Source: a virus. From it: DNA of 64,000 bases. Below are positions 1 to 64,000 of the stretch, piece by piece (positions within the stretch are counted from its first letter, which is position 1; every line of letters starts with the position of its first letter). The stretch lies in the IMG/VR virus record IMGVR_UViG_3300050505_000370. One strand, written 5' to 3'. The translations under genes and the position numbers were made by a program. The notes under the pieces are model-generated. The model saw only the letters and a list, made by a program, of their open reading frames with translations. It was not told the origin of the DNA and ran no database searches.

Positions 1-46
1 AATGTATAGTCTCCGCAATCATCAGAGGAGAAGAGATCACCTATAA

Positions 47-79
47 GGTAGACCCCTCCCTTTAGGGGTCTACCTTTTT
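47..79 (+). terminator. Rho-independent terminator-like hairpin
   Basis: Perfect 11-bp stem GGTAGACCCCT (47-57) / AGGGGTCTACC (64-74), 6-nt loop, followed by TTTTT (75-79). An open frame entering from the left edge stops at 63-65. Confidence 0.6.
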
Positions 80-90
80 AGGCTTTCTAT

Positions 91-101
91 CCCCCCCCCC
101 C
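91..101. repeat. C11 homopolymer (G11 on - strand) abutting the stop codon of ORF 101-310
   Basis: Eleven consecutive C read directly at 91-101. Confidence 0.9.
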
Positions 102-310
102 TATTTAATCGGCCTTAGTTCGTATATCCCCCTTCCAACCTTTCCCCCTTCCAAATCAATTGAATAACCATATATCAGGTTATTCTGGAATACCAGAATA
201 GCAGTCTCTTTAGGGAATGCCCCTACTCCCGCTGCTCTGGTATACTTCTTTCGTCCATTCTCCCCCTGCTCTACCTTAAACAGAGAGTATAGCCTTTGGT
301 TTGGCATCAT
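101..310 (-). CDS. hypothetical protein (69 aa)
   Basis: ORF with AAAGGGGGGA Shine-Dalgarno-like run directly upstream of ATG; same strand as neighbour 489-905. Confidence 0.5.
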   Translation of the reverse strand: MMPNQRLYSLFKVEQGENGRKKYTRAAGVGAFPKETAILVFQNNLIYGYSIDLEGGKVGRGIYELRPIK

Positions 311-488
311 TCCCCCCTTTCAATTGCTGCCCTTGTGGGCGACCTTCCAGCCTTGCGAGGGTAACCATACCCTCGCTCCCCCAAAAATGCGTCTGTGGTC
401 AAATACGTTCGATTATGAGTGGGTTTGAAAAGAGTCAAGGGGGAGCCGATGCTCCCCCTTGATTTTGGTCGGTGAGTGGGAAGTGGGT

Positions 489-905
489 TTACTGCTTTGG
501 AGTAGTTGGAGGCTTAACCCAACTAAGCTTTTCTTTGTTCGACGCGATAAACTCCATAAGCTTATCTTCTGCGTTATACAGGCACTCAAGGGTAGTCGCA
601 TAGAGTGACATCCCAAATTGCTTATTGGCCCCCGGTATACCTTGGAAATGGATTTGCCCCTTCTCTCCGATATACACTCTAAACTCCCGATCTACTTCTT
701 TCCCCTCTTTATCCTTCCCTTTGTAGGGTACCAACATTTCCCCCGGTTTGGCTACCCTTGCTACCATCGTTCCATTACTCCCCACAGTCACGTTAAGGCT
801 ACTCATTCCAGCCCAAAACCCCTTCTCTTCCTCAGAGGTAAGCTTAAGGTCGGTGAAGGACTTTCCTGCTTTAACAGCGGCTTGTATCTCGATAAATGTT
901 CTCAT
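489..905 (-). CDS. hypothetical protein (138 aa)
   Basis: ORF with AAGGGGAA upstream of ATG; downstream of the predicted - strand promoter at 1133-1162. Confidence 0.6.
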   Translation of the reverse strand: MRTFIEIQAAVKAGKSFTDLKLTSEEEKGFWAGMSSLNVTVGSNGTMVARVAKPGEMLVPYKGKDKEGKEVDREFRVYIGEKGQIHFQGIPGANKQFGMSLYATTLECLYNAEDKLMEFIASNKEKLSWVKPPTTPKQ

Positions 906-1132
906 TTCGTTCCCCTTATCCTCGGCCTAACTAACCTAGTGTGTGCCCTTTGGGGCATCTTACCTTGACTCTACCCAAAGGGCTTGAGAATGGTAAGCTT
1001 GCTTGACTTAGGTTAAAGGCTATTCAACTATCAATGACCACACTCTAGGGTGTAATCTGCGGGAAATTGGGGGGAAGGTCGATTGACCGTCGCTTGACTG
1101 TCCGTTCCCTTCCCTGTAATCCGACGATGCAC

Positions 1133-1162
1133 ATCCTAGCATCGTTGCTTCATTCCTGTCAA
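1133..1162 (-). promoter_or_regulatory. sigma70-like promoter, TTGACA-N18-TAGGAT (read on - strand)
   Basis: -35 = 1162-1157, -10 = 1138-1133. A 7-bp inverted repeat ACGATGC/GCATCGT (1124-1130 / 1139-1145) brackets the -10. Shares a 16-mer with the promoter at 56834-56863. Confidence 0.5.
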
Positions 1163-1509
1163 GCAAATTCTCCTAACCTACTCATTCTAGAGGCTATAAT
1201 GGTAGAGGTAGAGGCTATGTTGGGATGGTCAGGCCCTAGGATAGGATGTATTGTCTAGGGGGTAGGGGGTGGACTCATTCCTCCACCTTAACCTCATCTA
1301 CCAATTTTTTCTCCAAAATTTTTTACTTGGGGGTAAAGGGGGGTGTCATAGTCCCTTGACTTCCCCAACTAATCCCCAGTCTGTACCCTCTCCCTTTCCC
1401 TTCTACCCCTTTGGGGGATTTTATAAGGGTAATAACTCCCCCTTTAAGTATATAAGGTAGGGGCTTTTAAGGGGGAGAAAAGGGGAAGAAAAGGAGATGA
1501 AGAAAGTGC

Positions 1510-1539
1510 TTGACATCCCTCCCCTCCCTCCCTTACAAT
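1510..1539 (+). promoter_or_regulatory. sigma70-like promoter, TTGACA-N18-TACAAT
   Basis: -35 at 1510-1515, -10 at 1534-1539, about 165 nt upstream of the first + strand ORF (1702). Confidence 0.55.
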
Positions 1540-1541
1540 CC

Positions 1542-1582
1542 CTCTTGCAAAGGGGAGGAGGTCGGTGGTGGGGCTCTTGCAA
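1542..1582 (+). promoter_or_regulatory. Two copies of CTCTTGCAA (palindromic core TTGCAA) 32 nt apart, operator-like
   Basis: Copies at 1542-1550 and 1574-1582, starting at about +1 of the 1510 promoter. Confidence 0.35.
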
Positions 1583-1701
1583 GTACCAAGTCTGCTTTTC
1601 CTAGAAAGCCCGCTCCGAGGTAGCCTCCTTCCCCCTTTTTCCCACCATGGGAAGAAGGAAAGGAAGATAAAGAGGAAGACTAGAAAGAAAGGGGATTCCA
1701 A

Positions 1702-1971
1702 ATGTTCGAACCAGTCTATGAACGTTTCTTAACCATTCGGCACATCGAAGCTTCTTCTTCCCTTAGGGAGAATGAAGAGGGGGTGGTGGTGGATTGTACT
1801 AGGGAGGTAGTTGACACCTATAATTGGCATAGCCAAGGGGAGAAGAGTGACGTGGATATAAGCCTTCATTTCTCTGAGTTTACCTCAGGGTTTAAGGTGG
1901 GGGATAAGATTAGGGTGGTGGTGGGGTTGGTGGAAAGGAAGGAAGAAGGAAGGGAGGCTAAGAAGAAATGA
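1702..1971 (+). CDS. hypothetical protein (89 aa)
   Basis: ORF with AAAGGGGA upstream; first gene of the + arm. Confidence 0.55.
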   Translation: MFEPVYERFLTIRHIEASSSLRENEEGVVVDCTREVVDTYNWHSQGEKSDVDISLHFSEFTSGFKVGDKIRVVVGLVERKEEGREAKKK

Positions 1972-2357
1972 AAAGAATCTATGAGAGCTTCTCAGAGGTA
2001 GCGGAGGACTTCGTTGATGGTGACTCCGTTACCCATAAAAACCTCCCCCACAAATCAGACCCTTGCTTATCCTGGCAAGATGGGGTGAAGGACTTTGCGG
2101 AGGTCCTAGACCTTACCCTTAAGGCCTTTTCCAAGAAGGGGAATCTGATAGTGGAGATAGACCTTTCCCACCTAGCCTTCTATGAGACTTTTTGGTTGGC
2201 TGCTAGGGAGTGGAGATCGTTGAAGGATAAGGAGATAACCATTCCCTCGACCTTCTCCTTTGACCCCTACAAGGACCCTCCCAAACAAGCCTCTATATAT
2301 AAAGGATACGATGAGGGTGACAAGCCATTGGAGGGGGAGAAACCTCTTGACCCCTAA
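1968..2357 (+). CDS. hypothetical protein (129 aa)
   Basis: ATGA start/stop overlap with the previous ORF. Confidence 0.6.
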   Translation: MKRIYESFSEVAEDFVDGDSVTHKNLPHKSDPCLSWQDGVKDFAEVLDLTLKAFSKKGNLIVEIDLSHLAFYETFWLAAREWRSLKDKEITIPSTFSFDPYKDPPKQASIYKGYDEGDKPLEGEKPLDP

Positions 2358-2412
2358 GGTCAATCTATGCTAGGCTTGGCCTTTCCAAAAGCTTCAACAA
2401 TTTAGATCGCAA

Positions 2413-2485
2413 GGGGGCCGAATGCTTTAGGGAGTACATCAACTTTAGGTGCTGACAAGTCCTCTCTATACCCTAGTCGGCCCCC
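2413..2485 (+). repeat. 9-bp perfect inverted repeat GGGGGCCGA / TCGGCCCCC with 55-nt spacer, followed by TTTCCTT
   Basis: Arms at 2413-2421 and 2477-2485, in the 144-nt gap between ORFs 1968-2357 and 2502-2699. Confidence 0.6.
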
Positions 2486-2501
2486 TTTCCTTAGAGGATA
2501 A

Positions 2502-2699
2502 ATGGAAGAAGATCAACCTTATCACTTCTACTCCCCTGCCGAACTCCTCCAAAAAGCGGAGGACTATGAGACCCTTTTGGAGGAAGCTAAGAGGCAACCT
2601 AATAATGAGATAGCTACTAAGGCTTTTGCCAACCTCTCCATCTATTTCAGAACCTTATGCTTTGCTCGACTCAAAGTTGAACCAATGCAACCGACCTAA
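2502..2699 (+). CDS. hypothetical protein (65 aa)
   Basis: ORF with AGAGGA upstream. Confidence 0.5.
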   Translation: MEEDQPYHFYSPAELLQKAEDYETLLEEAKRQPNNEIATKAFANLSIYFRTLCFARLKVEPMQPT

Positions 2700-2723
2700 C
2701 CCATCCAAAAAGGAGATTTCCCA

Positions 2724-3188
2724 ATGGCAGATGACACCCCTAAGGCAGCACCTCCCCCCTCCCCCGCTTCTAAAGCTCCTCCTTCTCCAAAGGTAGAGGC
2801 TTCTAAAGTGGAGGAGAAGGTAGAGGAAAAGGTAGCCCCCCAGGACTCCACCCTCTCTGAAGTAAAGGGAGAGGACCAAACCCCCAAACCCACCTCTGAC
2901 ACCGCGGGAGTGGAAGCCCTCCAGGATTCCCCCCAAAAGGTCATGTTCGTGGTAGATCGAGATACCAAGGTGGAATGTGAGGTTCTCCCAGAAGAAGGAA
3001 GGGAGTGGAATGGGGTAGATGGGTCAATCCACCTCAGGGCATATATAGATGGGATGAACAGGGACTTCTATAATGTCCGCTTTGATGCAGGGGGGAAGGA
3101 GCCGGGCACCTACCATATAGTGGAGGAGAAGAAGAAGGTGGCAGCAACAGCAGCAACAGCGGCGGCCCCTTCCTCAGTCGAAGGTTAA
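2724..3188 (+). CDS. hypothetical protein (154 aa), Pro/Lys/Ala-rich N-terminus
   Basis: ORF with AAAGGAG upstream. Confidence 0.6.
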   Translation: MADDTPKAAPPPSPASKAPPSPKVEASKVEEKVEEKVAPQDSTLSEVKGEDQTPKPTSDTAGVEALQDSPQKVMFVVDRDTKVECEVLPEEGREWNGVDGSIHLRAYIDGMNRDFYNVRFDAGGKEPGTYHIVEEKKKVAATAATAAAPSSVEG

Positions 3189-3256
3189 AAGGCCTCAGAA
3201 GGGCCTCTATTAATAAAGGATACAACCTTAGCCCTTTGGGACTAATAAGGAGAGTT

Positions 3257-3511
3257 ATGGCAGAACTAAGCCCCCTACAGCAGAAACAACTCGAAGAGTA
3301 TTTCACCTATCACCCTCCAACCTCTGACCAACTCCCTCGCTATGAAGCTATTAGAGGGGCTGCAAAGGAGTTTGCCCACGTCCTCCTAGCCAATACTCCT
3401 CCTTCTGCTGACCAATCAGCTTCTTTAAGGCTCTTAAGGGAAGCGGTTATGACTGCCAACGCTTCTATTGCTTTGGAGGGATGTGAGGCGGTTAATCCCC
3501 CAAGGAGATAG
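3257..3511 (+). CDS. conserved small phage protein; candidate N4 gp49 / Sf6 gp66-type (Acb2-like) protein
   Basis: Start moved to ATG 3257 (AAGGAGAG upstream). Motif string FTYHPP..Q.PRYEAIRGAAKEFA..L....PPS...S.SL..LREAVM.ANASIAL matches a widespread phage family as I remember it. Confidence 0.45.
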   Translation: MAELSPLQQKQLEEYFTYHPPTSDQLPRYEAIRGAAKEFAHVLLANTPPSADQSASLRLLREAVMTANASIALEGCEAVNPPRR

Positions 3512-3612
3512 GGAGAGGGAAGAAGGAGGAAGGGAGATAGGTGAGTAAGAACTTCTCCTCCTTAGATGCCAAGAGTTACTCACATCAACTTATCAAAATG
3601 GAGGTCTTCTTT

Positions 3613-4035
3613 ATGTCACAGCAACAAGGAATAGTCCTAGTTCTCAACCAACAAGGGGAAGTGGTTAGGGGGTTAGTCTACAGGGAGAGCCCTGATGGAA
3701 GCTTCACCCCTGATGGCTACCCTCGCCTAGATGTCCTAATCCCCACCGTCAATAGCCAAACAAGGGAAGTTACCTTCTTTGCGGCGGATAAACTCAGCCA
3801 TGTGGTGGAGTATGTGCTTTTGGGGGAAAACACCTCTAACTTGGGGGCGAGGGAGAGGGAGGCCCTTACCCATAAGCCAGAGGGGGAAGAGGTTACTCAG
3901 GTGGTTGATGAAGGCCAAGGGGCTAACACTAACCCCCTTACCCCACCTACCCCAGCCCCTCAGTCTACTGGGGCTAAGGCTCCTGAAGAGGAGACCCACC
4001 CCCATAAGGATAAGCACCATAAGGGGGTAGAGTAG
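3613..4035 (+). CDS. hypothetical protein (140 aa)
   Basis: Start chosen at ATG 3613 (GGAGG 8 nt upstream) rather than GTG 3541. Confidence 0.55.
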   Translation: MSQQQGIVLVLNQQGEVVRGLVYRESPDGSFTPDGYPRLDVLIPTVNSQTREVTFFAADKLSHVVEYVLLGENTSNLGAREREALTHKPEGEEVTQVVDEGQGANTNPLTPPTPAPQSTGAKAPEEETHPHKDKHHKGVE

Positions 4036-4833
4036 ATGTCAACCCACCCACGCCAAATAACCTCCCCTGCTACCCACCTCTCCCCTCTCCCCCCAGAATC
4101 CCCCCTCTTTGAGGTAGGCCAAGAGATAGCCTATATCTATAACAAAGAGGATGTGGTGCCGGGGGTAGTTAAGGCCGTTAATGACGAGGGGGATGGCTAC
4201 TTCACCTACGACCTCGAATGCTTTATCCCCTCCATCTCCTCCCGCATTAAATGGAAGGGCAGTAAGGCTTATAAGAGGAAGGACTCCGCTGAGTTGCAGC
4301 CTAGGTCCTTCCTTAGGGCAAGGGCTTCTGATCCCCGCTCTACCTTCATCAAGGTAGCCCAGGAGATCCCCAACCCAGTCAAAGGCCAAGAGGGAATCTA
4401 CCAAACCCACACAACTATCTTTATCGAGGCCCCCCGAAAGTCCAGGGTCCCAAGCATGGGGGAATTCCATACCTCCCTAATCGGCACCTTCTTTGACCCC
4501 TCCCTCTTCTTCTACAAAGTCTTCTGCTGGAGAGCAGAGAGGCAGGTTGAGAAGGAGACTTTCCCCGCTGAAACCCTCCTTTTTCCTCTCCCTAAAGAGG
4601 GTGAAACAGAGGGGATATATAGGGACTTCAAAAAGGCCTTCTCTCGCTACTTCAAGGAATACCACCAGGGGAGGAAGAGGTCAGAAACTAAGTGGAATAA
4701 GGTAACCATCCAAGCCTTCCTCCCTCCTTCCCTTCCCCTTATGAGAGAAGCAACAGAGGAAGAGGAAGAGACAGAGAAGCAGAGGCGGATAAGGGAGGCT
4801 AGGGAGTTCCTTGCTTCGGAGGGAGCCCTTTAG
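4036..4833 (+). CDS. hypothetical protein (265 aa)
   Basis: ORF starts directly after the previous stop codon. Confidence 0.6.
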   Translation: MSTHPRQITSPATHLSPLPPESPLFEVGQEIAYIYNKEDVVPGVVKAVNDEGDGYFTYDLECFIPSISSRIKWKGSKAYKRKDSAELQPRSFLRARASDPRSTFIKVAQEIPNPVKGQEGIYQTHTTIFIEAPRKSRVPSMGEFHTSLIGTFFDPSLFFYKVFCWRAERQVEKETFPAETLLFPLPKEGETEGIYRDFKKAFSRYFKEYHQGRKRSETKWNKVTIQAFLPPSLPLMREATEEEEETEKQRRIREAREFLASEGAL

Positions 4834-4843
4834 GAGGAAAGTT

Positions 4844-5179
4844 ATGGCTAAACCAATCTCCCCCGTTATCCCAGGTCAACCAGAGATAGTTTGGGCAAAA
4901 AACCAACCTCCCTACATCCCCCTCCCCTCCTATCGCTACTCCGATGGGGTAGTGGTTAGTAGGTGGGGGTTTTCTTGGAGGGAAATTTTCCAGATCATTT
5001 GGACCCGCAGCATCTACGTCCACCAAATGACCTTTAACCAAGCCCTTCAACCAATCAAAGTCACTTCCTCTCCCCCTCTCCCTGAACAACCAACTCTGTC
5101 TACCCCTCCCATAGATGTGATAGGTAGGCACCTAACCGCTGAAGCTCAAAAAGCCTCAGCAACCTTGGAGGAAGCATAA
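4844..5179 (+). CDS. conserved hypothetical phage protein (111 aa)
   Basis: Start at ATG 4844 (TAGGAGG upstream). The pattern VWAKNQPPYIPLP...VVSRW.FSWRE...TFNQALQPIKV resembles a family common in phages, function unknown. Confidence 0.55.
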   Translation: MAKPISPVIPGQPEIVWAKNQPPYIPLPSYRYSDGVVVSRWGFSWREIFQIIWTRSIYVHQMTFNQALQPIKVTSSPPLPEQPTLSTPPIDVIGRHLTAEAQKASATLEEA

Positions 5180-5394
5180 TGGGAAAGAACTGGAAAACCA
5201 CCCTTGCAGGAGCAGGCTTCGGCGTCCTCAACCTCTTCGTCGGTGGGGGCTTCACTACCCCTGAAGGAAAGATAAATTGGCAATCCCTTCTCCTTAGCGC
5301 AGGCATGATAACAATGGGGGCCTTTGCCAAAGACAACAACGTCACAGGTGGGACAGTCGCCCAACCCACCACAGTTATCCCCAAAATAACCTAA
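5179..5394 (+). CDS. small membrane protein, holin-like family (71 aa)
   Basis: MGKNWKTTLAGAG..., two hydrophobic segments and a FAKDNNVTGG motif. TAATG junction with the previous gene. Confidence 0.45.
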   Translation: MGKNWKTTLAGAGFGVLNLFVGGGFTTPEGKINWQSLLLSAGMITMGAFAKDNNVTGGTVAQPTTVIPKIT

Positions 5395-5406
5395 GGAGGC
5401 CTTAAA

Positions 5407-5616
5407 ATGAGTCAATGTTTCACCTGTAACTCCCCTGAGTTCACCCTTGACACAACCTCAGGAGTGATGACCTGTGAGAACGGCCATCAGAACTACATAG
5501 GTGCCCCTGACCACTACTCCTCCACCAAAGAGATCGACATCCCTTGCAAGGTGGACAGCATGAAGGGGAATACCTCCCCCACCAACGCAATAGCAGGGGA
5601 AGTAAAGAAGAGGTAA
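5407..5616 (+). CDS. hypothetical Cys-containing protein (69 aa)
   Basis: ORF in a tight array; CFTC...C..GH pattern. Confidence 0.5.
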   Translation: MSQCFTCNSPEFTLDTTSGVMTCENGHQNYIGAPDHYSSTKEIDIPCKVDSMKGNTSPTNAIAGEVKKR

Positions 5617-5630
5617 GGGGGAGGTGGGGG

Positions 5631-5825
5631 ATGGCTGAAGAAGGAAAATCCAATTGGATAGCAGGAGCTATCAAGCACAAGGGGGCTCTCCATAGGGAGC
5701 TAGGGGTCCCTGAGGGGAGGAAGATCCCTGCCTCCAAAATAAGAGAGGCTGCCTCTAAGGGAGGGACCTTAGGGAGAAGGGCTAGATTAGCTCAAACCCT
5801 AGGGAAGATGAGGAAGAAAAGGTAG
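5631..5825 (+). CDS. conserved small basic phage protein (64 aa)
   Basis: Start at ATG 5631 (GGGGGAGGTGGGGG upstream). Reads IKHKGALHRELGVPEGRKIPASKIREAASKGGTLGRRARLAQTL. Confidence 0.5.
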   Translation: MAEEGKSNWIAGAIKHKGALHRELGVPEGRKIPASKIREAASKGGTLGRRARLAQTLGKMRKKR

Positions 5826-5827
5826 GG

Positions 5828-6103
5828 ATGTTCCTTAAACTCCTAAAGGCCTTCGTTAAAATCTACTCTGAGGTTCGCCGCATAAGGGAGATCCTCGAAC
5901 TTGTCTACTCTCAGGAGATAGAAAGGGGGGAATTCATAAAGAGGTATAGCAAGAAGCCTCTCCCCCCTGCTTGGGCTGAAGTAACCTATAGGCCCCCCAA
6001 AAGAGATGAGTATGATGAGATAGAGAAAGCCCTTGAGATGGAAGAGGATGAGATAGGGATTGCCCTTGAGGACTATAAGGAGGAGGAAGAGGTTGATCTA
6101 TGA
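5828..6103 (+). CDS. hypothetical acidic protein (91 aa)
   Basis: ORF in a tight array. Confidence 0.55.
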   Translation: MFLKLLKAFVKIYSEVRRIREILELVYSQEIERGEFIKRYSKKPLPPAWAEVTYRPPKRDEYDEIEKALEMEEDEIGIALEDYKEEEEVDL

Positions 6104-6975
6104 TGGATGAAGAAGGAGGTATGCAAAATGATGGGGTTAATTCTAGTGGGGATTCTCCTGATCCTTCTGCCCTCTTTGCCGCTATTAAAGAGAAGGCTGC
6201 TTCCAAGGCTTCAGGGGCAAAAGGGGGGAAAAGTAAGCCGGAGCCGAAGAAGAAGCCAGATGTACGGGCGCTATCGAAATTAACATTACCCTTAACTTTG
6301 AATCAATACTTCGGCCAATACATCCCCAACATCCAAAACTGCCTTATCTTCCTAGAGAGATTCGTAGGGGATGATGAGACAGTTGCGAAGGTGATTAAAA
6401 CCTGGAGGAAGGTCAACAAAACCACCCACCTCTCCGACAGCTTAGACCTAGACAAACTAGCTTCTGAAAGTGGGATCTCCAAGGGAGAATTTCGCCGCAT
6501 GATAATCAACGCCCTAGACCTTCTAGGCGACGAAGAAGCCATGATGATGCTTCGCCTCAACAAGACCAACCTTATCCAAAAGTCCATAGAGGTAGCCCTT
6601 AGCGACGACGACCCCAACTCCTACCTAGAAAGGGGGAAGCTTTTGGAGTTCTATGGCTTCCGCCTTATCCCCAAGGGAGCACAGGTTAGCATCAACGTAG
6701 ACAAATCTACTAATATTGCCAACTCCAACAACACTGCCACCCTCAACGTTGGCCTCCCTTCCTTCTCTTCCTCCATCGCTGAAACAGAGAAGGTAGTTGC
6801 TTCCGCTATGCAGGAGGTTATAGAGGAGTCACAAGGACAGGAAGAAATAGATATAGAGGGGGTAGTGGTAGAGGAAGGGCAAGAAGGGCAAGAAGGGCAA
6901 AAGCTCCTCCCTGAACCCTCCTCCTTTCTCGACCTAGTAACCCAAACTGAAGGAGTAGAGTTGAAAAATGCCTAA
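6100..6975 (+). CDS. hypothetical protein; possible terminase small subunit / DNA-binding protein
   Basis: Lies two genes upstream of terminase large subunit. HTH-like stretch LDKLASESGISKGEFRRMI. The call rests on position only. Confidence 0.3.
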   Translation: MMDEEGGMQNDGVNSSGDSPDPSALFAAIKEKAASKASGAKGGKSKPEPKKKPDVRALSKLTLPLTLNQYFGQYIPNIQNCLIFLERFVGDDETVAKVIKTWRKVNKTTHLSDSLDLDKLASESGISKGEFRRMIINALDLLGDEEAMMMLRLNKTNLIQKSIEVALSDDDPNSYLERGKLLEFYGFRLIPKGAQVSINVDKSTNIANSNNTATLNVGLPSFSSSIAETEKVVASAMQEVIEESQGQEEIDIEGVVVEEGQEGQEGQKLLPEPSSFLDLVTQTEGVELKNA

Positions 6976-7288
6976 TCCCCCCAATGGTTCCAATAACCCC
7001 AACGGCCCAAACTTCCCCACAAAGGTAATAGGAAAGTGTGTTCAGTGCCAAACCCCCATCTCTACCCCCTTCCCTCCCCTAGTAACCTTCAACTCCCCCA
7101 CAGTCTCCTCTATCCTAGTCCCCCACCCAAAGGGGGCAACCTGCCCAAAATGTAACCTATGGCATATGATTATCATCAACGCCCCTGCTTGCTCCATTGC
7201 CCTAGCTCTCCTCCCTGCTGAGAAGCCAACCCTTAATGATGATAACTTAATCGAAGAGGTGAAATCCCTCCCCTCCATTATTCAATAA
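6968..7288 (+). CDS. hypothetical zinc-ribbon protein (106 aa)
   Basis: CVQC ... CPKC pairs; 8-nt overlap with the previous ORF. Confidence 0.5.
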   Translation: MPNPPNGSNNPNGPNFPTKVIGKCVQCQTPISTPFPPLVTFNSPTVSSILVPHPKGATCPKCNLWHMIIINAPACSIALALLPAEKPTLNDDNLIEEVKSLPSIIQ

Positions 7289-7309
7289 CCCTAATGACCC
7301 CCAAAGAAG

Positions 7310-9595
7310 ATGTATTCCCCCAAAATAATCTCCCAAAAGCTCTCAACTATCCAATCTAAAATAGACTATCGCCCTAAGCCCCTCCAATTTACCCTCCGTC
7401 CATACACAGTAGCAGAATCTCGCTTCTACACTAACCACCTCTATGGGCTAGTTGAGGGGAAATATGTCCCAGGGAAGCCAAAAACCTGGCAATTTAATAG
7501 ACCTCTCCTTCAAGATGAACTTAACTTTATAGAAAATGAGCGAATCCTTTGCCAAAACTCCTTCCTTTATTGCGCCACCCACTACTACTTTGTCAAACTA
7601 TCTCACACCTCCGAGAACCTATCCCTCTTTAGCCCTTGGGTATCCCAAAAGATCATCCTAGATATGTGGTCAGAGGCCGAAGAAGCCTTCTTTGCCATCA
7701 TGATGATCTACCTTAAGGCCCGCCAGCTTGGGGTATCCACCGTTAATGAACTAGCAATAGCTCACCGCATCCACTTCTACACCGAAAAGAATGCCCTAGT
7801 TGCCTCTTCCGACCCCGACAAAACCAAAAAGATGGCGGGGATGATGAAGAGGTGTTGGGATAATACCCCTCCATGGCTTATTGGGGAATATACCATTACA
7901 GAATCTAAGGAACTATGGGCGAACTTCCCAGAAAACAAATCCTCAGTCACCTGTCAGCATGGAACAGGCCTTTCTGGGATAGCTAGAGGGGACTCCCCTG
8001 ATCTTGTCCATGTCTCGGAGTTGCCAGATTTCAACAACCCCACAGCGGACGTTGACGAAGCCCTCATCAACACCATCCATGAGAACCCCACCACCTTCTT
8101 TGTTTTGGAAAGTACCGCCAAAGGGAAGACCGGAAAGGGGGAGTGGTGGTATGAGAAGTGGAAATGGGCCAAAGAGAACTACCCCAAGAACAAAACTCGC
8201 TTCCGCCCTGTCTTCCTCCCTTGGTTTATCGGCACAGACATCTACCCAACTACCACTTGGGCACACCAATTCCTCCCTAAGCCTCTCTCTGGCCCCAAAG
8301 CGAAGTGGCAGCCCTCCAAAGTAACCGCCCTCCACGCCCTCAAATGCAAAGAGTATGTTGAGGAGAGCCCCCAACTCCAAAAATACCTTGGAGAAGGCTG
8401 GTCCCTCCCTCTAAGGCAGCAATATTTCTGGGAATTCATCCGAGCAGAGTATGAGGAGAAGGACCAACTCTTCTCCTTCTACACAGAACTATGCGCGTCT
8501 GACCAAGAGGCCTTCCAAAGAAGCGGAAAGGGGGTTATTTCCATTGAACAAGCGGAGTATCTCCGCAATACTGCCAAAAAGCTCGCCCTTTTCCACGGTA
8601 AGCCCGCCGTTTTTGCCATTATAGGCGAAGGAGTCCAGCCTGAGCATGAACCAGACCTCGATGAAATCGACACAAGCCGCCCCTACATCAAAATTCTCTC
8701 TGATTGGGACCAATCTTCTGACCCAAAGGTCTACTACCTCATTCCCCTCCACCACCACCCTAATGTGTGGGACAAAAGGCTTTTTATATGGGAGTTTCCC
8801 TTCCCAAAAGTCAAAATAGATGGGAAGATGGGGGAGGTTGAACAAGAATACTCAACAGGGGTGGATGGATCGGAGGGGTTGGAGGGAAGGGGGGATAACT
8901 CTTCCATCCAAGTAGTCAAAAAAGGCTCCCTCTTGTGGCAAGCGGAGCAGGTAGCGGAGTTTGTTTGCTCCTCCATGATGACAATAGAACTCCTCCCCTA
9001 CACCCTCGCCATAGGTTCCTTCTTCTCCAAGCGATCAAAGGAATATGTCAATCAATGCCGCCAAACCATAGAGATTAACTTTGGGGGGAGTGGCCTTCAG
9101 CATAACATTAGGCTTGCAGGGTGGAGTAACTTCCACCGTTGGGAAGGCGCTTATGATAACCTAAAGAGAAGAAGCGCCCATAAGATGGGGTGGGAAACTA
9201 ACGCCTGGAGTCGCCCCCTCCTCATGGGTCCTGTTATAAGGGCAATAAAGGGAGGCTTCTTCAAACTCAACAGCCCTTACCTCATAGAAGAGTTGACTAA
9301 CTTGCAGAGGGACCTCCACGACAACCAACGGATAGAAGCTAAGGGTTCCGACCATGACGACCGCTTCTTCTCAGCCGCCCCTGCCTTCTTCTCCCTCCAT
9401 GCTTGGGAACTCTATATGATGAGCAAGGGGGATAAGTCCATCACTCAAATGTTCAAAGGCTACAAAGAAGAGGCTGTCCCAGGCGAAGGGGAATTAACCT
9501 TAGCAGAGGCTATTGCAGCCACAGAGAAGAATAGTAACTATGAGGGGAAGGTTTCTCACTATGTCTATAATAATGTCCTTCCCACTTTGGACTAA
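7310..9595 (+). CDS. terL: terminase large subunit
   Basis: ATPase motifs KARQLGVST (Walker A-like), DLVHVSEL (Walker B-like) and ESTAKG. C-terminal nuclease-like acidic motifs (VDGSEG, GSDHDDRF). 761 aa, located upstream of portal. Confidence 0.85.
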   Translation: MYSPKIISQKLSTIQSKIDYRPKPLQFTLRPYTVAESRFYTNHLYGLVEGKYVPGKPKTWQFNRPLLQDELNFIENERILCQNSFLYCATHYYFVKLSHTSENLSLFSPWVSQKIILDMWSEAEEAFFAIMMIYLKARQLGVSTVNELAIAHRIHFYTEKNALVASSDPDKTKKMAGMMKRCWDNTPPWLIGEYTITESKELWANFPENKSSVTCQHGTGLSGIARGDSPDLVHVSELPDFNNPTADVDEALINTIHENPTTFFVLESTAKGKTGKGEWWYEKWKWAKENYPKNKTRFRPVFLPWFIGTDIYPTTTWAHQFLPKPLSGPKAKWQPSKVTALHALKCKEYVEESPQLQKYLGEGWSLPLRQQYFWEFIRAEYEEKDQLFSFYTELCASDQEAFQRSGKGVISIEQAEYLRNTAKKLALFHGKPAVFAIIGEGVQPEHEPDLDEIDTSRPYIKILSDWDQSSDPKVYYLIPLHHHPNVWDKRLFIWEFPFPKVKIDGKMGEVEQEYSTGVDGSEGLEGRGDNSSIQVVKKGSLLWQAEQVAEFVCSSMMTIELLPYTLAIGSFFSKRSKEYVNQCRQTIEINFGGSGLQHNIRLAGWSNFHRWEGAYDNLKRRSAHKMGWETNAWSRPLLMGPVIRAIKGGFFKLNSPYLIEELTNLQRDLHDNQRIEAKGSDHDDRFFSAAPAFFSLHAWELYMMSKGDKSITQMFKGYKEEAVPGEGELTLAEAIAATEKNSNYEGKVSHYVYNNVLPTLD

Positions 9596-9628
9596 CCTGT
9601 TGACTTTCCTAAGAAAGGGGGCTACCCT

Positions 9629-9892
9629 ATGTCGATGAACCGAAGGGCTTTTATCCGAAGGACTATCTTAGGTGGAGTGGGGTTGGCTCTAACTCCTCTG
9701 GTTAAAGCACTTCCCCTCTCCAATGTAGCAACTATTAAGGAGTTTGACCATCTCTATATCCTAAGAATAGTAGGGCCTAGAATAAGAGATGATATGTTCA
9801 AATGCACCCCTTTTCTAGCCTACCTAAGGAAGAATAGTATGAAGTGTAATGGAGGAACCTCCATCATCTTCCCTTTCAAGGAGGCCCAATGA
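9629..9892 (+). CDS. small protein with twin-arginine (Tat)-like signal and a capsid-N-terminus-like segment
   Basis: N-terminus MSMNRRAFIRRTILGGVGLALTPLVKA. PFLAYLRKNSMKCNGGTSIIFPF resembles PFLAFLRAHALPHSGGAFIQNTF of ORF 14905-16032. Confidence 0.5.
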   Translation: MSMNRRAFIRRTILGGVGLALTPLVKALPLSNVATIKEFDHLYILRIVGPRIRDDMFKCTPFLAYLRKNSMKCNGGTSIIFPFKEAQ

Positions 9893-10503
9893 TCCTCCAC
9901 AACTACGAATGCTCCTCAGGCCATATCTTTGAGGCGATGACCTCTGATGCCTCCAAAAAGAAGGTCTGCAAAGTAGAGGGCTGCCGTCGAAGGGCCTCTG
10001 TGGTCTATCTCCCCCGCCGTTCCTTCGAAACAGCCAAGACCTTCACCCCCACCCTTCTCTACACCAATTCCAAAGGGGAAGTCTTCAACCCAGTCAACCC
10101 CGCCTTCCCCATCCCCAAACGCCTAGAGAAGCACCTTAAGAAGAAAGGGTTCACCCCTATCCACCTCAACACCTTCCGCGACTACGAAAAATTCCGCCGC
10201 TCTCAAGTCATCGTCCAAAGGGACAAAGCTGACTACATCAATCATCTTGAACAAGTCGACTACAACCAATCTCTCAAAAAGGGCTTTGAGGAGCTAAAAG
10301 CAGGGGGATTCATCGAGCTAACCGACGAAAAGGGCCGAATCAAGAAGGTCAAATATCCCCCTCTCGACCAAATGCATCCCTCTATCCGTCGCCTAGCGGA
10401 GTATGCGATGGAGAGGAATGGGGACTTCCGCTTTAGGACAGAAGATACCAATCCCTTTATAGCGGCTTTTGAGAATGACGGGTTGAAGCAGGGAGGTAGA
10501 TAA
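9889..10503 (+). CDS. hypothetical protein (204 aa), degenerate Zn-ribbon N-terminus
   Basis: ATGA overlap with the previous ORF. Confidence 0.55.
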   Translation: MILHNYECSSGHIFEAMTSDASKKKVCKVEGCRRRASVVYLPRRSFETAKTFTPTLLYTNSKGEVFNPVNPAFPIPKRLEKHLKKKGFTPIHLNTFRDYEKFRRSQVIVQRDKADYINHLEQVDYNQSLKKGFEELKAGGFIELTDEKGRIKKVKYPPLDQMHPSIRRLAEYAMERNGDFRFRTEDTNPFIAAFENDGLKQGGR

Positions 10504-10505
10504 AG

Positions 10506-10751
10506 ATGGATGAGAAGCCAATTGCTCCTCCCCCCTCCACCCTTAATAAATTCTGGGGTAACTGTGAAGAGGGGGTCTTCCAATCCTCTGACTATGCTAC
10601 CTATGCGGTAACTGGGGTGAAGACCAATGAAGAAGGAGAGGTTATTAAATCAGGTACTATTCGCCGGACCAAAAAGAAGGCTTATCTACGCCTCTCATCC
10701 AAGCAACGTAGGCAGATTAGAAAGCTCTTAAAGAATGGAGGCAGCCCCTAA
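10506..10751 (+). CDS. hypothetical basic protein (81 aa)
   Basis: ORF in a tight array. Confidence 0.5.
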   Translation: MDEKPIAPPPSTLNKFWGNCEEGVFQSSDYATYAVTGVKTNEEGEVIKSGTIRRTKKKAYLRLSSKQRRQIRKLLKNGGSP

Positions 10752-12982
10752 TGTCCTATATCCCCTCCCCCTCAATCCTCAACTCCAACCCCAATGAACC
10801 CATCTACAAGGAATATGTCTGCCCTCCCTACCCTCAAGGAGGCTCAATCAAGGAGATAGAACTCCATGAGCAGAAGCTCCTTGCTTGGGTTCGTCGATGT
10901 AGAGAAGAAGGAGAGGCCTATTTCAAATCCTGCCGCGCCTATGAATCCCTTGATACAGTCCTAGACATCCTCTGTGGGAAGATAAACCTCCAGGCCCCCG
11001 CTGAGAAGCTCTCCCTTATATTCCTCAACACCATTAAAAGAAACATAAAGGAGATGATCGCTACCCTCGCCAATATCCGTCCCTCTTGGTACTACGAAGC
11101 TAACTCCACCAAAGACCCTAATCTTCTTAAACAAGCGAGAATCCAAAATGGCCTATCTGATGATTGGTATAGAAGGAGATTCATAGATAGAGAGATAAAG
11201 AAGATGCTCCAATGGGCTCTCCCAGAAGGTACAAGTTATATAAGCCCCGTCTGGAACCCCCACCTCGATGGCCTCAACCAAGGGAACATAGAAATTAAAC
11301 ATTATAGGTATAATCAAGTCTATCCAACCCAACTAGGCCCTGAGTTCGACCTCCAACGTGCCTACACAGTTACCATGGAGGAGGAAACCCCCTACCTCCG
11401 AGTCTGCAAGATGTTCCCCCATAAGGCCCATCTTATCCGTCCTGACCGTGGGATGGTAAAGGTTAATAGCCTTTTCCAAAGTGGGGTAAGGGTGGTAACA
11501 GATGCAATAGGGGCAATCCGCCAAGCAGACCAAAAGAAACCTAACCAAACCCACCCCTCCCCAGTCACCGATGTCTTCTACACCTACGTTGATGACTTCT
11601 CCACTAACCGCCTTGACTACCCCATTCCTATGGGGGAAGGGAATAACTGGGGATATATAGTCCCTGTTAAGGGGGATAAGATCCTCTCCCATTATACCTC
11701 CTCAGGGGAGCCAGTCCTCAAAACAGCCACCTTTGAGGACTGCTATCTCTACCCAAACCGTCGCCTTATTATCTCCACCAACACTTGCATCCTCTACGAC
11801 GGTCCTTCCTTCTGGTGGCATGGGAAGGTCCCTATTATTAAGTATAGCCCTGACAGTTGGGTTTTCTCCTATCTTGGCTTCTCAGTTGTCTCAGAGGTTC
11901 TCTCCCTTGAGAAGTCCTCCATTAACATGCGCCGCGCTGTGGAGGATGCCCTTCAACTATCCATAGACCCTCCCCTTGTGGTAGATGAAATCTCTGTGGC
12001 GAAGTCAAAGGCTGGATCCAACTCCATTCGCACCCCAGGTAAGCGCATCCGAGGGAAGCTCCAGATGGGGGACTTCATAAAGCCCATTCTCCCCCCTACC
12101 TCCTATAAGGTAGGCATGGAGCACTTCAATTACATCCAAGAAGTAGAGGACAAAATAGCCTATATAATGGGGGTACCTGATCTCAAGGAACTCCAAAAGG
12201 CCAATCAAATCCCCTCCGCTGACTCCATAGAGAAGTTCTTCCAGCAGGCGGGGGCTATCGTAACAGATATGTCTCGCTCAATGGACCCGGTTGTCTGCCA
12301 AATGGCGGATATGAACCGCTATTATTTCTTCCAGTTCTACGATCTAGCCAAACGTATTCGCATCCTAGGGGAAGATGGGATAACCCCAGAAGACTACGAC
12401 TTTGAGCCCGGCACCCTTATCCCCACTTCCCTCCCCTATGAACCCCTCTCAACCGATGGCACCTCCATTATCTCCTCCACCTATGTCCAGAGGGTAAAGC
12501 ACCACATCAACTCCTTCTCCACTGCTATCCATCCGACTTCCCTCCATCAAATCACCAATATGGCAAGGAAGCTCCTTAGGATGCAAGCCTCTAAGGTTAA
12601 CCCCCTTCTTATCTCCGCAGAGACAATTGCTAAGGATCTGGATATTGAGAATTGGGGACACCTCGAAGGGGATACCGAGTTAGAGAAGAAGATGTCTGAG
12701 CTTAAGATAATGCAGCAGCAGCAGAACCAAGCCCTCTTTGCTCAGGGAATAGTCTCCCTTATCCTCCAGCAACTAGCCCAACAAAATTCCCCTGAGGCTG
12801 CCCTAGGGGAAGGAGCTTCTCAACTAGCAGAAGCCCTAAAGGGGGGAATAGAAGGTGGAGGGGAAGGTGGAGCGGGAGGGGTAGCAACGGGGGGAGCCCC
12901 AGTAGGCCGTCCTCCTTCCTTCAACAATGAACCTAGACAGGTAATAAAGGATGGGGGAACTAGGTCTATAGTAGCTACCTAA
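10751..12982 (+). CDS. portal protein
   Basis: 743 aa, downstream of terL and upstream of scaffold/capsid. Gly-rich flexible C-terminus. The call rests on position and size plus general portal-like character. Confidence 0.7.
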   Translation: MSYIPSPSILNSNPNEPIYKEYVCPPYPQGGSIKEIELHEQKLLAWVRRCREEGEAYFKSCRAYESLDTVLDILCGKINLQAPAEKLSLIFLNTIKRNIKEMIATLANIRPSWYYEANSTKDPNLLKQARIQNGLSDDWYRRRFIDREIKKMLQWALPEGTSYISPVWNPHLDGLNQGNIEIKHYRYNQVYPTQLGPEFDLQRAYTVTMEEETPYLRVCKMFPHKAHLIRPDRGMVKVNSLFQSGVRVVTDAIGAIRQADQKKPNQTHPSPVTDVFYTYVDDFSTNRLDYPIPMGEGNNWGYIVPVKGDKILSHYTSSGEPVLKTATFEDCYLYPNRRLIISTNTCILYDGPSFWWHGKVPIIKYSPDSWVFSYLGFSVVSEVLSLEKSSINMRRAVEDALQLSIDPPLVVDEISVAKSKAGSNSIRTPGKRIRGKLQMGDFIKPILPPTSYKVGMEHFNYIQEVEDKIAYIMGVPDLKELQKANQIPSADSIEKFFQQAGAIVTDMSRSMDPVVCQMADMNRYYFFQFYDLAKRIRILGEDGITPEDYDFEPGTLIPTSLPYEPLSTDGTSIISSTYVQRVKHHINSFSTAIHPTSLHQITNMARKLLRMQASKVNPLLISAETIAKDLDIENWGHLEGDTELEKKMSELKIMQQQQNQALFAQGIVSLILQQLAQQNSPEAALGEGASQLAEALKGGIEGGGEGGAGGVATGGAPVGRPPSFNNEPRQVIKDGGTRSIVAT

Positions 12983-13006
12983 CTTCTAAGGAGAAGCAAA
13001 AAAAGG

Positions 13007-13240
13007 ATGTCCACAGAGCCAAAATCAATCCCCTTACCCTCCCATGCTCTCAAGAAGGTTATAAACACCTATCAAGTCCATACCTCTGACATCGAAGCCC
13101 TCCTTCTTGAGCTAAAAGAAGCGAAGGTTTCAGGTAAGCTTATCATCGACATATACTTAGGGGGGATTGGAGGGGTGGAATTTGAGCAACTTCTCAAGAG
13201 GTATAAGGTTCCTCCGCAACCCCCTAACCCCTCTCCTTAG
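13007..13240 (+). CDS. hypothetical protein (77 aa)
   Basis: ORF after portal, before the terminator. Confidence 0.5.
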   Translation: MSTEPKSIPLPSHALKKVINTYQVHTSDIEALLLELKEAKVSGKLIIDIYLGGIGGVEFEQLLKRYKVPPQPPNPSP

Positions 13241-13357
13241 CCTCCTTTTGGAAAACCTCTTGCATCTCCCCTCCCTCCTATGCTATATCTCCTCTGACAC
13301 ACTCGTTTCCGTTTTGATGTTTCTGGAATCCCTGGAGAGTTCAACGGTAAAACTCGC

Positions 13358-13395
13358 AGAGGTCCACCCCAAAAAGGTGGGCCTCTTTTTCTTTT
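13358..13395 (+). terminator. Rho-independent terminator
   Basis: Stem AGAGGTCCACC (13358-13368) / GGTGGGCCTCT (13376-13386), 11 bp with one G-U pair, loop CCAAAAA, then TTTTCTTTT. Confidence 0.7.
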
Positions 13396-13419
13396 CCTGA
13401 CTTCTCTGGAGGCTAAAAA

Positions 13420-13752
13420 ATGGCGTCAATGCCAATGGGATCAATCTTTAGCGGTGGGGGAAACACCCCCCAAGGTGCCTCTCCAACCGCCCCCTCTCCA
13501 TCGCCTTCTCTCCCCATAGGAGGGCAAGGCCCCGATCCCTCAGCCTCCCCAAATCCAGAAATGTCAGCAGCCCGACAACTCATCTCCCAAGTAGCCAAGG
13601 TAGCTTCTTCCCTAAAAGAACTTGCCTCAACCTACCCAGAGATGGGTCCAACGGCTAACCAAGCTATGGAAGTCCTCCAAGGGGGGATGACCAAGGCTAT
13701 TCAAGGGATGAGAAATTCAGAAGGAGAAGGAAACTCCCCCTCCTATGCCTAG
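13420..13752 (+). CDS. hypothetical protein (110 aa), Pro/Ser-rich N-terminus
   Basis: ORF after the terminator. Confidence 0.5.
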   Translation: MASMPMGSIFSGGGNTPQGASPTAPSPSPSLPIGGQGPDPSASPNPEMSAARQLISQVAKVASSLKELASTYPEMGPTANQAMEVLQGGMTKAIQGMRNSEGEGNSPSYA

Positions 13753-13883
13753 ATTGGACCTTACCACTTTTACTACCCATATCCAATCTTCCCCTAGAAG
13801 GGCGGCCTTCCGCACTCCCCTTCCCCTTTCCCTCCCTACCTTACTAACCCTTAAACCCACTGCACCCCCAAAGGAGGTGGACT

Positions 13884-14840
13884 ATGCCTAAGCCAAAACC
13901 AAAACTCGACCCTGATGTTGAGGAGTTCTACAAGCAACTTGTTGACAAAGGGGGCTTATCCGAAGAGGAGCAAGACCTCCTAAACACCCTTCTTACCAAA
14001 GAAGAGGTACAAAAGGAATTCAAATCTGGAGTCCATGCAAGGAAGCTAACAGACCGAGAAGTGGATGCTACTAAGAAGGAAAGGAAGGCCTTTGAGGAAG
14101 CTCACACCCAGAAGATGAAGGAGCTTGAGGATCTCGAAACCTCCCTCACCACCGCCTCCACCTCTGAGGTAGCTGCTATAAAAGCCCAACTTACCTCGGT
14201 CAAGAAGCAACTTTACTCCATTTGGGAGAAAGCTCAGGAATACAAAGGGGGGAATGAGTTCCTTAAGGAGGTTGGGTTAGAGGATGTTTCCAAGATAGGG
14301 GACACCCCTCCCACCAAGACCAAGAAGGACGACGCCCCTACCCCTACAGCAGAGGAAATCCTCAAGCAGGTAGAAGGGTCAGTCTCCACTGACATAAAGC
14401 GCCTTGCTCAATGGACGGTGGACTCCCGCAAGATAGAGAGGGAGTATGAAGCCCTTACTGGGAAGCAGATAGATTGGGATGACTTCCAAACCAAGATAGT
14501 AGCAGCCAAGGGGGACTACGCAAAGGCCTACCTAGAAGGCTATGACATCCCTGCCCTCCGTGAGAAGAAGAAAGAATCTGAGATAGAAGCTCGCCTCCAA
14601 AAGCAATTTGACGAAAAGCTCTCCCAAGAGCGGGCAAAGCTCTCCCTTCCTACCAATGAAAGGAAGATGGAGGGGAGTGACTTCTACAAAGCAGTGGAGT
14701 CAACCGTCTCCCCCGAGGAGAAAAAGGCTAGGGAACTTGTTGCCCCCGGCATCACCGATAAAGCAGAAACAATTTCAGCCGCCGCTTCCATGTTCTCTAA
14801 GATAATGGCGAAGAAGGAGAAGGAAGAGGCGACTGTTTAA
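13884..14840 (+). CDS. scaffolding-like protein
   Basis: 318 aa, Lys/Glu-rich and predicted helical, immediately upstream of the capsid gene. AAAGGAGG upstream of ATG. Confidence 0.55.
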   Translation: MPKPKPKLDPDVEEFYKQLVDKGGLSEEEQDLLNTLLTKEEVQKEFKSGVHARKLTDREVDATKKERKAFEEAHTQKMKELEDLETSLTTASTSEVAAIKAQLTSVKKQLYSIWEKAQEYKGGNEFLKEVGLEDVSKIGDTPPTKTKKDDAPTPTAEEILKQVEGSVSTDIKRLAQWTVDSRKIEREYEALTGKQIDWDDFQTKIVAAKGDYAKAYLEGYDIPALREKKKESEIEARLQKQFDEKLSQERAKLSLPTNERKMEGSDFYKAVESTVSPEEKKARELVAPGITDKAETISAAASMFSKIMAKKEKEEATV

Positions 14841-14904
14841 CCCCACCTGAGCAACCCAACAGGTAAGCTAAGGAGGGCTATAGGGAAGAAGGAGAAGGAG
14901 AAAT

Positions 14905-16032
14905 ATGGCAAACCTGTTGGACGAATTAAATGCTACCACTCTGAAGGTAATTAGGCCAAAGGTTATAGCAGACTTGGCATTCAAAAAGAAGTCTCCCTTC
15001 CTGGCCTTCCTCAGAGCTCACGCCCTCCCACACTCAGGGGGTGCTTTCATCCAGAATACCTTCGCCTACGCAAAAAGCATAGGTGGGAGCTACGCGAAGG
15101 GTGATACCTTCGACATGAACCGGGTACAGCTTCTCGACGCGACGAAGTTCGATGTCCGCTACTATGAGCAGAATGATACCCAGTTTGAGGAAGACATCGA
15201 CGTGGAGAACAAAGGTGAGGCGGCGGTTTTCTCCATCATAACCGCCCACCAAGAGGTCCTCATGCTTACCATGAATGAGAACCTCGCCATTGAGCTTAAC
15301 CGCCATGGTCAGCCCTCCTCCACCACCGTTTTGGATAGTCGCACCACCTCTATCAATGGCATCTCTGAGATGTATAACGATGGGGTGACAAACTCTTGGG
15401 ATGGTAATGTCTTCCCTCTCTATGGTCAGCAAACCCGCAATGGCACCATAGGAGCCGCCCTTAACTCAGTTCCCTTCTTCTTTGGGGACTCCACGGGGGC
15501 AGCCGGGCCAGTTACCTATGCTAACCTCCTTGAGCAATACCTTGATGCCTCTGGAGGTGATTGGTCGCCTAATATCTGCCGGGGTAACAAGGCAGTCTTC
15601 GCCTACATTATGGAAAGGCTACAACCTCAGCAAAGGTTTGGTTCCGAAAAGAACTTCATTTGGGGTGGGGAAAGCTTCTCCCTTATGGGAATGGAGTTCA
15701 TGCGGGATGAGTATTGCCCCTCTAGTCGCTTTGGCATCAACGACCCCCGCACAGGTAACTACCTTACCTCTACCTTTACCTCAGCAGCCACCCCCGCTGC
15801 TGCCTCAAACCTCCCCGCCTCCACCACCATCACGGTAGGGGAGACGGTCTTCATGGAGAACACCAAGACCTTCCAGATGCACCTTTCGGACTCTGAGAGA
15901 TTCCGCTTCGGGTGGACGGGGTATAAGGAGGCTCAGAACTCGACCATCGTGGCAGGGCAACTCCTTGTGGCCCTCAACGTCCTCTGCCAATACCCATGGG
16001 CGAATAAGCAGGGGTATGGGATTAATTCCTAA
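14905..16032 (+). CDS. major capsid protein
   Basis: 375 aa after the scaffold-like gene. Doubled GGAG Shine-Dalgarno. A hairpin follows the stop codon. The call rests on position and size. Confidence 0.7.
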   Translation: MANLLDELNATTLKVIRPKVIADLAFKKKSPFLAFLRAHALPHSGGAFIQNTFAYAKSIGGSYAKGDTFDMNRVQLLDATKFDVRYYEQNDTQFEEDIDVENKGEAAVFSIITAHQEVLMLTMNENLAIELNRHGQPSSTTVLDSRTTSINGISEMYNDGVTNSWDGNVFPLYGQQTRNGTIGAALNSVPFFFGDSTGAAGPVTYANLLEQYLDASGGDWSPNICRGNKAVFAYIMERLQPQQRFGSEKNFIWGGESFSLMGMEFMRDEYCPSSRFGINDPRTGNYLTSTFTSAATPAAASNLPASTTITVGETVFMENTKTFQMHLSDSERFRFGWTGYKEAQNSTIVAGQLLVALNVLCQYPWANKQGYGINS

Positions 16033-16045
16033 TTGAGATAACCTT

Positions 16046-16068
16046 CTAGCCTCCCCAAAAGAGGCTAG
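16046..16068 (+). other. Hairpin after the capsid gene (possible attenuator/processing site)
   Basis: Stem CTAGCCTC / GAGGCTAG (8 bp), loop CCCAAAA, no T-tract. Confidence 0.35.
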
Positions 16069-16095
16069 GCTAGTTGAAAGAGAAGGAGAAAGAAA

Positions 16096-16731
16096 ATGGC
16101 GAATCCATTCTTGAACACAATGCAACTTGCAGAGGGGTATCTCAATGGGGGAGGTGGACCCCTTATTGGCAAGTCAGTCTCCCCAGATAACCTCCCTGCT
16201 GAGGACTATGGGGGCTTACTTGGGAAGGTCCTTGTGGTGGACGATGCAGAAGCCCTTAAGCTCTCCCTAACTGCCACAGGTACCCTCCGGGCAGGTGCTT
16301 ACATGAGGGTTCTCACCAAAGCGGGTTCCGCTGCTGCCCCTGCTAGAGGGATAGGCTGCTTCTGGGATACCTCTGCTAACAATGGCTATAAGCTGAAGGT
16401 GGTAACCCCTGACATCTCTGCCACTGTGATAAGCGACTTTGCAGGGGTCTATGTGGATGTTCCAGCTAAGGGTTCCTATTGCTGGATTCAGATTGGGGGA
16501 CTAGCTTCCCTCCTTGGAGCCGCTGCTGTGGCCTCTGCCGTTGCTGGAAACCTCTGTGTTTTCACTGGCCTTGCCACCAATACCTTTGATGGTATAGCTG
16601 ATGCTACTGACTACTATGCAACTGCTGGTGCAGGTAAGAGGGTAGTGGGGACGTGGTATGAAGCCCCTGCCTCAGGTCTTATCAAACTCGCTTGGCTAAA
16701 GACCATGCAAGCGACGGGGTTTGGCCTCTAA
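16096..16731 (+). CDS. virion structural protein (possible capsid decoration)
   Basis: 211 aa, Gly/Ala-rich, directly after the capsid gene. Confidence 0.4.
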   Translation: MANPFLNTMQLAEGYLNGGGGPLIGKSVSPDNLPAEDYGGLLGKVLVVDDAEALKLSLTATGTLRAGAYMRVLTKAGSAAAPARGIGCFWDTSANNGYKLKVVTPDISATVISDFAGVYVDVPAKGSYCWIQIGGLASLLGAAAVASAVAGNLCVFTGLATNTFDGIADATDYYATAGAGKRVVGTWYEAPASGLIKLAWLKTMQATGFGL

Positions 16732-16764
16732 GCCTCTGGGGAAAGGAAAAAGGAGGATTAAAAG

Positions 16765-17103
16765 ATGGCTGAAACTAATGTCCTTGGAGGATTAGGTTAC
16801 TTCCCCTTTGCTTCCGCTGATGGTTTATCTGCCAAGTTTGTAGACCATGACGGCCCTGCTTCCTACACCACAGGCGGGGAAATAGTAACAGGGGCGAAAC
16901 TTGGCTTCAAGCAGATAGCCTTTATCGCTGGTTCTGTTTCTGCTGATGGGACAGACCTAGTAGAGGGGTTTGTGGGGCAGAAGAAGATGGCTTCCTCCGC
17001 CAAACTTATCTGGTCTGTCCGCACCACTGGGGCAGAAGAAGCCAACGCTACTAACCTATCCGCCAAATCTGTGAAGCTTTTGGTGGTTGGGTTTGCCGCT
17101 TAG
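16765..17103 (+). CDS. virion structural protein (112 aa)
   Basis: AAAGGAGGA upstream; lies in the head module. Confidence 0.4.
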   Translation: MAETNVLGGLGYFPFASADGLSAKFVDHDGPASYTTGGEIVTGAKLGFKQIAFIAGSVSADGTDLVEGFVGQKKMASSAKLIWSVRTTGAEEANATNLSAKSVKLLVVGFAA

Positions 17104-17125
17104 AGTGGGGTAGGGAAGGTGTTTA

Positions 17126-17161
17126 AGGAGATTCAGGAGATTCAGGAGATTCAGGAGGTTC
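17126..17161 (+). repeat. Tandem 9-bp repeat (AGGAGATTC x3 + AGGAGGTTC) ending 1 nt before ATG 17163
   Basis: Four in-phase AGGAG cores read directly. Confidence 0.95.
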
Positions 17162-17162
17162 A

Positions 17163-18161
17163 ATGGCTCTTACCTATAAAGAATTCTACTCCGAACTCCT
17201 CAACACCTTCCCTAAGCTCTCCATCTTTCAGGCCAAGAGACTTATCAACCGGGCCTTACAGGAAATCTATAACTCCCGTCAATGGTCCTTCCTTAGAGCC
17301 TTCGGCCTTCTCTATTCCCCTGCTCTTATCTCCACCGGCTCCTTTAACGTTACCCAGTTCTCAAATGTGGCTGTGGCAGATGCCACTGCTATAACAGCCC
17401 TAACTGGCCTCTCCAACCCCCTTATCACTTCCAGGCAAATCCGCTTTGGAGCTTCCCCTCCCTATAACATAACCGCCTTTGACTCTGGCACTGGTAACCT
17501 AACCCTTGATCGCCCTGTGGTGGAAACCTCCAATGCAGCAAGCACCTATCGCCTCTACCGCGCCTACTACGGTCCCCCTTTGATTGGGGTAAATGGGGTA
17601 GAGACAACCGACTTTAAGCGTTATAACTCCATCTACAACCCTGCTATATCCCAATACTTCGTTAAGCTCCACCTTCCTGGGGATCTCCTCAACCAACTAG
17701 ACCCCCAAAGGAATCAATTTTCTAATCCCCGTTATCTCTATTCCCATGCTTCTTCCTCTACCGGCACCCCTATATTTGAGATGCACCCCCATTCCATCGC
17801 TGCTGCTGGTTTCCCTTGCTCCTTCCAACGCAAAGGGATATTCCTAACCAACGACTCTGATGTGCTCCCCCTTATCCTCGATGACCTTCTAGTCATGGAA
17901 GCAGCCTCTATGCATGCCTGTGATTGGGCTGCCAAGAACGTCGCTCGCTACCCAGAGCTAAAGGGGGTTAACTGGGTCCTTATGGGGCAGAAGCATAAAA
18001 AGGCCTACTCCAACATAAATGCGGCTGATCCTGGCCTTCTCGAACTAGCTCATAGAGACGATGAAGAAGCCTACCCACAAGATGAAGTTATAAAGGATTC
18101 CTATAGGAAGATAAGGGTGGTTGGGACGGATGATGCTACTGGGTTCTTTTCTATTCCATGA
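17163..18161 (+). CDS. virion structural protein (possible head-tail adaptor)
   Basis: 332 aa; position only. Confidence 0.4.
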   Translation: MALTYKEFYSELLNTFPKLSIFQAKRLINRALQEIYNSRQWSFLRAFGLLYSPALISTGSFNVTQFSNVAVADATAITALTGLSNPLITSRQIRFGASPPYNITAFDSGTGNLTLDRPVVETSNAASTYRLYRAYYGPPLIGVNGVETTDFKRYNSIYNPAISQYFVKLHLPGDLLNQLDPQRNQFSNPRYLYSHASSSTGTPIFEMHPHSIAAAGFPCSFQRKGIFLTNDSDVLPLILDDLLVMEAASMHACDWAAKNVARYPELKGVNWVLMGQKHKKAYSNINAADPGLLELAHRDDEEAYPQDEVIKDSYRKIRVVGTDDATGFFSIP

Positions 18162-18183
18162 TCTTTTTTAATAAGGAGAAACT

Positions 18184-18405
18184 ATGGCTGACAAATCGAC
18201 AACTCCATACCCTGCTAACCAGGGACAGATTGCATCCCCCCAAACCGTAGACGTGGTGGACTCCCTCAATCGTGGCACTGGTAACTCCATGCCGGTGAAG
18301 CACAATGAGCACCTCTATGGGGGAGGAGGGAAGGGTGGGAGCATAAACACCCCTGCTGACCCAATTGTTAAATCCCTAAAGGAAACCTCAACCCTCAAGC
18401 CCTAA
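18184..18405 (+). CDS. hypothetical protein (73 aa)
   Basis: TAAGGAG upstream. Confidence 0.45.
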   Translation: MADKSTTPYPANQGQIASPQTVDVVDSLNRGTGNSMPVKHNEHLYGGGGKGGSINTPADPIVKSLKETSTLKP

Positions 18406-18432
18406 CCCAAGGGAGGGAAAGAGGAGGAACCA

Positions 18433-20880
18433 ATGAAAAAGCTTCTCCTAGTAGCTTCCTTGCTACTAGCTATTTCTGCATCCACCCATGCCCAGAGCAA
18501 AATAGATGGGTGGTGTGAGCAAGGCAACCACACAGTCTCAACCCAAGGCCTTATCTCCACCACAAAGGTACAACAATCCTACCCCTCTTGCACCGTCACT
18601 ATCTTCGATGCTGGCACCTCTAACCTCTCAACCATCTTCTCAGACATGCTCTCTACCCCCAAGGTGAACCCCTTCACCGCTGACTCAACTGGCTATTGGT
18701 TCTTCTATGCCAATAACGGCCTTTATGACATTCGCTTTTCTGGGGCAGGGATCGCTTCCCCTTTTACCTTAGGGGACCATAAGATAGGGGATGCCACCAC
18801 GGGGGTTGGGGGGTCAGGCACCGCCAACAGGGTAGCCAAATTCACCGCCTCTACCACAGTTGGGAACTCCCAAATAACCGACAACGGCACCTCCGTTGGT
18901 ATCAACAACACCTCCCCTGATGCTTCTGCCCTTTTAGACCTAACCTCCACCACGAGGGCTCTCCTTCTCCCTCGGATGACTACCACCCAAAGGGATGCTA
19001 TAGCAGCCCCCGCTGATGGCCTAGTCATCTACAACACCACCACCAACGCTTTTAACATAAGGGCAAGTGGAGCATGGGGGGCGGTTTCTGGGGGAGGGTT
19101 GGTAGATCCAGGGGCAAATGGAATGCTCGCCCGCACAGCATTAAATACTACCGTTGCACGTACCATAACAGGTACAGCTAATCAAGTTACTCTAGCTAAT
19201 GGTGATGGATCTGGCAACCCCACTATTTCCCTCCCCTCTACCGTCATCCTAACCACAGCCCTTGTAGCTCCCACCATTGCAGGGGGGGTTAACTCAACCG
19301 ATGATCTTATCTTAGTAGGGACAACCAATGGAACTTCCACCAATGGAGATGTAACTATCCCCCTTCCCTCTACTGCCAAGCTCTCTATTGGTCCCTCAAC
19401 CCATCGCCTCCTCTATGACCCCTACTCCACCGACACTGCCAATGGCTCCCCTGTTATAATCTTCACCCCTCCCTTCCAGACCACTGGCCCCCGCAATGTA
19501 GGGATAATGGTGAAGCCAACCTTTGGCACCTTAACCGACAACACTCTTTTCCTAACTGCCTATAACGGACAATATGGCCTCCCCACTACCGTCCCTGCTG
19601 GTACTAAGGGAGCCCTCTCTGTCTATGAGGGCACCATAGATACCTCCCAAGCAGTAGCAGATATAGTCAACAACGAAGCAGGGCATCTACTTGGGGGTAC
19701 ATTCTTTATCCGAGGTGGAGCCCCCTATGATGGGGTAGACCTAGCCTTCACTATCTCCACAGTAGCCCCAGGTAACACAGGGATTCGTGGGATAAACATG
19801 TCCTTTACGAACAACATAGCCTCCACTAATGTCTTTGGCCTCTATGTCCAGCAAGCGGGGGCTAACGTAGCTACCTCAGGCCTTGTTATAACTGGCAACT
19901 GGACCAATGGGATTGACCTATCAGCAGGGGGACTCACCAATGCTATTAAGATAGCTAATGGTCAAGCGGTGGTAGCAGGAGGGGTTAATATCCTCTACCG
20001 TGATGTTGCTTCTACCTTTGCTACTATCGACTCCGATCTAGTCATTAACGTAGCTAACCCCTTCGTCCAACTTGGCTCCGCTGCTACTGGATGGCTCTAC
20101 CAAGTGGTGGATGGTCCCCCAGACCGCCTTCGCTTCTTTCGCCAAGGCCTAGGGGAAGCCTTCTTTGTAGACAATCAAAACACAGGCAATCTAGTTATGG
20201 GTTCCCCTACCTCAGGAGCCCTCGCCACTGGAGCTACCAACTCCTTCTTCTACCTAACCTCCATGGCAGGAGCCCCAACAGGTACCCCGACCGCCTACAC
20301 CGCTAAAATAGCTGAGGTCTACGACTCCACCAACGACATCCTCTATCTCAACAATGGTGGGGCAGGCCTATGGAAAACCATCAACGCAACCAACCCCTTT
20401 CGAGGTACCCTCATCACGGGAACCGGCTTCACCACCAACGATGGAGGCCGCTTTAACCGGGTGTTCCACAAAATAACCGTCACCAACGCTGCTTTCACCT
20501 GTGCTGCCCTAACCTGTGACGTAACTATCTTCACTCTCCCCGCCAAAACCCGCCTTGTTTCTATCATAGCTGACACCACCACTGTCTATACTGGGGGTAT
20601 AGTAACAGCAGCTTCTATGATAGTAGGAAAGACGGTTGGGGGAAATGAATACTTATTGACACATGATATAAAAACAGCTACGATAGTCAGGGGGCTAGTA
20701 ACTGGGGATATGGGGGCTACCCTAGCAACAGCAGCGGGGGTCCCAGTCCAGGGAGGTGATCTTCCAAGCTGGACCGCAACCACAAACGTCTCGGTTCGGA
20801 TAACTACTGTAACAGGTAATGTTAACGCCCTAACCCAAGGCTCCACGACCTACTATATCATTACAGAGAGGATGCTCTAA
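18433..20880 (+). CDS. tail fibre-like protein with N-terminal Sec-type signal peptide
   Basis: N-terminus MKKLLLVASLLLAISASTHA/QS. Thr/Gly/Asn-rich repeats and the motif LPRMTTTQRDAIAAPADGLVIYNTTTNAF. Confidence 0.6.
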   Translation: MKKLLLVASLLLAISASTHAQSKIDGWCEQGNHTVSTQGLISTTKVQQSYPSCTVTIFDAGTSNLSTIFSDMLSTPKVNPFTADSTGYWFFYANNGLYDIRFSGAGIASPFTLGDHKIGDATTGVGGSGTANRVAKFTASTTVGNSQITDNGTSVGINNTSPDASALLDLTSTTRALLLPRMTTTQRDAIAAPADGLVIYNTTTNAFNIRASGAWGAVSGGGLVDPGANGMLARTALNTTVARTITGTANQVTLANGDGSGNPTISLPSTVILTTALVAPTIAGGVNSTDDLILVGTTNGTSTNGDVTIPLPSTAKLSIGPSTHRLLYDPYSTDTANGSPVIIFTPPFQTTGPRNVGIMVKPTFGTLTDNTLFLTAYNGQYGLPTTVPAGTKGALSVYEGTIDTSQAVADIVNNEAGHLLGGTFFIRGGAPYDGVDLAFTISTVAPGNTGIRGINMSFTNNIASTNVFGLYVQQAGANVATSGLVITGNWTNGIDLSAGGLTNAIKIANGQAVVAGGVNILYRDVASTFATIDSDLVINVANPFVQLGSAATGWLYQVVDGPPDRLRFFRQGLGEAFFVDNQNTGNLVMGSPTSGALATGATNSFFYLTSMAGAPTGTPTAYTAKIAEVYDSTNDILYLNNGGAGLWKTINATNPFRGTLITGTGFTTNDGGRFNRVFHKITVTNAAFTCAALTCDVTIFTLPAKTRLVSIIADTTTVYTGGIVTAASMIVGKTVGGNEYLLTHDIKTATIVRGLVTGDMGATLATAAGVPVQGGDLPSWTATTNVSVRITTVTGNVNALTQGSTTYYIITERML
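20656..20684 (+). promoter_or_regulatory. Possible internal promoter TTGACA-N17-TACGAT
   Basis: AT-rich patch inside the 3' end of 18433-20880, about 200 nt upstream of the next ORF. Confidence 0.25.
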
Positions 20881-20881
20881 C

Positions 20882-21220
20882 ATGAAGCAAAGAGATAAGT
20901 TATTTTGCTTGATTGTCTTAACCATAGTGATGCTTCTTGGTACCATAGGGACAGAACTAGCTAATGGATCTAGAGGGGACACCCCCAAAGGGGTAACAAC
21001 CTCCATCAAGATCGAAGGAGATGACGCTTCCCGCATAAGGGACTCCTACAACAACATGGTTATGGCCCAACAGAACTTCCAATATAACATCCTTCAAGCC
21101 CGCTATAACCTACAAGTGCCAAAGGAGTATATCTTTAACATCCAAACCTTTTCCTTTGACTCCCCTCCACCTACCCCTCTTACCCCTCCAAAGGAAAAGA
21201 AGGAGGTTCCCAAGCCCTAA
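20882..21220 (+). CDS. hypothetical protein with N-terminal membrane helix (112 aa)
   Basis: N-terminus MKQRDKLFCLIVLTIVMLLGTIG. Confidence 0.45.
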   Translation: MKQRDKLFCLIVLTIVMLLGTIGTELANGSRGDTPKGVTTSIKIEGDDASRIRDSYNNMVMAQQNFQYNILQARYNLQVPKEYIFNIQTFSFDSPPPTPLTPPKEKKEVPKP

Positions 21221-22629
21221 TGTCCTCTTCTTTCCTAGCCTCCCTCTTCCAATGGCTAACATTCTCTGACCTTAAAGCCGCCTTAGCCTCCCGCCTTGGC
21301 GACCCCCTTAAGGTCCATTGGATAGACGACGAATTAGGTAGGTACATAAAGGAAGCCCTCCGCACCTATAACGCAATCTCCCAACTCCAACGAACCCGGG
21401 TGGTCTTCCCAACTAAGGTAGGAAAGGCCTTCTATGATCTAACCTCCACTGCTGATCCAGACACCTTTGTAGGGGGAACAGGAGTCTTAACCACCAACCC
21501 CCCTCTCAACTGTGGCTATTCTATTCTCGACCAAGAACTTATCAATGACATCCAATACCCCCTCATTGAACCCATAACAACCAACTTTACCGTCCTTGGC
21601 CTCCCTCCCCCAACTGACCAATTCACCTTGGACGACATAACAAGGGCGATTGAACGAAGGAGAAACCTATTCCTCCTCCACACAGCTACCCACATCTCTC
21701 ACTCTCAACCTAACTACCCTGCTCCCCCTAACTCAGGTAGAGTCCCCCTCTCAGACTCCACTATCTCCCTAAGGAGGATCTCCTGGAGGAATGCAGATGG
21801 AGCTTATACCCCTCTCTACAGGGAGGATGAAAACGAGGCAAACCTCCTTCTCCTTGATTGGGGAGTTAACTCCTCTATCCCCCAAGCCTATGCCCAATAT
21901 CTAACTCCCCCTTCTTCTGTCCAAATCATCCCCCCTTCCAACGACGCGGGGAAGCTTGACATTCTCTCTACTATCTCCCCCGCTGACCTAAACCCTGCTG
22001 TGGGGACTCTCCTCTCCATCCCTGATGACTGGGCTTGGGTTCTTAAGTATGGCTCCCTATCTGACCTTCTAACCAAAGACTCCCAATCCTCTGACCCCCG
22101 CTTTGCCTATGCAGAACAGAGGTATGTGGATGGCCTTCGTCTAGCCTCAATGCTCCCCCTTATTCAACAAGCAGTTATAAATGGCTCTTATGTCCAACCC
22201 ACTTCCCTCTCTGATCTAGATGCGGCTATCCCCTCTTGGCAAAACGATACCCCGGCTGCCCCAACTACCCTTGCTATAGCAGGGAGAAACCTAGTTGCCC
22301 TCTATCCTGTTCCTGACTCAGCCGCTTATGAGGTACAACTTGACATAACTAGAAACTTCCCTGTCCCTGTCATCAGCACTGATAAGGTTCAGATCCCTAG
22401 GGAAAGCATAGCTAGGATTCTCGACTATTGCGTCCACCTTGCTACCTTCAAGGAGGGGTTAGCGGAGTTTGAACAAACCTACCCCCTTGCAACCTCCTTT
22501 ATGCAACACTGCCTCTTACATAATTCTATCCTATCAGCCGAGGCAAGTCATTATGATATAGTGAAGGGGTTCTCTTCTAAGGAGGAGATAGACAGACCTA
22601 GATACTACCAAAAGGAGGAAGTGGCATGA
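21220..22629 (+). CDS. virion structural protein (469 aa)
   Basis: TAATG junction with the previous gene; position in the tail module. Confidence 0.45.
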   Translation: MSSSFLASLFQWLTFSDLKAALASRLGDPLKVHWIDDELGRYIKEALRTYNAISQLQRTRVVFPTKVGKAFYDLTSTADPDTFVGGTGVLTTNPPLNCGYSILDQELINDIQYPLIEPITTNFTVLGLPPPTDQFTLDDITRAIERRRNLFLLHTATHISHSQPNYPAPPNSGRVPLSDSTISLRRISWRNADGAYTPLYREDENEANLLLLDWGVNSSIPQAYAQYLTPPSSVQIIPPSNDAGKLDILSTISPADLNPAVGTLLSIPDDWAWVLKYGSLSDLLTKDSQSSDPRFAYAEQRYVDGLRLASMLPLIQQAVINGSYVQPTSLSDLDAAIPSWQNDTPAAPTTLAIAGRNLVALYPVPDSAAYEVQLDITRNFPVPVISTDKVQIPRESIARILDYCVHLATFKEGLAEFEQTYPLATSFMQHCLLHNSILSAEASHYDIVKGFSSKEEIDRPRYYQKEEVA

Positions 22630-22811
22630 ATCCAGCTTTTAAGAAGATGATAGAGGCAAAAAGGGCCAGCAAGGGGGGTAAGGGGGGAGCAACCTCCAAG
22701 GCGATGAAGGAAGGTTCCCCTGCTGAGGAAGCAGGAGAGAGCAGGGCAGTAGAGGCAAGGGAGATGAAGAAGGGGAAGAATAGAGGGAAGGGTAAGAGAG
22801 GGAAATACTAG
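22626..22811 (+). CDS. small Lys/Gly-rich basic protein (61 aa)
   Basis: ATGA overlap with the previous ORF. Confidence 0.45.
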   Translation: MNPAFKKMIEAKRASKGGKGGATSKAMKEGSPAEEAGESRAVEAREMKKGKNRGKGKRGKY

Positions 22812-22832
22812 AGGGGAGAAGGGGGGCTAGTT

Positions 22833-23057
22833 ATGCCAGGGAGTAAGTTCTCTAAGAAGGTAGATACCCCTAAGAAGGAAAGACAATGGGAGCACGTCTA
22901 TGAGTCTGTCCTTTCTAGGGGTGGGGATAAGGGGTCTGCGATAAGGCAAGCCTCTGGGGTTATCAAGAAGGAAAGCTCCCCCTCTTCCACCAGAGAGGAG
23001 AAGCCTGAGCCAATAAGGAAGCTTAGGGGTAGGAGAAGGGGAAGCATGAGGGCTTAA
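22833..23057 (+). CDS. small Lys/Arg-rich basic protein (74 aa)
   Basis: ORF with GGGGAGAAGGGGGG upstream. Confidence 0.45.
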   Translation: MPGSKFSKKVDTPKKERQWEHVYESVLSRGGDKGSAIRQASGVIKKESSPSSTREEKPEPIRKLRGRRRGSMRA

Positions 23058-23165
23058 TGGGAAGGCAAATGAAGAAAAGGGTGGAAAAAGGGAACACCAT
23101 AAGGGCTGGAGCTACCAAGAAGGCCGAGAGAAAGACTTCTTGCCTCCACTCCCGAAAGGCTCACT

Positions 23166-26100
23166 ATGAAATATATTGTGGCTTCGCTTGCTCTCGTTGT
23201 TCTTGTATCACTCCTAGAACCTAGAAGAGAAGGGGGAGAGGGGGGAGAGGTGGCTTTTAAGCGTCCAAAATCTAATAGGTATGCCTTAGGGGGGCTCCAC
23301 CTAGCTTCCTCTGTTGATGCTATGCCTCCCTTCAAATACCCTATCCTCAAAAATGTCCGTTCCTATAAGGAGGGGGTAATCCAACCACGCCCCGGCCAAC
23401 TTGTCTACAACTCCATAGCTATCCCTGACTCTATCCTCCACTCCATAGATAGGATGAACTCTGATCTCCCCACAGCTTCCCAAGCTTTTGCTTTCCTTAT
23501 AGGGGCAGGTTCCTCCCTCTATACCGACAACTCTCTTCACACAGGCTTAGTCCTTAGAGCTTCGGGGTTCTCGGGGGACCCCCTATCCTTCTGCTCTTTC
23601 CGCCCTAATAACTCCCCCGAGCCCTTCGACTATATAGGTGATCGCACCAAGATGGGGAAAGTTAAGGTAGATGGGACCTTCCGCAACATGGGAATAGTTC
23701 CTCCCTCTGTCCCCCCAACAGGCCCGGGCACAACAGTTCCCTCCCTAAATAGTTTCCAATCCACCACCATAGACGATGGCTATTTCACCGCTGGAGGATG
23801 GGTAACTGATACCCCTGCTAACATGGCTAATACAGTCAACGCAGGGACCGCTGCTAATGACGCCGCAACTCTCCTCTATGACTCAGGCTCAACTGGATGG
23901 GCTTGTGTTGGGGTAGCAGCCCCCCTAGACTCCTCCGCTTATGACCTAGGAGCTATTGTTATCCTTAATGAGGGTGGGGTAAATGCGGAGAAGGTTATAA
24001 TCCAGAACCTCTTCAAACCCATCAAAACCACAACAGTAGCCTCTATCATCTACGATAATGGGGTAGGACCGGGGCTTTGTACTATCCAACCAACTGCTTC
24101 TAAGCATAAAGCTTGGGAAGCAGACACCATGATTAAGATAAATACAGAGTTTGTCAGGGTCCTCTCTGTTTCCTTTGGGCAAGATGATGTCCCTTCTATC
24201 CGCTGCTCTACTACCTCCACCCACGTGGCGGGGGAATCCCTTTCAGGCTTACTCAACTTCCGAGCTTTCTTTAACAACGTCCATACTACAGGGGAAATAA
24301 TCTTTATTCGGTCTATTATCTTCCAGATGGGAGTAGGGACTATCCTTGGCTCCCTCGCCCCCAACACCCCCACCCAAGTAGGGACAGCAACAAAGGTTGC
24401 CGTTCTTGACCTAGGTAACGTAGGGGGGAGGGCTATCCAAGATGATGATGAAGTCAACCTTGTTGTTCAGATAAACCATGGTACTTCTGCGGCGGCCCCC
24501 CTCCCAACTATTCAAGAAGTTCAATTCCAACTTGACTGTGGAAATGGGACATTCACTAACTACTTCGCTATAATCCTCCGTCCCTCTGATCTAACCCCCG
24601 CCACCGACTCAGGCACTACCTCCACTCTAGCAGCCCGACAACAAGCTGTTACTCGCTCTGCTGCTGATGATACCATCTCTCCCTTTGAAACCACCCAATC
24701 TATCACAAGGGAGAAACTCCAGCGGAGATTAGCTAGGGCTCAGGCTAGAGGAGCTACTAATAAGGTAGCGAAGATCCAAGCTAAACTAGCAGGATTAGAT
24801 GGGGGAACAGGAGGAAGTGGTGGGTCTGGAGGGAGTGGTGGGGAAGGGGGAAGTACGACCTCAGGAGGGGGAACTGGTTCAGGCACTTCCATCCAGGTCC
24901 CCCCATCCTCCATAGATGAATTCCCAATTAGGGTAAAGGTGAAGGATGTAACTAGGGTAGGGGCTGATTTTGGGAAGGGGTGGGCAGACATCTCCAAACT
25001 TAGGGTAAGACTTCTCTTCTCCAACCCAAACTCAGTTGCGGTAGCCCCCAAGGTTCGTCTCTCCTCATGGTGGATAGGAGGGGCGTTTGGGCCTGATGCA
25101 GGCGACCGAGGGACCCCCTACACCTATCGCTTCCGCTATCGTTCCTCTGAGAGTGGGGCAAAATCATATTGGTCCCCTGCTACTCGCTCTGGGGTAATTC
25201 CCCGTCGCCAACGTGTCCAACTTGTCGGCACCCCCTCCCCTGATGCTCAAGCAGATAAGATGGATTGGGCTAGGTTTGGGGGGTCTATCCTTAAGTGGAA
25301 GCTCATCGGCACTGCCCCCAACTCAACCGCTACCTTCAACGATGACTTCCCCGACGACACCCTTACCTCCCCTGATCTCGATATTGACATAACGGAGGGC
25401 TTCCAACCCTTCCCAATCCAAGGCCTTCCTGTCACGGGCACTTGCTCTACCTCAGGAACCATGGTGACAGTCACCGCCGGGTCTATCTCCACCTCTATGG
25501 CCCCTGGTACAGATGTGGTGATAAACGGTATCCACTGTACCCTCTATGCTCCCCCTATCTCTACAACCCGCTTTGAGATAGTAGAGTCGATAGGCACCCT
25601 TGTTGGGGTTTCCCTCTTTATCCCTGCTCCTACCCTAATGGGCCAACCCCTCCCCTCCCTTTGGGGACCCTTCGGCCAAGGGGAACAAGGGTCTGTGATG
25701 TTTGCCTGTGGGGATCTCTCTAACCCCGGTCGCCTCTATTGGACAAACCCTGATGACCCTGACTTCTCCAACTACCGCAACTCTTTAGATGTAACCTCCC
25801 CATCTGAGCCCCTAATGGGGGGCTTTATGTTCGACAACAAATCTTTCGTTTTCTCCACCCAAGACCTCTACTACATCTATCCCTCTCAAACCATCCTAGG
25901 CCGTCTAACCTTCAAAGCCTCTCGCTCTGGCCTTGGGAAAGGGGTAGTTGGGCGCTACTCCTTCTGCGTCTACAACGGTAAGGTCTACTTTATTTCCCCT
26001 GATGGTATCTATGTAACAGAGGGATCTATCCCCCAACTTATCACCCCCGACCTAACCCCCCTCTTCCCCCATGAAGGACAGCCGGGGGTAACAACCAATG

Positions 26101-27353
26101 GGTATATCCCTCCTGACTTCACCCTTCCTAACTTCCTCCGCTTGGCAGGAGGGAATGGGGAGATTAGATTTGACTATAAAGCAACCGACTCCAACTTCTA
26201 TTCCCTCACCTTTAAGGAAAGCGGAGGAGCTTGGCTCCCCGACACCTATGGCCGCCCTGTTACCTGCTCCTATTGTGAAGAAGGGGAAGAGGGGAAGGGA
26301 ACTGGGAGGTGGTTTGTTGGGTCTACCAACGGTAAGCTCTACACCCTCTCAGGCTCCTCAGACGACGGCCTTTCCATCTCCTGTCAAGTCCGTCACCCCT
26401 CCGACTCCTATGGGGATGATCGCTCTGAGAAGCTATGGGGGGACTTCCTCCTTGATTGCAACCCCAACGGGGCAAACATAACCGCCCAACCCGGCTTCAA
26501 TAACTACGCCACCCTCACTACCCCCCTTACTTTCTCTGATGGGGCAAGGATAGAACCTCCCACTATAATCGACATAAACTCAGGGATGGGAATCTACGCC
26601 CGCAACGCTACCCTTGATGTTTCTTGGTCTTCTATCTTAACCCCTGAACTTTTCTTCTGGGAACCCTCTGTTATTGACAAACCAGAAGATTCAGCCCGTC
26701 GAGTAACCGACTTCTATAACGCGGGGATGGAACAAGCAAAGTGGTGGCAGGGCCTTAGGATTCGCTTCAACACATACGGGGTGGCGAAGTCCTTCAAGGT
26801 GCAAGCTGACAACGGGGTGAATGGGGTATTCACGGACGTTCCGGGGGCAACCTTTACCCTCACCTCCAACGGGGAGAGCGTCCAAGCAGTCTCCTTCCCT
26901 ATCCCCTATATCGCCCATCTCTCTCGCCTTCTCCCCACCGACTCCATCCCTTGGTCTGTTATAGATGTGGAGTGGGTAACCGAACCCGAACCTGAGCTTG
27001 TTCTCCTCTATGAACCCCAACCCTCCACTTATGGGATGAGGGGATTTTGGTTTAGTCGTGACCAATATATAGCTCATGTCTCTACTGCTCCCCTCTCTCT
27101 TGTCTTCATAGCAGATGGAGTAACCCAACCAACCCTAACCATCCCCTCAAGTGGGGGGATCTTCAAGAAGGACTACGTTCAGCTTCCTGCGCTAAAGCAA
27201 AAGGTCCTCCAACATATCCTCTCCTCTACCCAACCCTTCCGCCTCTACCGAGATGCCTGTGAGGTGAAGATTAAAAGTTGGGGGAGTTCAGAGGCTTTTA
27301 GAACAATCAATCCCTTTGGGGATGTCCACAACACCTTCGGGGCGAGGGTCTAA
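23166..27353 (+). CDS. giant virion structural protein (possible tail nozzle/tubular B analogue), 1395 aa; start uncertain
   Basis: Contains a (GGS)n linker and beta-propeller-like repeats. Alternative GTG start at 23250 is preceded by GGGGGAGAGGGGGGAGAG. Confidence 0.5.
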   Translation: MKYIVASLALVVLVSLLEPRREGGEGGEVAFKRPKSNRYALGGLHLASSVDAMPPFKYPILKNVRSYKEGVIQPRPGQLVYNSIAIPDSILHSIDRMNSDLPTASQAFAFLIGAGSSLYTDNSLHTGLVLRASGFSGDPLSFCSFRPNNSPEPFDYIGDRTKMGKVKVDGTFRNMGIVPPSVPPTGPGTTVPSLNSFQSTTIDDGYFTAGGWVTDTPANMANTVNAGTAANDAATLLYDSGSTGWACVGVAAPLDSSAYDLGAIVILNEGGVNAEKVIIQNLFKPIKTTTVASIIYDNGVGPGLCTIQPTASKHKAWEADTMIKINTEFVRVLSVSFGQDDVPSIRCSTTSTHVAGESLSGLLNFRAFFNNVHTTGEIIFIRSIIFQMGVGTILGSLAPNTPTQVGTATKVAVLDLGNVGGRAIQDDDEVNLVVQINHGTSAAAPLPTIQEVQFQLDCGNGTFTNYFAIILRPSDLTPATDSGTTSTLAARQQAVTRSAADDTISPFETTQSITREKLQRRLARAQARGATNKVAKIQAKLAGLDGGTGGSGGSGGSGGEGGSTTSGGGTGSGTSIQVPPSSIDEFPIRVKVKDVTRVGADFGKGWADISKLRVRLLFSNPNSVAVAPKVRLSSWWIGGAFGPDAGDRGTPYTYRFRYRSSESGAKSYWSPATRSGVIPRRQRVQLVGTPSPDAQADKMDWARFGGSILKWKLIGTAPNSTATFNDDFPDDTLTSPDLDIDITEGFQPFPIQGLPVTGTCSTSGTMVTVTAGSISTSMAPGTDVVINGIHCTLYAPPISTTRFEIVESIGTLVGVSLFIPAPTLMGQPLPSLWGPFGQGEQGSVMFACGDLSNPGRLYWTNPDDPDFSNYRNSLDVTSPSEPLMGGFMFDNKSFVFSTQDLYYIYPSQTILGRLTFKASRSGLGKGVVGRYSFCVYNGKVYFISPDGIYVTEGSIPQLITPDLTPLFPHEGQPGVTTNGYIPPDFTLPNFLRLAGGNGEIRFDYKATDSNFYSLTFKESGGAWLPDTYGRPVTCSYCEEGEEGKGTGRWFVGSTNGKLYTLSGSSDDGLSISCQVRHPSDSYGDDRSEKLWGDFLLDCNPNGANITAQPGFNNYATLTTPLTFSDGARIEPPTIIDINSGMGIYARNATLDVSWSSILTPELFFWEPSVIDKPEDSARRVTDFYNAGMEQAKWWQGLRIRFNTYGVAKSFKVQADNGVNGVFTDVPGATFTLTSNGESVQAVSFPIPYIAHLSRLLPTDSIPWSVIDVEWVTEPEPELVLLYEPQPSTYGMRGFWFSRDQYIAHVSTAPLSLVFIADGVTQPTLTIPSSGGIFKKDYVQLPALKQKVLQHILSSTQPFRLYRDACEVKIKSWGSSEAFRTINPFGDVHNTFGARV

Positions 27354-27366
27354 GGAGGAAAAGGAA

Positions 27367-27687
27367 ATGGCTAATGACTTCTATCGGATAATAACCCTAA
27401 CCAATGCAAACCAGAACTACTCCCTCTATTCCCTTATGGTTCTGGTCGATGCAAATGTGGCTAGGAACTTCATGCAGCTTCAAATCTCAGCCCCCGACTC
27501 CAACACTAACAACATAGCTCTTGGGGCTAATACTATGGCTGGTATAACTGATGGAGATCAACTCTTCCCAACCTCCTCTAGGAACTTGGAGTCAAGTAAT
27601 GGGAAGAATGAAATCTCCGTAACTAATAAGTTTGTCCGGTCAGATGCAGCAGGGCAAAAGCTTTTCATAAGGGGGATGTGTCACTAA
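27367..27687 (+). CDS. hypothetical protein (106 aa)
   Basis: Start at ATG 27367 with TAAGGAGGAAAAGGAA upstream. Confidence 0.5.
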   Translation: MANDFYRIITLTNANQNYSLYSLMVLVDANVARNFMQLQISAPDSNTNNIALGANTMAGITDGDQLFPTSSRNLESSNGKNEISVTNKFVRSDAAGQKLFIRGMCH

Positions 27688-29243
27688 TGATAAGAACAAC
27701 AAAGAAATTTCTCTCTTCCTTTCTTCTCCTTCTTCTCTTAGTTACTCACCTCTATGGGCAACAGGACCCTGCGGCGGTAGTTCGCTTTGGGACAGCCCTT
27801 CCTGCTTCCTGTAATCCTGCTGGCCCAAATATCTTCTTCAAAACCTCTGCAACTATTGGCCTCTACCAATGCCTAACCCCCAATGCGTGGACTATTGTGG
27901 TGCCGGGGGGTGGAGGAACTGGGAATGTAACTACGGCTGTTACCCTAACAGCCAATGCTATAGTCCTAGGAAATGGGACGGTTGATACAAAGGTTCTTGC
28001 CTCCTTGGGCTCATCAGGGCAGGTTCTAACCTCCAATGGTGCAGGTGTTCCCCCCTCCTTTCAAGCCTCTCCTGGCTTAACTGTTGGTACAACCACAATA
28101 ACGGGAGGAACTTCCACAAGGATCTTCTTCAATAATGCAGGGGTCTTAGGGGAATATACCCTCTCTGGTACTGGCACAGTTGTAGCAATGGCTACCTCTC
28201 CAGACATAACCACTTCCCTAACCACCCCCTCTGCTTCCTTCTCTCTAGTCAATGCTAATGCTACCACAGTTAACCTTGCTGGAGCAGCAACCACCTTAAA
28301 CTTAGGGGCTAATGCTGCTATGGTGCTAAACTTTGGGGGAGGAGCTACAGCAGCAGAGTTCCGCTTCCTAGAACCCTCTGGCTCCGGTACTAACTTCACT
28401 GCCTTCAAAGCAGTTGCCCAAGCAGCTAACATAACCTATTCCCTCCCTGCAACGGTTGGAGCAGCAGGGACCTTCCTTAGGGATGCAGCAGGGAACGGAG
28501 TGCTTGATTGGGCTATCCCTGCTGGTTCGGGAACTATTAACTCAGGAGTAACCAATGCTATTCCTAAATATACAGCGGCTACAACTATAGATGATTCCCT
28601 TCTAACCGATGATGGAACCACTCTATCCTACACAGGAACAGGAGGATTCTCTCTAACAGGGGGGACAGGAGCGGGGACTCTAGAGCTTATCCAAGGAACA
28701 GCCCCCTCTCTTGGTACTACTTCAGTTAAACTCTATGCTGATACCGCTGTTACTTCCTATAAACTTCGTCTTCCTGCTGCCGCGGGTACGGGTTTCCTTT
28801 TAGGAACTAACACAGCTAATGATGTAGTTCTAACCTCTGTTGGTTTCACTGGAACTGGAAATGTAGTGAGAGACACTAGCCCCAACGTGACTGGCCTAAC
28901 TGTCTCTAATGCAGCAGTCACCAACAACGTAGTTCAAAATAGCCAAAGTGCAGCCTACACAACCGTCCTAGCAGATGCAGGGAAGCATATTCTTCATCCT
29001 ACGGCTGATAACAACCCTAGGACCTTTACTATTGACTCTAACGCCAATGTTGCTTACCCCATTGGTACCACTATAACCTTTGTAAACCAGATCAACACAG
29101 TGACTATAGCAATTACCTCGGACACTCTAGTCCTAGCAGGAGCAGGAACCACAGGCTCCCGTACTTTAGCAGCTAATGGGATTGCTACAGCTATTAAGAT
29201 AGCTTCAACTGTGTGGATTATCAATGGAACGGGACTTACCTAA
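27687..29243 (+). CDS. tail fibre-like protein with Sec-type signal peptide
   Basis: Starts at the TAATG junction. N-terminus MIRTTKKFLSSFLLLLLLVTHLYG/QQ. Fibre motif GSSGQVLTSNGAGVPPSFQ. Confidence 0.6.
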   Translation: MIRTTKKFLSSFLLLLLLVTHLYGQQDPAAVVRFGTALPASCNPAGPNIFFKTSATIGLYQCLTPNAWTIVVPGGGGTGNVTTAVTLTANAIVLGNGTVDTKVLASLGSSGQVLTSNGAGVPPSFQASPGLTVGTTTITGGTSTRIFFNNAGVLGEYTLSGTGTVVAMATSPDITTSLTTPSASFSLVNANATTVNLAGAATTLNLGANAAMVLNFGGGATAAEFRFLEPSGSGTNFTAFKAVAQAANITYSLPATVGAAGTFLRDAAGNGVLDWAIPAGSGTINSGVTNAIPKYTAATTIDDSLLTDDGTTLSYTGTGGFSLTGGTGAGTLELIQGTAPSLGTTSVKLYADTAVTSYKLRLPAAAGTGFLLGTNTANDVVLTSVGFTGTGNVVRDTSPNVTGLTVSNAAVTNNVVQNSQSAAYTTVLADAGKHILHPTADNNPRTFTIDSNANVAYPIGTTITFVNQINTVTIAITSDTLVLAGAGTTGSRTLAANGIATAIKIASTVWIINGTGLT

Positions 29244-29244
29244 A

Positions 29245-29973
29245 ATGAAAAAGCCTCTTCTTTTATCTCTTCTCTTTCTTTTCCTCCTTCTAGTGCCTGT
29301 TACTGCCTTTCCTCAATCTGCTCAGTCACAGGTAATGATTAGTCACCACATTACAGGAGGTGGGAGTGCCCCTGTCTTTGATGCAGCAACTACTAGTACC
29401 AACGTTACAAGTTTCTCCCATACTTGTACGGGTTCAAATAGGTTCCTCTTAGTGTCTATCTCCTCGGATGCAGGTGGGGGAACAACTTGGACAGCAGCAA
29501 CCTATAACAGCGTTAGCATGACCTTAGTTGATACTCTCAACAATGCTACCGATGGGGCTAACGTCCGCATAACTGTCTACTCCCTTATTGCTCCTGCCTC
29601 AGGGTCTAACACTGTTGCTGTAACTAGAACAGGTCCTCCTGCTAACTTTATAGTCATAGCTGCAAGTTTCACTGGGGTTAATCAAACTACTCCCTTAGGT
29701 ACCTCTGTTACAGGTTCAGGAACAACTGCTACTCAACCGAGTGTAACTGTGACAAGTGGGGCTAGTGAATTAGTCTATGATGCAATAGCAACCCTCAACT
29801 CCAATGCTGATACCTTTACCGCAGGGAGTGGACAGACTAAAAGGGCTAGTGCTGATGACGCAGGGAATGTAGGAGGTGCTACCTCAACAGAAGCGGGGGC
29901 TGCTTCAGTAGTTATGGATTGGTCATCCCCAACCCGCTATTGGAGTTCTTTAGGGGTAAGTATTAAGCCATGA
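29245..29973 (+). CDS. secreted-type beta-rich protein (242 aa) with signal peptide
   Basis: N-terminus MKKPLLLSLLFLFLLLVPVTAF/PQSAQS. Confidence 0.55.
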   Translation: MKKPLLLSLLFLFLLLVPVTAFPQSAQSQVMISHHITGGGSAPVFDAATTSTNVTSFSHTCTGSNRFLLVSISSDAGGGTTWTAATYNSVSMTLVDTLNNATDGANVRITVYSLIAPASGSNTVAVTRTGPPANFIVIAASFTGVNQTTPLGTSVTGSGTTATQPSVTVTSGASELVYDAIATLNSNADTFTAGSGQTKRASADDAGNVGGATSTEAGAASVVMDWSSPTRYWSSLGVSIKP

Positions 29974-31772
29974 AATATCTAGGTCTTTTATTTCTCCTAA
30001 TTATTTGTCTATCCCTTCCTTCTTCAGCACAAGCAGCAACCTACTATTCAAGTGCTACTGGAAGTGGAACAACCTGCTCTATAGGTAGCCCCTGTGACCT
30101 CCAAGCGGGCCTTGACAAATTAGCTGCTGGTGATACCCTTCTTGTTCGTAGTATAGGAGGGACTTATAATGGGAAGTTTACTATCTCTACCTCTGGGTCT
30201 TCAGGTAGTCGGATAACCATTCAAGCCTACCCTTCAGAGTGGCCTCTTATAGATGGCTTCCTATCAACCACCTTAAATGGTGCTATTAACTCCTCCACAA
30301 CTACCATTGTCTTAACTAGTGGGGTTGGATTCCCCAATGGCTTCGTCATAACCTTCCATGATGGGACGGAAGGGAGTGAGGAACAGGTAATGCTTGGGGG
30401 GAAGAGTGGTAACACCTATAGCTCATGTACAAGGGCATGGAATGGTACAACTGCTGTTAGTCACTCAAATGGGGCAACTATTATCCTAGGGGGAAATCAA
30501 TTTGATGTTAGTGGGAGCTTTCTAACCTTTAAGAACCTCACCATAACCAACACTGACCCTACCCGAATTCAAACCCCTGCCAATAGTCAAAATGCTCCTC
30601 ACTTAAGGGGAGAGAGTTTCTTTAATACTGGTGATAATAATCAGTTCATCAACTGTGTGGTTAGCAATATGCAGGATGGGATTTTTAATGGGCCTGCTGC
30701 CTCAGGACCCGAAATCTATGGATGTCTATTCTACAACAATGGGTATGTGGCGGGAGGAGCTTATAATGGTCATGGGCTCTATCTAATCCATGAAGATGGG
30801 GCAGCAACAGCTAATGTAAAAGAGAATATAATCTTCAACAACTCGAATCATGGTATAAAGGGGGATAGTCAAAATGGTTCGACCATCAATATTTTTAATG
30901 AGGGGAATATATCCTTCAACACAGGGGCTTGGACTAATGGTTCTAGTCGCAACTTTAATATCCTCATGTCCACTAACAATGGGACAGCCTCGGGAATAAC
31001 TGTTAAGGACAACTTCACTTTCCATCCTGATGGAAAAAACGGAACGAATCTAAAGCTAAATATGTCTGGGGGGAGTCTGTCTGTTACAGGGAATTGGATA
31101 GCCCATGGAATTCCGGTTGATATTGCGAATTCAACTCCATTAACGTTTACGGGTAATAATGTTAGAGGAACAAATAATTCTGGAGGTGGTAACAACACCA
31201 TCATCCTCCATATTCCAGCAGCCAGCCCCTCTACTACATGGAACTCTAACTCCTATTTCAACTCCATTACCAGTGGTCTAGGGTACTACTTCGATACAGG
31301 AAGCTCTAATCTATCATTCTCTCAATGGAAAACAAATTCAGGATTTGATGGTTCAACTACAGAAACCCTAAGTGCTCCGGGGAGTAATTGGACTTTTGCT
31401 AGGGCAAACATCTATGATGCTAATAGAGCTAATGCTATTGTCTATAATTGGACTGGAGGAACAACTGCAACGGTAAGTGTGGCAGGAGTGTTCAATAATG
31501 GAGATACCATAGCTATCCATGTAGCAGAGGAAGGGACCTTCCCTGCTGGTACCCCTACTTCATCTGTAGTAGTAAGTGGAGGGAATATAACCGTTCCAAT
31601 GAATGGCACTTCTGTTGTTAGTCAAGTTGGATCTGATGGTTCAATAATAGTCACCCCTATCACTATGCGACCGACCTTTGCAGCTTTCGTCCTCTATCGA
31701 ACTGCTCAGGTTGCGGTAGGGAGTACAGTTAGTGGAAAAGCAACTCTAAGTGGGAAGGCTAAGATTAACTAG
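29970..31772 (+). CDS. right-handed parallel beta-helix (pectate-lyase fold) protein with signal peptide; possible depolymerase/tailspike
   Basis: Signal MKYLGLLFLLIICLSLPSSAQA/AT. N-terminus ATYYSSATGSG..CS.GSPC.LQAGLDKLAAGDTLLVR.GTY is typical of this fold. Repeated N.. / NNSNHGIKGD-type turns. Confidence 0.7.
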   Translation: MKYLGLLFLLIICLSLPSSAQAATYYSSATGSGTTCSIGSPCDLQAGLDKLAAGDTLLVRSIGGTYNGKFTISTSGSSGSRITIQAYPSEWPLIDGFLSTTLNGAINSSTTTIVLTSGVGFPNGFVITFHDGTEGSEEQVMLGGKSGNTYSSCTRAWNGTTAVSHSNGATIILGGNQFDVSGSFLTFKNLTITNTDPTRIQTPANSQNAPHLRGESFFNTGDNNQFINCVVSNMQDGIFNGPAASGPEIYGCLFYNNGYVAGGAYNGHGLYLIHEDGAATANVKENIIFNNSNHGIKGDSQNGSTINIFNEGNISFNTGAWTNGSSRNFNILMSTNNGTASGITVKDNFTFHPDGKNGTNLKLNMSGGSLSVTGNWIAHGIPVDIANSTPLTFTGNNVRGTNNSGGGNNTIILHIPAASPSTTWNSNSYFNSITSGLGYYFDTGSSNLSFSQWKTNSGFDGSTTETLSAPGSNWTFARANIYDANRANAIVYNWTGGTTATVSVAGVFNNGDTIAIHVAEEGTFPAGTPTSSVVVSGGNITVPMNGTSVVSQVGSDGSIIVTPITMRPTFAAFVLYRTAQVAVGSTVSGKATLSGKAKIN

Positions 31773-32867
31773 ATGCCTATTGCTCCACCAAACCTTCCAA
31801 ACTTTGACCGTCGTGTAGGGGAATACCTCCGCCTTTTAGCACAGGAGCATAACGACCTAGAGGGGAAACTAACTAGATTCTACCAACAATACCAATCCAC
31901 CCCGCTTCCCTCTGTCTCTCCTCCCCTCCCGACCGACCCTAACCCAACTTCTCCTGATCCAACTTCTCCTGTGGGGGCTGGAGTTGGGGGTGGAGGAGAT
32001 GGAGGGGGAGGTGGGAGGGGTGGAGATTTAGGAGGGGAAGGATTAGGTGGGCCGGGTGGATCTGGAGGGGTAGGAGGGGTAGGAGGGGTAGGGAGGGACC
32101 TTCCTCTTGCTTCTATCTTATCTGCTAGAAGCTCCTCCCCTCTCCACCTCGATTCCCTCCCTGGGCGCTCGGGCAATCCCCAGATCCCCTTCTGCCCTCG
32201 TGTAGCTGAACTCCCCTCTATAGGCGACCCCCAGAGCCAAGAAGGTTCCCTTTGCATCTTCAACAATGGCATCTATCAATTCGATGGACAGACTTGGGGG
32301 TTTATCTCAGGGTCTTCCCCAGTTGTTGGAGGGAATGAAAAGGTCTACCTCCAAAATAGAACAACAGTTGCCTTTAGTGGAGCAGCCGCTACTGATGGGG
32401 TACTCCACCAAAACACCCCCATCCTTCCTGCTGACTTCAACGCCTTAGGAAAGATCCTCCATGTCTATGCAACTGGCTCCTATAGGACTCAAGCAGGGCA
32501 AACCCCTACCCTTCTAATAAAGGTATTCCTAGACTTCATAGGTACCTCCCCAACAACCCTCCTTCAATGGCAGACAGCAGCGACAACTGCTAGTGTCATT
32601 AACCAATGGTCCCTTGATGCTTACATCTCAGTTAATAACCCAGGAGGGGTGGGGGCAGGGGCATTGAGAGCTACAGGGGATTTTAGGATAGGGCTTAATG
32701 CAGCTAACTTCATTGAGACAGTTCAGGTAGCTAATCCCTTTGGGGGGCTTGTTGATCTAACTATCAACCACTCCCTTGACTTCACGGGACAATTCAGCAC
32801 CCAAACAGGAGGCACCCCCTTTAACTCCATTACCCAAGATTGGACTTTAATTGAACTCTTAAATTAG
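31773..32867 (+). CDS. fibre/receptor-binding-like protein with Pro- and Gly-rich linker (364 aa)
   Basis: Gly-rich run GAGVGGGGDGGGGGRGGDLGGEGLGGPGGSGGVGGVGGVG, then a beta-rich C-terminal domain. Confidence 0.5.
   Translation: MPIAPPNLPNFDRRVGEYLRLLAQEHNDLEGKLTRFYQQYQSTPLPSVSPPLPTDPNPTSPDPTSPVGAGVGGGGDGGGGGRGGDLGGEGLGGPGGSGGVGGVGGVGRDLPLASILSARSSSPLHLDSLPGRSGNPQIPFCPRVAELPSIGDPQSQEGSLCIFNNGIYQFDGQTWGFISGSSPVVGGNEKVYLQNRTTVAFSGAAATDGVLHQNTPILPADFNALGKILHVYATGSYRTQAGQTPTLLIKVFLDFIGTSPTTLLQWQTAATTASVINQWSLDAYISVNNPGGVGAGALRATGDFRIGLNAANFIETVQVANPFGGLVDLTINHSLDFTGQFSTQTGGTPFNSITQDWTLIELLN
32064..32090 (+). repeat. Tandem 9-bp repeat GGAGGGGTA x3 (then GGGAGGG); G-quadruplex-type G-run pattern
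   Basis: Read directly; encodes GGVGGVGGV within ORF 31773-32867. Confidence 0.9.
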
Positions 32868-32878
32868 AAGGAGTAACT

Positions 32879-33262
32879 ATGGCAGCAATAGCACCGGAGA
32901 TAATCCTCTCCTCCTACTTCCTCGATCCCGAAGATTACCACCGCCTCACCCCCATCTTTGAGGAGAATGAAGGAGCCCTACCCCTCCCCTCCATCTCCCA
33001 GATAGCTGTAGTAGAGAGGGAGGACACTAATGAGATAGTGGGGTTCTATGTCTTTCAGCTTATCCCCCATGCTGAACCGATGTGGATACACCCTGACTTC
33101 CGCTCATCGGGGGTGTGGGTGCAGCTTGCTTCTATGATAGAGCCCCTTACCAATCGGAGAGACACCTATATTATAGCAACGACTCCTCAAACTATTGCGA
33201 TGTGTGATAGACTAGGCCTTGCCAAGATTGAGCATCCGGTTTATGTTAAGAGGGCAATCTAA
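32879..33262 (+). CDS. GNAT-like acetyltransferase fold candidate (127 aa)
   Basis: IVGFYVFQLIPHAEPMWIHPDFRSSGVWVQL resembles GNAT beta4-alpha3 (V.P.yRG.G). Weak. Confidence 0.35.
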   Translation: MAAIAPEIILSSYFLDPEDYHRLTPIFEENEGALPLPSISQIAVVEREDTNEIVGFYVFQLIPHAEPMWIHPDFRSSGVWVQLASMIEPLTNRRDTYIIATTPQTIAMCDRLGLAKIEHPVYVKRAI

Positions 33263-33296
33263 CAGCCTTAGCCCTTTTTGCTAAGTGAGGTAGATA

Positions 33297-33983
33297 ATGG
33301 GGTTCGGAGGCCAAAGTAGTGCAGAGAAAGCTCGCTCCGCTGATATAGGTTCTTCAGCTACACAACTTAAGGGCATAGCCAACACAGCACAGGACCGTTC
33401 GGCCAATGCCTTCAAGATGTTTCAGAAGTCAGGCAAGACAGCCTTGGACTTCTTCAAGAACCTTACCACTGGCGACAGGAGCGCCCTCAACGAATTTTTA
33501 GGCCCTGAGCGATCTGCTATCTCCAACTCCTTTGGCGGCTCCATACGGGCCAACAAGGAGCTTTCCCCAAGGGGGGCTGGCGGGGCTGGAGCACAAACCG
33601 ACCTCTCCATAGCTGCTGACACTGCCTTAGGGGAACTCCCTATGAAGGCCCGGAATATGGCTGCCAACGCCCTTAGCTCCCTCTCCTCCACCTTTGGGGG
33701 GCTAAGTCAGGGGTTCACCTCCGAAGCTCTAAGTGGCTTAGGGGAATCCGCAGGGTTAAACTTCCAACTCAATAAGGAGCAAGAGGAGATAAGGGCTAGA
33801 AAGGCTGCTCTATTAGGGCAACTCGGCCAAGCTATAGGGGCAGGGGTTGGGGGGATCGCTACTGGGGGGTTATCTACAGGGATAGGGTTTGGGAAGAATG
33901 CTGCTAAGAGTGGAGGGGGGAACCTTCTTAACCTTCCCCATTCTTCTGCTGCTGGTGGGGCTATCCCAGGCTTTGACTTCTAA
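33297..33983 (+). CDS. internal virion protein candidate (gp14-like position), Gly/Ala/Ser-rich
   Basis: 228 aa; first of three ORFs of increasing size. Confidence 0.4.
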   Translation: MGFGGQSSAEKARSADIGSSATQLKGIANTAQDRSANAFKMFQKSGKTALDFFKNLTTGDRSALNEFLGPERSAISNSFGGSIRANKELSPRGAGGAGAQTDLSIAADTALGELPMKARNMAANALSSLSSTFGGLSQGFTSEALSGLGESAGLNFQLNKEQEEIRARKAALLGQLGQAIGAGVGGIATGGLSTGIGFGKNAAKSGGGNLLNLPHSSAAGGAIPGFDF

Positions 33984-34003
33984 GGGGGAAGGAGGGGGAA
34001 ACT

Positions 34004-34138
34004 ATGGCCGATATGAAACCCATAACCTGGAAGGTCAAACTTATCTCCCTCATCCTCCTTCCCTTCTCCCCCTTTGCCTACCTAAGCTTCTACCTCTTCC
34101 TCAAGGAAAAGCTTAGATCCCTAAAGGAGGCCTTCTAA
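34004..34138 (+). CDS. small membrane protein (44 aa), not in the ORF track
   Basis: ATG 34004 with GGAGGGGGAA upstream. Peptide MADMKPITWKVKLISLILLPFSPFAYLSFYLFLKEKLRSLKEAF. Stop is 1 nt before the next ATG. Confidence 0.4.
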   Translation: MADMKPITWKVKLISLILLPFSPFAYLSFYLFLKEKLRSLKEAF

Positions 34139-34139
34139 T

Positions 34140-35531
34140 ATGTCTTCTCCAGCAGGTTCTTTCCTAACTGGCCTCCTTGGGGGAACCATCCAATCCTCCC
34201 TTGCTGCCTCTGAAAAGAAGCACAAGGAGGACCTAGACAATGAAGCGAACCACTTCCGCATCCTCCACGATGCCTTCCAAACGGCGGTGCAAAGGGGGGA
34301 TGCCCCCGCTATAGCCCACATCCTCCGCACCACAGAGGAGATGCAACAGAATTCCCTAGAGGGGAAGACAGGGGGGAAGGCTAAGGCTGCTAAGGGGAAA
34401 CAGCAGGGGATAATGAGTACCTTTGCTGATATGATTGAAGGGGGAAAGCCTACTGGGGGGATGGAGCCGACCCCCGAGGCAACCCAAGCCACCGAAGCAA
34501 ACAAGGAACTCGCCCCTTTAGATCAAACCCGCCCAAGGGTAGCTACCCAACCAGAGCTAACCAAGCCCCTCTTCCAATCCAACGAGGAGTTAGCAGCGAG
34601 GGAGTTAGAAGCTCAGGAGAAGAAACTTAAAGCCCTTGAGCCCTATAAGCTAAGGGAGATAGAAGCTAGATCACAAGCCTCCATGAGGGCTGATGCGGAG
34701 AAACAAAGGATTAGAAGCGAGTATCGGATGCAGTATGGGAAGATGCTTCAGGAAGGGAGGGAGAACTTAGACCTCAAGAAAACAGCCCTAGCAATAAAGG
34801 CCTCTGCTGAGAATGAAGGGACCCCCATCTCCGATGAGGAAGCCCAAGCAAGGGCAGGGGCTATGATAACCCAAGAACGACAGGGGAAGATGTCCCTTAT
34901 CAACGCTCGCCAAACCCACATGGCTTCCTCTGATGCAAGATCAGATAAGCGACTAGAGGATATGATTCGCCACCATAAGGCCATAGAGGATCACCTTAAG
35001 GTTATAGAGGGGCAGGCTAACCGCCGCCTCTCCCAAGGGGATCAACGCCTTCTCAATAATGCTCCTGAGTTAAAGGGGTATATAGAGCAGGCGAAGAACC
35101 TAAGGGGAAAGGCAGCGGAGTATGGGAAGGCCATGCGACAAGCCTATGCCATAATGAACAACCCCCTTCAAACCGACCCCACTGTCCTAGCGGAAGCTCG
35201 AAAGACCTACGACAATGCGGAGATGCAGAAGAGTCAGATAGATGAGGAGATGGCGACTAACTTGGAGAGGTTTAAGACCAAGGCGGCTGCCGCAGGGATG
35301 CCTTTAGTGGAGGAAGAGGAAGGAGGGGAGGGTAAATCCCTAACCCCTAAGACCCCTAAAGCTCCAGGTAAATCCCTAAAGAAAGCCTCCACCTCCTATC
35401 AAGGAGCTATCTTCCCTGCCTCGGCCCTCCAAAAAGCAGCAGCAGAGGCCTTTCCAGGGGATAGGGATGGGGTTAATAAGCTTAGAAAGGAACTAGCAAA
35501 TAGGAAGGTAGTTATTGCTGAAGATCAGTAA
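34140..35531 (+). CDS. internal virion protein candidate (gp15-like position), coiled-coil rich
   Basis: 463 aa, Lys/Glu/Ala/Gln-rich. Confidence 0.4.
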   Translation: MSSPAGSFLTGLLGGTIQSSLAASEKKHKEDLDNEANHFRILHDAFQTAVQRGDAPAIAHILRTTEEMQQNSLEGKTGGKAKAAKGKQQGIMSTFADMIEGGKPTGGMEPTPEATQATEANKELAPLDQTRPRVATQPELTKPLFQSNEELAARELEAQEKKLKALEPYKLREIEARSQASMRADAEKQRIRSEYRMQYGKMLQEGRENLDLKKTALAIKASAENEGTPISDEEAQARAGAMITQERQGKMSLINARQTHMASSDARSDKRLEDMIRHHKAIEDHLKVIEGQANRRLSQGDQRLLNNAPELKGYIEQAKNLRGKAAEYGKAMRQAYAIMNNPLQTDPTVLAEARKTYDNAEMQKSQIDEEMATNLERFKTKAAAAGMPLVEEEEGGEGKSLTPKTPKAPGKSLKKASTSYQGAIFPASALQKAAAEAFPGDRDGVNKLRKELANRKVVIAEDQ

Positions 35532-35540
35532 GGATGATGA

Positions 35541-38500
35541 ATGTCCACTTCTATAGATGACGTTATCAACAAGTACCTACCTAAGGGGGCTTCTCCTTCC
35601 ACCTCTCCCCAGAAGTCTGCCTCCAATGACCTATTCAATGAAGCTTATTCCAAATTAGAAAAGGATTTTGAGTATACCTTTGGTAAGCCCCTTACCTCTA
35701 AGGACAATCCTCTTCACCATCGTCCCTCTCTAGAAGGTAGAGCTAGAGATGCTAGGACTAGGGATAAGACCCCTGAGGAACAAGCGTGGATTGACAAGAG
35801 GGCTAATGAACTTGGCCTTGATGTGTTAACTGCTTCAGGGAAGGAAAGTTGGGCAACCGGCCCCCATAAGCATATAGAGGCAAAAGATCCCACAGACATT
35901 ATTATCAACAAGTATATCAATAGAGCCTCCTCTACCCCCTCTACCCCCTCTACCTCTTCCCATCAAATAGGAGGAGAGACTCCCTCTCCCTTACCACCTT
36001 CGACTGCCATAGCAGGGAAAGGTCTTGATCTCTCCTCCTTCTCTGCTGGTAAGAAGAGTTTAGAGAGGACAGTTAAGAAGAAACTCTCCATAGACAAGAG
36101 GGCTCTCCCCGCCTTCATCTCCTCCATCCAAGGGGAAACAGATGAGGATAGGGAGAAGCAGGTACAGGATATAATCTCTCGATATGGGCATACCCCAACA
36201 GGGCCTCCCCCTAAGAATGCCTACCAAGAGGTTATCTCTAGAATCCCCTCCCCTATCCCTATCCCCTACTCCTATGAGTCAGCACAGGAGATAGGAGGGA
36301 ACCTCTCCAACACCGCCACTCTTGCCTATAATGTGGCGATGGGGAAGCCAGGGGTTGCTTTTGATCCTGCCTATGAGAAGGAACAGAAGGATAACTTAGT
36401 TACTGGAGTGATAACCCCCCAGATAGATGAGTTCAAAAAAGCCTTGGCAGATATGGAGGAGGAGCATAAGCTCCACCCTGAGATCCCCATAGGGGATGCC
36501 CGCCTTTTCTCCCTAAAAGCTATGCTCCATACCATAGCGGGGGCCGTCCCCTTTGCTGGCCCTTCTGCTTCTAGAGCTATAGAGAACTTCCAGAAGGGGA
36601 GAGTTGAGGAAGGCATCCTCGATAGCATGGAAACCCTCGCCATTGTCGTCCCCGCTGTTCATGGGGCTAGAGGAGGGATAGGGAAGGGGGAGGCTACCCC
36701 TAAGACTCTCTCCCCCAAGGAGGAGTTTAAGACAATCGGGAGGCAGAAGGAGCTAGTTCCTCCTACTCCTAAAGAGGCACCTACTACTACTACTACTACA
36801 ACCATTCTCCCTAAAGCCCCGCCCGTTGATACTACAGGCCTCACAATGCCGGGGATGGGTCAAGCTATAGCTGATAACATGTATCAGTCTATGTTTGATA
36901 ACCTAAGCAAGAATAAGTATCCAGAGCCGGGTAAGAAGGCCAATCAAAGTCCTTTCGCCCTTCACCTAATGGAGGCTTGGGATAAGGGAGAGATTAAGAG
37001 CATAGAGGACATAAAGACCCTAGCTAGTAAATTCAATGCCAAGAAGTTGACTCCCCCCGAACCAACAATGTCCCCCACTGGCTCTGGCACCTCCGTTCTC
37101 TCCCAGAAGGTACTAGATGGGAGAGATGAGACAGAAGCTCTAATCACCACAACTCCCTCCAAGGGAGGCTATGAAGTCAACGACCTTGTTCGCCATGAAG
37201 CCTTTGCAGGTGGAGAGCCCCTTAAGGTAAAGGAGGTTAACCCTGACCATATAGTAGTGACCAAGCCTAGTGGGAAGAAACTCACCATCTATAACAACTC
37301 TACTATCTATGGGGAGTTGGAGAAGAAGGTTGGGGAGGGGTGGGTGAAGGGGGAGACTCCTAAGGTAGAAGAAGCTAAGGTTGAAGAAGAGGCCAAAACC
37401 AAGGAACCTCCAACAGTTCAAAAACTCTCCTTCCCTTTCAACAACCATGAAGTTACATTCCCTGATGGTACTCGCTATAGGATATTCAGAAACACCGACT
37501 CCTCGGGTCCTGGTTGGTTTCTTGAGGGGACCACTGAGAAGGGTAAGTCTACTATGGAGCCCCATACTTCATGGGGAAAGGATCGTCACCTTGGGTATAC
37601 CAAGGCGGAGGCCCTAGAAACCCTCCAAAAGGGACATGAGGAAGGGAAGTATAAGGGATTTGAGTTAGACCCTAAGGCTCCCTTAACCCCTGAGGCTAAG
37701 GAGATAGCGGAGACTTTCCACTCCATTAATAACTATAGTGATGAGGATGTAGTAAAGGCTTATAGCTTAGTAGAGGACCCAAATGATGAGACAGGATGGA
37801 AAGATGGACTAACTCCAACAGCAGTTCATGAGAATTGGATAGATGGTAAGGTTAGTGAGTTTGCTAAGGAGATGAGGGTTTCCCCACAAGAGGCTTATGA
37901 ACGTCTGATAAATATGAAGAAGGAGGAATACCTTCCCGAGAAGAAGACCTTAACTAGGAAGGAAAAGAAGGTAAGGGAGCTTCAAAAAGGAAAGGCAGAG
38001 AAGGCCCTTCAAAGAAAAGGGGATGAGGCGAAGTTTGATGAGAAGTTAGAAGGAGAGGGGTATATCCCCTTCACCTCCCTCAAAAAGAATCAAACCCTCT
38101 ACTCCCCAGAAGGCCCAGTCAAGGTGAAGGTGATAGGGGAGAAGACTATTGTGGTGAGGGATGCTGAGGGAGATTTGATTCATGTGTCTAAGGGGAGTGA
38201 GTTGCATAAGGGGCTTTCCCTTGAGAAGGCTAAGACTACTAATCCTAATCAAGAGTATATAGATTCCTTAATCCATGACCATAAGAGGGAAGCCCTTGGG
38301 AATAAGCTTGTGGCTGAGGGTAAGTATGGATATACTGAGCCTCAAGCAGAGCTAGATGGGATCTCCTTAGCATCCTTAGAGGATGAGATAGGTCAAAGGA
38401 GTGCAGAGTTATTAAAGGAAGGTAAGATAACACAAGAGGAACTAGACAACATATTATATACTGATTTTAGTGAAGGAAAGGGTAAATCAGTCGGAGCAGC

Positions 38501-40787
38501 CCACCCCTCCAACTTCCCAGTAACCCCCGACATAACCCAACTAGGGGAGGATATTCGTCAACGTGCCCAAGGGAATATCCCTACTGAAGATTATTCCTTA
38601 GGGGATCGTCTAGCTAGGGGAATAGCTAAGACCAAGGAGACTATCCAGAACATCTCCGATGCTGCCACCGCTACCGCCCACCATATCTGGGAGGTGGTTA
38701 AGCGCCCCTCAGAGATAATCTCTGAATTCCAAAAGGTGGTAGATCAGTGGCAAGGGAAGAGACAAGAGGGGATGCTTTCTTCTAAAGACTTCGAGAAGGT
38801 AGTCAAAAAAGCCATAACCTCGAAGCTCCAACGGGATGCGATGACCCTCTACCGGGATACAGGTGGGGATAAGACTCTCCTCCAAGAAGGTGCCCTTCGA
38901 TCCCCCGACCCAATGCGAAGAAAGGCCTATGAAGCAGCCCTCTCCCTAACCCAAGATCAAATAGATATAGTCAATAACGTTGGCTCTTACTTCGACGCAA
39001 TGCTTCAGCATGGGCTAGATGAAGGGATGCTTTGGACTCAGCTAGAGAACTACATCAATAGAGTCTACGACAAGGAGAGTGCCCTTCGCCTTATAAGCAG
39101 GGTCCAAGGGGACTTCCAACAAGGCATCCTCCCCACCGCTTTCCAACATGCAAAAAGGCGCTTCTATAAATACCTCCTCGATGCAGAAATGCAGGGGATG
39201 AAGCCTAAGACCACCGACATAGCCGAACTAATCCCTATCTACAACGCTGAATTCAACAACACTATGGCTGCGAGAGGGTTCGTTAGGGATGCTTATGGGG
39301 TGATTGCCCCAGATGGCCGCCCTGTTCTACTTGTCCTTGGCTCTAAATCCACCAAGACCTCCCTTGCTGGAAACACCTACGACATAATAAGGCCAAAGGG
39401 GAAGAAGGATGCCTTTAACCCCACCTACCCTGACCTTATTGTTGACCCCTCAGGCTACGTCGCTAAAGAACTTCCTGGGTTCAAAAACTGGAAGTTGCTA
39501 GAATGGGGGGATGATGGAAGGCCGGTCTATGTAGAAGCCCAGATAGGTATCCATCCTGACTACATAGGGGAGTTTAAGAGGAGATTGGGGAATAGCCCCT
39601 TCGATGAATCCCCTGTTGGGAGGTTAGCCAAGCGAGTTAAGGCAGAAATAAAGGCCCCCAAGATGGCCTTCTCAGCCTTCCACCAAGTAGCGGTAGATGT
39701 CCATGCCCTTACCCACCGCGTCTTCAACCCTTACCAAGGGGTAGATGTTGCTAGAATCCCTAGGCAGTTTATGGACTATATCCTTAAGGGGGAATCCCCT
39801 GACACCATGAAAACCCCTCTCTATGACCCCTCCAACCCAATGCATAAAAAGGCAGTCTACTCGGGGGTTAAGTTGGTGGACTCTAGGGGGATCTCTTCCT
39901 TTGCTGAGGGGGTAAGTGGGGGAGAAAGTATCTTCAAAATCCCCATCCTAGGTAAAAGGTTAAGTGCCTACACCCACTGGTTATTCGAGGACCACATTCC
40001 CCGCCTTAAACTCATGTACTATGAGCAAGCCTACGTTAGAAACATGAAGGGGTATGCCAAGCAATTAGCTTCAGGGAAGATAACTGAGCCTGAGATTGCT
40101 CGAATGACTGCTAACCAAACTAACGCTTCTTTTGGGGAACTCAACTATGAGCAGATGGGCCGGTCTAAGTTCGCCCAAGACATCATGGGGTTTGCCCTTC
40201 TAGCCCCTGACTTCACAGAAGCCCGCCTTCGCTATGTGGGGCAAGCCCTTAAACCCTACGGGAGGGAGCAAAGGATAGCTCTTGGCCTTGGTGCCCTCGC
40301 CATGTACACAACAGCTAGAATCCTAAATGGGGTGTTCAACAATGGGGAAACCCACTGGGATGACCCTAAGCATGCGTTTGAGGTGAAGGTAGGGGAGAAA
40401 TGGATAGGGGTTAGGTCAGTCCCCGGCGACTTAATCCACCTATATAATGAACCGGGGCAATCTATCGTTGACCGCTTATCTCCCCCAATCCAAATAGGAG
40501 CTACCCTTGTAACAGGAAGGGATAGGTTTGGGGAGAAAATAGTCCCCCAAGATAAGCTCTCCATTACCAAAGAAGCCGCAAAGCAACTCATCCCCATGTC
40601 ATTTAACAAAGACCTCCAAACCTCCATCCTCCAAGCCATTGGCCTCTCTGTCCGCAAATACGTCCCTCCTTCAAAGACCTCCTACTTTGAAAAGAAAGGG
40701 GAGCTTGAGGAGAAACAAAAGGAGCTTAGACAAAAGGCAAGGGAGAACAAGAAGATATTCCCACTATCTCAAACGCCCGAACAATAA
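35541..40787 (+). CDS. giant internal virion/ejection protein candidate (gp16-like position), 1748 aa
   Basis: Largest ORF in the window, following two smaller core-like ORFs. N-terminal ~120 aa carry an H..GRARD ... HKH pattern (LAS/M15-peptidase-like, tentative). Confidence 0.5.
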   Translation: MSTSIDDVINKYLPKGASPSTSPQKSASNDLFNEAYSKLEKDFEYTFGKPLTSKDNPLHHRPSLEGRARDARTRDKTPEEQAWIDKRANELGLDVLTASGKESWATGPHKHIEAKDPTDIIINKYINRASSTPSTPSTSSHQIGGETPSPLPPSTAIAGKGLDLSSFSAGKKSLERTVKKKLSIDKRALPAFISSIQGETDEDREKQVQDIISRYGHTPTGPPPKNAYQEVISRIPSPIPIPYSYESAQEIGGNLSNTATLAYNVAMGKPGVAFDPAYEKEQKDNLVTGVITPQIDEFKKALADMEEEHKLHPEIPIGDARLFSLKAMLHTIAGAVPFAGPSASRAIENFQKGRVEEGILDSMETLAIVVPAVHGARGGIGKGEATPKTLSPKEEFKTIGRQKELVPPTPKEAPTTTTTTTILPKAPPVDTTGLTMPGMGQAIADNMYQSMFDNLSKNKYPEPGKKANQSPFALHLMEAWDKGEIKSIEDIKTLASKFNAKKLTPPEPTMSPTGSGTSVLSQKVLDGRDETEALITTTPSKGGYEVNDLVRHEAFAGGEPLKVKEVNPDHIVVTKPSGKKLTIYNNSTIYGELEKKVGEGWVKGETPKVEEAKVEEEAKTKEPPTVQKLSFPFNNHEVTFPDGTRYRIFRNTDSSGPGWFLEGTTEKGKSTMEPHTSWGKDRHLGYTKAEALETLQKGHEEGKYKGFELDPKAPLTPEAKEIAETFHSINNYSDEDVVKAYSLVEDPNDETGWKDGLTPTAVHENWIDGKVSEFAKEMRVSPQEAYERLINMKKEEYLPEKKTLTRKEKKVRELQKGKAEKALQRKGDEAKFDEKLEGEGYIPFTSLKKNQTLYSPEGPVKVKVIGEKTIVVRDAEGDLIHVSKGSELHKGLSLEKAKTTNPNQEYIDSLIHDHKREALGNKLVAEGKYGYTEPQAELDGISLASLEDEIGQRSAELLKEGKITQEELDNILYTDFSEGKGKSVGAAHPSNFPVTPDITQLGEDIRQRAQGNIPTEDYSLGDRLARGIAKTKETIQNISDAATATAHHIWEVVKRPSEIISEFQKVVDQWQGKRQEGMLSSKDFEKVVKKAITSKLQRDAMTLYRDTGGDKTLLQEGALRSPDPMRRKAYEAALSLTQDQIDIVNNVGSYFDAMLQHGLDEGMLWTQLENYINRVYDKESALRLISRVQGDFQQGILPTAFQHAKRRFYKYLLDAEMQGMKPKTTDIAELIPIYNAEFNNTMAARGFVRDAYGVIAPDGRPVLLVLGSKSTKTSLAGNTYDIIRPKGKKDAFNPTYPDLIVDPSGYVAKELPGFKNWKLLEWGDDGRPVYVEAQIGIHPDYIGEFKRRLGNSPFDESPVGRLAKRVKAEIKAPKMAFSAFHQVAVDVHALTHRVFNPYQGVDVARIPRQFMDYILKGESPDTMKTPLYDPSNPMHKKAVYSGVKLVDSRGISSFAEGVSGGESIFKIPILGKRLSAYTHWLFEDHIPRLKLMYYEQAYVRNMKGYAKQLASGKITEPEIARMTANQTNASFGELNYEQMGRSKFAQDIMGFALLAPDFTEARLRYVGQALKPYGREQRIALGLGALAMYTTARILNGVFNNGETHWDDPKHAFEVKVGEKWIGVRSVPGDLIHLYNEPGQSIVDRLSPPIQIGATLVTGRDRFGEKIVPQDKLSITKEAAKQLIPMSFNKDLQTSILQAIGLSVRKYVPPSKTSYFEKKGELEEKQKELRQKARENKKIFPLSQTPEQ

Positions 40788-40827
40788 ACCACAGCTTTTC
40801 TAATCTCGTGCAAAGGAAAAGAATTTT

Positions 40828-41259
40828 ATGGAATCAATTTGGAACCCTGCAACCCTAGGAAAAGAAGAAAGAGGAAAGGTTGTTAGTCACGTTGGTCACA
40901 TTGGTCAGAACTGTCCCCAAGAGAGCCCCTTTGAAGAAGAAGAAACAGAAGAAGCAAAGAAAGAGAAGGAGGCAGGTATGCCGATTACAAAGGAGAAACC
41001 TAACTCGAATACAGTGGGAATCTTTGCCATCTTCTTAACCCTCGTAGTCCAAACTGCTGCTATTGCTTACTGGGCTGGAGGGATAAGTGCTAGGCAAACA
41101 ACCTTTGATAGTAGCCAAGATAAGATAGACCAACGGCTACAGTACATTCAAACTCAGAATGAGGTAGCTGCTAAGAACTATGCTAAGATGGAGGGGAGAT
41201 TGGATGCTATGGAGAAGAATATCCAAACTCTTCAGGTGGAGAAAGCAAAAAGGAGGTAG
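40828..41259 (+). CDS. membrane + coiled-coil protein (lysis-associated candidate)
   Basis: Alternative start ATG 40978 (AAGGAGG upstream) gives a 93-aa protein with an N-terminal TM (VGIFAIFLTLVVQTAAIAYWAGG) and a coiled coil. Confidence 0.45.
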   Translation: MESIWNPATLGKEERGKVVSHVGHIGQNCPQESPFEEEETEEAKKEKEAGMPITKEKPNSNTVGIFAIFLTLVVQTAAIAYWAGGISARQTTFDSSQDKIDQRLQYIQTQNEVAAKNYAKMEGRLDAMEKNIQTLQVEKAKRR

Positions 41260-41261
41260 TT

Positions 41262-41540
41262 ATGCCAGATGAAGGAAGTGGTGGGGGGAGTGGGGGATTT
41301 GAATGTCCCCCATGTAAGCTTCTCCTTTGTAGTGGAGGGGAAGTGGCGGGAGGGGCTGCTTCCCTAGTCCAATATGCTCAAGCTTATGGGGCGGTTGTTC
41401 TCCAAAGATCCCTAATGGGAAGGGCTGTCTCTAAGGAGCTAAAGGATAGGCATGCAAAGATCCTTGAGAGACAGGGGGATACTTTGGCTGAAATGCAAGG
41501 GGAGTTAGAGGAGATGGCAAGGGAAGTTGGGGGGTTGTAA
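41262..41540 (+). CDS. hypothetical protein (92 aa)
   Basis: AAAGGAGG upstream. Confidence 0.45.
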   Translation: MPDEGSGGGSGGFECPPCKLLLCSGGEVAGGAASLVQYAQAYGAVVLQRSLMGRAVSKELKDRHAKILERQGDTLAEMQGELEEMAREVGGL

Positions 41541-41830
41541 TGGTAGCAGGTAAATCCCCTCAAAACACTTCGGCTAGACTAGCTGAGTTATTCATGATAG
41601 TAACTCAGCTAGTCGAAAAGCTTGACCTTCTATCCAAGAAAATGGATGTTATCCAAGAAATAAAGATGACAAAGATGGCTGAGGACATTGCCAAACTAGA
41701 CAAGCAAGCGGCACTGGCAGGGCAGAACCTCGATAGACTCCAAAAGGTAGTCTATGGGATTATAACGGCGGTTAGCCTCCAACTCCTAACGGTTATAACT
41801 GGGGTGATAGTATGGCTGATAAAGAAGTAG
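41540..41830 (+). CDS. coiled-coil protein with C-terminal TM (XhlA-like architecture)
   Basis: C-terminus VVYGIITAVSLQLLTVITGVIVWLIKK; the call rests on architecture only. Confidence 0.4.
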   Translation: MVAGKSPQNTSARLAELFMIVTQLVEKLDLLSKKMDVIQEIKMTKMAEDIAKLDKQAALAGQNLDRLQKVVYGIITAVSLQLLTVITGVIVWLIKK

Positions 41831-42249
41831 ATTTGGACTCCCTTAAGGTCCGCCTTTTAGGGCTTAGGGCTTCTTTGGATAGGGAGGTGTGGACGGATAT
41901 ATTAAGGGCGAGTGTAGCTGCTATTGTGGTGGATATGGAAAGTCAGTATATAGTTGACTCCACCTCTACAGCAGATGAGCTATTTGGGTATATAGAGGGG
42001 GAGTTAGTGGGGAAACCTCTTGATGTTCTCCTTCCTAGCCACTTAAGACCTACCCATAAGGAGAATGTGAAGAAGTTCTCTGATAGTCCTAGCAATAGGA
42101 CTATGGGGATAGGGGCTGCTCTGAATATAGTTGGGGCTAAGAAGGTAGCAGTGGGGAAGTATGAGGAGATTAAGCTTGTTATATCCCTTAGGACTAAGAT
42201 GATTGGGGAGGCTAGGTGTGCCGTTGCTATCATCACTGAAAGATTTTAG
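41812..42249 (+). CDS. stand-alone PAS domain protein, FixL-like (haem-PAS type)
   Basis: STADELFGYIEGELVGKPLDVLLPSHLRPTHKENV...RTMGIG aligns by eye with the FixL haem-PAS, including the proximal His position. Confidence 0.55.
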   Translation: MADKEVDLDSLKVRLLGLRASLDREVWTDILRASVAAIVVDMESQYIVDSTSTADELFGYIEGELVGKPLDVLLPSHLRPTHKENVKKFSDSPSNRTMGIGAALNIVGAKKVAVGKYEEIKLVISLRTKMIGEARCAVAIITERF

Positions 42250-42517
42250 TTCTATTAAAAGTCTCTATCTCTACTCTCCACTTCCACTCCTCCTCCCTAC
42301 ACCAAAGGCAAATCTCCACAAAGGGATACCCCTCCATCTTCGGGTGCCACTTATGCACCTCTCTCCTATCCACCAACTCTAAGGCAGGGGGGAACTCTCC
42401 ACTGGTTAGCTCTTGGCGGCAAATAAGGCAGTCCTCCCCACATTCCCCCTCGAAGTGGAGGAGAAGGAGGAAGTCTATGGAGTCGAGAAGGGGAGGGAGG
42501 GAGAAGGGGTTACTCAT
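42233..42517 (-). CDS. hypothetical Cys-rich protein (94 aa)
   Basis: Last gene of the - arm; its 3' end overlaps the 3' end of 41812-42249 by 17 nt. Confidence 0.5.
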   Translation of the reverse strand: MSNPFSLPPLLDSIDFLLLLHFEGECGEDCLICRQELTSGEFPPALELVDRREVHKWHPKMEGYPFVEICLWCREEEWKWRVEIETFNRTKIFQ

Positions 42518-42740
42518 TATCTAAATCTCCCTCTTTAGTTGCTTCACAATCTAATCTAAGAGGCAGGGGGCCATTAATAAAGAGTTGGTTCTTGGAATAG
42601 ACTGTATAGCACATACTTCCTATCCTCAACATCGTCCCTATTGGGAGGGTGGAGAGATCAAAAGGGATTTTAAGGGTTATGATTCCCGAGAGAAAGTCAT
42701 AACTTTCCAAGGCAAAGCCAGAGGTTAAGGTTACTATCAT
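42510..42740 (-). CDS. hypothetical protein (76 aa)
   Basis: Overlapping array. Confidence 0.5.
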   Translation of the reverse strand: MIVTLTSGFALESYDFLSGIITLKIPFDLSTLPIGTMLRIGSMCYTVYSKNQLFINGPLPLRLDCEATKEGDLDNE

Positions 42741-42928
42741 ATCTTCCTCACTTTCACCTTAGTTATCTGATTATATCCAAACATCTGAAGAAGCTCCTTT
42801 GCCCTCTCCTCCTTCTCTCGCCTGTAGACAGGGTTGGAAGAAGGGAAGTGAGATATATGTTCTCCTTCTTCTATCTCAAACTCTAACTTGACTAGATGCT
42901 TTCTTACCTTGCCGGTGGAGTCAATCAT
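42737..42928 (-). CDS. hypothetical protein (63 aa)
   Basis: ATGA overlaps on both sides. Confidence 0.5.
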   Translation of the reverse strand: MIDSTGKVRKHLVKLEFEIEEGEHISHFPSSNPVYRREKEERAKELLQMFGYNQITKVKVRKI

Positions 42929-45900
42929 AAGCTAACCTCCTTCATCTCGGCTAGGTTGTGGCCGACTTTTATATCCACCTCGCAGTGGAAGCCCTCTGGC
43001 ATTGTCCAATTCACCAACACCTTACTCCTTCTCCTCATCACTGTCAACACCTTCTTCATCACCTCCTCCCACTCCTCTTCCCTCGGTTCAAATCTAAAAT
43101 CATCATGCACCATATTAACCAACCTAGCTTTATCCAATAAACCTGGGGTAGAGAGGTAAGGTTGGAGGCTCCCCCCTATCATAGAAAGGACTTCTCCCCC
43201 ATCTTCTAAGATCCTAAGGTTCTCCCTCATGTGGCAGAAGGCGTTAGCCGCCACAGGATAAGCCATAGCTTGTTGAGCTTGCTCCCCCTTCTTTATAGAA
43301 AGGACATTCCCCCACTTATCATACCTCGGCTCCCCTGCTGCCCAAAACCACCGACGAAAGCCAAAGGGGATGTCAATATAGTTTTGATTGTCTGCTAAGG
43401 CAATTATCTTATCCTGAAATTTGAATACCCTTGGGAAAAGCCTCCTCAGCAACTCATAAAGCTTCTTAACCTTCTTCTTCCCCTGTGCCTCAGCCTCAAC
43501 CTGCCACCTCGCCATTCCTGTCCTTAGGTCCACCTCCAAAGGATTACTCCTCTTCTTCCCCCACCCCTTCAACACCTCCTCCATCTTAGGATTAAAGTCC
43601 TCCTTATACCTCTCATAGCACCCCTCTTCCGACAGTCCAAACCCTATCCCAAGTATAGCATGTTTAGCTTGGTCATCTCTTAGACTCTTATAAGCTCCCT
43701 TAACCTCCTTCAACCACCCCCTAAGCTTCTCATCCTCCCACCCTATAGCCACATCTGCCTCAGGAAGACTGACCATGTGGGCAGTTACATAACTGTGGAT
43801 GTCAAGTCTAGCCAGCCTTATATAGTCTGGGTCTTCTGCTAAGAACCCCAACATAAGGGCATGGTAGCTCTTGTAGTCCAACTTAGTCAGAACATGCCCT
43901 TCCTTTGCCTCTATAGTCTCATTGAACTTAATGGCTAAGGTAGAGTGGACTGGCCCCTGTTGGATATTAGGGTCCCTGCTAGAGGTCTGCACAGTTGGGG
44001 GGCGGAAAGTGAAGGTTGTATGGACTCTACCGTCCTCCCCTGGCTTCCATCCCTTCTTCCCATTCTTCCCTCCCCCCAAGAAGGAGCCTTCCATCTTTGT
44101 TAGCTCCCTATACTCCACCATCAAACTATAAACTTTATCCCCTGTCTTAATAGCCAGCCCCTTCAACACCCCCTTCGAGGTAGAAAGGTCCTTCTCTTCA
44201 TCCTCAAAGTCATGAAGGTCAATCTTACTTCTACTTTCCTTCGCTATATTAATAGCTAACTTAGCAGCTATCTTCTCATGCTTCTTATATTTAATAAGGT
44301 CACTTACCTGTGGGGGACTATTGGGGTTAAAGGGGATGACTTTGCAATACCTTCTCACAGTCCTAAAGCCCCTCCCCTGACAAGCAGGGCATACCATGAA
44401 GACCCCATCACTCCCCTTTATCTCCCCATTCTGCCTACAAAATCCACAACTCCCTTGCTTAAACCCCACCACTCCCAACCCCGCCCCCTCAGCTACCTCT
44501 TCTAAGGGATTGGTAAAAAGTGTCTCCACCCCCACCCCCATCTTAGTCGCCGCCAAAATAAGCTGCACCTTTAAATCAGCAGGGACATTCTTATACCCCT
44601 CCTCTGGGTGGTATCTATTGAACTGACTAGATACCCTCTCCTTTAACTCCCCCTCTATCTCCCCCTTCCTAAGGTGGATGGCTTCCTTAAAGACCTCTTG
44701 CTTCTTTTGGTTAACAGGGTAGCCTCTATCTTGAGTCTTAATAAGGATAGGCTTTACCTTATAGACAAGTTCCTCATATCCCCTCCAAAGATCCCTATCC
44801 TTTAGCCTCTTAGGTAGGTGCTCCATTATCCTGAGGGGTGCATCTGTATCGGCTATGCCATAGAAGGCCAAACTTTGCCCTGAGAGATGTTTCCAAGGGA
44901 AGGGGAAGTTGAAGTAACTAGCTGTAGCTTGCAGCCCTATAGGGATGTCACTTTGGTAGTGGTGCATCATCCACATGGTATCATCGACCCTACCATTTAT
45001 AACAACCCCCGCTTTTTGGAGGATAGGGCGGTCAAAGTCCCAGAAGTTATGCCCTACTTTGGGGTTAGGTAAGGACATGATCTTCTTAAATATACTGATG
45101 AAAGGTTCCTCCCAAGGGAAGGCTATCCCCGAGGAGGGGGCTATGGAGAGTTGGACTTGCTTTATATACTCCCCATAGTCATCTATCTCATCCTCTTCCT
45201 TTCCTATACTTTCCTTCGTTTCTATATCTATAGAGACTAGGGTGAGGGGGTTTCCCTTTAGGTGCTGCCATAACCCTACCGCTGCTTCATAGGAAGGAGA
45301 GAGGATATACTTAAGGGACTTATCTTCCATAGGGTTCATTATGAACTCAGGGGAGGTTCCTTGAGCTATCCCAAAAGCTTTTAGGTAGTCAAAGAGAAGA
45401 ATCCCCATTAGATGTGCGTTTCCCCTTCTGATGTAGGAGGGGTGGAAGGTTGGGACAACGAGAGTAGAGGGATAACGAGAAGAAGCAAAGACATACCCTC
45501 TAACCATGTTAATATTGAGATTATGACCCTCAAGTCCGGTGAGGTGCTTAAAAGGAACAGCACCAAGAGCAAGAATAACCTTAGGCTTGAACTTATTGAC
45601 AACCCTATCGAAATGGACTTTGCAGTGGTTAACCGCTTCATATTCCCACCCCATCCCTAGCAAGTGGTCCTGAGGGGGACGACACATGCATAGGTTGTTA
45701 AAGGTTAGTTGACCCCTAGTGTGTTTTGCCTTCTCCCTTATTACCCTATGGAGGATACTCCCTGCTTGGGCAGAGGGGCGAAAGGGGAGGCCTTCGAGGA
45801 TTTCGTTGTAGCCAGGACTTTCCCCAGTGAGAAGAAGGGGGGTAGAGCCATTTCCCTCAGGTAGAATAAATCCCTCCCCTATATCCTCAAGGGGGCAGCC

Positions 45901-45936
45901 TTGACATTCTTTAGGCTTTTGAATGAATTGAGGCAT
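42925..45936 (-). CDS. polA: Fusion of family-4 UDG-like domain, 3'-5' exonuclease and family A DNA polymerase
   Basis: UDG: CQGCPL, GESPGYNE, HPSYIRR. Exonuclease: VSIDIETKE, GHNFWDFD, YGIADTD. Polymerase: DYKSYHALML (motif A), RDDQAKHAILGIGFG (motif B), VHDDF (motif C). CxxC...CxxC insert between exonuclease and polymerase. Confidence 0.9.
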   Translation of the reverse strand: MPQFIQKPKECQGCPLEDIGEGFILPEGNGSTPLLLTGESPGYNEILEGLPFRPSAQAGSILHRVIREKAKHTRGQLTFNNLCMCRPPQDHLLGMGWEYEAVNHCKVHFDRVVNKFKPKVILALGAVPFKHLTGLEGHNLNINMVRGYVFASSRYPSTLVVPTFHPSYIRRGNAHLMGILLFDYLKAFGIAQGTSPEFIMNPMEDKSLKYILSPSYEAAVGLWQHLKGNPLTLVSIDIETKESIGKEEDEIDDYGEYIKQVQLSIAPSSGIAFPWEEPFISIFKKIMSLPNPKVGHNFWDFDRPILQKAGVVINGRVDDTMWMMHHYQSDIPIGLQATASYFNFPFPWKHLSGQSLAFYGIADTDAPLRIMEHLPKRLKDRDLWRGYEELVYKVKPILIKTQDRGYPVNQKKQEVFKEAIHLRKGEIEGELKERVSSQFNRYHPEEGYKNVPADLKVQLILAATKMGVGVETLFTNPLEEVAEGAGLGVVGFKQGSCGFCRQNGEIKGSDGVFMVCPACQGRGFRTVRRYCKVIPFNPNSPPQVSDLIKYKKHEKIAAKLAINIAKESRSKIDLHDFEDEEKDLSTSKGVLKGLAIKTGDKVYSLMVEYRELTKMEGSFLGGGKNGKKGWKPGEDGRVHTTFTFRPPTVQTSSRDPNIQQGPVHSTLAIKFNETIEAKEGHVLTKLDYKSYHALMLGFLAEDPDYIRLARLDIHSYVTAHMVSLPEADVAIGWEDEKLRGWLKEVKGAYKSLRDDQAKHAILGIGFGLSEEGCYERYKEDFNPKMEEVLKGWGKKRSNPLEVDLRTGMARWQVEAEAQGKKKVKKLYELLRRLFPRVFKFQDKIIALADNQNYIDIPFGFRRWFWAAGEPRYDKWGNVLSIKKGEQAQQAMAYPVAANAFCHMRENLRILEDGGEVLSMIGGSLQPYLSTPGLLDKARLVNMVHDDFRFEPREEEWEEVMKKVLTVMRRRSKVLVNWTMPEGFHCEVDIKVGHNLAEMKEVSL

Positions 45937-46186
45937 TGATTATCATCCTTCCTAGAATTTTCCCCTCCAATCTAAACTCTGCTACCTCCCCATCAAACTC
46001 CCCCATCCTGACATAAGCTCTATGGAAGGCTCGATAGTGGGCAACATCTTTGTCTAGGGCTAAGATAGACCTATAGGTTTTTGGGTCAGCTACTATAAGG
46101 TCAGGAGCTATATTCCCAAGGCAGCATTCTGTGAAGGCCTCTCGGAGATTTGCATAGCTGAACTCACTCACTATCTTCTCTATCAT
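45911..46186 (-). CDS. hypothetical protein (91 aa)
   Basis: Overlaps the polA start by 26 nt. Confidence 0.5.
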   Translation of the reverse strand: MIEKIVSEFSYANLREAFTECCLGNIAPDLIVADPKTYRSILALDKDVAHYRAFHRAYVRMGEFDGEVAEFRLEGKILGRMIINASIHSKA

Positions 46187-46199
46187 CTAACCCTCCACC

Positions 46200-46313
46200 T
46201 TATCTGTAGCATAAGGATATCTGCCTATAGTTACTAGCATAGAAATTCATCTTCTTCATGTTGTCTTGTTTGTCTGGACCACTTCCTATTCTTCCACTTA
46301 CATAGATCTTCAT
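46200..46313 (-). pseudogene. 37-codon ORF resembling the N-terminus of DUF4406 / nucleoside deoxyribosyltransferase-like proteins (possible remnant)
   Basis: AAGGAGGAGG then ATG 46313. MKIYVSGRIGSGPDKQDN... matches only the first ~15 residues of that family. Confidence 0.2.
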
Positions 46314-46326
46314 GTGTTCCTCCTCC

Positions 46327-46995
46327 TTATCCCCCTGAAATCTCAAACCCATATCCAGACCCCCTAATGGTAAACCCCTGCTTCCACTTCTCCCCCTTCT
46401 CCCCCTCCCCTCCCCCCTCCATCTCATACTTCTCCAACTCCTTCAGCGCCGCCTCCATCCCCTTCTTATCCCCCTCCATCACCCTTAACCTCTCATCTAT
46501 ACTCCCCACTTGTTGATCCACGATGATCTGGGCTAGGTTAAGCTCCCCCTTCCCCACATCCCCCTTCCACTTCACCTTCTTCCCCTTTGCTATAACTCTC
46601 TCCCTTAGCTTCTTCCCCTCATACTCCTGCTGCTCTATCTGCTCTAGAGTCCTCTTAATGCTTGACCTCACATGCCCCACCACATCCCCCACTTCCCTCA
46701 TAAAAGCATCGTTGAACAACTCAAGAAGGGTCCCCCTAACCTTCCTCTCAAACTCCCCTATCCCATCCATCCCCTCTTCATCATAGACCCTCCTCCTCTC
46801 TTCATCCTTCCCCACCACTCCATAGGCTATGGTGAGGGCTCTTATCTCCTCCCCATCCTCTTTCTCCCTATCAGGGTGGAGCTTCTTCACCTTCTCCCTA
46901 TAAGCCTTTTTTATCTCTGCTTGGGAAGCATCCTTAGCTACCCCGAGGGTAGAGTAGTGATCCTTCTTAGGCTTCTTTTGTCCTGTCATAGCCAC
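46327..46995 (-). CDS. J-domain (DnaJ-like) protein
   Basis: DHYSTLGVAKDASQAEIKKAYREKVKKLHPDRE with the HPD motif. Likely start ATG 46989, which overlaps the stop of small ORF 46986-47090. Confidence 0.8.
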   Translation of the reverse strand: MAMTGQKKPKKDHYSTLGVAKDASQAEIKKAYREKVKKLHPDREKEDGEEIRALTIAYGVVGKDEERRRVYDEEGMDGIGEFERKVRGTLLELFNDAFMREVGDVVGHVRSSIKRTLEQIEQQEYEGKKLRERVIAKGKKVKWKGDVGKGELNLAQIIVDQQVGSIDERLRVMEGDKKGMEAALKELEKYEMEGGGEGEKGEKWKQGFTIRGSGYGFEISGG

Positions 46996-47090
46996 CTCTC
47001 ACATGAGTAACACCATACCTCCACCTTCCCCTTCACTAAAAGGCGATAGACCTCATGCCTTCTTAGTTTGTGGAGCAAATACCATAACAT
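46986..47090 (-). CDS. small ORF (34 aa), not in the ORF track
   Basis: AAAGGAGG 8 nt upstream of ATG 47090. Peptide MLWYLLHKLRRHEVYRLLVKGKVEVWCYSCERWL. ATGA coupling to the J-domain gene. Confidence 0.35.
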   Translation of the reverse strand: MLWYLLHKLRRHEVYRLLVKGKVEVWCYSCERWL

Positions 47091-47103
47091 ATCTTTAACC
47101 TCC

Positions 47104-47123
47104 TTTGGAAAGATTTGGAAAGA
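47104..47123. repeat. Perfect tandem 10-bp repeat TTTGGAAAGA x2
   Basis: Read directly, just upstream (- sense) of the SD of small ORF 46986-47090. Confidence 0.9.
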
Positions 47124-47207
47124 ACCAACCAGCCACTCCCCCACCTAGTCGTTTTTCTACTCTTGAGGGGTAGGAGAGGGAGCAGCTAGTTGGGCCTTCC
47201 TCCTCCC

Positions 47208-47492
47208 TTAAGAGGGGACATAATAAGCCTCCACCTCTCTATAGTCCGGCCCACTATGCTGTAGGAAGATTCTATCATTCCAAACAATTAGCTTCCAATA
47301 TCTAAGAGCCGTAGGAAGCTCTATCTCAGTAACAAACCCCCCTCCACTGTCCCTAAGGATAACCTTTCTAGTTAGGTACTTAACGTCCTTCATCTCCCTC
47401 ATTTTCCTACGACAAACATAGCAATACTTCTCTATCTGCTCATTAGGCATAAGGGGAAGTCCACACTCACCACAGATTCTAATATCAGGCAT
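47208..47492 (-). CDS. zinc-ribbon protein (94 aa)
   Basis: CGEC ... CYVC; 8-nt overlap with the upstream gene. Confidence 0.55.
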   Translation of the reverse strand: MPDIRICGECGLPLMPNEQIEKYCYVCRRKMREMKDVKYLTRKVILRDSGGGFVTEIELPTALRYWKLIVWNDRIFLQHSGPDYREVEAYYVPS

Positions 47493-48459
47493 CTTCCCTC
47501 CCTTCCCTCCCTTTAACCTTCTTCAACCCCCTCAACCACTCCCTCTCCTTCTCCTCTTTAACCCCTGCATGAGCCCACCCATCCTTATCAATCCACTTCC
47601 CTATATTCCCCTCTATTATCTGCACCAAAAGGGGAGGGGGGATAGCGTCTAGTTCCCAACTATAAGGGCCATACTTCTCAATATATTTAGAAGCCCTACT
47701 ATCTGTTACCTTAGCAGGGTTAGGTGGAGGGTGGAGGATTTCCACTTGCTTCATGTTAAGGGCTACTCGGCTTATTCTAAGGGATTCCCCTGGTACCCAC
47801 CCCTTAACAGCATCCTCTCCTCCACAGCTTAAGAACATCTTCAACCTATCTCTCAAATCCCTAGTCATATCAATCCCGCTTGGATCGTGGTCCCCTAGGT
47901 GGAGAATCCTAACCTTTTGTCCCTTCCCTATATACTTCTTAAATCTCCTCCCTGCCCTCCACATCTCGCTCTGACTATTATACCCCCTACAAGCAAAGCT
48001 AGGAACATCCCACTTCCTACACACCCCCTCCACCACCCCCATCAAGGCATCCTTCTCAATCCAAACCTCCAACCTATAAGGTTGATAAGTGATAGCCCAC
48101 ATATCTATATGGTAAGCCTCTATAGCTTCATCGAGGGCAGAGATAGGCCCCTTATAATGCTTCATCTCTCTGAGGTTCCTAGTTCTATCCTCTATGGCAG
48201 ACCAGTCAACTAGCCCCGCTAATCTCGCGTCGCTTATGAGGTTGCCAAAGTTGTTGTAGCTCTTGATGGTGTTGGGGATTATGTCCTTACTCACCATCTG
48301 GTAGTAGAGTTGCCTAAGGGTAAGGACAAACCCCTGCCCTTGATACTCCTCTATAACCTCATTAGCTTTGGCTATGAGGAGGGCTGAGGTGGTGGTGAAG
48401 GATTTAGGGATGTAGGTTTCTTTTGGCACTACATCCCCTCCTTTACCTTCTTCAACCAA
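47485..48459 (-). CDS. Spo11 / topoisomerase VI subunit A-like protein (stand-alone, Mini-A type)
   Basis: 5Y-CAP-like LTLRQLYYQMV, Toprim Glu in EVWIEKDAL, DxD in LGDHDPSGIDM. The track start is TTG 48459. GTG 48429 has AAGGAGGGG upstream and overlaps the helicase stop. Confidence 0.6.
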   Translation of the reverse strand: MVEEGKGGDVVPKETYIPKSFTTTSALLIAKANEVIEEYQGQGFVLTLRQLYYQMVSKDIIPNTIKSYNNFGNLISDARLAGLVDWSAIEDRTRNLREMKHYKGPISALDEAIEAYHIDMWAITYQPYRLEVWIEKDALMGVVEGVCRKWDVPSFACRGYNSQSEMWRAGRRFKKYIGKGQKVRILHLGDHDPSGIDMTRDLRDRLKMFLSCGGEDAVKGWVPGESLRISRVALNMKQVEILHPPPNPAKVTDSRASKYIEKYGPYSWELDAIPPPLLVQIIEGNIGKWIDKDGWAHAGVKEEKEREWLRGLKKVKGREGREDA

Positions 48460-49934
48460 TTCAACACCTTTGGGTCTACCTTACATCTCTTCCCTAAGAT
48501 CCCCTCTGCCCCTACCAACCTCATCCCCTCCACACTTCTAGCCCTACTTAAAGCGACGTAGAGTTGATTAGGATTAGACATGAACCAGTTGCGGCAATCA
48601 ATCTGCACCTTATCAAGGGTCAACCCCTGGCTCTTGTAGGTGGTAACCGCATAGGCTACCCTTATAGGGCTATAAGTAACTGCCCCATATATCCACCTCT
48701 GTCTCTCATCGTCGTAGTAGGGTTCAAACCCATCAGGTAACTCCTCAGTGGCATCAGGTTTGTGCTTACTCTCATTGAACCTCGTAACAGGGGGGACACT
48801 AACTACCTCCCCATTCCTAGCCAACTTAACCATAAAGGTTTGGGTGAGGGGGTTGAAGTCTTGGATAGTCCCACAATCCCCATTGCTATATTCAAAGCCA
48901 ATCGACATCCCATCCACATACCCCAAAGACTTATTAACCAAGATCATCACATAAGCCCCTACCTTCACATTCAACTTATCTGGGATCTGCTTCCACTCCC
49001 CCAAAGCCTTCCCCTCTACCTTCTTCAAGGTAGAGATAGGCTTCCCCCCTATCCTCCCCAACCTAATAAGATTGTAGCTATCAACCTCCTCATTCTTTGC
49101 CATAATGGTGGTGCCGTCGAAGTTGGGGTCTAAGCCAGAGTTGAACTTCGCCCCCAAACCAACAAGCATTTTCTCCGCCTCCATCCCTCTCCCCATCCGG
49201 GCTAACTCCAAAGCTTCCACAAAGGGCTTACTCTCCTGCCTCCACACATGGGTAAGAAAGGTAGTCCCCCCTTCTTCCTCAAACCTATCCCAACATTCCC
49301 CCTCAAAGGCCCACTTTGCTTTCTTCTCCTTGGTGGAGATAGGCCCTAACTGGCCGAAGTCCCCCGTTAGGATCAACCCTATAGGCCTCTTGGTACTTTC
49401 CCTCGCATTAACCTGCTCTATAGCATTAACAAAGACATCAAGGGCTTCCCCCTCTAACATGGAAGCCTCATCAAGGATAAGGAACCTATAGGATTTGGCT
49501 AGTCTAGCAAGGGTGGCTTGAACCTTCCCCTCTATAAACTTATCAACTAGAGAGGCGGTGTCGAAATACTTAAAGGTGCTATTGATGGTGGTGGTGCCGA
49601 GGTTAACAGCGGCTATCCCTGTTGTGGCACAGAGAAGGCCAAAGGAAGGGTCCTTCTCTATCTGCTGCTTGATAAGGGTGGTCTTTCCTGTCCCTGCCTT
49701 ACCTGTGATAAAGCGGAAGAGAAGGCCCTCCTCGTCGTCCTCGAAGGGGTCTGGGTTGGTTTTGATAGGGTTGATGGGAGAAGATTCATAGATAGAGAAG
49801 ACCTTTCCCTCTTCTACAAAGGGGAGATTATCTACTCCATCGTTTAAGGCTTCTTGTGGTTGGGAGGTTTCTTGCTCTGGGGGAAGGTCTGTATCTGCTA
49901 AGGCCTCCTCCCATGTCTTAAACTCATTTGCCAT
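48429..49934 (-). CDS. SF1B helicase (Pif1/RecD/Dda-like)
   Basis: GKAGTGKTT (motif I), LILDEASML (II), LTGDFGQLGP (III), YAVTTYKSQGLT (V), YVALSRARS (VI). Confidence 0.85.
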   Translation of the reverse strand: MANEFKTWEEALADTDLPPEQETSQPQEALNDGVDNLPFVEEGKVFSIYESSPINPIKTNPDPFEDDEEGLLFRFITGKAGTGKTTLIKQQIEKDPSFGLLCATTGIAAVNLGTTTINSTFKYFDTASLVDKFIEGKVQATLARLAKSYRFLILDEASMLEGEALDVFVNAIEQVNARESTKRPIGLILTGDFGQLGPISTKEKKAKWAFEGECWDRFEEEGGTTFLTHVWRQESKPFVEALELARMGRGMEAEKMLVGLGAKFNSGLDPNFDGTTIMAKNEEVDSYNLIRLGRIGGKPISTLKKVEGKALGEWKQIPDKLNVKVGAYVMILVNKSLGYVDGMSIGFEYSNGDCGTIQDFNPLTQTFMVKLARNGEVVSVPPVTRFNESKHKPDATEELPDGFEPYYDDERQRWIYGAVTYSPIRVAYAVTTYKSQGLTLDKVQIDCRNWFMSNPNQLYVALSRARSVEGMRLVGAEGILGKRCKVDPKVLNWLKKVKEGM

Positions 49935-50011
49935 TTTAGTTCTCCGGTAAACCCCTAAGGGGGTGGAAGGGAAGCCCTCTTTGGTGGGGCTTTTGGTTGG
50001 AAAAGGATAGA

Positions 50012-50074
50012 AGGAAACCCTATTAGTAGAAGCTTCCCCCGTTCTGCATTAAGGGTAAACTAATAGGGTTTCCT
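50012..50074 (-). terminator. Long hairpin (15-bp perfect stem, 33-nt loop), terminator or processing site
   Basis: Arms AGGAAACCCTATTAG (50012-50026) / CTAATAGGGTTTCCT (50060-50074). On the - strand it is followed by TCTATCCTTTT. Lies between ORF 50102-50446 and the helicase gene. Confidence 0.5.
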
Positions 50075-50101
50075 ATTTTAGACCTTTAGGCCCCTTTGGG
50101 C

Positions 50102-50446
50102 TTAGGAGGGCTGTGCTTCTGCTGAGGTCGTTGCCCCTGCTGCTTCCTCTGCCTGCTTCGCAGCCAAAGCTGCCTTCTCAGCGTTGGAGAGTGGTCCCTT
50201 CTTCTTTGGGGGGATCACGTTCCCATCAGCATCAAACTTCGGGGCGGGCTTGTTCTTGGGCTTATTGAGCAATTCATACTTCGCCTCAAACTCTTCCCTC
50301 TCCCCCATAGTAATAACCCCATTGTCGCTGATTAGATAGTCTCCTGCCTTGAACTGCTTCCCTTCGAACTCCGCAGGAGCCTCAATCTGATGAGCAAAGA
50401 TGTTGCTCTGCTTCAGCTTATAAGCCTTTCCAAATGGATTCGCCAT
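50102..50446 (-). CDS. hypothetical protein (114 aa), moron-like unit
   Basis: Has its own promoter (50535-50564), an ~80-nt leader and a downstream hairpin. All five Gln codons are CAG, unlike the neighbours. Confidence 0.6.
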   Translation of the reverse strand: MANPFGKAYKLKQSNIFAHQIEAPAEFEGKQFKAGDYLISDNGVITMGEREEFEAKYELLNKPKNKPAPKFDADGNVIPPKKKGPLSNAEKAALAAKQAEEAAGATTSAEAQPS

Positions 50447-50484
50447 ATTCCTTCACCTTCCTTTTCTGATTTTGTAATGCTCAA

Positions 50485-50516
50485 GGCTTCCTAGCTTCCC
50501 CTCTTTGGCTTCCTAG
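50485..50516. repeat. Direct repeat GGCTTCCTAG x2 (22-nt period) in the leader of ORF 50102-50446
   Basis: Copies at 50485-50494 and 50507-50516. Confidence 0.85.
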
Positions 50517-50534
50517 GTGCCCTCGAACGGGTTG

Positions 50535-50564
50535 ATGATACGACAAGTGGGGATTGTTTGTCAA
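50535..50564 (-). promoter_or_regulatory. sigma70-like promoter TTGACA-N18-TATCAT (on - strand)
   Basis: -35 = 50564-50559, -10 = 50540-50535. Confidence 0.5.
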
Positions 50565-50576
50565 TTAAAATCCGCA

Positions 50577-50831
50577 TCAGTGGGGAAAGTTTTTCCCCTC
50601 CTGCCTCATTCTTTCTACTAACCTATCAAGGGGAGGCTTTGTCCTCCTAACATTCCTCTCCCCTACAATCACCTTCCCATGGTCGGGGATCTCCCAAAGC
50701 TCCACCTCCCTCTCAAACTTTCCATCCCTAACAACCTGCACATACCCCTTAGCTCTGGGGGAGCAGAGGAGGACCACATAGTCCCCCTCCTTGATTGGCC
50801 CCCCTCCTCTTAGCCTCTTCTCTTCTTCCAT
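50577..50831 (-). CDS. hypothetical protein (84 aa)
   Basis: ORF in the array. Confidence 0.5.
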   Translation of the reverse strand: MEEEKRLRGGGPIKEGDYVVLLCSPRAKGYVQVVRDGKFEREVELWEIPDHGKVIVGERNVRRTKPPLDRLVERMRQEGKNFPH

Positions 50832-50874
50832 TTAAGGCCTCCCTTCTTAGCCTCTAGCCCCTCTAAAAAGGCCT

Positions 50875-51504
50875 CTAGGAAGCGGCGTAGAATCTCTTCA
50901 CCTCTACCCCTGCCCTAACCTCTCCTTGACAATCAGGGCATCTAGCCTCTCCAAGGTGTCCAACCTTCTCACCATCGGAGTTCACCTTCTCAGGCCATTT
51001 ACTCTCCCCCAAAAGCTTTCCTATCTCTTTCTCGCAATTCCCACAATAGCACTTCCATTGAAGCCTTGCGGGGAGGATAGGTTCAGCCGCAATCAACCCC
51101 TCAGCAAAACCCCCCATCTCTTTAGGATTAAGGCCAGGAGGCATAGGGCTCCCCAAGAGACGGCAGATATTCCCTAGCCTACTCCCCCCACTCCTATCTA
51201 TCATAGTCATGGGGTAGATTGCCCTGAGCTTCATGTTATCAAACAATCCTCCAGGCTGGACAATGGTAAGGTCAATCATGAGAATCCCAAAGGGCTTCCC
51301 ATTCTTGTCCTTCTTGAAATAGGTCTGCCTTGTCCCATGCTTATTCTCCCCCAAGGAGAGCTTAAGCATGTAGTCAATAGCATTCCCCTCTGGGTCAAGC
51401 TCAGGAGGGGGGATATAGGCATCTGTGTCTGCCTCTGGGTCATACGTTTGTGGTTCGGATAGGCTTGGATCGTCCAAGTCTAGAATGCCGTCTTCATCGC
51501 TCAT
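50875..51504 (-). CDS. hypothetical protein with C-terminal zinc ribbon; possible ssDNA-binding partner of the upstream ATPase
   Basis: CYCGNC ... CPDC. ATGA-coupled to the RecA-like ATPase gene. The function is a guess from position only. Confidence 0.3.
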   Translation of the reverse strand: MSDEDGILDLDDPSLSEPQTYDPEADTDAYIPPPELDPEGNAIDYMLKLSLGENKHGTRQTYFKKDKNGKPFGILMIDLTIVQPGGLFDNMKLRAIYPMTMIDRSGGSRLGNICRLLGSPMPPGLNPKEMGGFAEGLIAAEPILPARLQWKCYCGNCEKEIGKLLGESKWPEKVNSDGEKVGHLGEARCPDCQGEVRAGVEVKRFYAAS

Positions 51505-52655
51505 TTTGATATGGCTCCTTCTGTTGGTTTAGATGCATCTAATAAACTAGCTTCCTTCTCTTTCCTCTTAAGGTCCATCTCCTTCTTCCAATCCCCTATC
51601 TCCCCTACACCCTTCTCCACCAACTCATCCTCTTTCCTTAAGAAGATGTCCAATCCTCCTTCTAAAGTGGGGATAAAATAACCATCAGGCCACTCCTTCA
51701 AAAGATCCTTCATAAGAGGGGCAGGGGTGCGGGGTTTAGCTTCCCAACTTAGATTAGGGGTTAGCTTATCAGGATGCTTCATGAAGTAGTAGCGGGTTTC
51801 ACTTACCTCTTCCTCCTTCAAGGGTCTAATCCCTGTAGCTATCTTAGGCTTAGAAATGTCCTCCACCGTCCTTTTAACTACCTGCACATCAGCATGGATC
51901 ATAAATCCCACATTCCTTCCTATCTTTGGAGTCCCCTTATTCCCTACCAATCCTATCCCCCTAACCACCTGCCTTGTCAGTTCATCTGTTGCCTGATGCT
52001 CATGCCCTGTCCATATGACAAACTCAACAGGAAGTTGCCAACTCTTTAGAATATTCCCCATCACCTCAGCCTGCACATACCCATAATGATCTTGACTATT
52101 AGCCCCAGTCATCTCATCCCCTAACACCTCCCCTGCTTTCCCCTCAAAAACCTCCAACTTATCCCCTAGCTTAACTGTCTCTGCCCTTCTGTCCTTCCCA
52201 TCTGTATTCTCCATTACTTCTCCTGTAGAGGTAAGTTTGATGGAGTAGGCAGGGTTCATCCCCATTTTCTTTCCCCTTATATGCTGCATGTAGAACTCTG
52301 CAAGGGAGGTTATCCCCTCAAAGAAATACCCTCCATAGAGATGGACCCCCTTTTCTTTATGGTTAGGGGGGATGATCTTCTCACTCTTCCTCACTCCATC
52401 CACTATATCCAAAGGCCAATACCCTTGGACTATCTTATGCATGATAAACATGGGGTTTTGCTCTTGGAGGAGGGAGTAGGGCTCTATAAGTCCTGCCTTG
52501 ATGTAGGGAAGGATAGGCTTCCACCCCCCTCCATCTGCTGAGACATACCGGATAGGAAGGCCTGTCCTTTCATAGACATATTTAGAGAGGAAGCCTAAGT
52601 TAGAGGTCTTGAAGGAACCGGATCGACCATAGAAGCAACCTGTTGTGTTAGCCAT
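51501..52655 (-). CDS. RecA-like P-loop ATPase (AAA_24 / Sak4-like)
   Basis: N-terminal FYGRSGSFKTS (Walker A-like); VIWTGHE strand typical of this family. Confidence 0.5.
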   Translation of the reverse strand: MANTTGCFYGRSGSFKTSNLGFLSKYVYERTGLPIRYVSADGGGWKPILPYIKAGLIEPYSLLQEQNPMFIMHKIVQGYWPLDIVDGVRKSEKIIPPNHKEKGVHLYGGYFFEGITSLAEFYMQHIRGKKMGMNPAYSIKLTSTGEVMENTDGKDRRAETVKLGDKLEVFEGKAGEVLGDEMTGANSQDHYGYVQAEVMGNILKSWQLPVEFVIWTGHEHQATDELTRQVVRGIGLVGNKGTPKIGRNVGFMIHADVQVVKRTVEDISKPKIATGIRPLKEEEVSETRYYFMKHPDKLTPNLSWEAKPRTPAPLMKDLLKEWPDGYFIPTLEGGLDIFLRKEDELVEKGVGEIGDWKKEMDLKRKEKEASLLDASKPTEGAISK

Positions 52656-52932
52656 TTTCCCCCCTATCTCCCCTAACCTGTCTTATTATTGCTAGGCCTG
52701 CCTCTAGCTTCTCCCTCTCCCTATCCAACTCCTCCTCTGACATCTCCTCAAAGGGGGGAGGAGCTAGGATCTCAGGGAACTCCCCAAGGGTAGTGGCAGT
52801 TATCTTGATCCTTCTCCCTTCCAGCCCCCACTCCTTACTCCCATGGATAGCCTTGGAGATATTCTCCTCCACTACCTCCCTCGGCCCCTCATAGGAGATT
52901 ATCCTAAGCACTCTTATTTTATCCATCGCCAT
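52648..52932 (-). CDS. hypothetical protein (94 aa)
   Basis: Overlapping array. Confidence 0.5.
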   Translation of the reverse strand: MAMDKIRVLRIISYEGPREVVEENISKAIHGSKEWGLEGRRIKITATTLGEFPEILAPPPFEEMSEEELDREREKLEAGLAIIRQVRGDRGENG

Positions 52933-53119
52933 TCACCTCCCTCTCTGGTTCTACCATATCCTTATTCCCCCACTTCCCTCTCCCGCTTCTCTTATAGATA
53001 CTAATGGTAAGAATCTCCACCTCCTCCCCATGTACTATATGGAGCATGGTGGAGGTGTTGAGGATAGAGTCGTCGGGGAGGTTGGCTATCTTCTCTATTA
53101 GGTCCTTTTTAGTTACCAT
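52919..53119 (-). CDS. hypothetical protein (66 aa)
   Basis: Overlapping array. Confidence 0.45.
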   Translation of the reverse strand: MVTKKDLIEKIANLPDDSILNTSTMLHIVHGEEVEILTISIYKRSGRGKWGNKDMVEPEREVNGDG

Positions 53120-53453
53120 CCTTCTCCTCCATAGCTAATCTCTCTGCATCTATATCCCTCTGCCTAGCTTTCTCTAGGTCGGTGAAGTGGTTAGTACATC
53201 CCTCCTCCATGCACATCTCTTCCCAATGAGGTTGGGATTGGAAGCCTTCCCCCTTTATTCGGATAGAGGTAAAGGCCTGGATGTACTCCCTCACCCCTCC
53301 CTCATACTTAACACTATAGGAACCTTCCTCTGCATCCCAAACCTCCACCACCTTCCTAAAGGTCTTCTTCCTCCCTGTAGCTATCTCCTTTCCCACAAAG
53401 CTGTTGAGGAGCTTCTCTATCTCTTCCCCTATGGTTGTCTTAGTCTCTGGCAT
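53109..53453 (-). CDS. hypothetical protein (114 aa)
   Basis: ORF after the intergenic hairpin. Confidence 0.5.
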   Translation of the reverse strand: MPETKTTIGEEIEKLLNSFVGKEIATGRKKTFRKVVEVWDAEEGSYSVKYEGGVREYIQAFTSIRIKGEGFQSQPHWEEMCMEEGCTNHFTDLEKARQRDIDAERLAMEEKDGN

Positions 53454-53487
53454 TTCTGGAATCCTCCTTCTTTTGGAATAACTTTAG

Positions 53488-53571
53488 CTCTAGAATCAAC
53501 AGGGGGTGAGTGAGTCCCCTTTTCAACCCTTCTTCCAGTAGCGGCGGCTAAGAGTCTAGTTGATTCTAGAG
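53488..53571. repeat. 13-bp perfect inverted repeat CTCTAGAATCAAC / GTTGATTCTAGAG with 58-nt spacer
   Basis: Arms at 53488-53500 and 53559-53571, filling the gap between ORFs 53578-53814 and 53109-53453. Confidence 0.85.
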
Positions 53572-53577
53572 TTAAAG

Positions 53578-53814
53578 CTACCCCTCCCCTCTATCCTTTG
53601 CAGTCCTATGAAGGGCATCTGCCATCGCTATTACAACTTCATCCTTAGTCCAACTACTTGTGATTAACCTAAGGAACTCCATCATAAGTTTGTTATATAA
53701 CTCCCTTGGAATCATAACTACATTCTCTCCTCTCTTAAGGGGATAGGGATTGGTTAGAGAATTCCTAAGGTCTATAAGTTCATCCATTGTTAGGTACTTT
53801 AGGGGGATGGTCAT
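53578..53814 (-). CDS. hypothetical protein (78 aa)
   Basis: ATGA overlap. Confidence 0.5.
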   Translation of the reverse strand: MTIPLKYLTMDELIDLRNSLTNPYPLKRGENVVMIPRELYNKLMMEFLRLITSSWTKDEVVIAMADALHRTAKDRGEG

Positions 53815-53996
53815 TTCCCTTCCTCCTTTATCTCATAGGTTAAAATTGTCTGCATGGGGTAATAGTCATGTCCATTCAAATGGACAAATATCTTTCCTTT
53901 GTAGATTATGTAGAGAGGAGAGAATGGATAGTTCCAATCTATGTCAAACTCCTCTATCTCTGACACTTTCTCTCCCTTATGTAGAGTGATTATCAT
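53811..53996 (-). CDS. hypothetical protein (61 aa)
   Basis: ATGA overlaps. Confidence 0.45.
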   Translation of the reverse strand: MIITLHKGEKVSEIEEFDIDWNYPFSPLYIIYKGKIFVHLNGHDYYPMQTILTYEIKEEGK

Positions 53997-54226
53997 TTCA
54001 CCTCCGGCAAATCCAACTCAGTTATAAGATTCATATACTCCTCTAACCCATCCACTGAAGAATCCACCTTGTTAACCAAAAAGGTTAGATCCTTCTCTTT
54101 TAACTCCTGGTAGCAGTCAAGGCAAAAGGGTTTTTCCCTCTGCTTATTCTGCTTACAAGGGCAAACCCCTCCCTCTAGAAGGGCTTGCAACTTTCCATAG
54201 GTTGAATTAGAGTGATATGTCGGCAT
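53993..54226 (-). CDS. hypothetical Cys-rich protein (77 aa)
   Basis: CPC ... CLDC. Confidence 0.45.
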   Translation of the reverse strand: MPTYHSNSTYGKLQALLEGGVCPCKQNKQREKPFCLDCYQELKEKDLTFLVNKVDSSVDGLEEYMNLITELDLPEVK

Positions 54227-54431
54227 AAGCTTTGCACACTCCTTCCACTAATTTCCTCTCCCTTTCTATACTTCTCTTTGTGTTAGGGAGGATTATAGGG
54301 GCTTTAACATCCGAATGATGAGCATGTAATCTACCTGTGGTACTCCTATAGTATCTTAGATGTCCTCCACAAACTCTACATATTAAAGCTTCTTCTCTAA
54401 GCTTATTTATCTTCATCTCTTTTCCTTTCAA
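54207..54431 (-). CDS. hypothetical Cys/His-rich protein (74 aa)
   Basis: CRVCGG...HAHH. Confidence 0.45.
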   Translation of the reverse strand: MKGKEMKINKLREEALICRVCGGHLRYYRSTTGRLHAHHSDVKAPIILPNTKRSIERERKLVEGVCKAYADISL

Positions 54432-54478
54432 GGAGGTAAAGGAGAAGGTAAGGGGAGGAAAGATCCTCCCCTATCTAC

Positions 54479-55234
54479 CTACCCTTCCGCTACCTCCTCT
54501 ATAACATACTTCCCATCATAACTACCCTCTCTATCTAACCTCCACTCCTTCTTCATCTTCACCACTGGCCTCACCCACTCAGTTACCTTCGTCCCATTCC
54601 AAAAGGCTTTATAGGAACGGGAAGCCTTTGTGTCGAGGATCTCTGCTATACTCTCCCAGGTAGCATCCCCATTAGAGGCAGGAAGGTTATAAGCCTCCCC
54701 TCTCCCTATCCTCTTCTTAGGGGCTTCCTTTATCTCCCCACATTCCACCTTCCAAACCTCCCCTCCCCCAAAGGAGAAAGCCTCCTCAGGGGTTTGGAAG
54801 ATAAGGATGCCATACCCTTTTGCCCAAAGATGCTTCTCTGCGTAGGTCCTCCTTCCCTTGGGGTAGAAAAGGGCAAGGGGTGGGGGGATGGAGCGGGAGT
54901 GGAGTTGATACTCATTTGCTTCTGAGTTGTAGACACTAGAGAAGATTCGATAGGCGTAGGTTGGAGGAGGGGGAGGGGCTTCCTCTACCTTCTCTACCTT
55001 CTCTACCTTCTTGGTCTTCTTAGGAGTAGGGAGTAATCCTTCTGCCTTAGCTGCTCTAGCTGCTGCTTTGGCTGCCCTAAGGGCCTTCCTCTCAGCCTTC
55101 TCCTTCTCAGCCTTAACCTTAGCTGCCTTCTCCCTAGCTCTCTTATTCTTCTCATCCTTTTGAGCCCTCGTTAAAGGGGCTCTCTTCTTCCTCTTTCCTT
55201 CCTCTTTCTCTTCCTTTTGATCTTCTTCACTCAT
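54479..55234 (-). CDS. protein with Lys/Ala/Glu-rich (histone H1-like) N-terminus and a globular C-terminal domain
   Basis: KAAKVKAEKEKAERKALRAAKAAARAAKAE, then a PPPPP linker. AAAGGAG upstream. Confidence 0.5.
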   Translation of the reverse strand: MSEEDQKEEKEEGKRKKRAPLTRAQKDEKNKRAREKAAKVKAEKEKAERKALRAAKAAARAAKAEGLLPTPKKTKKVEKVEKVEEAPPPPPTYAYRIFSSVYNSEANEYQLHSRSIPPPLALFYPKGRRTYAEKHLWAKGYGILIFQTPEEAFSFGGGEVWKVECGEIKEAPKKRIGRGEAYNLPASNGDATWESIAEILDTKASRSYKAFWNGTKVTEWVRPVVKMKKEWRLDREGSYDGKYVIEEVAEG

Positions 55235-55383
55235 TTGGAATCTCCTTTTCTTCTAAAGTTCAACCTTCCTTCTTGGCCTAATCTGTCATCAAAGCACCTA
55301 ACAGCCAATAGATTATTTGCATTAGCCTATCCTCCTTTCCTTCTAAAGTGTTGGGACTTCCCAAATCTGCCCTTCCCTATCCT

Positions 55384-56739
55384 TCATAGCCCCTCCCCTC
55401 CCCCATTAAGCTTATCCAAAAACTCCTGCTCTAACTCATGGTGACTCTTCCTTATCTGATAAAGCTGTCCCCCTACCTTCTCGCCCTCCCAACAATGCCC
55501 CGCGTAGTCACAGAAGGCCCCGAACTTATAGCATTGTTCCCTTCTTTGGGGGAAATAGAAGTTTAGGACTCTTTTATAAGAGGGATTTTTTGCCTCTCTA
55601 GGGCCAGGGAGAGTAGGCTCTAATCCCTTCAAGACCTTCAACTTCTCATATATATCCTCTTCTTGATAAGCATTCTGCTCTATCCAGTTATTAACATCCT
55701 CATCATTCCTCATATAGGGAAAGGGGGTGATTATCATTCTCTCCATCTCCGCCACCTTCCCATCGGCCATCAACCTCTCCACCCACCCCTTTAGGTTATT
55801 CTTGAATTCACCTTCCTTCCATATATCTACCCTCTTCCAGCTTTTGGCACTTAGGGTCCTTTTCTTCCCCTCTTCATCCTCCCAACTCCACTGAGTTGCA
55901 TACTCTGTGGTGAGTCCAGTGTCCATCTTCCAAGGGTGAATAAGGGGGGTTTGCTGTTGCTTCCTCTGCAAAGCAGCCCCTCCACCACCTGAGCTAAGGA
56001 AAGAGCCATCCCCATAATAAGCACTCTTCTTCCTTGGCCCTTTAATGAAGAATTCCATCCTTATCCCTCTAACCTCCTCCCCAAAGAGTCTCTCAACCGC
56101 AATCATCTCGCTTATGCCCTGATCGTCATACTTATTCTTATCAACCTTCTCTCCATCTTCATCGAAGGTAGCGGTGTTGTCGTAGGAGGCAGTCTTAAAG
56201 CTATCGACATAGAGGGCTTGATCTACTTTCCCCCTAAACACACAATCTGCCGTACTCATCATTATCCCTTGGGGGGAAAGGGGCCAGTTTATCTCCTTCT
56301 CTATGGCCTTCATCTCTGTCCCTGGAAGGGTAACAACCTCATATTCCTCCTTTAGTCTAGGGTATTGAATAAACCACCAAGTCCATAGGAGGGTTTCTAA
56401 TAAGGCAAGTTGTTCTTCGTAGACAAAGAGTTGATCTTCGTTCTCCCCTATGGCTAACTCTTTGGAGAGGGCAGAAGCCTTATAGAGGGAAAGGGCCTCC
56501 ACCACAGCCTTCTCAGGGTCCTCCTCTGCCAACATAACTGCCCTGCCATGGTGGGCACAACTCCCAAAGGTGGTATTGATGTTCATCCTAGTAGAAACTA
56601 CCCCTGTAAGGAGAGCGTGGTAGTTGAGGAATCTCTCCCTAGGGCAACGATGGTAGGTTATGATGGCAGACCTAGAGGTGACAAACTTCTCCCCTTCTAG
56701 GATCTTCTTCCAGTCATCAAGGGTTAATAGACCTTCCAT
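55384..56739 (-). CDS. PD-(D/E)xK (RecB/Cas4-like) nuclease with Cys cluster
   Basis: N-terminal ITYHRCPRERFLNY. Core ADCVF ... YVDSFKT. C-terminal C-x6-C-x5-C (REQCYKFGAFCDYAGHCWE). Confidence 0.6.
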   Translation of the reverse strand: MEGLLTLDDWKKILEGEKFVTSRSAIITYHRCPRERFLNYHALLTGVVSTRMNINTTFGSCAHHGRAVMLAEEDPEKAVVEALSLYKASALSKELAIGENEDQLFVYEEQLALLETLLWTWWFIQYPRLKEEYEVVTLPGTEMKAIEKEINWPLSPQGIMMSTADCVFRGKVDQALYVDSFKTASYDNTATFDEDGEKVDKNKYDDQGISEMIAVERLFGEEVRGIRMEFFIKGPRKKSAYYGDGSFLSSGGGGAALQRKQQQTPLIHPWKMDTGLTTEYATQWSWEDEEGKKRTLSAKSWKRVDIWKEGEFKNNLKGWVERLMADGKVAEMERMIITPFPYMRNDEDVNNWIEQNAYQEEDIYEKLKVLKGLEPTLPGPREAKNPSYKRVLNFYFPQRREQCYKFGAFCDYAGHCWEGEKVGGQLYQIRKSHHELEQEFLDKLNGGGEGL

Positions 56740-56804
56740 AAGACGAACCTTCGGCCTTTCTCCACTCTCTTTAACCTTCCAATCTACCTTAAAGTGACCT
56801 AGAG

Positions 56805-56823
56805 GGCGGGGGCAGTCCCCGCC
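56805..56823 (-). other. GC hairpin near the 5' end of the transcript predicted from the 56834-56863 promoter
   Basis: Stem GGCGGGG / CCCCGCC (7 bp), 5-nt loop. Confidence 0.4.
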
Positions 56824-56833
56824 GAATGCGTCG

Positions 56834-56863
56834 ATTTTAGCCGAATCGGGCGGGACCTGTCAA
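56834..56863 (-). promoter_or_regulatory. sigma70-like promoter TTGACA-N18-TAAAAT (on - strand)
   Basis: -35 = 56863-56858, -10 = 56839-56834. The 16-mer CCTGTCAAGCAAATTC (56856-56871) is identical to 1155-1170. Confidence 0.55.
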
Positions 56864-56911
56864 GCAAATTCGGCAAGCGGGGGTGGATTTTTGCTAGGGT
56901 AAGAGCCATTG

Positions 56912-57409
56912 TTACCTTAGGTTACTCCCTTCCCAACCAAAGACTAGCTTATAATCCTTCGGCATGATATAGAAGATACTACTAACCTCATAAACCCCTC
57001 TCTCCTGCATCTCCTCCAAGTCCCTCTCATACCTCTCCTTCTCCTCAGGTAGGGTATAAGAGAAGGCACTCTTCCTTATCTCTCTAGCTTCCTTATCATA
57101 GCAGTGGCAGCAACTAAACTCCTCATGCCTTGAATCAATGACAAGGTAGTCCCAATCAGGGCAGGAATGTCTAAACCAAATGGGGGAAAGGGAGGCAATG
57201 GAGTGCCAAAGGGCCTCCCTATACTGCTCCCTAGCTACATTATAGGAGAATAGATTGTCTGCTCTCTCCATGCTTTCCTTATTTCTCTCAGCTACCTTCC
57301 CCCATACCCAACTAAACCACCTCCCCTTTTCATTTTCCCACATAAGACTCCTTTCATATATAACGGCCTTCATCTCATCTATCTCATTCATCTCCCATAC
57401 CCCCCACAC
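56912..57409 (-). CDS. hypothetical protein (165 aa)
   Basis: ORF in the array. Confidence 0.5.
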   Translation of the reverse strand: MWGVWEMNEIDEMKAVIYERSLMWENEKGRWFSWVWGKVAERNKESMERADNLFSYNVAREQYREALWHSIASLSPIWFRHSCPDWDYLVIDSRHEEFSCCHCYDKEAREIRKSAFSYTLPEEKERYERDLEEMQERGVYEVSSIFYIMPKDYKLVFGWEGSNLR

Positions 57410-57642
57410 CCCTCATGTTCCAAATACCACTCCTGCATCTTCATACAATGCATGATCCAAAGCAATACCCTCCTACTCCTCCATTGCTTGTCCTCACTCG
57501 CACTCCTGAGTATAGAAGAAGCTTCTGACATAGAGGGGTAGCTTCTAAACTCTATATAGGTGGCTCCACAGATACAACTCTCCCAATCCACCCACCTCCC
57601 TGGAGATTTTGGTTCTCTTATGGTTGGATTCCTATAAGCCAT
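57388..57642 (-). CDS. hypothetical protein (84 aa)
   Basis: ORF in the array. Confidence 0.45.
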   Translation of the reverse strand: MAYRNPTIREPKSPGRWVDWESCICGATYIEFRSYPSMSEASSILRSASEDKQWRSRRVLLWIMHCMKMQEWYLEHEGCGGYGR

Positions 57643-57646
57643 CGGC

Positions 57647-58027
57647 CTAACCTTCTCCCCAATCCTCTATCTCCCTCTCCATCTCCTCCTCCTTAGTCCT
57701 TAGAATAATCTCCACCGCCTCCGTCCTAGCCCAATCATTAACCTTCTCCCTCCCCTTCATAATAGCCCTATATAGCCGCCACTGAAGGGGGGTGAAGGTG
57801 GTGAAGGCTTCCCCACTTTGCACCCTATTGTAGAGATAAAAGGTATCCCTATCGGCCTTCTCCTCTATTTCCTCCCGCACTTCCTCTAAAAGGGTGGGTA
57901 AGTCTTCGTCTAGGGCGATTAGCTCTGGATTGTCTACGCAATTGTCTTTGTCCATCTCTCCCCTTTCCCCCTTCCTACTTCTTAGGAGGTCCCCCTTTCT
58001 TAAAATCCAACACCTTGGGGTAGTCAT
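57647..58027 (-). CDS. hypothetical acidic protein (126 aa)
   Basis: ORF in the array; overlaps the upstream gene's end by 53 nt. Confidence 0.45.
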   Translation of the reverse strand: MTTPRCWILRKGDLLRSRKGERGEMDKDNCVDNPELIALDEDLPTLLEEVREEIEEKADRDTFYLYNRVQSGEAFTTFTPLQWRLYRAIMKGREKVNDWARTEAVEIILRTKEEEMEREIEDWGEG

Positions 58028-59237
58028 CCCCTAAGGCATTCGCTCTCTTCTTAGCAAACTCTTCAGTGAACTTATAAGTGACAGTTGACCCATTTATAAT
58101 CCCTTGAAGAACCCCTAAGGCTACCAACTCCTCACAAACATATTCAATGGAGGAAAATTGCAACCCTGTCCCCTTAACCAACTCCGCTTGAGTAGCCCCT
58201 AAACCCACACTATCAAACACCTTTAACCTATTAAGGGGGATGGAGTCAAACCCCACCCTCCTCCCCAACTTCACATCCCTCTCATTACACTCCCCCCTTC
58301 TAAAGATTCTCGCATGTCCCATAGTTATCTGCATCATAGCCTGCATGATCCTAGTGGGGGCTTCTGGCTCAGGGACATCTATAATCTTCCCGTTAGCCCT
58401 AATAACAGGCCCTCTTAGAACAGCTACGAGTTCAGCAAGATGGGTGAATAGGGATTTGTCTGGAGGGGATACTTTTGTAGGAAGAGTTTCTACCCCAATA
58501 AGATTCTTGATAAGGATTGTTAGCTTGTTAATAATAACTGAATGGTCTACTTGGTCTGCTGCTTTGTCTGCTGTAGCTACCCCATCCTCCCTAGGCCACC
58601 GGACTTGCACAAATCTCTCCCCTAGGTCCCTCTGTATCTCACTAGCCCTTTCTATAGCTGAGGTAACAGCCGCCACCACACTTACCTTCCCACTCCAATC
58701 CATTGTCTTAGTCCCCTTCTTAGGGGCATACTTCCCATCATATATCTCTCTCATAACTGCTATAATCTCTTGTTTAGTCTCATACTTCCTCGCTAAGATA
58801 GAAGTAAAGTCCTTGAACACCAAAACCCCTTGGGTTCTCCCCCCATTCTTCTTTCCTTTGTCCTTGCCTATCTGGGGGAGTTGGAATAGGAGGGAGGACC
58901 CCCCATCTTTAACTGCCCTACCACTTATAAAGGAGGTAGGGGTTACATCTGAGACTAACATGGTGGAGGGGAGACAGGCTAAAGCATTGCAGATTATGGA
59001 GGTTTTACCGCTTCCTGAGGTTCCTACAACGAACAACCAAACGGGGTCACTATCGAGAAGGACATGGGCTGAGTAGACTGAAAGAGCTATTGCTAAAGCG
59101 TCCATGTCGGGCTTGTAGAACCAATAGGTTAGATGGGCTAAAATCTCATTCCAACGGTCATTTTTAGCCTTTTCACCCTCTGTAAGTGGTTGAATCTCTT
59201 GGGAGGCTTCCTCCATTTTTGGGGTGTTTTCTACCAT
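57975..59237 (-). CDS. P-loop NTPase, putative replicative helicase/initiator (DUF3987 / D5-like)
   Basis: LFVVGTSGSGKTS Walker A; VLVFKDFTSIL Walker B-like; C-terminal winged-helix-like tail. Confidence 0.45.
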   Translation of the reverse strand: MVENTPKMEEASQEIQPLTEGEKAKNDRWNEILAHLTYWFYKPDMDALAIALSVYSAHVLLDSDPVWLFVVGTSGSGKTSIICNALACLPSTMLVSDVTPTSFISGRAVKDGGSSLLFQLPQIGKDKGKKNGGRTQGVLVFKDFTSILARKYETKQEIIAVMREIYDGKYAPKKGTKTMDWSGKVSVVAAVTSAIERASEIQRDLGERFVQVRWPREDGVATADKAADQVDHSVIINKLTILIKNLIGVETLPTKVSPPDKSLFTHLAELVAVLRGPVIRANGKIIDVPEPEAPTRIMQAMMQITMGHARIFRRGECNERDVKLGRRVGFDSIPLNRLKVFDSVGLGATQAELVKGTGLQFSSIEYVCEELVALGVLQGIINGSTVTYKFTEEFAKKRANALGDDYPKVLDFKKGGPPKK

Positions 59238-59258
59238 CAGTTTCCTACCTTTCCCTCT

Positions 59259-59304
59259 CTAACTGTTGATAATTTCCCTTGCTCTTTCCCTAACTGTTGA
59301 TAAT
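59259..59304. repeat. Direct repeat CTAACTGTTGATAAT x2 (31-nt period) upstream of gene 57975-59237
   Basis: Copies at 59259-59273 and 59290-59304. Confidence 0.9.
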
Positions 59305-59479
59305 CTACTCCACAAAGCTCCCCCTCCCCCTTGAACACTTCTTATTTTAGTTCATGTGTGTATAGGGGGAAATATATGGAGTAGAAAGTCGATTCTAAAG
59401 GACTTATTTATTGCGATGAGGTAAAGGATTGAGTATAAAGGGGTTATCGAATAGGTTGAGGTAGCAGTTGGAGCACTAA

Positions 59480-59509
59480 TTGACATTGGTGAGTCTCCGG
59501 GTGTAGGAT
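59480..59509 (+). promoter_or_regulatory. sigma70-like promoter TTGACA-N18-TAGGAT on + strand inside the - arm
   Basis: -35 at 59480-59485, -10 at 59504-59509. Confidence 0.5.
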
Positions 59510-59515
59510 GAGCCT

Positions 59516-59680
59516 ACGGAAAGCTTAAGGAATTTACCACAAAGGGCCGTGGAAGTCAACCTACCAAAAGGTGGTAAATTCTTCCCTCCTTACGACTTAG
59601 AGGATACTTGGACGTAGCTGATAAGGTCTGTGCCTGAGGTGAGAGGGGAAGATTAGCCTTCCCCTCTCTTCTGCCTTTCC
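59516..59680 (+). ncRNA. candidate ~160-nt non-coding RNA
   Basis: Starts at the + promoter and contains no ATG. Has an 11-bp stem (59530-59540 / 59571-59581) and ends in the perfect 11-bp hairpin GAGAGGGGAAG/CTTCCCCTCTC (59641-59668) followed by TTCTGCCTTTCC. Confidence 0.3.
59531..59559 (-). promoter_or_regulatory. sigma70-like promoter TTGACT-N17-TAAATT on - strand, face-to-face with 59480-59509
   Basis: -35 = 59559-59554, -10 = 59536-59531. The predicted transcription starts overlap by ~10 nt. Confidence 0.45.
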
Positions 59681-59853
59681 CCCTCGTTAAATCTAATCTC
59701 ATCATACCTCCCTTGGGTAAATGCCTTCATATTCCTATTAACCTCCTTTAAGGCATGCCTTTCTCTATCAGAATAGTTGGCATACCCTACATAACGAACA
59801 GCATCCTCCATTGCTATAGTTAAGAGTATTGTTGCTTCTTGTATGCTCATCAT
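59653..59853 (-). CDS. hypothetical protein (66 aa)
   Basis: AAAGGAGAG upstream. Confidence 0.5.
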   Translation of the reverse strand: MMSIQEATILLTIAMEDAVRYVGYANYSDRERHALKEVNRNMKAFTQGRYDEIRFNEGERQKRGEG

Positions 59854-60310
59854 CTTTTTAACTCTCCTTTTATCTTTTTTCCTTGGGGATAACCAAGGGG
59901 AAGCAAGGAGGGATTCAACCTAGCAATCGGTTTCTCTGGCCTGTCCATTTTGGGAGGGTAGGTAGCTAATCCACCCTCCCTACTCTGTCCTCGCAGATAC
60001 TTCGCCATGGTAGGCTGTTACCTTCCCTGCTTATTCCCCCCTTAGTTTGCCTTCCTCCCCCTTGCAGGAGAGGGGCATATCAGACAACCCTATAGTAGGC
60101 CCAACTTGCCTATTCTTCCCCTCTAACCTTCCGGCCGGAACAGGAAAGGGGAAAATCCCTTCGGTATGCTAAAGGGCTTGGGCTGTCCAATCTCTTTATA
60201 GTCCTTCTATAGCCTCTATAACTTTAGCTTGTAACATCTATAGCAATATTCTTGAGACTTAAAGTGGGGAATCACCCTCCACCTATGCAATCCTATCCAA
60301 CACAGAAATC

Positions 60311-60847
60311 TCATATATCCCCTTTCTCTTCTATCTCTCCTTTCTTCTCCATCATCTCCAAACTCTTTAGATAGCTATTAACCTTCTCAGCCTGTCCCTC
60401 CACCACATCCTCTGGGGTAGGGATCATCTCTGGGTGGGCTAGAAACCACCCTATGGCTACCCCAAAGGTAAAGGAGGAAGCCAAAGCAGTGGTCCGGTTG
60501 TAGAGGTGGATCATGTTCTTCCAAGCTTTAAAGGCATCTAGGAAGGTAGGGATGTCTGTACACTGGCTAAATACCTCTGCTATAAACTTAGCCACTACCT
60601 TCCTATTATCCTCTTTGTGGATTGTACAGTTAGGATCTCCACAAAGGAGAGTTCCTAACGTTATGGAGTTATCTTCTTTCCTAAGAAGGGAGGAGACTAT
60701 TACCTCTATCTCCTCCTTAGAAGGGCTAGGATAGCCTGGAAGGCCCCCTCCACCTTGGTTAGAACCCAAGTTATCCCCCTTATCACCCTCTCCTTGAGGA
60801 TCGAAGTTGGGATATAGATTGAAGGGATCGTTATCCTTGTTTGACAT
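60311..60847 (-). CDS. hypothetical protein (178 aa)
   Basis: GGAGAAAGAG upstream. Confidence 0.55.
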   Translation of the reverse strand: MSNKDNDPFNLYPNFDPQGEGDKGDNLGSNQGGGGLPGYPSPSKEEIEVIVSSLLRKEDNSITLGTLLCGDPNCTIHKEDNRKVVAKFIAEVFSQCTDIPTFLDAFKAWKNMIHLYNRTTALASSFTFGVAIGWFLAHPEMIPTPEDVVEGQAEKVNSYLKSLEMMEKKGEIEEKGDI

Positions 60848-60987
60848 GTCTCTTTCTCCTTTACTTCCAACTGGTTAGCAACCTTAGCCTCCGAAATAAG
60901 GAGGCTTTTGACTACCTTGAGATGCTCGATGAGAGCTAAGTTATAGGATTCACTAGGGTTTCCCTTTACATCTGTGCAGCCTGTCAT
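60706..60987 (-). CDS. hypothetical protein (93 aa); 142-nt out-of-frame overlap with the downstream gene
   Basis: AAAGGAGAA upstream of ATG 60987. Confidence 0.35.
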   Translation of the reverse strand: MTGCTDVKGNPSESYNLALIEHLKVVKSLLISEAKVANQLEVKEKETCQTRITIPSIYIPTSILKERVIRGITWVLTKVEGAFQAILALLRRR

Positions 60988-61050
60988 TTCCTATTCTCCT
61001 TTGTGGTCAGGGCCTAGCTAGAAGGGGCTAGGATTGGCTCTGTGAAGGGT

Positions 61051-61659
61051 TTAGGCCTCTGTAGGAGCTATGAGGTCAGGAGCCTCCTCAAGGGCTCCTA
61101 GAGGCTCTGAGGGCTTCTCTACCTCATCAAAGGGATGTCCCTCACACGCCCCCCCAGGCAACTTACAAACCTTACAATCTTGCTGGTAGTAGGAGCCATA
61201 GACTATCTTCCTAGCCTCCTGCTCCTCCTTATCCCCTTCTAGGGCTTCCTTGGCTAGCTTTTCCTCTTTGGCTTTGCTAACCAACTTCATAAGCTTCTCC
61301 CACTCTGCCTCCTCCCCCATCTCCCCTATAACCACCCCTATCTTTCCCTTCTTTATCGCCTTCTTTAGGGCTTCTGCCCTCGCTATAGCTCCTAACTTTC
61401 CAACCATCTTTCTCACCTCACTTACCTTATACTCTCCTAAGCTTCTAAGGGTAACCCCATTGACTTGGAGGAGCTTTCCTGTGTTGATAGCATGGTAGAT
61501 GCTTTTCTCGCTTACTCCTTTTAGCTTTGCAGCAATGTCTATAGGGACTATGATTTCCCCCTCTATAAGCTCATCTAATCGGAGGATTTCCTTTGAGGTG
61601 AGCTTAGAGGCTAGGGATTTGACTAGTTTGGCATATGTAGAGTTTTGCTTGTTTAACAT
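61051..61659 (-). CDS. helix-turn-helix DNA-binding protein (excisionase/MerR-like HTH)
   Basis: IDIAAKLKGVSEKSIYHAINTGKL. No SD; AT-rich upstream region. Confidence 0.5.
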   Translation of the reverse strand: MLNKQNSTYAKLVKSLASKLTSKEILRLDELIEGEIIVPIDIAAKLKGVSEKSIYHAINTGKLLQVNGVTLRSLGEYKVSEVRKMVGKLGAIARAEALKKAIKKGKIGVVIGEMGEEAEWEKLMKLVSKAKEEKLAKEALEGDKEEQEARKIVYGSYYQQDCKVCKLPGGACEGHPFDEVEKPSEPLGALEEAPDLIAPTEA

Positions 61660-61691
61660 AATTGAATATAACCTAATTTATCTATTTTAGG

Positions 61692-61716
61692 GGAAGGGGG
61701 AATAAATCCCCCTTCC
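61692..61716. other. 9-bp hairpin GGAAGGGGG / CCCCCTTCC abutting the stop codon of ORF 61717-61920
   Basis: Loop AATAAAT; read directly. Confidence 0.6.
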
Positions 61717-61920
61717 TTAGACCTCAGCACAGAGAGCTGTTTGCCTACAATCCTCACAAGGGCCATAGGAATGGAATAAGCCATCCCATAGGACCTTAAA
61801 TCCCTCCTCAGCCCTCTTCCTAACCTCCTCTGTCTGTCTCTTAAGCCAACACTTCTTACACTCAAAAGCCACTTTCCTATCCCCCTTTCTATTCCTCTTC
61901 TTCTTCTTCCTCTCCCTCAT
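61717..61920 (-). CDS. basic zinc-ribbon protein (67 aa)
   Basis: Start at the internal ATG 61920 (GAGGAGGGGG upstream). CKKC ... CEDC. Confidence 0.45.
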   Translation of the reverse strand: MRERKKKKRNRKGDRKVAFECKKCWLKRQTEEVRKRAEEGFKVLWDGLFHSYGPCEDCRQTALCAEV

Positions 61921-62467
61921 CCCCCTCCTCAGCACTATCCACAAGGGAAGAGAGAGAAGAGTGGTGGGAGGGGTAGTTAGGGAACATAGAGTGGGAGGAG
62001 AAGGCTTTCTTAGCCTTCCACTTCTCTTCATCCTCCTTCATCTTATCCTCTAGGCTTTTCCAAGGGGGAAGGCCTAATTCCTCAAAGTTAGGCTCCTCCC
62101 CACTCTCCACCACCTTCACCACCTTTATAATCTTAAGGTCTATGATGGTAAAGGATTGACCATTGGAGAGGCTTACCTCTACACTCTCCACTAAAGAGAA
62201 AGGGGTGGTGGTTAGGAGGCAAGGGTAATACCCCCCTATTGTAGAAGCAAGGGACCCCTTATCAGGCTGCACTCCCTCTAGTATCTTAGCAGAAGTTACC
62301 CCCTTTAGCTTCTCCATCCCTATCAGCCTAGCAAATCCATAGACCCTATTGATTGGGAAGGGGTAGGGGATTTGGAGGTTAATCCCATCTTCCTTAGGCT
62401 TAAACTGAGCCACTACCCCACCCTTCTCCTTCTCTATCTTTACTTTCTCTACTTTCTCTTCACTCAT
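61889..62467 (-). CDS. hypothetical protein with poly-Glu C-terminus (192 aa)
   Basis: ORF in the array. Confidence 0.55.
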   Translation of the reverse strand: MSEEKVEKVKIEKEKGGVVAQFKPKEDGINLQIPYPFPINRVYGFARLIGMEKLKGVTSAKILEGVQPDKGSLASTIGGYYPCLLTTTPFSLVESVEVSLSNGQSFTIIDLKIIKVVKVVESGEEPNFEELGLPPWKSLEDKMKEDEEKWKAKKAFSSHSMFPNYPSHHSSLSSLVDSAEEGDEGEEEEEEE

Positions 62468-62469
62468 AG

Positions 62470-62604
62470 TTAGTCTCCTTTTACCTTATCTATCAACCTT
62501 CCAATCTCCTCAAATCTCTCCTTACTTAGGTCCTTATCAAAAGCCCTAAGCCTCATGAGGGCTACTATAATAAGGGATCTTTCCTCGACTGTGAGGGGCT
62601 TCAT
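62470..62604 (-). CDS. small ORF (44 aa), not in the ORF track
   Basis: Peptide MKPLTVEERSLIIVALMRLRAFDKDLSKERFEEIGRLIDKVKGD. Fills the gap between two genes; weak SD. Confidence 0.35.
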   Translation of the reverse strand: MKPLTVEERSLIIVALMRLRAFDKDLSKERFEEIGRLIDKVKGD

Positions 62605-62620
62605 CTCTATGCTATGTCCT

Positions 62621-62857
62621 TTAGACATCTCCCCACCTCCCTTTTACCCTCTCTAGAAGTATATCCAATTGCTCCCCATTCACCTCATAGACTTTTAGAT
62701 TCTTTGTGGGGGCTATAATCCACCCTTCAGAAGGGAACATAGATATATCTATATTTCCCCCAAGAGTAGCTTGAAGGAGGGGACATCCCACCTTCATAAG
62801 GGATATGTCAAAGGCTATCTTCCCCTTCCCTCTCCTCTTTATATCTTTGTTAGGCAT
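62621..62857 (-). CDS. hypothetical protein (78 aa)
   Basis: Overlapping array. Confidence 0.5.
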   Translation of the reverse strand: MPNKDIKRRGKGKIAFDISLMKVGCPLLQATLGGNIDISMFPSEGWIIAPTKNLKVYEVNGEQLDILLERVKGRWGDV

Positions 62858-63234
62858 TCTGGTCCTATCCCCCTTTTTATAGACTCTGGAACTGTTAGGA
62901 GCCTATTACATCTCCAACATCTCCCACTTTTAAGGGCATAAGCCTTCCCACATTCCTCCTTAGAGGAGGCTAATCTTGCTAAGGCTCGGATAATCCCATT
63001 TATCCTAATCCCTTGGTTAGAGGTAGTCCAACTTCTCCAGAAGATAATCCCTCCATCTGAAGTGATATGCCCAAAGTAGGTGTAGTCCCCCTCATTGTTA
63101 GGTCCTGAGAGATACCCCACTATCTTACATTCCTTAACGGTATTCTTAAACCCCATCTTAACCCTTATGGTCCGATGCTCCCCAGAGGGGTAGACAATGG
63201 TGTAGGTACCACAGGAGAGGTTTGATAGGTTCAT
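62839..63234 (-). CDS. DUF6011-type protein
   Basis: C-terminal GRCWRCNRLLTVPESIKRGIGPEC motif. Confidence 0.6.
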   Translation of the reverse strand: MNLSNLSCGTYTIVYPSGEHRTIRVKMGFKNTVKECKIVGYLSGPNNEGDYTYFGHITSDGGIIFWRSWTTSNQGIRINGIIRALARLASSKEECGKAYALKSGRCWRCNRLLTVPESIKRGIGPECLTKI

Positions 63235-63368
63235 AGATTCTCCTTTCTATCCTTTCTAAGCTCCCTAAATACTTCAGCTAGAACCCTAGTAACTATAACT
63301 AGAAGGGTTAGGAGGATTAATGCGATAACCCCTAAGAGAATCAAGGCAACTATCTCCACTATAGACAT
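63231..63368 (-). CDS. small single-pass membrane protein (45 aa), not in the ORF track
   Basis: GGAGGTG 7 nt upstream of ATG 63368. Peptide MSIVEIVALILLGVIALILLTLLVIVTRVLAEVFRELRKDRKENL. ATGA coupling downstream. Confidence 0.5.
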   Translation of the reverse strand: MSIVEIVALILLGVIALILLTLLVIVTRVLAEVFRELRKDRKENL

Positions 63369-63466
63369 TCTATTCACCTCCTATCCTAATAGTTTCTACC
63401 TCTAATATAGGGGTTCCCCCTATCCCTCTACTAATCCTCTTCTTATTACCCATCCAAATAACATAC

Positions 63467-63643
63467 TCATACTTCGAAGAGAAGCCCCCCTCCCCTAAAA
63501 TAAACATATTGCTTTGTTGTAGAGGGGATAATCCTCTCTAACTTCTTTCCCCCATCTGGAAGCTTCTTATAGATTAGATTAGCTACCACAATCACTTCCT
63601 TCCTTTTCTCCTGTCCCCTACTTTCTAAGGTTGTCAAAGGCAT
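63467..63643 (-). CDS. hypothetical protein (58 aa)
   Basis: Start moved to ATG 63643 (AAAGGGGA upstream). Confidence 0.45.
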   Translation of the reverse strand: MPLTTLESRGQEKRKEVIVVANLIYKKLPDGGKKLERIIPSTTKQYVYFRGGGLLFEV

Positions 63644-63726
63644 ATCATTTCCCCTTTCTATAATCCACCCACAACCCCCTCCCCACATAGAGGAGGGTTA
63701 GGAGAAGGGCAAGGACAACCCCTACC

Positions 63727-63918
63727 CTAGTCATTAAACCCCTTCACTCCACAGGCAAGGCAATAACCTAACTTCACATCATGTTTACATCTTCCTTCTC
63801 TGGTTTCTCTGGTTTCTCTGGCCCTCTTCTTCCAATCCTCCACACTCTCCCCTTCCAACCTCGCCACTCCTTGGTGGATAACATTAACCTCCCTACCCCT
63901 CTTCTCTACCTTCTCCAT
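63727..63918 (-). CDS. hypothetical protein; 5' end uncertain (frame stays open to the window edge)
   Basis: ORF with a CKHD...CLAC pattern. Contains the 9-bp tandem repeat 63796-63821. Confidence 0.45.
   Translation of the reverse strand: MEKVEKRGREVNVIHQGVARLEGESVEDWKKRARETRETREGRCKHDVKLGYCLACGVKGFND
63796..63821. repeat. Tandem 9-bp repeat TTCTCTGGT x2.9 (encodes RETRETRE on - strand)
   Basis: Read directly. Confidence 0.9.
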
Positions 63919-64000
63919 ATTCCTTAAGCTACTCTCTACTTCTTTGGGGGAAGGGCAGGGGTCAGTGAAGAGATGCCTAGAGGTGCTAGAGGCTCTCTCT

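Follow-up and report, generated by a model that had tools for sequence, protein, structure and literature searches.

Phage proteins that leave the cytoplasm include the superinfection-exclusion proteins T5 Llp, T4 Sp and Imm, and phi80 Cor, and the Sec- or SAR-exported endolysins. Soluble phage depolymerases are freed at lysis and lead to halo-forming plaques; to our knowledge they carry no export signals and exit the cell by lysis only. Podophage tailspikes such as those of the cyanophages Pam1 (PDB 7EEQ) and Pan3 (PDB 9VYG) have an N-terminal head-binding domain that begins at about residue 1, with neither a signal nor a Cys pair. A cellular counterpart is found in the MAT (mosaic adhesive trimer) fibres of Bdellovibrio bacteriovorus, which combine a signal peptide, a conserved beta-rich N-terminal domain of ~130 aa, a shaft resembling phage tail fibres and a variable tip (PMC10769870).

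The window analysed here is the whole stretch of 64,000 nucleotides of IMG/VR record IMGVR_UViG_3300050505_000370. The virus is a soil podovirus, kin to the Tunturi phages of Acidobacteriota, with the gene content of an ordinary tailed podovirus (large terminase, portal, HK97-type capsid, SU10-type adaptor, nozzle). Judged by their sequences, the ORFs at 18433 (A), 27687 (E), 29245 (F) and 29970 (G) open with classical Sec signal peptides, and the signals on A, B, E, F and G look functional. Accessory tailspike, tail-fibre and sugar-cutting proteins normally become part of the virus within the cell; here they are apparently exported from the cytoplasm. None of the assembly pathways described for tailed phages accounts for the export of such tail proteins, and a literature search found no published precedent for signal-bearing ones; the Tunturi phages are a system in which the question can be tested. 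The features (with their basis in brackets) are:

18433..20880, + strand: A, 815-aa predicted exported tailspike-type protein (ORF, start context, slot, homologues)
18433..18492, + strand: predicted Sec signal peptide of A, MKKLLLVASLLLAISASTHA/QS (n-h-c anatomy)
18493..18792, + strand: tailspike head-binding (particle-docking) domain of A, with Cys28 and Cys53 (model, Foldseek, profile)
18955..19092, + strand: 'TTTQRDAI...GLVIYNTTTNAF' module of A, precomputed Pfam PF26696 (model, Pfam)
20882..21220, + strand: B, 112 aa, N-terminal signal or signal-anchor, translationally coupled to A (ORF, anatomy)
21220..22629, + strand: SU10-type adaptor, core tail, no signal (Pfam PF24175, E 9.5e-18)
23166..23249, + strand: spurious 5' extension of a 1395-aa ORF, outside the gene (homologue alignment, ribosome-binding run)
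23250..27353, + strand: nozzle protein, core tail, corrected start (alignment A6, 48 IMG/VR loci)
27687..29243, + strand: E, 518-aa predicted exported fibre-type protein (ORF, start context, homologues)
27687..27758, + strand: predicted Sec signal peptide of E, MIRTTKKFLSSFLLLLLLVTHLYG/QQ (n-h-c anatomy)
27771..27896, + strand: Cys-loop N-terminal module of E, LPASCNPAGPNIFFKTSATIGLYQC..NAW (93 homologous modules)
28929..29240, + strand: C-terminal domain of E, ~100 aa (homologues, downstream-gene pattern)
29245..29973, + strand: F, 242-aa predicted exported tail-protein-like domain (PHROG, signal anatomy)
29970..31772, + strand: G, 600-aa predicted exported Pel9A-like right-handed beta-helix, putative EPS depolymerase (PF22842, model)
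29970-30035, + strand: predicted Sec signal peptide of G, AQA/AT (n-h-c anatomy)
31773..32867, + strand: H, 364-aa signal-less protein, the family's conserved tail-fibre candidate (N-terminus and position conserved)

A sequence-only reading of this region had quoted N-termini that were all found where it placed them, and its n-h-c signals on A, E, F and G hold: MKK, LLLVASLLLAISAST and HA/QS in A; MIRTTKK, FLSSFLLLLLLVT and HLYG/QQ in E; MKK and PLLLSLLFLFLLLVPVTA/FPQ in F; MK and YLGLLFLLIICLSLPSSAQA/AT in G. Its cleavage site for F, TAF/PQ, gives way to VTA/FPQ, which fits -3/-1 better (MKKPLLLSLLFLFLLLVPVTA/FPQ, 29245-29307). It had also pointed to two further hydrophobic starts. That of B stands (MKQRDK, then an 18-residue hydrophobic core); the one at 23166 is hydrophobic as an ORF but is an annotation artefact. 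Homologues of the nozzle protein (28% identity to Tunturi_1 gp31 over the full length) align only from residue ~29-31 of the 1395-aa ORF. The in-frame GTG at 23250 is preceded by a purine-rich ribosome-binding run, GGGGGAGAGGGGGGAGAG, and starting there gives (M)AFKRPKSNRYALGGLHL, which fits the family consensus MAxxxRxxxxxxxxxGLxL; the helix at 23166 was rejected as an over-extension of the ORF.

That the remaining signals are of the same kind, with true starts downstream or accidental hydrophobic runs, is extremely improbable. The 23166 case is one in six, and the crude n-h-c scorer that was used (cut-off score >= 36) flags some random ORFs too: it selected 6 of ~85 likely genes, every one within 18.4-31.8 kb, and 2 of ~116 antisense or out-of-frame ORFs. 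The other five starts, however, each have a strong ribosome-binding site or stop-start coupling: the ATG of A comes 5 nt after a perfect AGGAGG, B starts 2 nt beyond the stop of A, the ATG of E overlaps the stop of the upstream ORF, that of F lies 2 nt past the stop of E, and G starts in an ATGA overlap with F. With genes so tightly coupled, none of these five has a better start further downstream, and no other start with a ribosome-binding site in front of it was found for them. Stronger evidence than the scorer counts is the conservation of signal character across dozens of homologues, in related phage contigs (L008, L009, L013, L017, L165-L212) and in gp12, gp13, gp14 and gp17 of the cultured Tunturi_1; this comparison refutes artefact or chance for the five proteins. 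At the level of sequence, we count the signals, their conservation, the export signature and the domain identities as shown.

The hydrophobic N-termini might still be unused for export, the proteins being ordinary virion fibres that stay in the cytoplasm (e.g., through quick trimerisation or a phage block of Sec late in infection) and the helix a structural or membrane-probing element. Tailed-phage assembly is cytoplasmic, and the position in the structural module and the fibre and spike domains agree with this. We consider it unlikely, because positive n-regions and small -3/-1 residues persist in relatives while the signal sequence drifts, and homologues without a signal lack the helix entirely and start at the predicted mature N-terminus (P0004 compared with G; 'MARG..' and 'MQR..' forms compared with A). 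Export signals also come together in adjoining genes, as in E, F and G, and the same gene neighbourhoods of relatives hold Tat-type and lipoprotein-type signals. The earlier claim of real export signals on fibre- and spike-like proteins within the virion module is supported and strengthened. Its suggestion of membrane-tethered assembly intermediates finds no support, since with positive n-regions and good cleavage sites the mature parts would be set free on the periplasmic side instead of being held at the cytoplasmic face.

Protein A consists of the signal peptide (in the model a detached helix, residues 2-15), the head-binding domain, the PF26696 module and a variable C-terminal part. The head-binding domain is modelled at pLDDT 92-98. 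Its top PDB matches by Foldseek, weak ones (E 4e-3 to 0.08), are the Pan3 tail complex (9vyg_o/m) and Pam1 (7eeq_A), and an independent sequence profile leads to these chains too, annotated as 'Tail spike protein' and as 'Tailspike head-binding domain'. In tblastn it matches the N-termini of annotated tailspikes from cultured phages, and BFVD gave 22 matches at E <= 1e-3. The PF26696 module (pLDDT ~91-93), listed on A, most of its homologues and many bacterial surface proteins, contains the fibre string TTTQRDAI..PADGLVIYNTTTNAF noticed earlier. A lies between connector and adaptor, as do its homologues in L016, L017, L165, L166 and Tunturi_1 (gp12; 41% identity over residues 1-107 of A, signal included), and this is exactly the slot of the signal-less orthologues; homologues without a signal begin, with 'MARGxxQG..', at the point that corresponds to the mature N-terminus of A. 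B, for which family searches gave no match, has positional counterparts in L165, L166, L167, L169 and L175, where signal-bearing proteins of 98-124 aa stand between the A-like gene and the adaptor.

The Cys pair of the head-binding domain tracks the signal, which also argues against unused N-termini. Among 89 non-redundant copies it was present in 54-55 of 64-65 signal-bearing and 0 of 23-24 signal-less ones (signal with Cys-Cys 54, signal with other residues 10, no signal with Cys-Cys 1, no signal with other residues 24; the sole signal-less copy with the pair has a signal missed by scoring). The association (Fisher p ~9e-13) is uncorrected for phylogeny, and the signal-less copies come from ~10 different N-terminal types.

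The domain order of A also bears on a reading in which A, and perhaps E and F through A, would be exported and yet be true virion appendages. Particles finished in the cytoplasm would meet periplasmic spikes only once the inner membrane has been opened by the holin and then in the lysate, and the head-binding domain would dock at the adaptor-nozzle junction. P22 tailspikes attach spontaneously to heads in vitro as the final assembly step, and holin lesions are big enough for the compartments to mix before the outer membrane fails. The signal followed by a domain for which Foldseek and profile both rank Pan3 and Pam1 first, the likeness to cultured tailspikes and the slot of A speak for it, as do the strong conservation of the domain (mean column identity 60%) in ~65 signal-bearing lineages whose C-termini vary and the absence of a large signal-less spike from Tunturi_1. 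Against it stand the weakness of the PDB matches and the nozzle domains, which show no clean link with the presence of an A-like gene. In L200, moreover, signal-bearing and signal-less paralogues with the same docking domain lie side by side, which fits two destinations better than one. We know of no late-decoration pathway described for any tailed phage, and the literature search found no paper on one. We regard such decoration as the main rival of the reading favoured below, less likely than not. The envelope-associated assembly proposed by the sequence-only reading is left in this modified form: a membrane-containing virion finds no support in a genome with ordinary tailed podovirus genes, and late docking of exported spikes becomes more plausible with a head-binding domain behind the signal of A.

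E, which contains the fibre string GQVLTSNGAGVPPSF as read earlier, is 55-62% identical to a 755-aa protein of L013 that also bears a signal, in a trio of genes with Sec, Tat-type and Sec signals, respectively. Both Cys are present in 93 of the 93 Cys-loop modules retrieved. About 88 of them stand directly behind a signal, internal copies also occur within signal-bearing proteins, and three were scored signal-less, probably from truncated or missed starts. A query with the 140 N-terminal residues of E found 529 representative clusters at E <= 1e-3, some of them through a Gly-rich repeat and not the Cys-loop; the Cys-loop module was found in none of 50,697 isolated phage records. The usual docking N-terminus of a fibre is replaced in E by this signal-linked module, a further point against decoration of the particle. 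The C-terminal domain of E recurs at 76-91% identity in >3300 proteins whose N-termini are unrelated. Where signal-less phage fibres end in it, the next gene encodes 250-330 aa, just as F comes after E; the domain probably serves as a joint to which a distal tip protein attaches. Neither the canonical fibres of L002-L006 with this C-terminus nor their downstream partners have a signal. Residues 20-242 of F match PHROG 553 and 2106 'minor tail protein' (E 7.6e-15 and 8.9e-12). Together, E and F resemble a fibre made in two parts.

For G, the beta-helix recognised earlier is confirmed by precomputed PF22842, by an AlphaFold model (pLDDT 86.7, beta-helix from residue 24) and by Foldseek, which found Pel9A, PL6 and GH136 enzymes and phage depolymerases. 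The signal-less P0004 starts with M-ATYYCSPAGSG, the predicted mature end of G. Homologues at 37-48% identity have signals, and those of bacteria are of the same kind, which again disfavours unused N-termini; on bacterial contigs they adjoin Wzy, Bac_transf and glycosyltransferase genes of exopolysaccharide (EPS) clusters, and members of the family are encoded on chromosomes of Acidobacteriota and Gemmatimonadota. The gene of G lies in the phage tail module, coupled to the fibre-like E and F in a low-GC3 cassette. The docking domain is missing from G-type proteins and from Tunturi gp13, gp14 and gp17, contrary to what decoration would suggest.

We favour, at a probability of roughly 0.45, an exported, disulfide-stabilised set of proteins derived from tailspikes and fibres and acting on envelope polysaccharide. 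The host would be a diderm and is probably an acidobacterium; late in infection A, B, E, F and G would pass SecYEG into its periplasm, be cleaved by signal peptidase I and fold with disulfide bonds. By ancestry they would be tail appendages, A a tailspike that kept its head-binding domain and E and F a two-part fibre, with G a beta-helix that cuts polysaccharide and was acquired from EPS-processing enzymes of the host type. In the latent period the periplasmic pool would bind and degrade the cell's own exopolysaccharide or receptor polysaccharide, and lysis would release it as free protein; progeny might so escape trapping on matrix and debris, and late-arriving phages would adsorb poorly. Cleavage, disulfides, substrate and benefit are parts of this explanation that we infer. 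The particle itself would be assembled in the cytoplasm with H, the presumed fibre of the virion. H had no match in family searches; its N-terminus 'MP..P.LP....R' and its place before an acetyltransferase-like gene recur in L016, L017, L170, L171, L178, L200 and L206. The exported set is accessory, because the signal-less H is conserved family-wide and signal-bearing tail proteins are missing from some relatives (L007/L205, L204, L207). Exported host-surface-modifying or superinfection-related proteins, the first of the earlier options, rank first, and G suits them best, since it lacks the docking domain and has bacterial homologues in EPS clusters.

Several points weigh against this favoured reading. 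A keeps its docking domain, which a free enzyme should have lost, as G-type proteins did. Tunturi_1 devotes ~12 kb to four signal-bearing proteins, which is much for accessory proteins, and its sole signal-less fibre candidate of 124 aa is little for a receptor-binding set; in relatives, signal-bearing proteins reach 1600 aa. A Sec signal alone reaches the periplasm only, and the C-termini showed no PEP-CTERM, type IX or autotransporter signals, so that a route across the outer membrane is not evident. Nor is a periplasmic role of an exported fibre E + F obvious.

Compared with the systems described, A shares its N-terminal domain by fold and profile with podophage tailspikes, namely those of Pam1 and Pan3 and the depolymerase spikes of Jilinvirus ECOO78, Myosmarvirus Spe5P4/MyoSmar and Idiomarinaceae phage 1N2-2. 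Like podophage tailspikes, it adjoins adaptor and nozzle in the tail module and varies in its distal part; in A, Tunturi gp12 and ~65 relatives the domain stands instead behind a predicted cleavable Sec signal and has a Cys pair. The MAT fibres are alike in architecture, compared by layout (PMC10769870), but are cellular genes of a predator shown on its own surface, whereas the genes here are viral. G agrees with the periplasmic or secreted Pel9A-like glycanases that bacteria encode in EPS clusters (PF22842), a notion with parallels in AlgL, PslG and BcsZ, in having a signal and a beta-helix and no anchor, and differs in being a putative enzyme of a phage tail module. In the preferred reading the exported set resembles superinfection-exclusion proteins and exported endolysins, which are phage-encoded, carry export signals and act outside the cytoplasm and not in the virion; these, however, are small and dedicated, with genes outside the structural module, while the proteins here have 240-815 aa, tailspike or fibre domains and a place among the tail genes. 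With soluble phage depolymerases they would share a free polysaccharide-degrading beta-helix made alongside the virions.

The window is most of a tailed-phage genome, and proteins identical to those encoded in it are present on a 69.8-kb metagenomic contig. Its structural genes are arranged as follows:

7310-9595, + strand: large terminase
10751-12982, + strand: portal
14905-16032, + strand: major head protein, related to that of the Tunturi podoviruses
17163-18161, + strand: connector-like "tail protein"
21220-22629, + strand: SU10-type adaptor (Pfam PF24175, E 9.5e-18)
from the GTG at 23250, + strand: nozzle protein of 1367 aa, after the adaptor
downstream of the nozzle gene, + strand: large ejection-type proteins of up to 1748 aa

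Five proteins of this region concern us here: A (18433-20880, 815 aa, tailspike-type), B (20882-21220, 112 aa), E (27687-29243, 518 aa, fibre-type), F (29245-29973, 242 aa) and G (29970-31772, 600 aa). Replication genes lie on the minus strand, among them one for a 1003-aa protein (42925-45936) in which an N-terminal uracil-DNA-glycosylase-superfamily (UDG) domain precedes a family A DNA polymerase. Also on this strand is a phage-encoded J-domain (DnaJ) protein (46327-46995; Pfam PF00226, E 4e-16); to tie it to the export-competence of pre-proteins would be pure speculation. A search for near-identical DNA among isolated phages found none, i.e., there is no close isolate at the DNA level. The only cultured relatives are Tunturi_1 and Tunturi_2, phages of Tunturiibacter (Acidobacteriota), with a 29% identical head protein and the same gene order; electron microscopy shows Tunturi 1-3 to be podoviruses with short tails (PMC11924767). 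Genomes of this podovirus lineage, the cultured Tunturi_1 and Tunturi_2 included, measure about 60-70 kb. Pfam was almost empty for most window proteins (the precomputed matches to PF22842 and PF26696 were missed by our own scan), and no lysis genes and no phage-encoded secretion, Dsb or peptidase function were recognised in the window. The envelope-associated assembly step that the sequence-only reading had considered, taken in the sense of the membrane phages PRD1, PM2 and phi6, does not fit a genome with a large terminase, portal, head protein, SU10 adaptor and nozzle.

That reading had reported Sec-type signal peptides on fibre-like and beta-helix proteins of the virion module, and all the N-termini it quoted were found in the sequence. 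Their n-regions are positively charged (MKK in A, MIRTTKK in E, MKK in F, MK in G and MKQRDK in B), and the uncharged cores span 13-20 residues (about 7-15 or more are expected of a Sec signal) with a mean Kyte-Doolittle value of 2.06-2.62. Small residues at -3 and -1 and the absence of proline at +1 characterise the sites THA/Q (A), AQA/A (G) and VTA/F (F); LYG/Q in E, with leucine at -3, is a poorer fit, and B, with a longer hydrophobic core, is ambiguous between cleavage at ANG/S and an uncleaved anchor. For F the signal itself stands, but the site first proposed, TAF/PQ, gives way to VTA, which fits better. The start of A has an AGGAGG 5 nt upstream, and in B, E, F and G the start lies within 2 nt of the stop codon before it or overlaps that codon. 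A lipoprotein reading of the four signals was rejected, as none contains a [LVI][ASTVI][GAS]C lipobox, and no C-terminal sorting signal (PEP-CTERM, type IX, LPXTG) was seen by eye. No alternative internal start for a cytoplasmic isoform was found in A, E or G, and the in-frame ATG of F, nine codons past the cleavage site, has no ribosome-binding site before it; internal starts were therefore rejected as a general explanation.

The sixth hydrophobic N-terminus, at 23166, turned out to be an artefact. Nozzle homologues align only from about residue 29-31 of the 1395-aa ORF, and the in-frame GTG at 23250, preceded by a purine-rich run, yields MAFKRPKSNRYALGGLHL, which matches the family consensus; the false hydrophobic N-terminus arises because an in-frame ATG lies upstream of this GTG. 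The nozzle gene is preceded by a non-coding spacer of about 190 nt (23058-23249, + strand) that ends in the run GGGGGAGAGGGGGGAGAG. Signals were called with our own crude heuristic n-h-c scorer at a strict threshold. Its matches among real genes all fell within 18.4-31.8 kb, and it also matched 2 of about 116 ORFs in non-coding frames; conservation argues more strongly against chance. An 87-aa ORF without a family match (9629-9892, + strand), located between the large terminase and the portal, has a Tat-like twin-arginine start, MSMNRRAFIRRTILGGVGLALTPLVKA/LP, and adds one more candidate for export, this one in the packaging module.

Five independent lines of sequence evidence favour working export signals in A, E, F, G and their relatives. 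In the relatives the character of the signal is kept while its sequence drifts. Tunturi_1 has signals on gp12 (MKKFIQLALLFILPAAASA/QT), gp13, gp14 (annotated as "tail spike protein") and gp17 ("virion structural protein"), and signals were also found on large tail-module proteins of four other related contigs (L008, L009, L013 and L017) and of many of the 48 nozzle-anchored IMG/VR loci. The four Tunturi_1 genes are consecutive and large, occupy about 12 kb (PP887698, 10371-23028), and all carry classical signals; the paper describing these phages does not mention signals on tail proteins and reports no virion proteomics (PMC11924767). Homologues without a signal begin at the predicted mature end: the signal-less G homologue P0004 starts M-ATYYCSPAGSG against AQA/ATYYSSATGSG in G, and the signal-less A-like proteins start MARGxxQGxVExGG or MQRxQGxVExG.

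The cysteines of A's N-terminal domain were compared in 89 non-redundant copies. Cysteine occupied both sites (GxCExGG ... SYPSCTVTV) in 54 of the 64 signal-bearing copies, and the pair occurred in only one of the 25 scored as signal-less, a copy whose signal our own rule had missed; the remaining signal-less copies, from about ten different N-terminal types, have valine or alanine at the first site (Fisher p ≈ 9e-13, not corrected for phylogeny). If the signal-bearing versions fold in the oxidising periplasm, a disulfide confined to them is what one would expect. The Cys-loop module of E (LPATCxPxxGDVFFKTxATxGxYQCxxxNTW) stood directly behind a signal in about 88 of the 93 copies retrieved; the few internal copies also lie within signal-bearing proteins, and the three scored as signal-less probably have truncated or missed starts. 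With E residues 1-140 as the query, 529 representative clusters were matched at E ≤ 1e-3, some of them by the Gly-rich repeat alone. The only PDB match of the Cys-loop profile, to the immunoglobulin motif "GxYxCxAxN" of contactins, was dismissed as coincidence, the module being too short for an Ig domain.

The neighbours E, F and G all bear signals, and a related cassette on the contig L013 carries Sec, Tat-type (MNRRDFVKKG...AFA/Q) and Sec signals in turn; ordinary fibres with E's C-terminal domain (L002-L006) have none, nor do their downstream partners. We do not claim a Sec-to-Tat swap between orthologues, since F and the 254-aa protein in its position on L013, which bears the Tat-type signal, have no detectable homology; the claim extends only to export signals on neighbouring genes in both cassettes. 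L013 (1-2142) also encodes, upstream of this cassette, a protein that matches GGDEF (diguanylate cyclase) in Pfam and is about 2420 aa long. Small genes in the tail neighbourhoods of relatives add lipoprotein-type and Tat-type signals, and the tail region of this lineage encodes a varied set of export signals. Examples beside A-like spikes are the lipoprotein-type signals (…LLLASC/A) at L166 4402-4893, L169 4590-5081 and L175 4402-4893 and a Tat-plus-lipobox-like signal (MQRREFLRKSATVGAVVVVAPSALMLEGC) at L211 5322-5861. Taken together, export followed by periplasmic, probably disulfide-assisted folding is well supported, and we consider it highly probable. That the N-termini are not exported at all is poorly compatible with the covariation and conservation data and appears improbable; an artefact, which conflicts with the same data, can be given hardly any weight.

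Residues 21-120 of A were modelled at pLDDT 92-98, and the best PDB chains in Foldseek came from the tail machines of the cyanopodophages Pan3 and Pam1 (9vyg_o/m, E 4e-3, TMt 0.47; 7eeq_A, TMt 0.57). An independent sequence-profile search led to these chains again, at E 0.03-0.08; their deposited names are "Tail spike protein" and "Tailspike head-binding domain". The domain also had 22 matches in a viral structure library, and tblastn gave 44-47% identity over about 50 aa to tailspikes of cultured phages. These matches are individually weak yet concordant, and they point to an N-terminal head-binding domain. In cultured phages of Escherichia, Serratia and Idiomarinaceae this domain forms the N-terminus of annotated depolymerase tailspikes, where it begins at residue 1 without a signal or cysteine pair, whereas in A it follows the signal. 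A thus reads as a signal peptide, a particle-docking domain, a PF26696 module (with the string TTTQRDAI...YNTTTNAF) and a distal part (residues 221-815 were modelled below pLDDT 50, the full-length model being poor beyond residue 220). As expected of a tailspike, its gene lies in the tail module beside the adaptor and nozzle; its signal peptide argues against maturation in the cytoplasm. The slot between connector and adaptor is filled by signal-bearing orthologues in Tunturi_1, L017, L165 and L166 and by a signal-less, cysteine-less one in L016. In several relatives, counterparts of B (98-124 aa) with clear cleavable signals hold the same position as B. In one locus (L200, IMGVR_UViG_3300046782_000297), tandem tailspike genes (4350-6479 and 6483-8639) share only the head-binding domain, at about 50% identity; the first combines a signal peptide with cysteine at site 1, and the second has no signal and valine there, which makes them a natural side-by-side pair for two destinations.

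The domain content of A raises the possibility that the A-type spikes are true virion parts, i.e., accessory tailspikes that leave the cytoplasm by Sec, become oxidised in the periplasm and use the head-binding domain to attach to ready-made particles once the holin breaches the inner membrane. The head-binding domain is kept behind the signal in dozens of lineages, the slot of A is shared with signal-less orthologues, and a large spike without a signal is missing from Tunturi_1. In vitro, the tailspikes of P22 attach to heads spontaneously, and the lesions made by holins are large; a micromolar periplasmic pool confined by the outer membrane could thus decorate particles in a matter of seconds. 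Nozzle-domain presence, compared with the presence of an A-like gene in search of a docking platform, showed no clean correlation. We hold this route to be possible but tentative, and second in rank.

The last 100 or so residues of E (28929-29240, + strand) recur at 76-91% identity in more than 3300 metagenomic proteins whose N-termini are unrelated, a conservation unusually high for a fibre end. About two thirds of the best 120 matches were ordinary signal-less fibres, usually followed by a gene for 250-330 aa, and the domain probably serves to join a tip protein encoded downstream and is not itself the receptor-binding tip. F, which matches the "minor tail protein" PHROGs 553 and 2106, would then be the distal tip partner of E. 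The beta-helix proposed for G is borne out by its model, a right-handed parallel β-helix from residue 24 (pLDDT 86.7), with Foldseek matches to Pel9A (1ru4, TMt 0.49), rhamnogalacturonan lyase (5olr, 0.49) and XylC (0.44). The precomputed annotation of P0001, a protein identical to G, and of homologues includes PF22842; our own Pfam scan (E <= 0.01) gave no match, so that the precomputed one is probably near threshold. By domain content G is a putative Pel9A-like glycanase, with no docking domain. Its homologues (37-48% identical) bear signals and adjoin Wzy, priming transferase and glycosyltransferase genes in bacterial contigs, and chromosomal members of the family occur mainly in Acidobacteriota and Gemmatimonadota; no contig encoding the exact G protein is on record, and PDB sequence searches with full-length A, E and G returned nothing useful.

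GC3 is 0.33-0.37 in E, F and G against 0.51-0.65 in the core structural genes, which marks them as a compositionally foreign, recently acquired cassette (27687-31772, + strand); the homologous trio of L013 has the composition of its own genome. The next gene, H (31773-32867, 364 aa, GC3 0.45), encodes a protein without a signal that has positional and N-terminal counterparts throughout the family and is likely the core fibre. Some relatives (L007/L205, L204 and L207) have no signal-bearing tail proteins whatever, which indicates that the exported set is accessory.

The explanation that we rank first, with a probability of roughly 0.45, is that these are exported enzymes and binders derived from phage appendages, made by the phage and located outside the cytoplasm. 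It is favoured because G and Tunturi gp13, gp14 and gp17 have no docking domain (gp17 has Beta_helix and chitobiase C-terminal-domain Pfam matches), because the bacterial relatives of G sit in EPS clusters, because the docking end of E is replaced by a signal-linked module, because the exported set is accessory, and because L200 pairs signal-bearing and signal-less paralogues that have the same docking domain and different distal parts. For their role after export, we infer that the targets of the set during the latent period would be the exopolysaccharide or receptor of the host itself, and that its free release at lysis would ease escape and lessen adsorption to the infected cell and its debris. 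The two destinations are not exclusive, as a spike could first be a periplasmic enzyme and then dock. Of the superinfection or surface-modifying function suggested earlier, a similar effect, by removal or masking of the receptor, may survive; homology to Llp, Cor, Sp or Imm and their small-protein format do not, since A, E, F and G are large, are built from spike and fibre domains, and have no PHROG or Pfam match to a known exclusion protein.

Tailed-phage assembly is, by textbook account, wholly cytoplasmic. The finding is real, current knowledge does not explain it, and it reaches across a large phage lineage of which two members are cultured and most are not: throughout these soil phages, tailspike- and fibre-domain proteins carry conserved, apparently functional export signals, one of them still with a particle-docking domain. 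Tailspikes, fibres and depolymerases are known kinds of protein, and what is new is the export signals on them. If the proteins act free of the particle, they would form a new class of phage accessory function, the remodelling of the host envelope by appendage-derived enzymes and adhesins, with relevance to EPS-rich soil bacteria and to depolymerase discovery. If they dock, tail decoration would be finished outside the cytoplasm, a new two-compartment assembly route for a tailed phage, and the spike might have a second job before lysis as a periplasmic receptor- or EPS-destroying enzyme. The covariation of signal and cysteines also provides an easy way to tell, from metagenomic sequence, which versions of one domain are exported and which are cytoplasmic, and annotation pipelines that call every such protein "tail fibre" and use it for host prediction would have to allow for this. 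Because Tunturi_1, Tunturi_2 and their host, Tunturiibacter psychrotolerans X5P2, are in culture, the question is directly testable.

By domain content, A groups with podophage tailspikes that have a head-binding domain; to our knowledge, neither these tailspikes nor Pel9A-like glycanases unite a place in a phage tail module and a cleavable signal. Phage proteins already known to be exported (Llp, Sp/Imm, Cor and Sec/SAR endolysins) are small and dedicated, and are unrelated in sequence to the exported set described here; of the hallmarks of membrane-containing phages, none is present in the window. Our literature search, whose coverage was incomplete, found no direct precedent for signal peptides on the fibres or spikes of tailed phages, and one may exist elsewhere; one study used the absence of a signal peptide as evidence of phage origin or virion membership (PMC6199706). 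The closest architecture is that of the Bdellovibrio MAT fibres, which have a signal, a conserved β-rich N-domain, a phage-like shaft and a variable tip (PMC10769870); those fibres are encoded by cellular genes, whereas the genes described here belong to a phage.

Follow-up and report, generated by a model that had tools for sequence, protein, structure and literature searches.

The window, the whole 64,000-nucleotide stretch analyzed here from IMG/VR virus record IMGVR_UViG_3300050505_000370, carries a cluster of four small plus-strand genes, the last of which encodes a PAS protein (Table 1). The open reading frame of the PAS gene is real and contains, letter for letter, the amino acid string quoted in an earlier reading of this DNA, hereafter the sequence-only reading. 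The gene is carried by a tailed phage and is the final gene of a plus-strand block that also holds the terminase, portal, major head, and structural protein genes. This agrees with its earlier description as the last late gene, and we infer late expression from its position alone. A convergent minus-strand ORF (42233-42517) shares 17 nt with the end of the PAS gene. The flanks of the gene showed no convincing promoter or terminator, and a tRNA search returned none. Within the upstream gene, the string GGGGTGA ends 4 nt before the PAS ATG, with its G-run lying 7 nt before the ATG; it is not kept at the other PAS loci and is hence a weak candidate for a ribosome-binding site.

Table 1. Positions of the cluster genes and of the parts of the PAS gene in the window
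Feature	Position	Strand	Basis
First gene of local four-gene cluster, 143 aa	40828..41259	+	Hydropathy
Second cluster gene, 92 aa, Gly/Cys-rich N terminus	41262..41540	+	ORF list
Partner gene, 96-aa tail-anchored protein	41540..41830	+	Hydropathy, AF2
GGGGTGA, possible ribosome-binding site within partner gene	41801..41807	+	Sequence reading
19-nt out-of-frame overlap, partner end (..VWLIKK*) with PAS start (MADKEVD..)	41812..41830	+	Sequence
PAS gene, 145 aa, stop included	41812..42249	+	ATG start; ORF list and sequence
N-terminal helical extension, aa 8-34, two helices, N-cap-like	41833..41913	+	AF2/DSSP
PAS core, aa 35-143	41914..42240	+	AF2 secondary structure and pLDDT blocks
His82 codon CAT, predicted proximal heme ligand	42055..42057	+	Alignment, invariance
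Met98 codon, candidate distal heme ligand	42103..42105	+	Alignment, invariance

The product of the last gene is a PAS domain protein. It matched the NCBIfam model TIGR00229 (PAS domain S-box) with 26.6 bits against a curated cutoff of 22.9 (E value of 5.3e-6), and the Pfam models PAS, PAS_4, and PAS_9 matched below their gathering scores (E values of 0.03 to 0.2). A search of 1.84e9 representative sequences gave 18,277 matches to PAS proteins at an E value of ≤1e-3. The AF2 model (pLDDT of 86.9, pTM of 0.74) shows a five-stranded PAS sheet, with strands at residues 36 to 41, 46 to 50, 106 to 113, 116 to 131, and 134 to 143 and helices between them. These include a long F-alpha helix (residues 76 to 91), followed by an FG loop of lower confidence (residues 92 to 105). 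DSSP assigned two N-terminal helices to the model, at residues 8 to 21 and 24 to 34. With Foldseek, the model gave 267 matches in the PDB at an E value of ≤1e-3; all 50 of those listed are PAS-fold proteins, and the top 29 are exclusively FG214, FixL, and DosP. Root mean square deviations to the heme domains of DosP and Bradyrhizobium FixL (BjFixL) were 2.0 to 2.9 Å across about 110 columns. The profile and model comparisons proposed by the sequence-only reading thus gave a significant PAS match and the same fold as FixL and DosP. That reading was also accurate in assigning the protein no kinase, helix-turn-helix (HTH), or other output domain, since it consists of about 34 N-terminal helical residues and a PAS core, with nothing else.

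By sequence, the PAS protein belongs to the heme b lineage of FixL, DosP, and FG214. A single-sequence search against PDB sequences returned FG214 (10jx; E value of 4.5e-7), Escherichia coli DosP (about 1e-6), and FixL (3e-4 to 3e-3). A family profile built from 24 sequences returned FG214 at 4.7e-26, RmFixL at 1.5e-15, DosP at 1e-13, and BjFixL at about 1e-12. All 14 profile matches, counted at an E value of ≤1e-3, were to FG214, FixL, or DosP, which are proven heme b PAS proteins, and none was to a non-heme PAS structure. The best local matches in NCBIfam were to the DosP and FixL models, the FixL equivalog reaching 24.5 bits against a cutoff of 850. The spacing of the LFG...L.P...H...GxG elements is the same as in FixL, as had been noted from the letters. 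The FixL alignment had been described as almost gap-free; with BjFixL it has one gap (query residues 36 to 103 against chain residues 16 to 82). The alignment to FG214 is gap-free. In the large PAS survey, which leaves viruses unmentioned, the FixL/DosP cluster with an F-alpha His is predicted to bind heme, and some members of that cluster use other cofactors (bioRxiv 10.1101/2023.04.23.537977).

Two residues stand out as candidate iron ligands. His82 lies in the model helix of residues 76 to 91 and aligned with H156 of FG214, the proximal His of RmFixL, and H77 of DosP, in agreement with the proposed FixL proximal position. It is present in 24 of 24 relatives, and His occupies this position in 97% of the 873 closest cellular PAS domains. 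Met98 and the following Gly99 are likewise kept in all 24 relatives, and in a gap-free alignment Met98 falls on Met172 of FG214, the Met of its RxMG motif. Among the same 873 cellular domains, this position is Ile in 34%, Met in 31%, and Val in 13%. The loop residues around His82 and Met98 vary freely among the 24 divergent relatives. No Arg or His of the window protein aligned with FixL R220 (the distal Arg in BjFixL numbering), DosP R97, or FG214 H175, in loop alignments that are ambiguous. The loss of the FixL distal Arg had been noticed before, and its position is taken by the small or aliphatic residues G101-A102-A103-L104. A further position of the pocket, Asn85, is His in the relatives and Tyr, His, or Phe in the cellular domains.

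FG214, from Fimbriimonas ginsengisoli (PDB entries 10JX and 10JY), was both the best sequence match and the best structure match to the phage protein, with 32% identity across 76 to 77 residues. It is a heme b redox/ligand switch with His156 as the proximal ligand and His175 or Met172 as the distal ligand, and the redox/ligand state switches its oligomerization (bioRxiv 10.64898/2026.03.15.711900). In a dithionite-soaked crystal, Met172 ligates the iron to give a His156-Met172 pair; the H156I mutant loses heme, and H159I, at the position aligned with Asn85, is destabilized (bioRxiv 10.64898/2026.03.15.711900). The phage protein keeps the equivalents of the proximal His156 and of Met172, whereas His175 and His159 are replaced by Gly/Ala and Asn85. 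Since Met98 aligns with Met172, a six-coordinate His/Met redox-type center would be no less likely than a five-coordinate O2 sensor of the FixL type.

In a different reading, His82 and Met98 are inherited or structural and the protein is a cofactor-free or differently liganded adaptor that scaffolds the membrane protein encoded upstream or aids in its assembly; in another form of this reading, the PAS domain binds some other small molecule or metal. Asn85 and the absent distal Arg/His deviate from characterized heme-PAS pockets, the Pfam PAS models match weakly, and other cofactors are documented in the FixL/DosP cluster (bioRxiv 10.1101/2023.04.23.537977). We regard such an adaptor as rather unlikely, given that His82 and Met98 are invariant while the loop residues near them vary and that the only structurally characterized homologs detectable are heme proteins. 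The alignments argue for heme binding, which we consider likely.

FixL, the O2-sensing histidine kinase of Bradyrhizobium and Sinorhizobium, is of the same PAS lineage and has its proximal His at the equivalent point of F-alpha; its core superimposed on the phage model with a Foldseek root mean square deviation of 2.3 to 2.8 Å. FixL also has HisKA and HATPase_c domains and a partner, FixJ, whereas the 145-aa phage protein has no kinase domains and is FixL-like in its sensor only. It lacks the distal Arg and has Met where FixL has Ile, which suggests, from sequence, six- rather than five-coordinate iron. The absent Arg and the match of Met98 to Met172 make FG214, not FixL, the closest characterized relative; of the earlier FixL-like label, the sensor domain and the lineage stand, and the nearest relative does not. 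DosP (EcDOS) is a significant match in sequence and fold, with a nearly identical LRP(T/A)H motif at its proximal His77, but it is an 800-aa GGDEF-EAL phosphodiesterase and the phage protein has a single domain. In ferrous DosP the distal ligand is Met95 (PMC4263535), which the alignments place two residues beyond the phage Met98; nothing in the window protein corresponds to DosP Arg97. FG214 is a cellular transcription factor with a LuxR-type HTH at its N terminus, where the phage protein has just two short helices. No membrane partner accompanies FG214, and FixL is a fused kinase, whereas the phage PAS gene is paired with a gene for a separate membrane protein.

That membrane protein has a long N-terminal helix (residues 8 to 57) and a C-terminal membrane helix (residues ~69 to 95) with a conserved Gln81; an AF2 model from 21 homologs showed helices at residues 8 to 57 and 64 to 95 with a pLDDT of 70. 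A tail-anchored gene lies directly upstream of the PAS gene in 10 of the 10 independent loci for which DNA was available, and these loci span several phage backbones, on contigs of 50 to 131 kb with different replication modules. The 19-nt overlap of the window recurs in six other loci (L001, L007, L010, L011, L017, and L020), is 13 nt in L008 and L012, and is 1 nt in L013. The contigs of the partner family (n = 21) largely mirror those of the PAS family in length. The PAS and partner genes are thus an obligate, usually overlapping pair, and the overlap implies that they may be translationally coupled. From this linkage, a physical complex of the two proteins is quite probable. The sequence-only reading called the PAS protein stand-alone; it is indeed a single-domain protein, but it is not functionally alone, and the pairing with a tail-anchored membrane protein had been overlooked.

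The genes around the pair resemble a lysis region in several respects. The 143-aa product of the first gene has one transmembrane segment at residues ~61 to 86 followed by a coiled-coil-like C-terminal part, an i-spanin-like architecture, and it matched phrog_12015, a family of unknown function, with an E value of 2.4e-5. The gene at the same position in L008 gave weak matches to the Rz-like spanin families phrog_739 and phrog_89 (E values of 2.5e-4 and 0.01). The 92-aa product of the second gene had no match in Pfam, PHROG, or NCBIfam, and a gene of 75 to 92 aa occupies this position in L007 and L008 too. Small ORFs with multiple transmembrane segments adjoin the PAS/partner pair. Searches of Pfam, PHROGs, and NCBIfam yielded no convincing endolysin, holin, or spanin near the PAS gene in the window, and no endolysin was recognized beside the pair. 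P0168, on a lambdoid-like contig, is flanked by RusA/methylase genes on one side and by the terminase on the other, which is the place where lysis genes are found in lambdoid phages.

In size and architecture, the partner is comparable to XhlA and other holin-associated proteins, which are about 60 to 120 aa long with an N-terminal helical, coiled-coil-like part and one C-terminal transmembrane segment, and like XhlA-type genes its gene closes the late region in the company of others for small membrane proteins. Three of four partner family members matched the holin family phrog_689 (best E value of 2.6e-4) and one matched Pfam XhlA (E value of 0.025); these matches fall under any reliable threshold, and the window partner matched neither. 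The literature searched, on phage PAS proteins with heme or holins and on XhlA, described no such module and no XhlA or holin gene paired with a PAS protein. On weak family matches (E values of 2.5e-4 to 0.025) and architecture, a role of the pair in lysis control is possible but somewhat doubtful.

The PAS family itself is rare and comprises 17 close stand-alone members on several phage backbones, all of them from contigs that are either phage-like or short metagenomic ones; the 16 others are full length and 38 to 65% identical to the window protein. A pattern scan, which distant copies could escape, found no member of the stand-alone family among 185,579 reference genomes of bacteria and archaea, and PHROGs holds no family for the PAS protein. 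In an isolate-phage database, neither megablast of the 11 kb around the gene nor tblastn of the PAS protein and its relative P0153 gave a match; therefore, no annotated phage carries the PAS gene. The residues L11, L15, R19, W27, and L31 of the N-terminal extension are invariant in the 17-member alignment and, by analogy with PAS N-caps, the helices may serve dimerization or partner binding. A comparable N-cap and PAS-core architecture is present in the short LOV protein PpSB1-LOV. MopJ of Caulobacter likewise combines an N-cap helix with a PAS core, has no effector domain, and has its output via protein-protein contact (PMC4432633). MopJ and the short LOV proteins are cellular, with different or no cofactors and no tail-anchored partner, and the likeness is architectural.

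In the closest cellular relatives of the phage protein, the His-bearing PAS subtype is repeated up to 13 times in one multi-PAS protein. The phage protein could be a decoy, which with or without heme would heterodimerize with the abundant host sensor kinases or c-di-GMP enzymes of that subtype and, in a MopJ-like manner, block or hijack host signaling late in infection. PAS domains dimerize via N-cap helices and the phage protein keeps conserved N-terminal helices; MopJ is a precedent for a single-domain PAS protein that acts through kinases (PMC4432633). Such a decoy would nevertheless not account for the strict pairing of the gene, with overlap, to one for a dedicated membrane protein, and the late, lysis-like position would be odd for a takeover function. 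We consider it distinctly unlikely.

The explanation that best fits the whole of the evidence, to which we assign a probability of roughly 0.45, is a membrane-tethered, two-chain heme redox or gas sensor that acts on a late membrane event. The cytoplasmic single-domain PAS protein is predicted to hold one heme b, with His82 on F-alpha as the proximal ligand and a displaceable distal ligand in Met98, which lies in the FG loop; such a His/Met arrangement is seen in reduced FG214 and ferrous DosP. Having no enzymatic or DNA-binding output, the protein would most likely signal by using its conserved N-terminal helices to contact another protein, most probably the tail-anchored helical membrane protein encoded directly upstream, which is co-inherited and apparently cotranslated with it. 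The two would form a two-chain sensor tethered on the inner side of the membrane. If the redox state or ligand of the iron changed (O2, NO, CO, or respiratory state), PAS dimerization or docking on the partner might be altered, and this could adjust a late membrane step of infection, of which lysis timing is the most plausible. The most specific version, in which a heme sensor bolted onto a holin-like protein sets the lysis time or a late membrane decision by the oxygen or respiratory redox state of the host, we regard as unlikely.

As the sequence-only reading suggested with its ligand-sequestering alternative, a small heme protein without an output domain might instead act at high late expression as a buffer, a sink for free heme, O2, or NO that would protect late replication or assembly against oxidative or nitrosative stress with no signaling. 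A stoichiometric sink would require very high expression, genes for heme uptake or synthesis were not seen in the ORFs scanned, and both the obligate partner and the conservation of the N-terminal helices favor a specific complex over a bulk buffer. This makes sequestration very improbable, and the two-chain sensor remains our preferred reading.

Heme-PAS domains are textbook bacterial sensors of O2 and redox state. To our knowledge, every described case is part of a cellular kinase, c-di-GMP enzyme, or transcription factor. What is new here is a compact PAS form whose known occurrences are all on phage-like or unassigned metagenomic contigs, across several unrelated tailed-phage backbones, and the welding of its gene to that of a small membrane protein within a lysis-like cluster. 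If heme is bound, the phage would be among the rare viruses that carry a cofactor-based environmental sensor of their own, and the long-standing question of whether the oxygen or energy state of the host shapes late phage decisions such as lysis timing would become directly testable; the 145-aa protein would also be a minimal heme switch and, like FG214, of interest for biosensor design. Were the lysis timing reading true, the environmental input would be distinct from that of superinfection-sensing antiholins. If heme is not bound, the pair would still be a clean, obligate two-gene phage module of unknown function.

The host had been suggested to be a microaerophilic thermophile, which our results do not support. 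The UDG-PolA gene has remote matches, at 26 to 30% identity, to a spring metagenome phage and a Moorella phage. By the large terminase, the nearest isolates are phages of the soil acidobacterium Tunturiibacter (27.6% identity), and a tblastn search of the whole 63,169-bp record of Tunturiibacter phage Tunturi_1 found no PAS homolog. Record names of related contigs, such as rootL2, suggest that they came from soil or root samples.

The domain of the 145-residue protein is a new member of a well-known kind, haem-PAS, and its architecture and setting are new: the protein stands alone, its family was encountered solely on metagenomic contigs that are phage-like or unassigned, and within a lysis-like cluster its gene is tied to that of a tail-anchored membrane protein. 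The protein string quoted in the sequence-only reading is present exactly in the product of the plus-strand PAS ORF, and we regard its PAS fold as virtually certain. Judged by Pfam alone, the protein would nearly have counted as lacking a significant PAS match, the generic PAS models staying below threshold (E values of 0.03 to 0.2), and PHROGs has no family for the protein. The NCBIfam model TIGR00229 (PAS S-box) passed, with 26.6 bits against a curated cut-off of 22.9, and the next-best local NCBIfam matches were the DosP and FixL equivalog models. A single-sequence search of the PDB retrieved FG214, a haem-b PAS protein of Fimbriimonas ginsengisoli (10JX; E of 4.5e-7), Escherichia coli DosP (~1e-6) and FixL (3e-4 to 3e-3). 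With a profile of 24 relatives, 14 distinct PDB sequences were matched at E<=1e-3, all of them FG214 (4.7e-26), FixL (RmFixL, 1.5e-15; BjFixL, ~1e-12) or DosP (1e-13). An AlphaFold2 model built on the 24-relative alignment (mean pLDDT of 86.9, pTM of 0.74) predicts N-terminal helices at residues 8-21 and 24-34, followed by a canonical PAS core whose F-alpha helix (76-91) is long and whose FG loop is of lower confidence. In a Foldseek comparison with the PDB, the best 29 matches of this model were solely FG214, FixL and DosP haem domains, and its core lay within 2-3 A rmsd of haem-PAS cores. The protein thus very likely belongs to the FixL/DosP/FG214 lineage, with FG214, rather than FixL, as its closest characterised relative.

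The window protein and FG214 align without gaps over 76-77 residues at 32% identity; the FG214 residue offset and ligand assignments were taken from bioRxiv 10.64898/2026.03.15.711900. His82 corresponds to FG214 His156, the proximal ligand visible in the crystal, whose replacement (H156I) causes loss of haem, and Met98 corresponds to Met172, which ligates the iron in a dithionite-soaked crystal and whose replacement (M172I) perturbs the reduced form (bioRxiv 10.64898/2026.03.15.711900). Asn85 corresponds to His159, where H159I was destabilised, and Gly101 or Ala103 aligns with His175, the ferric-state distal ligand (same preprint). In MAFFT and HMMER alignments His82 also matches DosP His77 and the proximal His of FixL, in agreement with the FixL alignment and proximal His first proposed for this protein. 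Residues V40, F58, Y60, L65, P75, H82, P93, M98, G99 and G108 are invariant among the 24 aligned sequences. Among 873 PAS domains taken from the 148 best cellular matches, 97% carry the F-alpha His, and position 98 is Ile (34%, FixL-like), Met (31%, FG214-like) or Val (13%). A large PAS survey places FixL and DosP in one cluster, where the F-alpha His is taken as the haem-binding signature and exceptions with other cofactors occur (bioRxiv 10.1101/2023.04.23.537977).

To judge from the sequence, the window protein probably binds haem, and the invariant Met98 suggests a six-coordinate His/Met centre rather than five-coordinate iron. Such a centre would resemble those of reduced FG214 and ferrous DosP (PMC4263535) and differ from that of FixL, in which the iron is five-coordinate. 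Counting against haem, Asn85 is unusual, as relatives have His and cellular domains Tyr, His or Phe at that position, and the distal side carries neither Arg nor His, the absence of the distal Arg having been noticed from the start. The main risk to a haem-based reading is a cofactor-free adaptor, a PAS protein with no haem bound.

HMMER, run over all 1.84 billion representatives, yielded 18,277 proteins with E<=1e-3; the majority are multi-PAS sensors in which one PAS subtype is repeated up to 13 times. The nearest cellular relatives (P0003-P0152, e.g., P0035, P0057 and P0107) are sensor proteins of up to ~5,490 aa with <=13 tandem PAS repeats, which have in common the motif FGY..EL.G...E.L.P.R.R..H...R..Y...P..R.MG.G..L..RRKDG..FPVEISLSP. 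If the haem rule holds, these tandem-PAS proteins would have many haem sites, given how common the F-alpha His is among their repeats. A single close relative, at 63% identity, came out of a word-indexed search of 5.8 billion proteins; when two more stand-alone proteins taken from the HMMER results served as seeds, the search gave 17 full-length stand-alone members (141-153 aa, 38-65% identity) and 4 shorter relatives (124-140 aa). The family sits on metagenomic contigs whose greatest lengths are 52-131 kb, with phage genes on those examined. The phage backbones differ: ~70 kb with UDG-PolA, a phage DNA polymerase of family A whose N-terminal domain belongs to the uracil-DNA-glycosylase superfamily (window and locus L007); ~70 kb with another early region (L001); 131 kb (L008, L009 and L012); 63 kb and 73.6 kb (L010, L011); 52.6 kb with DnaB and NinG (L017); a podovirus-like fragment (L013); and a lambdoid-like contig with RusA and GpA terminase (that of protein P0168). 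No member turned up when 185,579 reference genomes were scanned by pattern. There was also no match among 50,697 phage records, where tblastn with two queries of 145-148 aa, one at an E limit of 1 and the other at 10, over 2.3 billion bases gave zero matches, fewer than chance predicts, so this short-query negative calls for caution. In BFVD, giant viruses and some uncultured phages have proteins annotated with a PAS fold, and we found no paper on a phage haem-PAS. By large terminase, the nearest isolates are soil phages of Tunturiibacter (Acidobacteriota), at 27.6% identity, and they lack the PAS gene. The observation behind the sequence-only reading stands and its interpretation is partly supported: the family assignment and the stand-alone status are right, the function that it proposed is conjectural, and the thermophilic host that it considered finds no support.

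Features of the window around the PAS gene
Feature	Position	Strand	Remarks
Giant protein gene	35541-40787	+	1748 aa; directly upstream of small membrane-protein cluster
TM-plus-coiled-coil protein	40828-41259		143 aa
Small protein beside the pair	41262-41540		92 aa
Tail-anchored partner	41540-41830	+	96 aa
PAS gene	41812-42249	+	ATG start; 145 residues
First ORF of convergent block	42233-42517	-	94 aa; its end shares 17 nt with the PAS stop
UDG-PolA	42925-45936	-	Pfam UDG, E 1.3e-12; DNA_pol_A, E 1e-20

The PAS ORF ends a plus-strand block encoding the large terminase, portal, major head and several structural proteins, a position that would make it a late gene. The convergent block opens with small ORFs and UDG-PolA; its first product has CxxxCxxC and CxxC motifs and is possibly a zinc ribbon, with no family match. 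A terminator-like site was searched for between the two blocks and none was found. The UDG-PolA counterpart in L007 (11340-15377; 1345 aa) has intein and LAGLIDADG matches, so its gene seems to carry an inserted intein.

Overlooked in the sequence-only reading was an obligate companion of the PAS gene. In 10 of 10 independent loci with DNA, the gene directly upstream encodes a protein of 60-124 aa that starts with a long helix and has one membrane helix, at its C-terminus, where a Gln/Glu is conserved in most members. An AlphaFold2 model from 21 sequences (pLDDT of 70) predicts helices at 8-57 and 64-95. A 19-nt overlap joins the two genes in seven of the ten loci (the window, L001, L007, L010, L011, L017 and L020); in the window (41812-41830), one stretch encodes ...VWLIKK-stop of the partner and MADKEVD... 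of the PAS protein in two frames. The 131-kb phage has an overlap of 13 nt and L013 one of 1 nt, and in L021 a gap of 56 nt separates the genes. On the P0168 contig, gene coordinates alone give a 4-nt overlap. The 19-nt overlap is conserved as protein in both frames, ..WL(I/V)K(K/R)* and M(A/G/V)xxE(V/I)(D/N); because it is dual-coding, part of the conservation of the PAS N-terminus may stem from the partner C-terminus, or the reverse. A profile of the ten partners recovered 21 proteins from 5.8 billion, on contigs that largely coincide in size with those of the PAS family, and within the sensitivity of that search the partner is found solely beside the PAS gene. Since neither protein has a signal peptide, both should lie on the cytoplasmic face. 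We put the probability that they form a functional pair at roughly 60 to 80%.

The best-supported reading is a two-chain sensor, in which a cytoplasmic haem-b PAS protein (His82 plus Met98) would act with the tail-anchored partner. The redox or ligand state of the haem would control PAS dimerisation, or docking through the N-terminal helices on the long cytoplasmic helix of the partner; FG214 has a documented monomer-dimer switch of the same kind. In the late phase the partner might in turn act in the membrane, perhaps by influencing when lysis occurs. Alternatively, the PAS protein could act as a decoy by forming heterodimers with PAS kinases of the host, for which the single-domain PAS protein MopJ is a precedent (PMC4432633), or a sink for haem or gas, but both account less well for the obligate partner than the two-chain sensor does.

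Control of lysis by the pair is possible but less likely than not. Other small membrane proteins surround the pair: in the window the 143-aa and 92-aa proteins, and in relatives proteins with two or three TM segments as well as more of the TM-plus-coiled-coil type. The L008 gene in the position of the window's TM-plus-coiled-coil gene weakly matched 'Rz-like spanin' PHROGs (E of 2.5e-4 and 0.01), three of four partners weakly matched phrog_689 'holin' (best E of 2.6e-4), and one partner weakly matched Pfam XhlA (E of 0.025). These hints are weak and point in the same direction; no endolysin was recognised near the pair in the window. The 1748-aa protein had no match in Pfam or PHROG, and its 2612-aa counterpart in L001 (1-7129) has precomputed matches to Peptidase_M15_3, GGDEF (weak) and ART-PolyVal (faint), pointing to a giant virion or ejected protein of several domains that includes a cell-wall hydrolase. 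The 131-kb carrier (L008/L009/L012) is the largest contig with the module, and near its PAS pair (L008, ~600-2600 and 11400-13600) are genes for a metallophosphatase, a SAM methyltransferase, a Macro domain protein, a ClpP-like protease and a protein-tyrosine-phosphatase-like protein. Such a wealth of candidate genes for manipulating the host is unusual.

Follow-up and report, generated by a model that had tools for sequence, protein, structure and literature searches.

A stand-alone Mini-A protein in a variable slot of the replication operon of an uncultivated tailed phage

Gene layout of the replication module

The DNA analysed here, a 64,000-nucleotide stretch of IMG/VR virus record IMGVR_UViG_3300050505_000370 (referred to as the window), carries both phage structural and replication genes, and its source is an uncultivated tailed phage from a lineage without a cultured relative. 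On the minus strand, the replication genes form an operon that runs from orf384 and orf209, through further genes, to a Pif1/Dda-like helicase, a variable slot, a DnaJ gene and UDG/PolA. The variable slot of this phage is filled by a Mini-A gene, a Zn-ribbon ORF and a 52-aa ORF (Table 1). The anchor gene of the module is the UDG/PolA fusion, which shares 50-63% identity with its counterparts in the syntenic relatives L083, L085, L087, L089 and L090; DnaJ homologues directly precede PolA in L085 and L087.

Table 1 Features of the minus-strand replication module, with positions counted from the first letter of the window.
Feature	Coordinates	Strand	Longest ORF	Remarks
Pif1/Dda-like SF1B helicase	48429..49934	-	48429-49934 (501 aa)	Pfam PIF1, phrog_325
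Mini-A gene	47485..48429	-	47485-48459 (324 aa), reaching TTG 48459	314 aa from GTG 48429
LRQLYYQ (R39-x-x-Y42-Y43), 5Y-CAP domain	48298..48318	-		Y43 is the predicted catalytic tyrosine
EVWIEKDAL, Toprim glutamate E125	48043..48069	-		E125 invariant in alignments A1 and A4
GDHDPSG, Toprim metal-binding DxDxxG (D180, D182, G185)	47875..47895	-		invariant in A1 and A4
PPPNPAK, then xTDSR, past the Toprim core	47710..47730	-		strongly conserved (A1 and A4)
SWELDAI, T2BI box (residues 257-263)	47641..47661	-		W258, E259, L260, D261 and A262 invariant in A1
ORF with N-terminal CxxC-13-CxxC zinc ribbon	47208..47492	-	47208-47492 (94 aa)	no detectable homologue
J-domain (DnaJ) protein	46327..46995	-		Pfam DnaJ 4.4e-16; downstream border of variable slot
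UDG-domain/family A DNA polymerase fusion	42925..45936	-		phrog_17 3.7e-51; Pfam DNA_pol_A, UDG

A first-pass annotation of this region, made from the sequence alone, had described a trio of minus-strand genes encoding a helicase, a Top6A-like protein and a Zn-ribbon protein, and all three ORFs were indeed found in the places that it gave. It had also described the three as overlapping end to start. This holds for Mini-A and the Zn-ribbon ORF, which share 8 nt (ATGCCTGA), but not for the 31-nt overlap between the helicase and Mini-A, which requires the TTG at 48459 and which shrinks to 1 nt (TAGTG) when Mini-A is started at the GTG at 48429. We prefer the latter start because a Shine-Dalgarno sequence, AAGGAGG, sits 7 nt upstream of it, because the resulting N-terminus lines up with those of 31 homologues that begin with MPK... 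and because the database gene call (P0001) is likewise 314 aa long. Since 18 of the 34 adjacent same-strand gene pairs in the minus-strand module overlap (by longest-ORF calls), the start/stop overlaps of the trio are unremarkable, and reflect a compact operon layout common to most genes of the module. Promoter and terminator scans gave counts that were not above those for shuffled sequence, and a 16-bp inverted repeat upstream of the helicase has no second copy in the window.

The identification of the helicase as a Pif1-like SF1B enzyme was borne out by a match to Pfam PIF1 above its curated threshold (PF05970; E 1.2e-16, 61.5 bits, cut-off 25.9), together with one to the Dda-like helicase family phrog_325 (2.8e-58). 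The protein begins with an acidic extension of ~70 aa, and the alignments of its relatives start at about residue 72. A search of 5.8 billion proteins with the Zn-ribbon ORF returned only the query itself, its Pfam matches were to zinc-ribbon families at sub-threshold scores (E 0.02-0.06), and it does not resemble the genes on either side of Mini-A in L087 and L083.

Family identity of the Mini-A protein and the search for a B subunit

The middle protein of the trio, which the first pass had read as a stand-alone Top6A/Spo11-like protein, is clearly a member of Mini-A, a family of such proteins that has already been described; a match to phrog_6247, signature motifs, fold matches and homology to an annotated Mini-A all agree with this reading. 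In the definition of Takahashi et al. (2019/2020, PMC7671362), Mini-A proteins are stand-alone, are ~300 aa long and have a 5Y-CAP domain without the N-terminal B-binding part. They carry an R-x-x-[Y/F]-Y motif with the catalytic Tyr, a Glu followed by DxDxxG, and an xWELDAL T2BI box that separates them from Topo VI and Topo VIII, and they are encoded by viruses or proviruses without a nearby Bergerat-fold ‘Mini-B’ (PMC7671362). The protein in the window agrees with this description throughout: in its length, truncated 5Y-CAP and Toprim domains, RxxYY motif, Toprim Glu and DxDxxG residues and WELDA box, in being virus-encoded without a Mini-B in the window, in its homology and in its predicted two-domain fold.

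The hallmarks LRQLYYQ, EVWIEKDAL and GDHDPSG, on which the first reading had relied, were all recovered (Table 1). Their conservation is seen in an alignment of 32 sequences with 64 invariant columns (A1), and in a second alignment (A4) that includes relatives of 26-29% identity, among them an archaeal Mini-A. The tyrosine motif occupies residues 39-43, with only 38 residues preceding it; R39 and Y43 are invariant in A4, and Y42 varies (W/F/A). Past the Toprim core, P234-P236, N237, K240, D243 and R245 are invariant in A1, K240 and D243 also in A4. The T2BI box ends in I, as opposed to the L of the xWELDAL signature. The stretch from DxD to PxxK can be aligned with Top6A of M. jannaschii (1d3y_A, the best PDB profile match), in which GDHDPSG pairs with ‘TDGDPYG’ and the PPPNPAK segment with ‘LPTHPLKEQD’.

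With phrog_6247 (‘DNA topoisomerase’) the match reaches E 3.2e-104, and the protein has more than 8000 homologues, with at least 6844 representatives at 50% clustering. Homologues were found in 82 isolate phages, many of them annotated ‘DNA topoisomerase’, including proteins of Salmonella, Pseudomonas and Xylella phages to which the window's Mini-A is 44-50% identical. Carriers include Chi-like, Sano-like and PaMx25-like phages, whose ‘DNA topoisomerase’ genes share PHROG 6247 with the one described here, as well as actinomycete plasmids. A tblastn search linked the protein at E 4e-21 to a CDS annotated ‘Topo Mini-A’ in LC711082.1 (BDI55143.1). What sets it apart from described Mini-A proteins is the distance to the nearest database members (only ~50-57% identity), the final I of the box and its position directly after a Pif1-like helicase.

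An AlphaFold 2 model of the protein (pLDDT 85.5) was compared with known structures using Foldseek. The best PDB matches were to Topo VI A (9o8p_A, 9o7o_A and 1d3y), with the MksG nuclease 8b7f_A as the third-best, over ~300 columns; the Topo VI A matches reached probabilities of 0.98-1.0 across 300-320 columns, but with an E of 2.5e-3 and a TM of 0.3-0.4. A comparison with the BFVD viral models gave nothing informative. At the level of sequence, the protein had no significant match in Pfam, NCBIfam, PADLOC or the PDB, and a profile built from 32 close homologues matched nothing in the PDB. The sole Pfam family matched by more than one Mini-A family member was TP6A_N (4 of 32), and a more diverse profile, including the relatives of 26-29% identity, placed Top6A 1d3y_A at the top of the PDB at a non-significant E of 0.3. 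Since the Top6A profile link is weak and the Foldseek E is modest, it is chiefly the motifs, the PHROG match and the homology to an annotated Mini-A that carry the assignment.

The earlier observation that the window holds no TopoVI-B/GHKL ATPase was upheld: when the 58 ORFs of 90 aa or more in the window were scanned with Pfam, neither a GHKL/HATPase nor a Topo VI-B family was matched at E <= 0.01, and a crude regular expression likewise found no GHKL partner. The search covers the window, with ~5.7 kb of the ~69.7-kb contig lying beyond it. Thus, the GHKL ATPase and transducer that mark a type IIB topoisomerase, as B subunit or as fused N-terminal half, were not found here. The Mini-A protein resembles Topo VI A and Spo11 in its catalytic Tyr, Glu and DxD and, as modelled, in its two-domain 5Y-CAP and Toprim fold, and differs from them in having no B subunit or ATPase in the window and in a sequence similarity below significance.

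Gene neighbourhoods of Mini-A

In the first-pass annotation, the helicase, the Top6A-like protein and the Zn-ribbon protein had been combined into a ‘break-and-unwind machine’, an idea that was tied to the trio being conserved together in relatives. A survey of co-occurrence shows that it is not. No relative of the helicase or of the Zn-ribbon protein was found within 7 kb at any of the 82 other Mini-A loci. The genes next to Mini-A are assorted DNA-metabolism genes, the largest neighbour cluster of which is present at 6 of 72 loci, and 78 tightly linked neighbours yielded no phmmer cluster with more than two members. A helicase of any family lies within three genes of Mini-A at ~5-6 of 70 loci, with PIF1 at none among the families listed. 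In addition, the groups of isolate phages that carry this type of helicase and those that carry Mini-A are mostly distinct. The loci from IMG/VR were found with an alignment as the query; single-protein locus searches with Mini-A and with the helicase gave no relatives.

The five syntenic relatives were compared across flanks of 6-8 kb, so that an absence refers to that stretch. In L087, the order is helicase, a 96-aa gene and then Mini-A, and in L083 Mini-A lies 5 kb off, past PolA. The interval from helicase to PolA (both kept in L085) lacks Mini-A in L089 and in L085, which is the closest of the relatives, and no copy of Mini-A was found in the compared stretch of L090, L085 or L089. HNH endonuclease genes occupy the helicase-to-PolA interval in L083 and L090. 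Taken with the absence of a homologue of the Zn-ribbon ORF and of a recurring neighbour, these data leave the proposed machine without support: that Mini-A is packed together with the helicase and the zinc-ribbon gene reflects chance in the local gene order and not a conserved three-protein machine. Since Mini-A occupies the same post-helicase slot in L087, a functional link to the helicase that is specific to this lineage may exist.

On a Streptomyces plasmid (L095), the Mini-A gene is followed by genes for an AAA ATPase and a helicase. A conserved partner of this kind for the Mini-A of actinomycete plasmids was considered and rejected, as three other loci are without such an arrangement.

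Possible roles of the Mini-A protein

The best overall explanation of the locus, which we hold with good though not full confidence, is a stand-alone Mini-A in a variable slot, without an obligate helicase/Zn-ribbon complex. The protein belongs to Mini-A, its catalytic residues are intact, and it has neither a GHKL B subunit in the window nor a conserved gene partner at the loci surveyed. By analogy with Top6A, it is most likely an accessory DNA-cleaving/religating enzyme carried in a slot for variable cargo within the replication operon. It has a truncated, winged-helix 5Y-CAP domain with Tyr43, a Toprim domain with E125 and D180/D182 and the WELDA(L/I) box. We infer a mechanism of cleavage and religation from that of Top6A, in which the protein would act as a homodimer. 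The Tyr43 of one protomer, together with the Mg2+ site of its partner, would attack DNA to give a 5'-phosphotyrosyl intermediate, in an ATP-independent cleavage that would probably be followed by religation. The target may be replicating phage DNA, with the enzyme serving to relieve topological stress or to nick or process replication intermediates, and it would function alone or together with host factors, outside an obligate complex with the helicase and Zn-ribbon protein. Topo VI A is not known to cleave DNA unless its B subunit is present, so that activity of a stand-alone Mini-A is not guaranteed.

The genes could alternatively encode a dedicated, translationally coupled complex that breaks and unwinds DNA to initiate replication, process concatemers or attack host DNA, as their contiguity on one strand, their stops overlapping starts and their place within the replication operon might suggest. 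Set against the 18 overlapping pairs of the module, the orphan Zn-ribbon ORF, the 82 other loci without a related helicase or Zn-ribbon protein, the lack of any recurrent tightly linked neighbour, the PolA-distal Mini-A of L083, the Mini-A-free interval between the helicase and PolA of L085 and the largely separate phage groups, such a complex appears very improbable. A looser arrangement is a lineage-specific pair in which Mini-A would nick DNA and stay on the 5' end via Tyr43 while the SF1B helicase unwinds and PolA extends the 3'-OH, as a split analogue of the relaxase-helicase initiators of rolling-circle replication. Top6A-type enzymes become joined to 5' phosphates and SF1B helicases travel 5'-to-3', and Mini-A follows the helicase immediately here and at a distance of one gene in L087. 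The functional analogy is with TraI and TrwC, in which a 5'-linking tyrosine enzyme likewise accompanies a 5'-to-3' SF1B helicase; these, however, are HUH-fold proteins in which both parts are fused and conserved in one polypeptide, whereas Mini-A is a Toprim/CAP protein and its pairing with the helicase is not conserved. A role as rolling-circle initiator has been proposed for the Mini-A of skuldviruses (preprint 10.1101/2021.07.29.453957). Helicases are nonetheless near Mini-A at few loci (~5-6 of 70, none PIF1 among the families listed), L085 and L089 have the helicase with a slot devoid of Mini-A, and no repeat resembling an origin or a nick site was identified. We regard this pair as unlikely, and the more specific version, in which Mini-A and the Pif1-like helicase would be a split relaxase-like initiator of rolling-circle (late) replication for UDG-PolA, as quite unlikely.

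Mini-A might instead be a nuclease-type weapon or selfish cargo, which would degrade host DNA, counter a defence system or hop between slots of replication modules in the manner of a homing endonuclease. Its position differs among the syntenic relatives, HNH endonuclease genes are found in the same helicase-to-PolA interval of L083 and L090, and MksG and JetD (of MksBEFG and Wadjet), one of them the third-best fold match (8b7f_A), use Top6A-like proteins as plain nucleases in a non-topoisomerase setting. Those proteins, however, act in bacterial defence alongside an SMC-like ATPase complex, whereas the window holds no SMC or Mks genes, and its Mini-A lies in a replication operon, has no PADLOC match and has an invariant tyrosine, which favours covalent catalysis over simple hydrolysis. 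The family also retains ~50% identity across unrelated phages, with its 64 invariant columns in 32 sequences, and is stably present throughout the Chi-like, Sano-like and PaMx25-like isolate groups, so that it is unlike fast-evolving homing endonucleases; a weapon or selfish cargo thus seems rather improbable. Finally, the Top6A motifs could be coincidental in a protein of another Toprim family (DnaG primase, OLD/Gabija nuclease, RecR or JetD), given that all matches to Pfam, NCBIfam and PDB sequences were below significance and that the Toprim domain of T7 primase ranked fifth in Foldseek. That match, however, spans only 121 columns, against ~300 for Topo VI A. No DnaG, OLD or Wadjet JetD family model was matched in Pfam, NCBIfam or PADLOC (with no PADLOC match to OLD, Gabija or Wadjet models at E <= 1), and RxxYY is invariant in the N-terminal domain. 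With TP6A_N as the only recurrent Pfam match and Top6A as the top PDB profile match (E 0.3), this reading is scarcely credible.

The window adds one divergent member to the very large Mini-A family, and its trio is not a new system. Mini-A proteins have the same catalytic apparatus as Spo11 and Topo VI A, and the literature found reports neither a biochemical activity nor a role for any of them. If true, the split-initiator reading would provide a first function for Mini-A, and a Toprim/CAP-based alternative to HUH initiators. Across the ~80 loci surveyed, no gene is a conserved neighbour, be it a ‘Mini-B’ or a helicase, which lends support to the idea that Mini-A functions by itself or together with proteins of the host.

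Identity of the middle protein

The first-pass annotation had read the middle gene of the trio as encoding a stand-alone Top6A/Spo11-like protein. The protein has no significant match in Pfam, NCBIfam, PADLOC or PDB sequences; it does match phrog_6247 ('DNA topoisomerase') over its full length (E 3.2e-104). In the definition of Takahashi et al. (PMC7671362), 'Mini-A' proteins are Topo VI A-subunit homologues of ~300 aa encoded by viruses; they lack the B-binding segment at the N-terminus of the 5Y-CAP domain, keep RxxY/F-Y, the Toprim E and DxDxxG, and are marked by an xWELDAL 'T2BI' box specific to the subfamily. All of these features are found in the window protein (R39-Q-L-Y42-Y43, E125, D180-H-D182-P-S-G185 and S-W-E-L-D-A-I at residues 257-263), as are all the motifs that the first-pass annotation had quoted. 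In an alignment with relatives of 26-29% identity (archaeal element, Rubrobacter, Streptomyces and Cupriavidus plasmid copies), R39, Y43, E125, D180, D182 and G185 are invariant and Y42 varies, which points to Y43 as the predicted catalytic tyrosine. The archaeal-element CDS, which is annotated 'Topo Mini-A', matches the window protein with a tblastn E of 4e-21.

The best PDB fold matches of an AlphaFold2 model (pLDDT 85.5) were Topo VI A chains (9o8p_A, 9o7o_A, 1d3y) together with the MksG nuclease 8b7f_A, over ~300 columns, versus only 121 columns for a primase Toprim domain. These matches are modest (E 2.5e-3, TM-scores 0.3-0.4), as expected because the two domains differ in relative orientation; a search against BFVD gave no informative match. 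When a diverse Mini-A profile was compared with 177,635 PDB sequences, M. jannaschii Top6A ranked first, non-significantly (E 0.3), with an alignment spanning the DxD-to-PxxK segment, and TP6A_N was the only Pfam family matched by more than one of 32 Mini-A family members (four members, best E 0.044). Taken together, the motif, PHROG, fold and profile results make it very likely that the middle protein is a Mini-A, and lead us to reject the alternative that it belongs to another Toprim family, whether DnaG, OLD or JetD-type.

The Mini-A family was already described in 2019; it is represented in PHROGs, and RefSeq phage records name it, often as 'DNA topoisomerase' or 'DNA topoisomerase VI'. 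Judged by sequence, the window protein is a new divergent member, as no database sequence exceeds 57% identity to it. A word-indexed search returned >8000 homologous proteins, clustering at 50% gave 6844 representatives (E <= 1e-3), and 594 were found among the first 600 pattern matches in IMG/VR, where single-protein locus queries with Mini-A or the helicase found no relatives. Mini-A is also present in 82 isolate phage records, with carriers including Chi-like Salmonella phages, Xylella Sano/Salvo, Pseudomonas PaMx25-like, Brevundimonas, Roseobacter, Cellulophaga and Microbacterium phages and Pseudanabaena Pam3. In one homologue, P0002 (415 aa, from a 3.5-kb ENA contig), the C-terminal half is doubled, with CRGY...GDHDPSG...SWELDAL occurring twice, either through internal duplication or as an assembly artefact.

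Gene junctions and neighbours in the window

All three minus-strand ORFs of the trio lie where the first-pass annotation had placed them, and the junction sequence, ATGCCTGA, shows the 8-nt overlap of the middle gene with the small ORF. The 31-nt overlap claimed at the helicase junction rests on the TTG start. GTG 48429 is the better start because AAGGAGG lies 7 nt upstream of it, the resulting N-terminus, (M)PKETY..., lines up with the MPK... starts of 31 homologues, and the database gene call for this protein (P0001, 314 aa) agrees; this makes 1 nt (TAGTG) the likely overlap at the helicase stop. Since 18 of the 34 adjacent same-strand gene pairs in this operon overlap (longest-ORF calls), overlaps are the rule here and are in themselves little evidence of functional coupling.

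Features of the trio and of the rest of the window
Feature	Coordinates	Strand	Details
Helicase ORF	48429-49934	-	501 aa
Middle ORF, longest form	47485-48459	-	324 aa; TTG start 48459
Small Zn-ribbon ORF	47208-47492	-	94 aa
J-domain (DnaJ) protein	46327-46995	-	just upstream of PolA; position kept in relatives L085 and L087
UDG-superfamily domain + family A DNA polymerase fusion	42925-45936	-	1003 aa
Perfect 16-bp inverted repeat	50012-50027 + 50059-50074		AGGAAACCCTATTAGT; 31-nt spacer; in the 167-nt orf114-helicase gap
Region's best sigma-70-like site	50564-50535	-	TTGACA-18-TATCAT; one gene upstream of the repeat
Acb2_Tad1_hairpin (PF24729) ORF	3236-3511	+	91 aa; E 3.9e-13; 49.8 bits vs cut-off 27
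Aca2/YdiL-like ORF	57647-58027	-	126 aa; weak sub-threshold match, E 0.007
DUF6011-ended ORF	62839-63234	-	131 aa; C-terminal domain E 5.4e-14

The reading of the upstream gene as a Pif1-like SF1B helicase was borne out by PF05970 (61.5 bits) and phrog_325 (2.8e-58), which identify it as Pif1/Dda-like. Its residues 1-70, an acidic, low-complexity extension outside the alignment with relatives of 45-60% identity, could be real or an over-long start call. The 94-aa ORF does carry the zinc ribbon described for it (CxxC-13-CxxC); its Pfam matches are sub-threshold, and it found no homologue but itself in 5.8 billion proteins. In agreement with the first-pass annotation, neither a GHKL nor a Topo VI-B family was matched when all window ORFs of 90 aa or longer (58) were scanned against Pfam. 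Elsewhere in the window, the inverted repeat occurs only once and may serve as an operator or attenuator or form an RNA hairpin; promoter and terminator scans gave counts no higher than in shuffled sequence. The Acb2_Tad1_hairpin ORF is a candidate anti-CBASS/anti-Thoeris cyclic-nucleotide sponge.

Conservation of the trio

The first-pass annotation had proposed the trio as a module and suggested a survey of its co-occurrence in relatives. Run at the family, lineage and isolate levels, this survey did not find the three genes kept together, the outcome that the first-pass annotation had named as refuting its proposal. Relatives of the window helicase or Zn-ribbon protein were found by tblastn at none of 82 other Mini-A loci (80 from IMG/VR and two from isolate phages, each with flanks of 7 kb or less). 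Clustering of neighbours within five positions of Mini-A at 72 loci gave a largest family present in only six, at varying positions, and among 78 same-strand neighbours within 40 nt no phmmer cluster exceeded two members, the pairs being near-duplicate loci. By Pfam, the larger neighbours belong to varied DNA-metabolism families (SNF2 and other helicases, AAA_24, methylases, ParB, RusA, YqaJ, RNR, QueC, ThyX, UDG), none of which is found in more than four of 143 proteins. These ~80 loci thus show no conserved neighbour and hence no candidate 'Mini-B'. The isolate phages carrying this helicase type (Microcystis myophages, rV5-like phages, Flavobacterium columnare phages and others) largely differ from the Mini-A carriers. 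ThyX lies directly downstream of Mini-A in the Chi-like Salmonella phage 118970_sal1 (L002), the adjoining downstream 214-aa ORF at locus L037 is the only survey ORF reading like the neighbours' single QueC match, and Pam3 has aGPT-Pplase genes a few kb away; across these three, nothing consistent links Mini-A with nucleotide- or DNA-modification genes.

Syntenic loci, anchored on helicase relatives of 45-60% identity, share the order orf384 - orf209 - ... - helicase - ... - (DnaJ) - UDG/PolA, the UDG/PolA fusion being common to them and split into two genes in L087. L087 has Mini-A (53% identical) in the same slot, with a 96-aa gene between helicase and Mini-A and unrelated genes after; L083 has it (48%) ~5 kb off, beyond PolA. 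The closest relative is L085 (59% for the helicase, 63% for PolA); its slot is taken up by eleven other genes, ThyX and a Dam-like gene among them, without Mini-A. In L089 Mini-A was not found within 8 kb on either side. HNH endonuclease genes instead occupy the helicase-to-PolA interval in L083 (7297-7791, after the helicase) and L090 (9811-10137), and mobile or cargo genes seem to accumulate in this interval. With 0/82 loci, a Zn-ribbon ORF without homologues and differing arrangements in L083, L085 and L089, the trio is very probably not a conserved module; Mini-A is best seen as accessory cargo, carried in a variable slot of the replication operon, and not as part of a conserved three-gene machine. 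A search of 50,697 phage records with the window PolA gave no match (E <= 1e-20), which indicates a phage lineage without cultured relatives.

Possible activities and spread of Mini-A

The catalytic residues of Mini-A are intact and invariant, and the gene sits in a replication operon with no B subunit or conserved partner. Homodimeric composite active sites and 5'-phosphotyrosyl intermediates are established for Top6A/Spo11. By analogy, Mini-A would form a homodimer in which Tyr43 of one protomer is combined with E125/D180/D182-Mg2+ of the other, and would form 5'-phosphotyrosyl DNA intermediates; lacking an ATPase gate, it could plausibly nick replicating phage DNA, or cleave and religate it, independently of ATP. 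This specific stand-alone mechanism is put forward tentatively. The literature found, including PMC7671362, reports no Mini-A activity; a rolling-circle initiator role has been proposed for the Mini-A of archaeal skuldviruses (preprint 10.1101/2021.07.29.453957).

Other arrangements fit these data to differing degrees. A helicase/Mini-A/Zn-ribbon complex is very unlikely, given the lack of conservation across family, lineage and isolates. A lineage-specific pairing, in which Mini-A would nick and stay 5'-attached while the helicase unwinds 5'-to-3', is unlikely, though L087 does retain Mini-A in the same slot. The varying position of Mini-A and the HNH genes in the same slot suggest a nuclease weapon or selfish gene, a role that fits poorly with strong conservation and an invariant tyrosine.

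Homologues of 21-29% identity were also found on 49 PLSDB plasmids; Streptomyces accounts for 40, and several of these Streptomyces plasmids are linear. Contexts differ among four such plasmid loci (L095, L097, L098, L099); an AAA ATPase and helicase following Mini-A in one Streptomyces copy (L095) are absent at the other three and were rejected as conserved partners. The plasmid copies take the family beyond the 'viruses only' picture. Relatives do not keep the gene arrangement first flagged; interest now centres on what Mini-A proteins do more generally.
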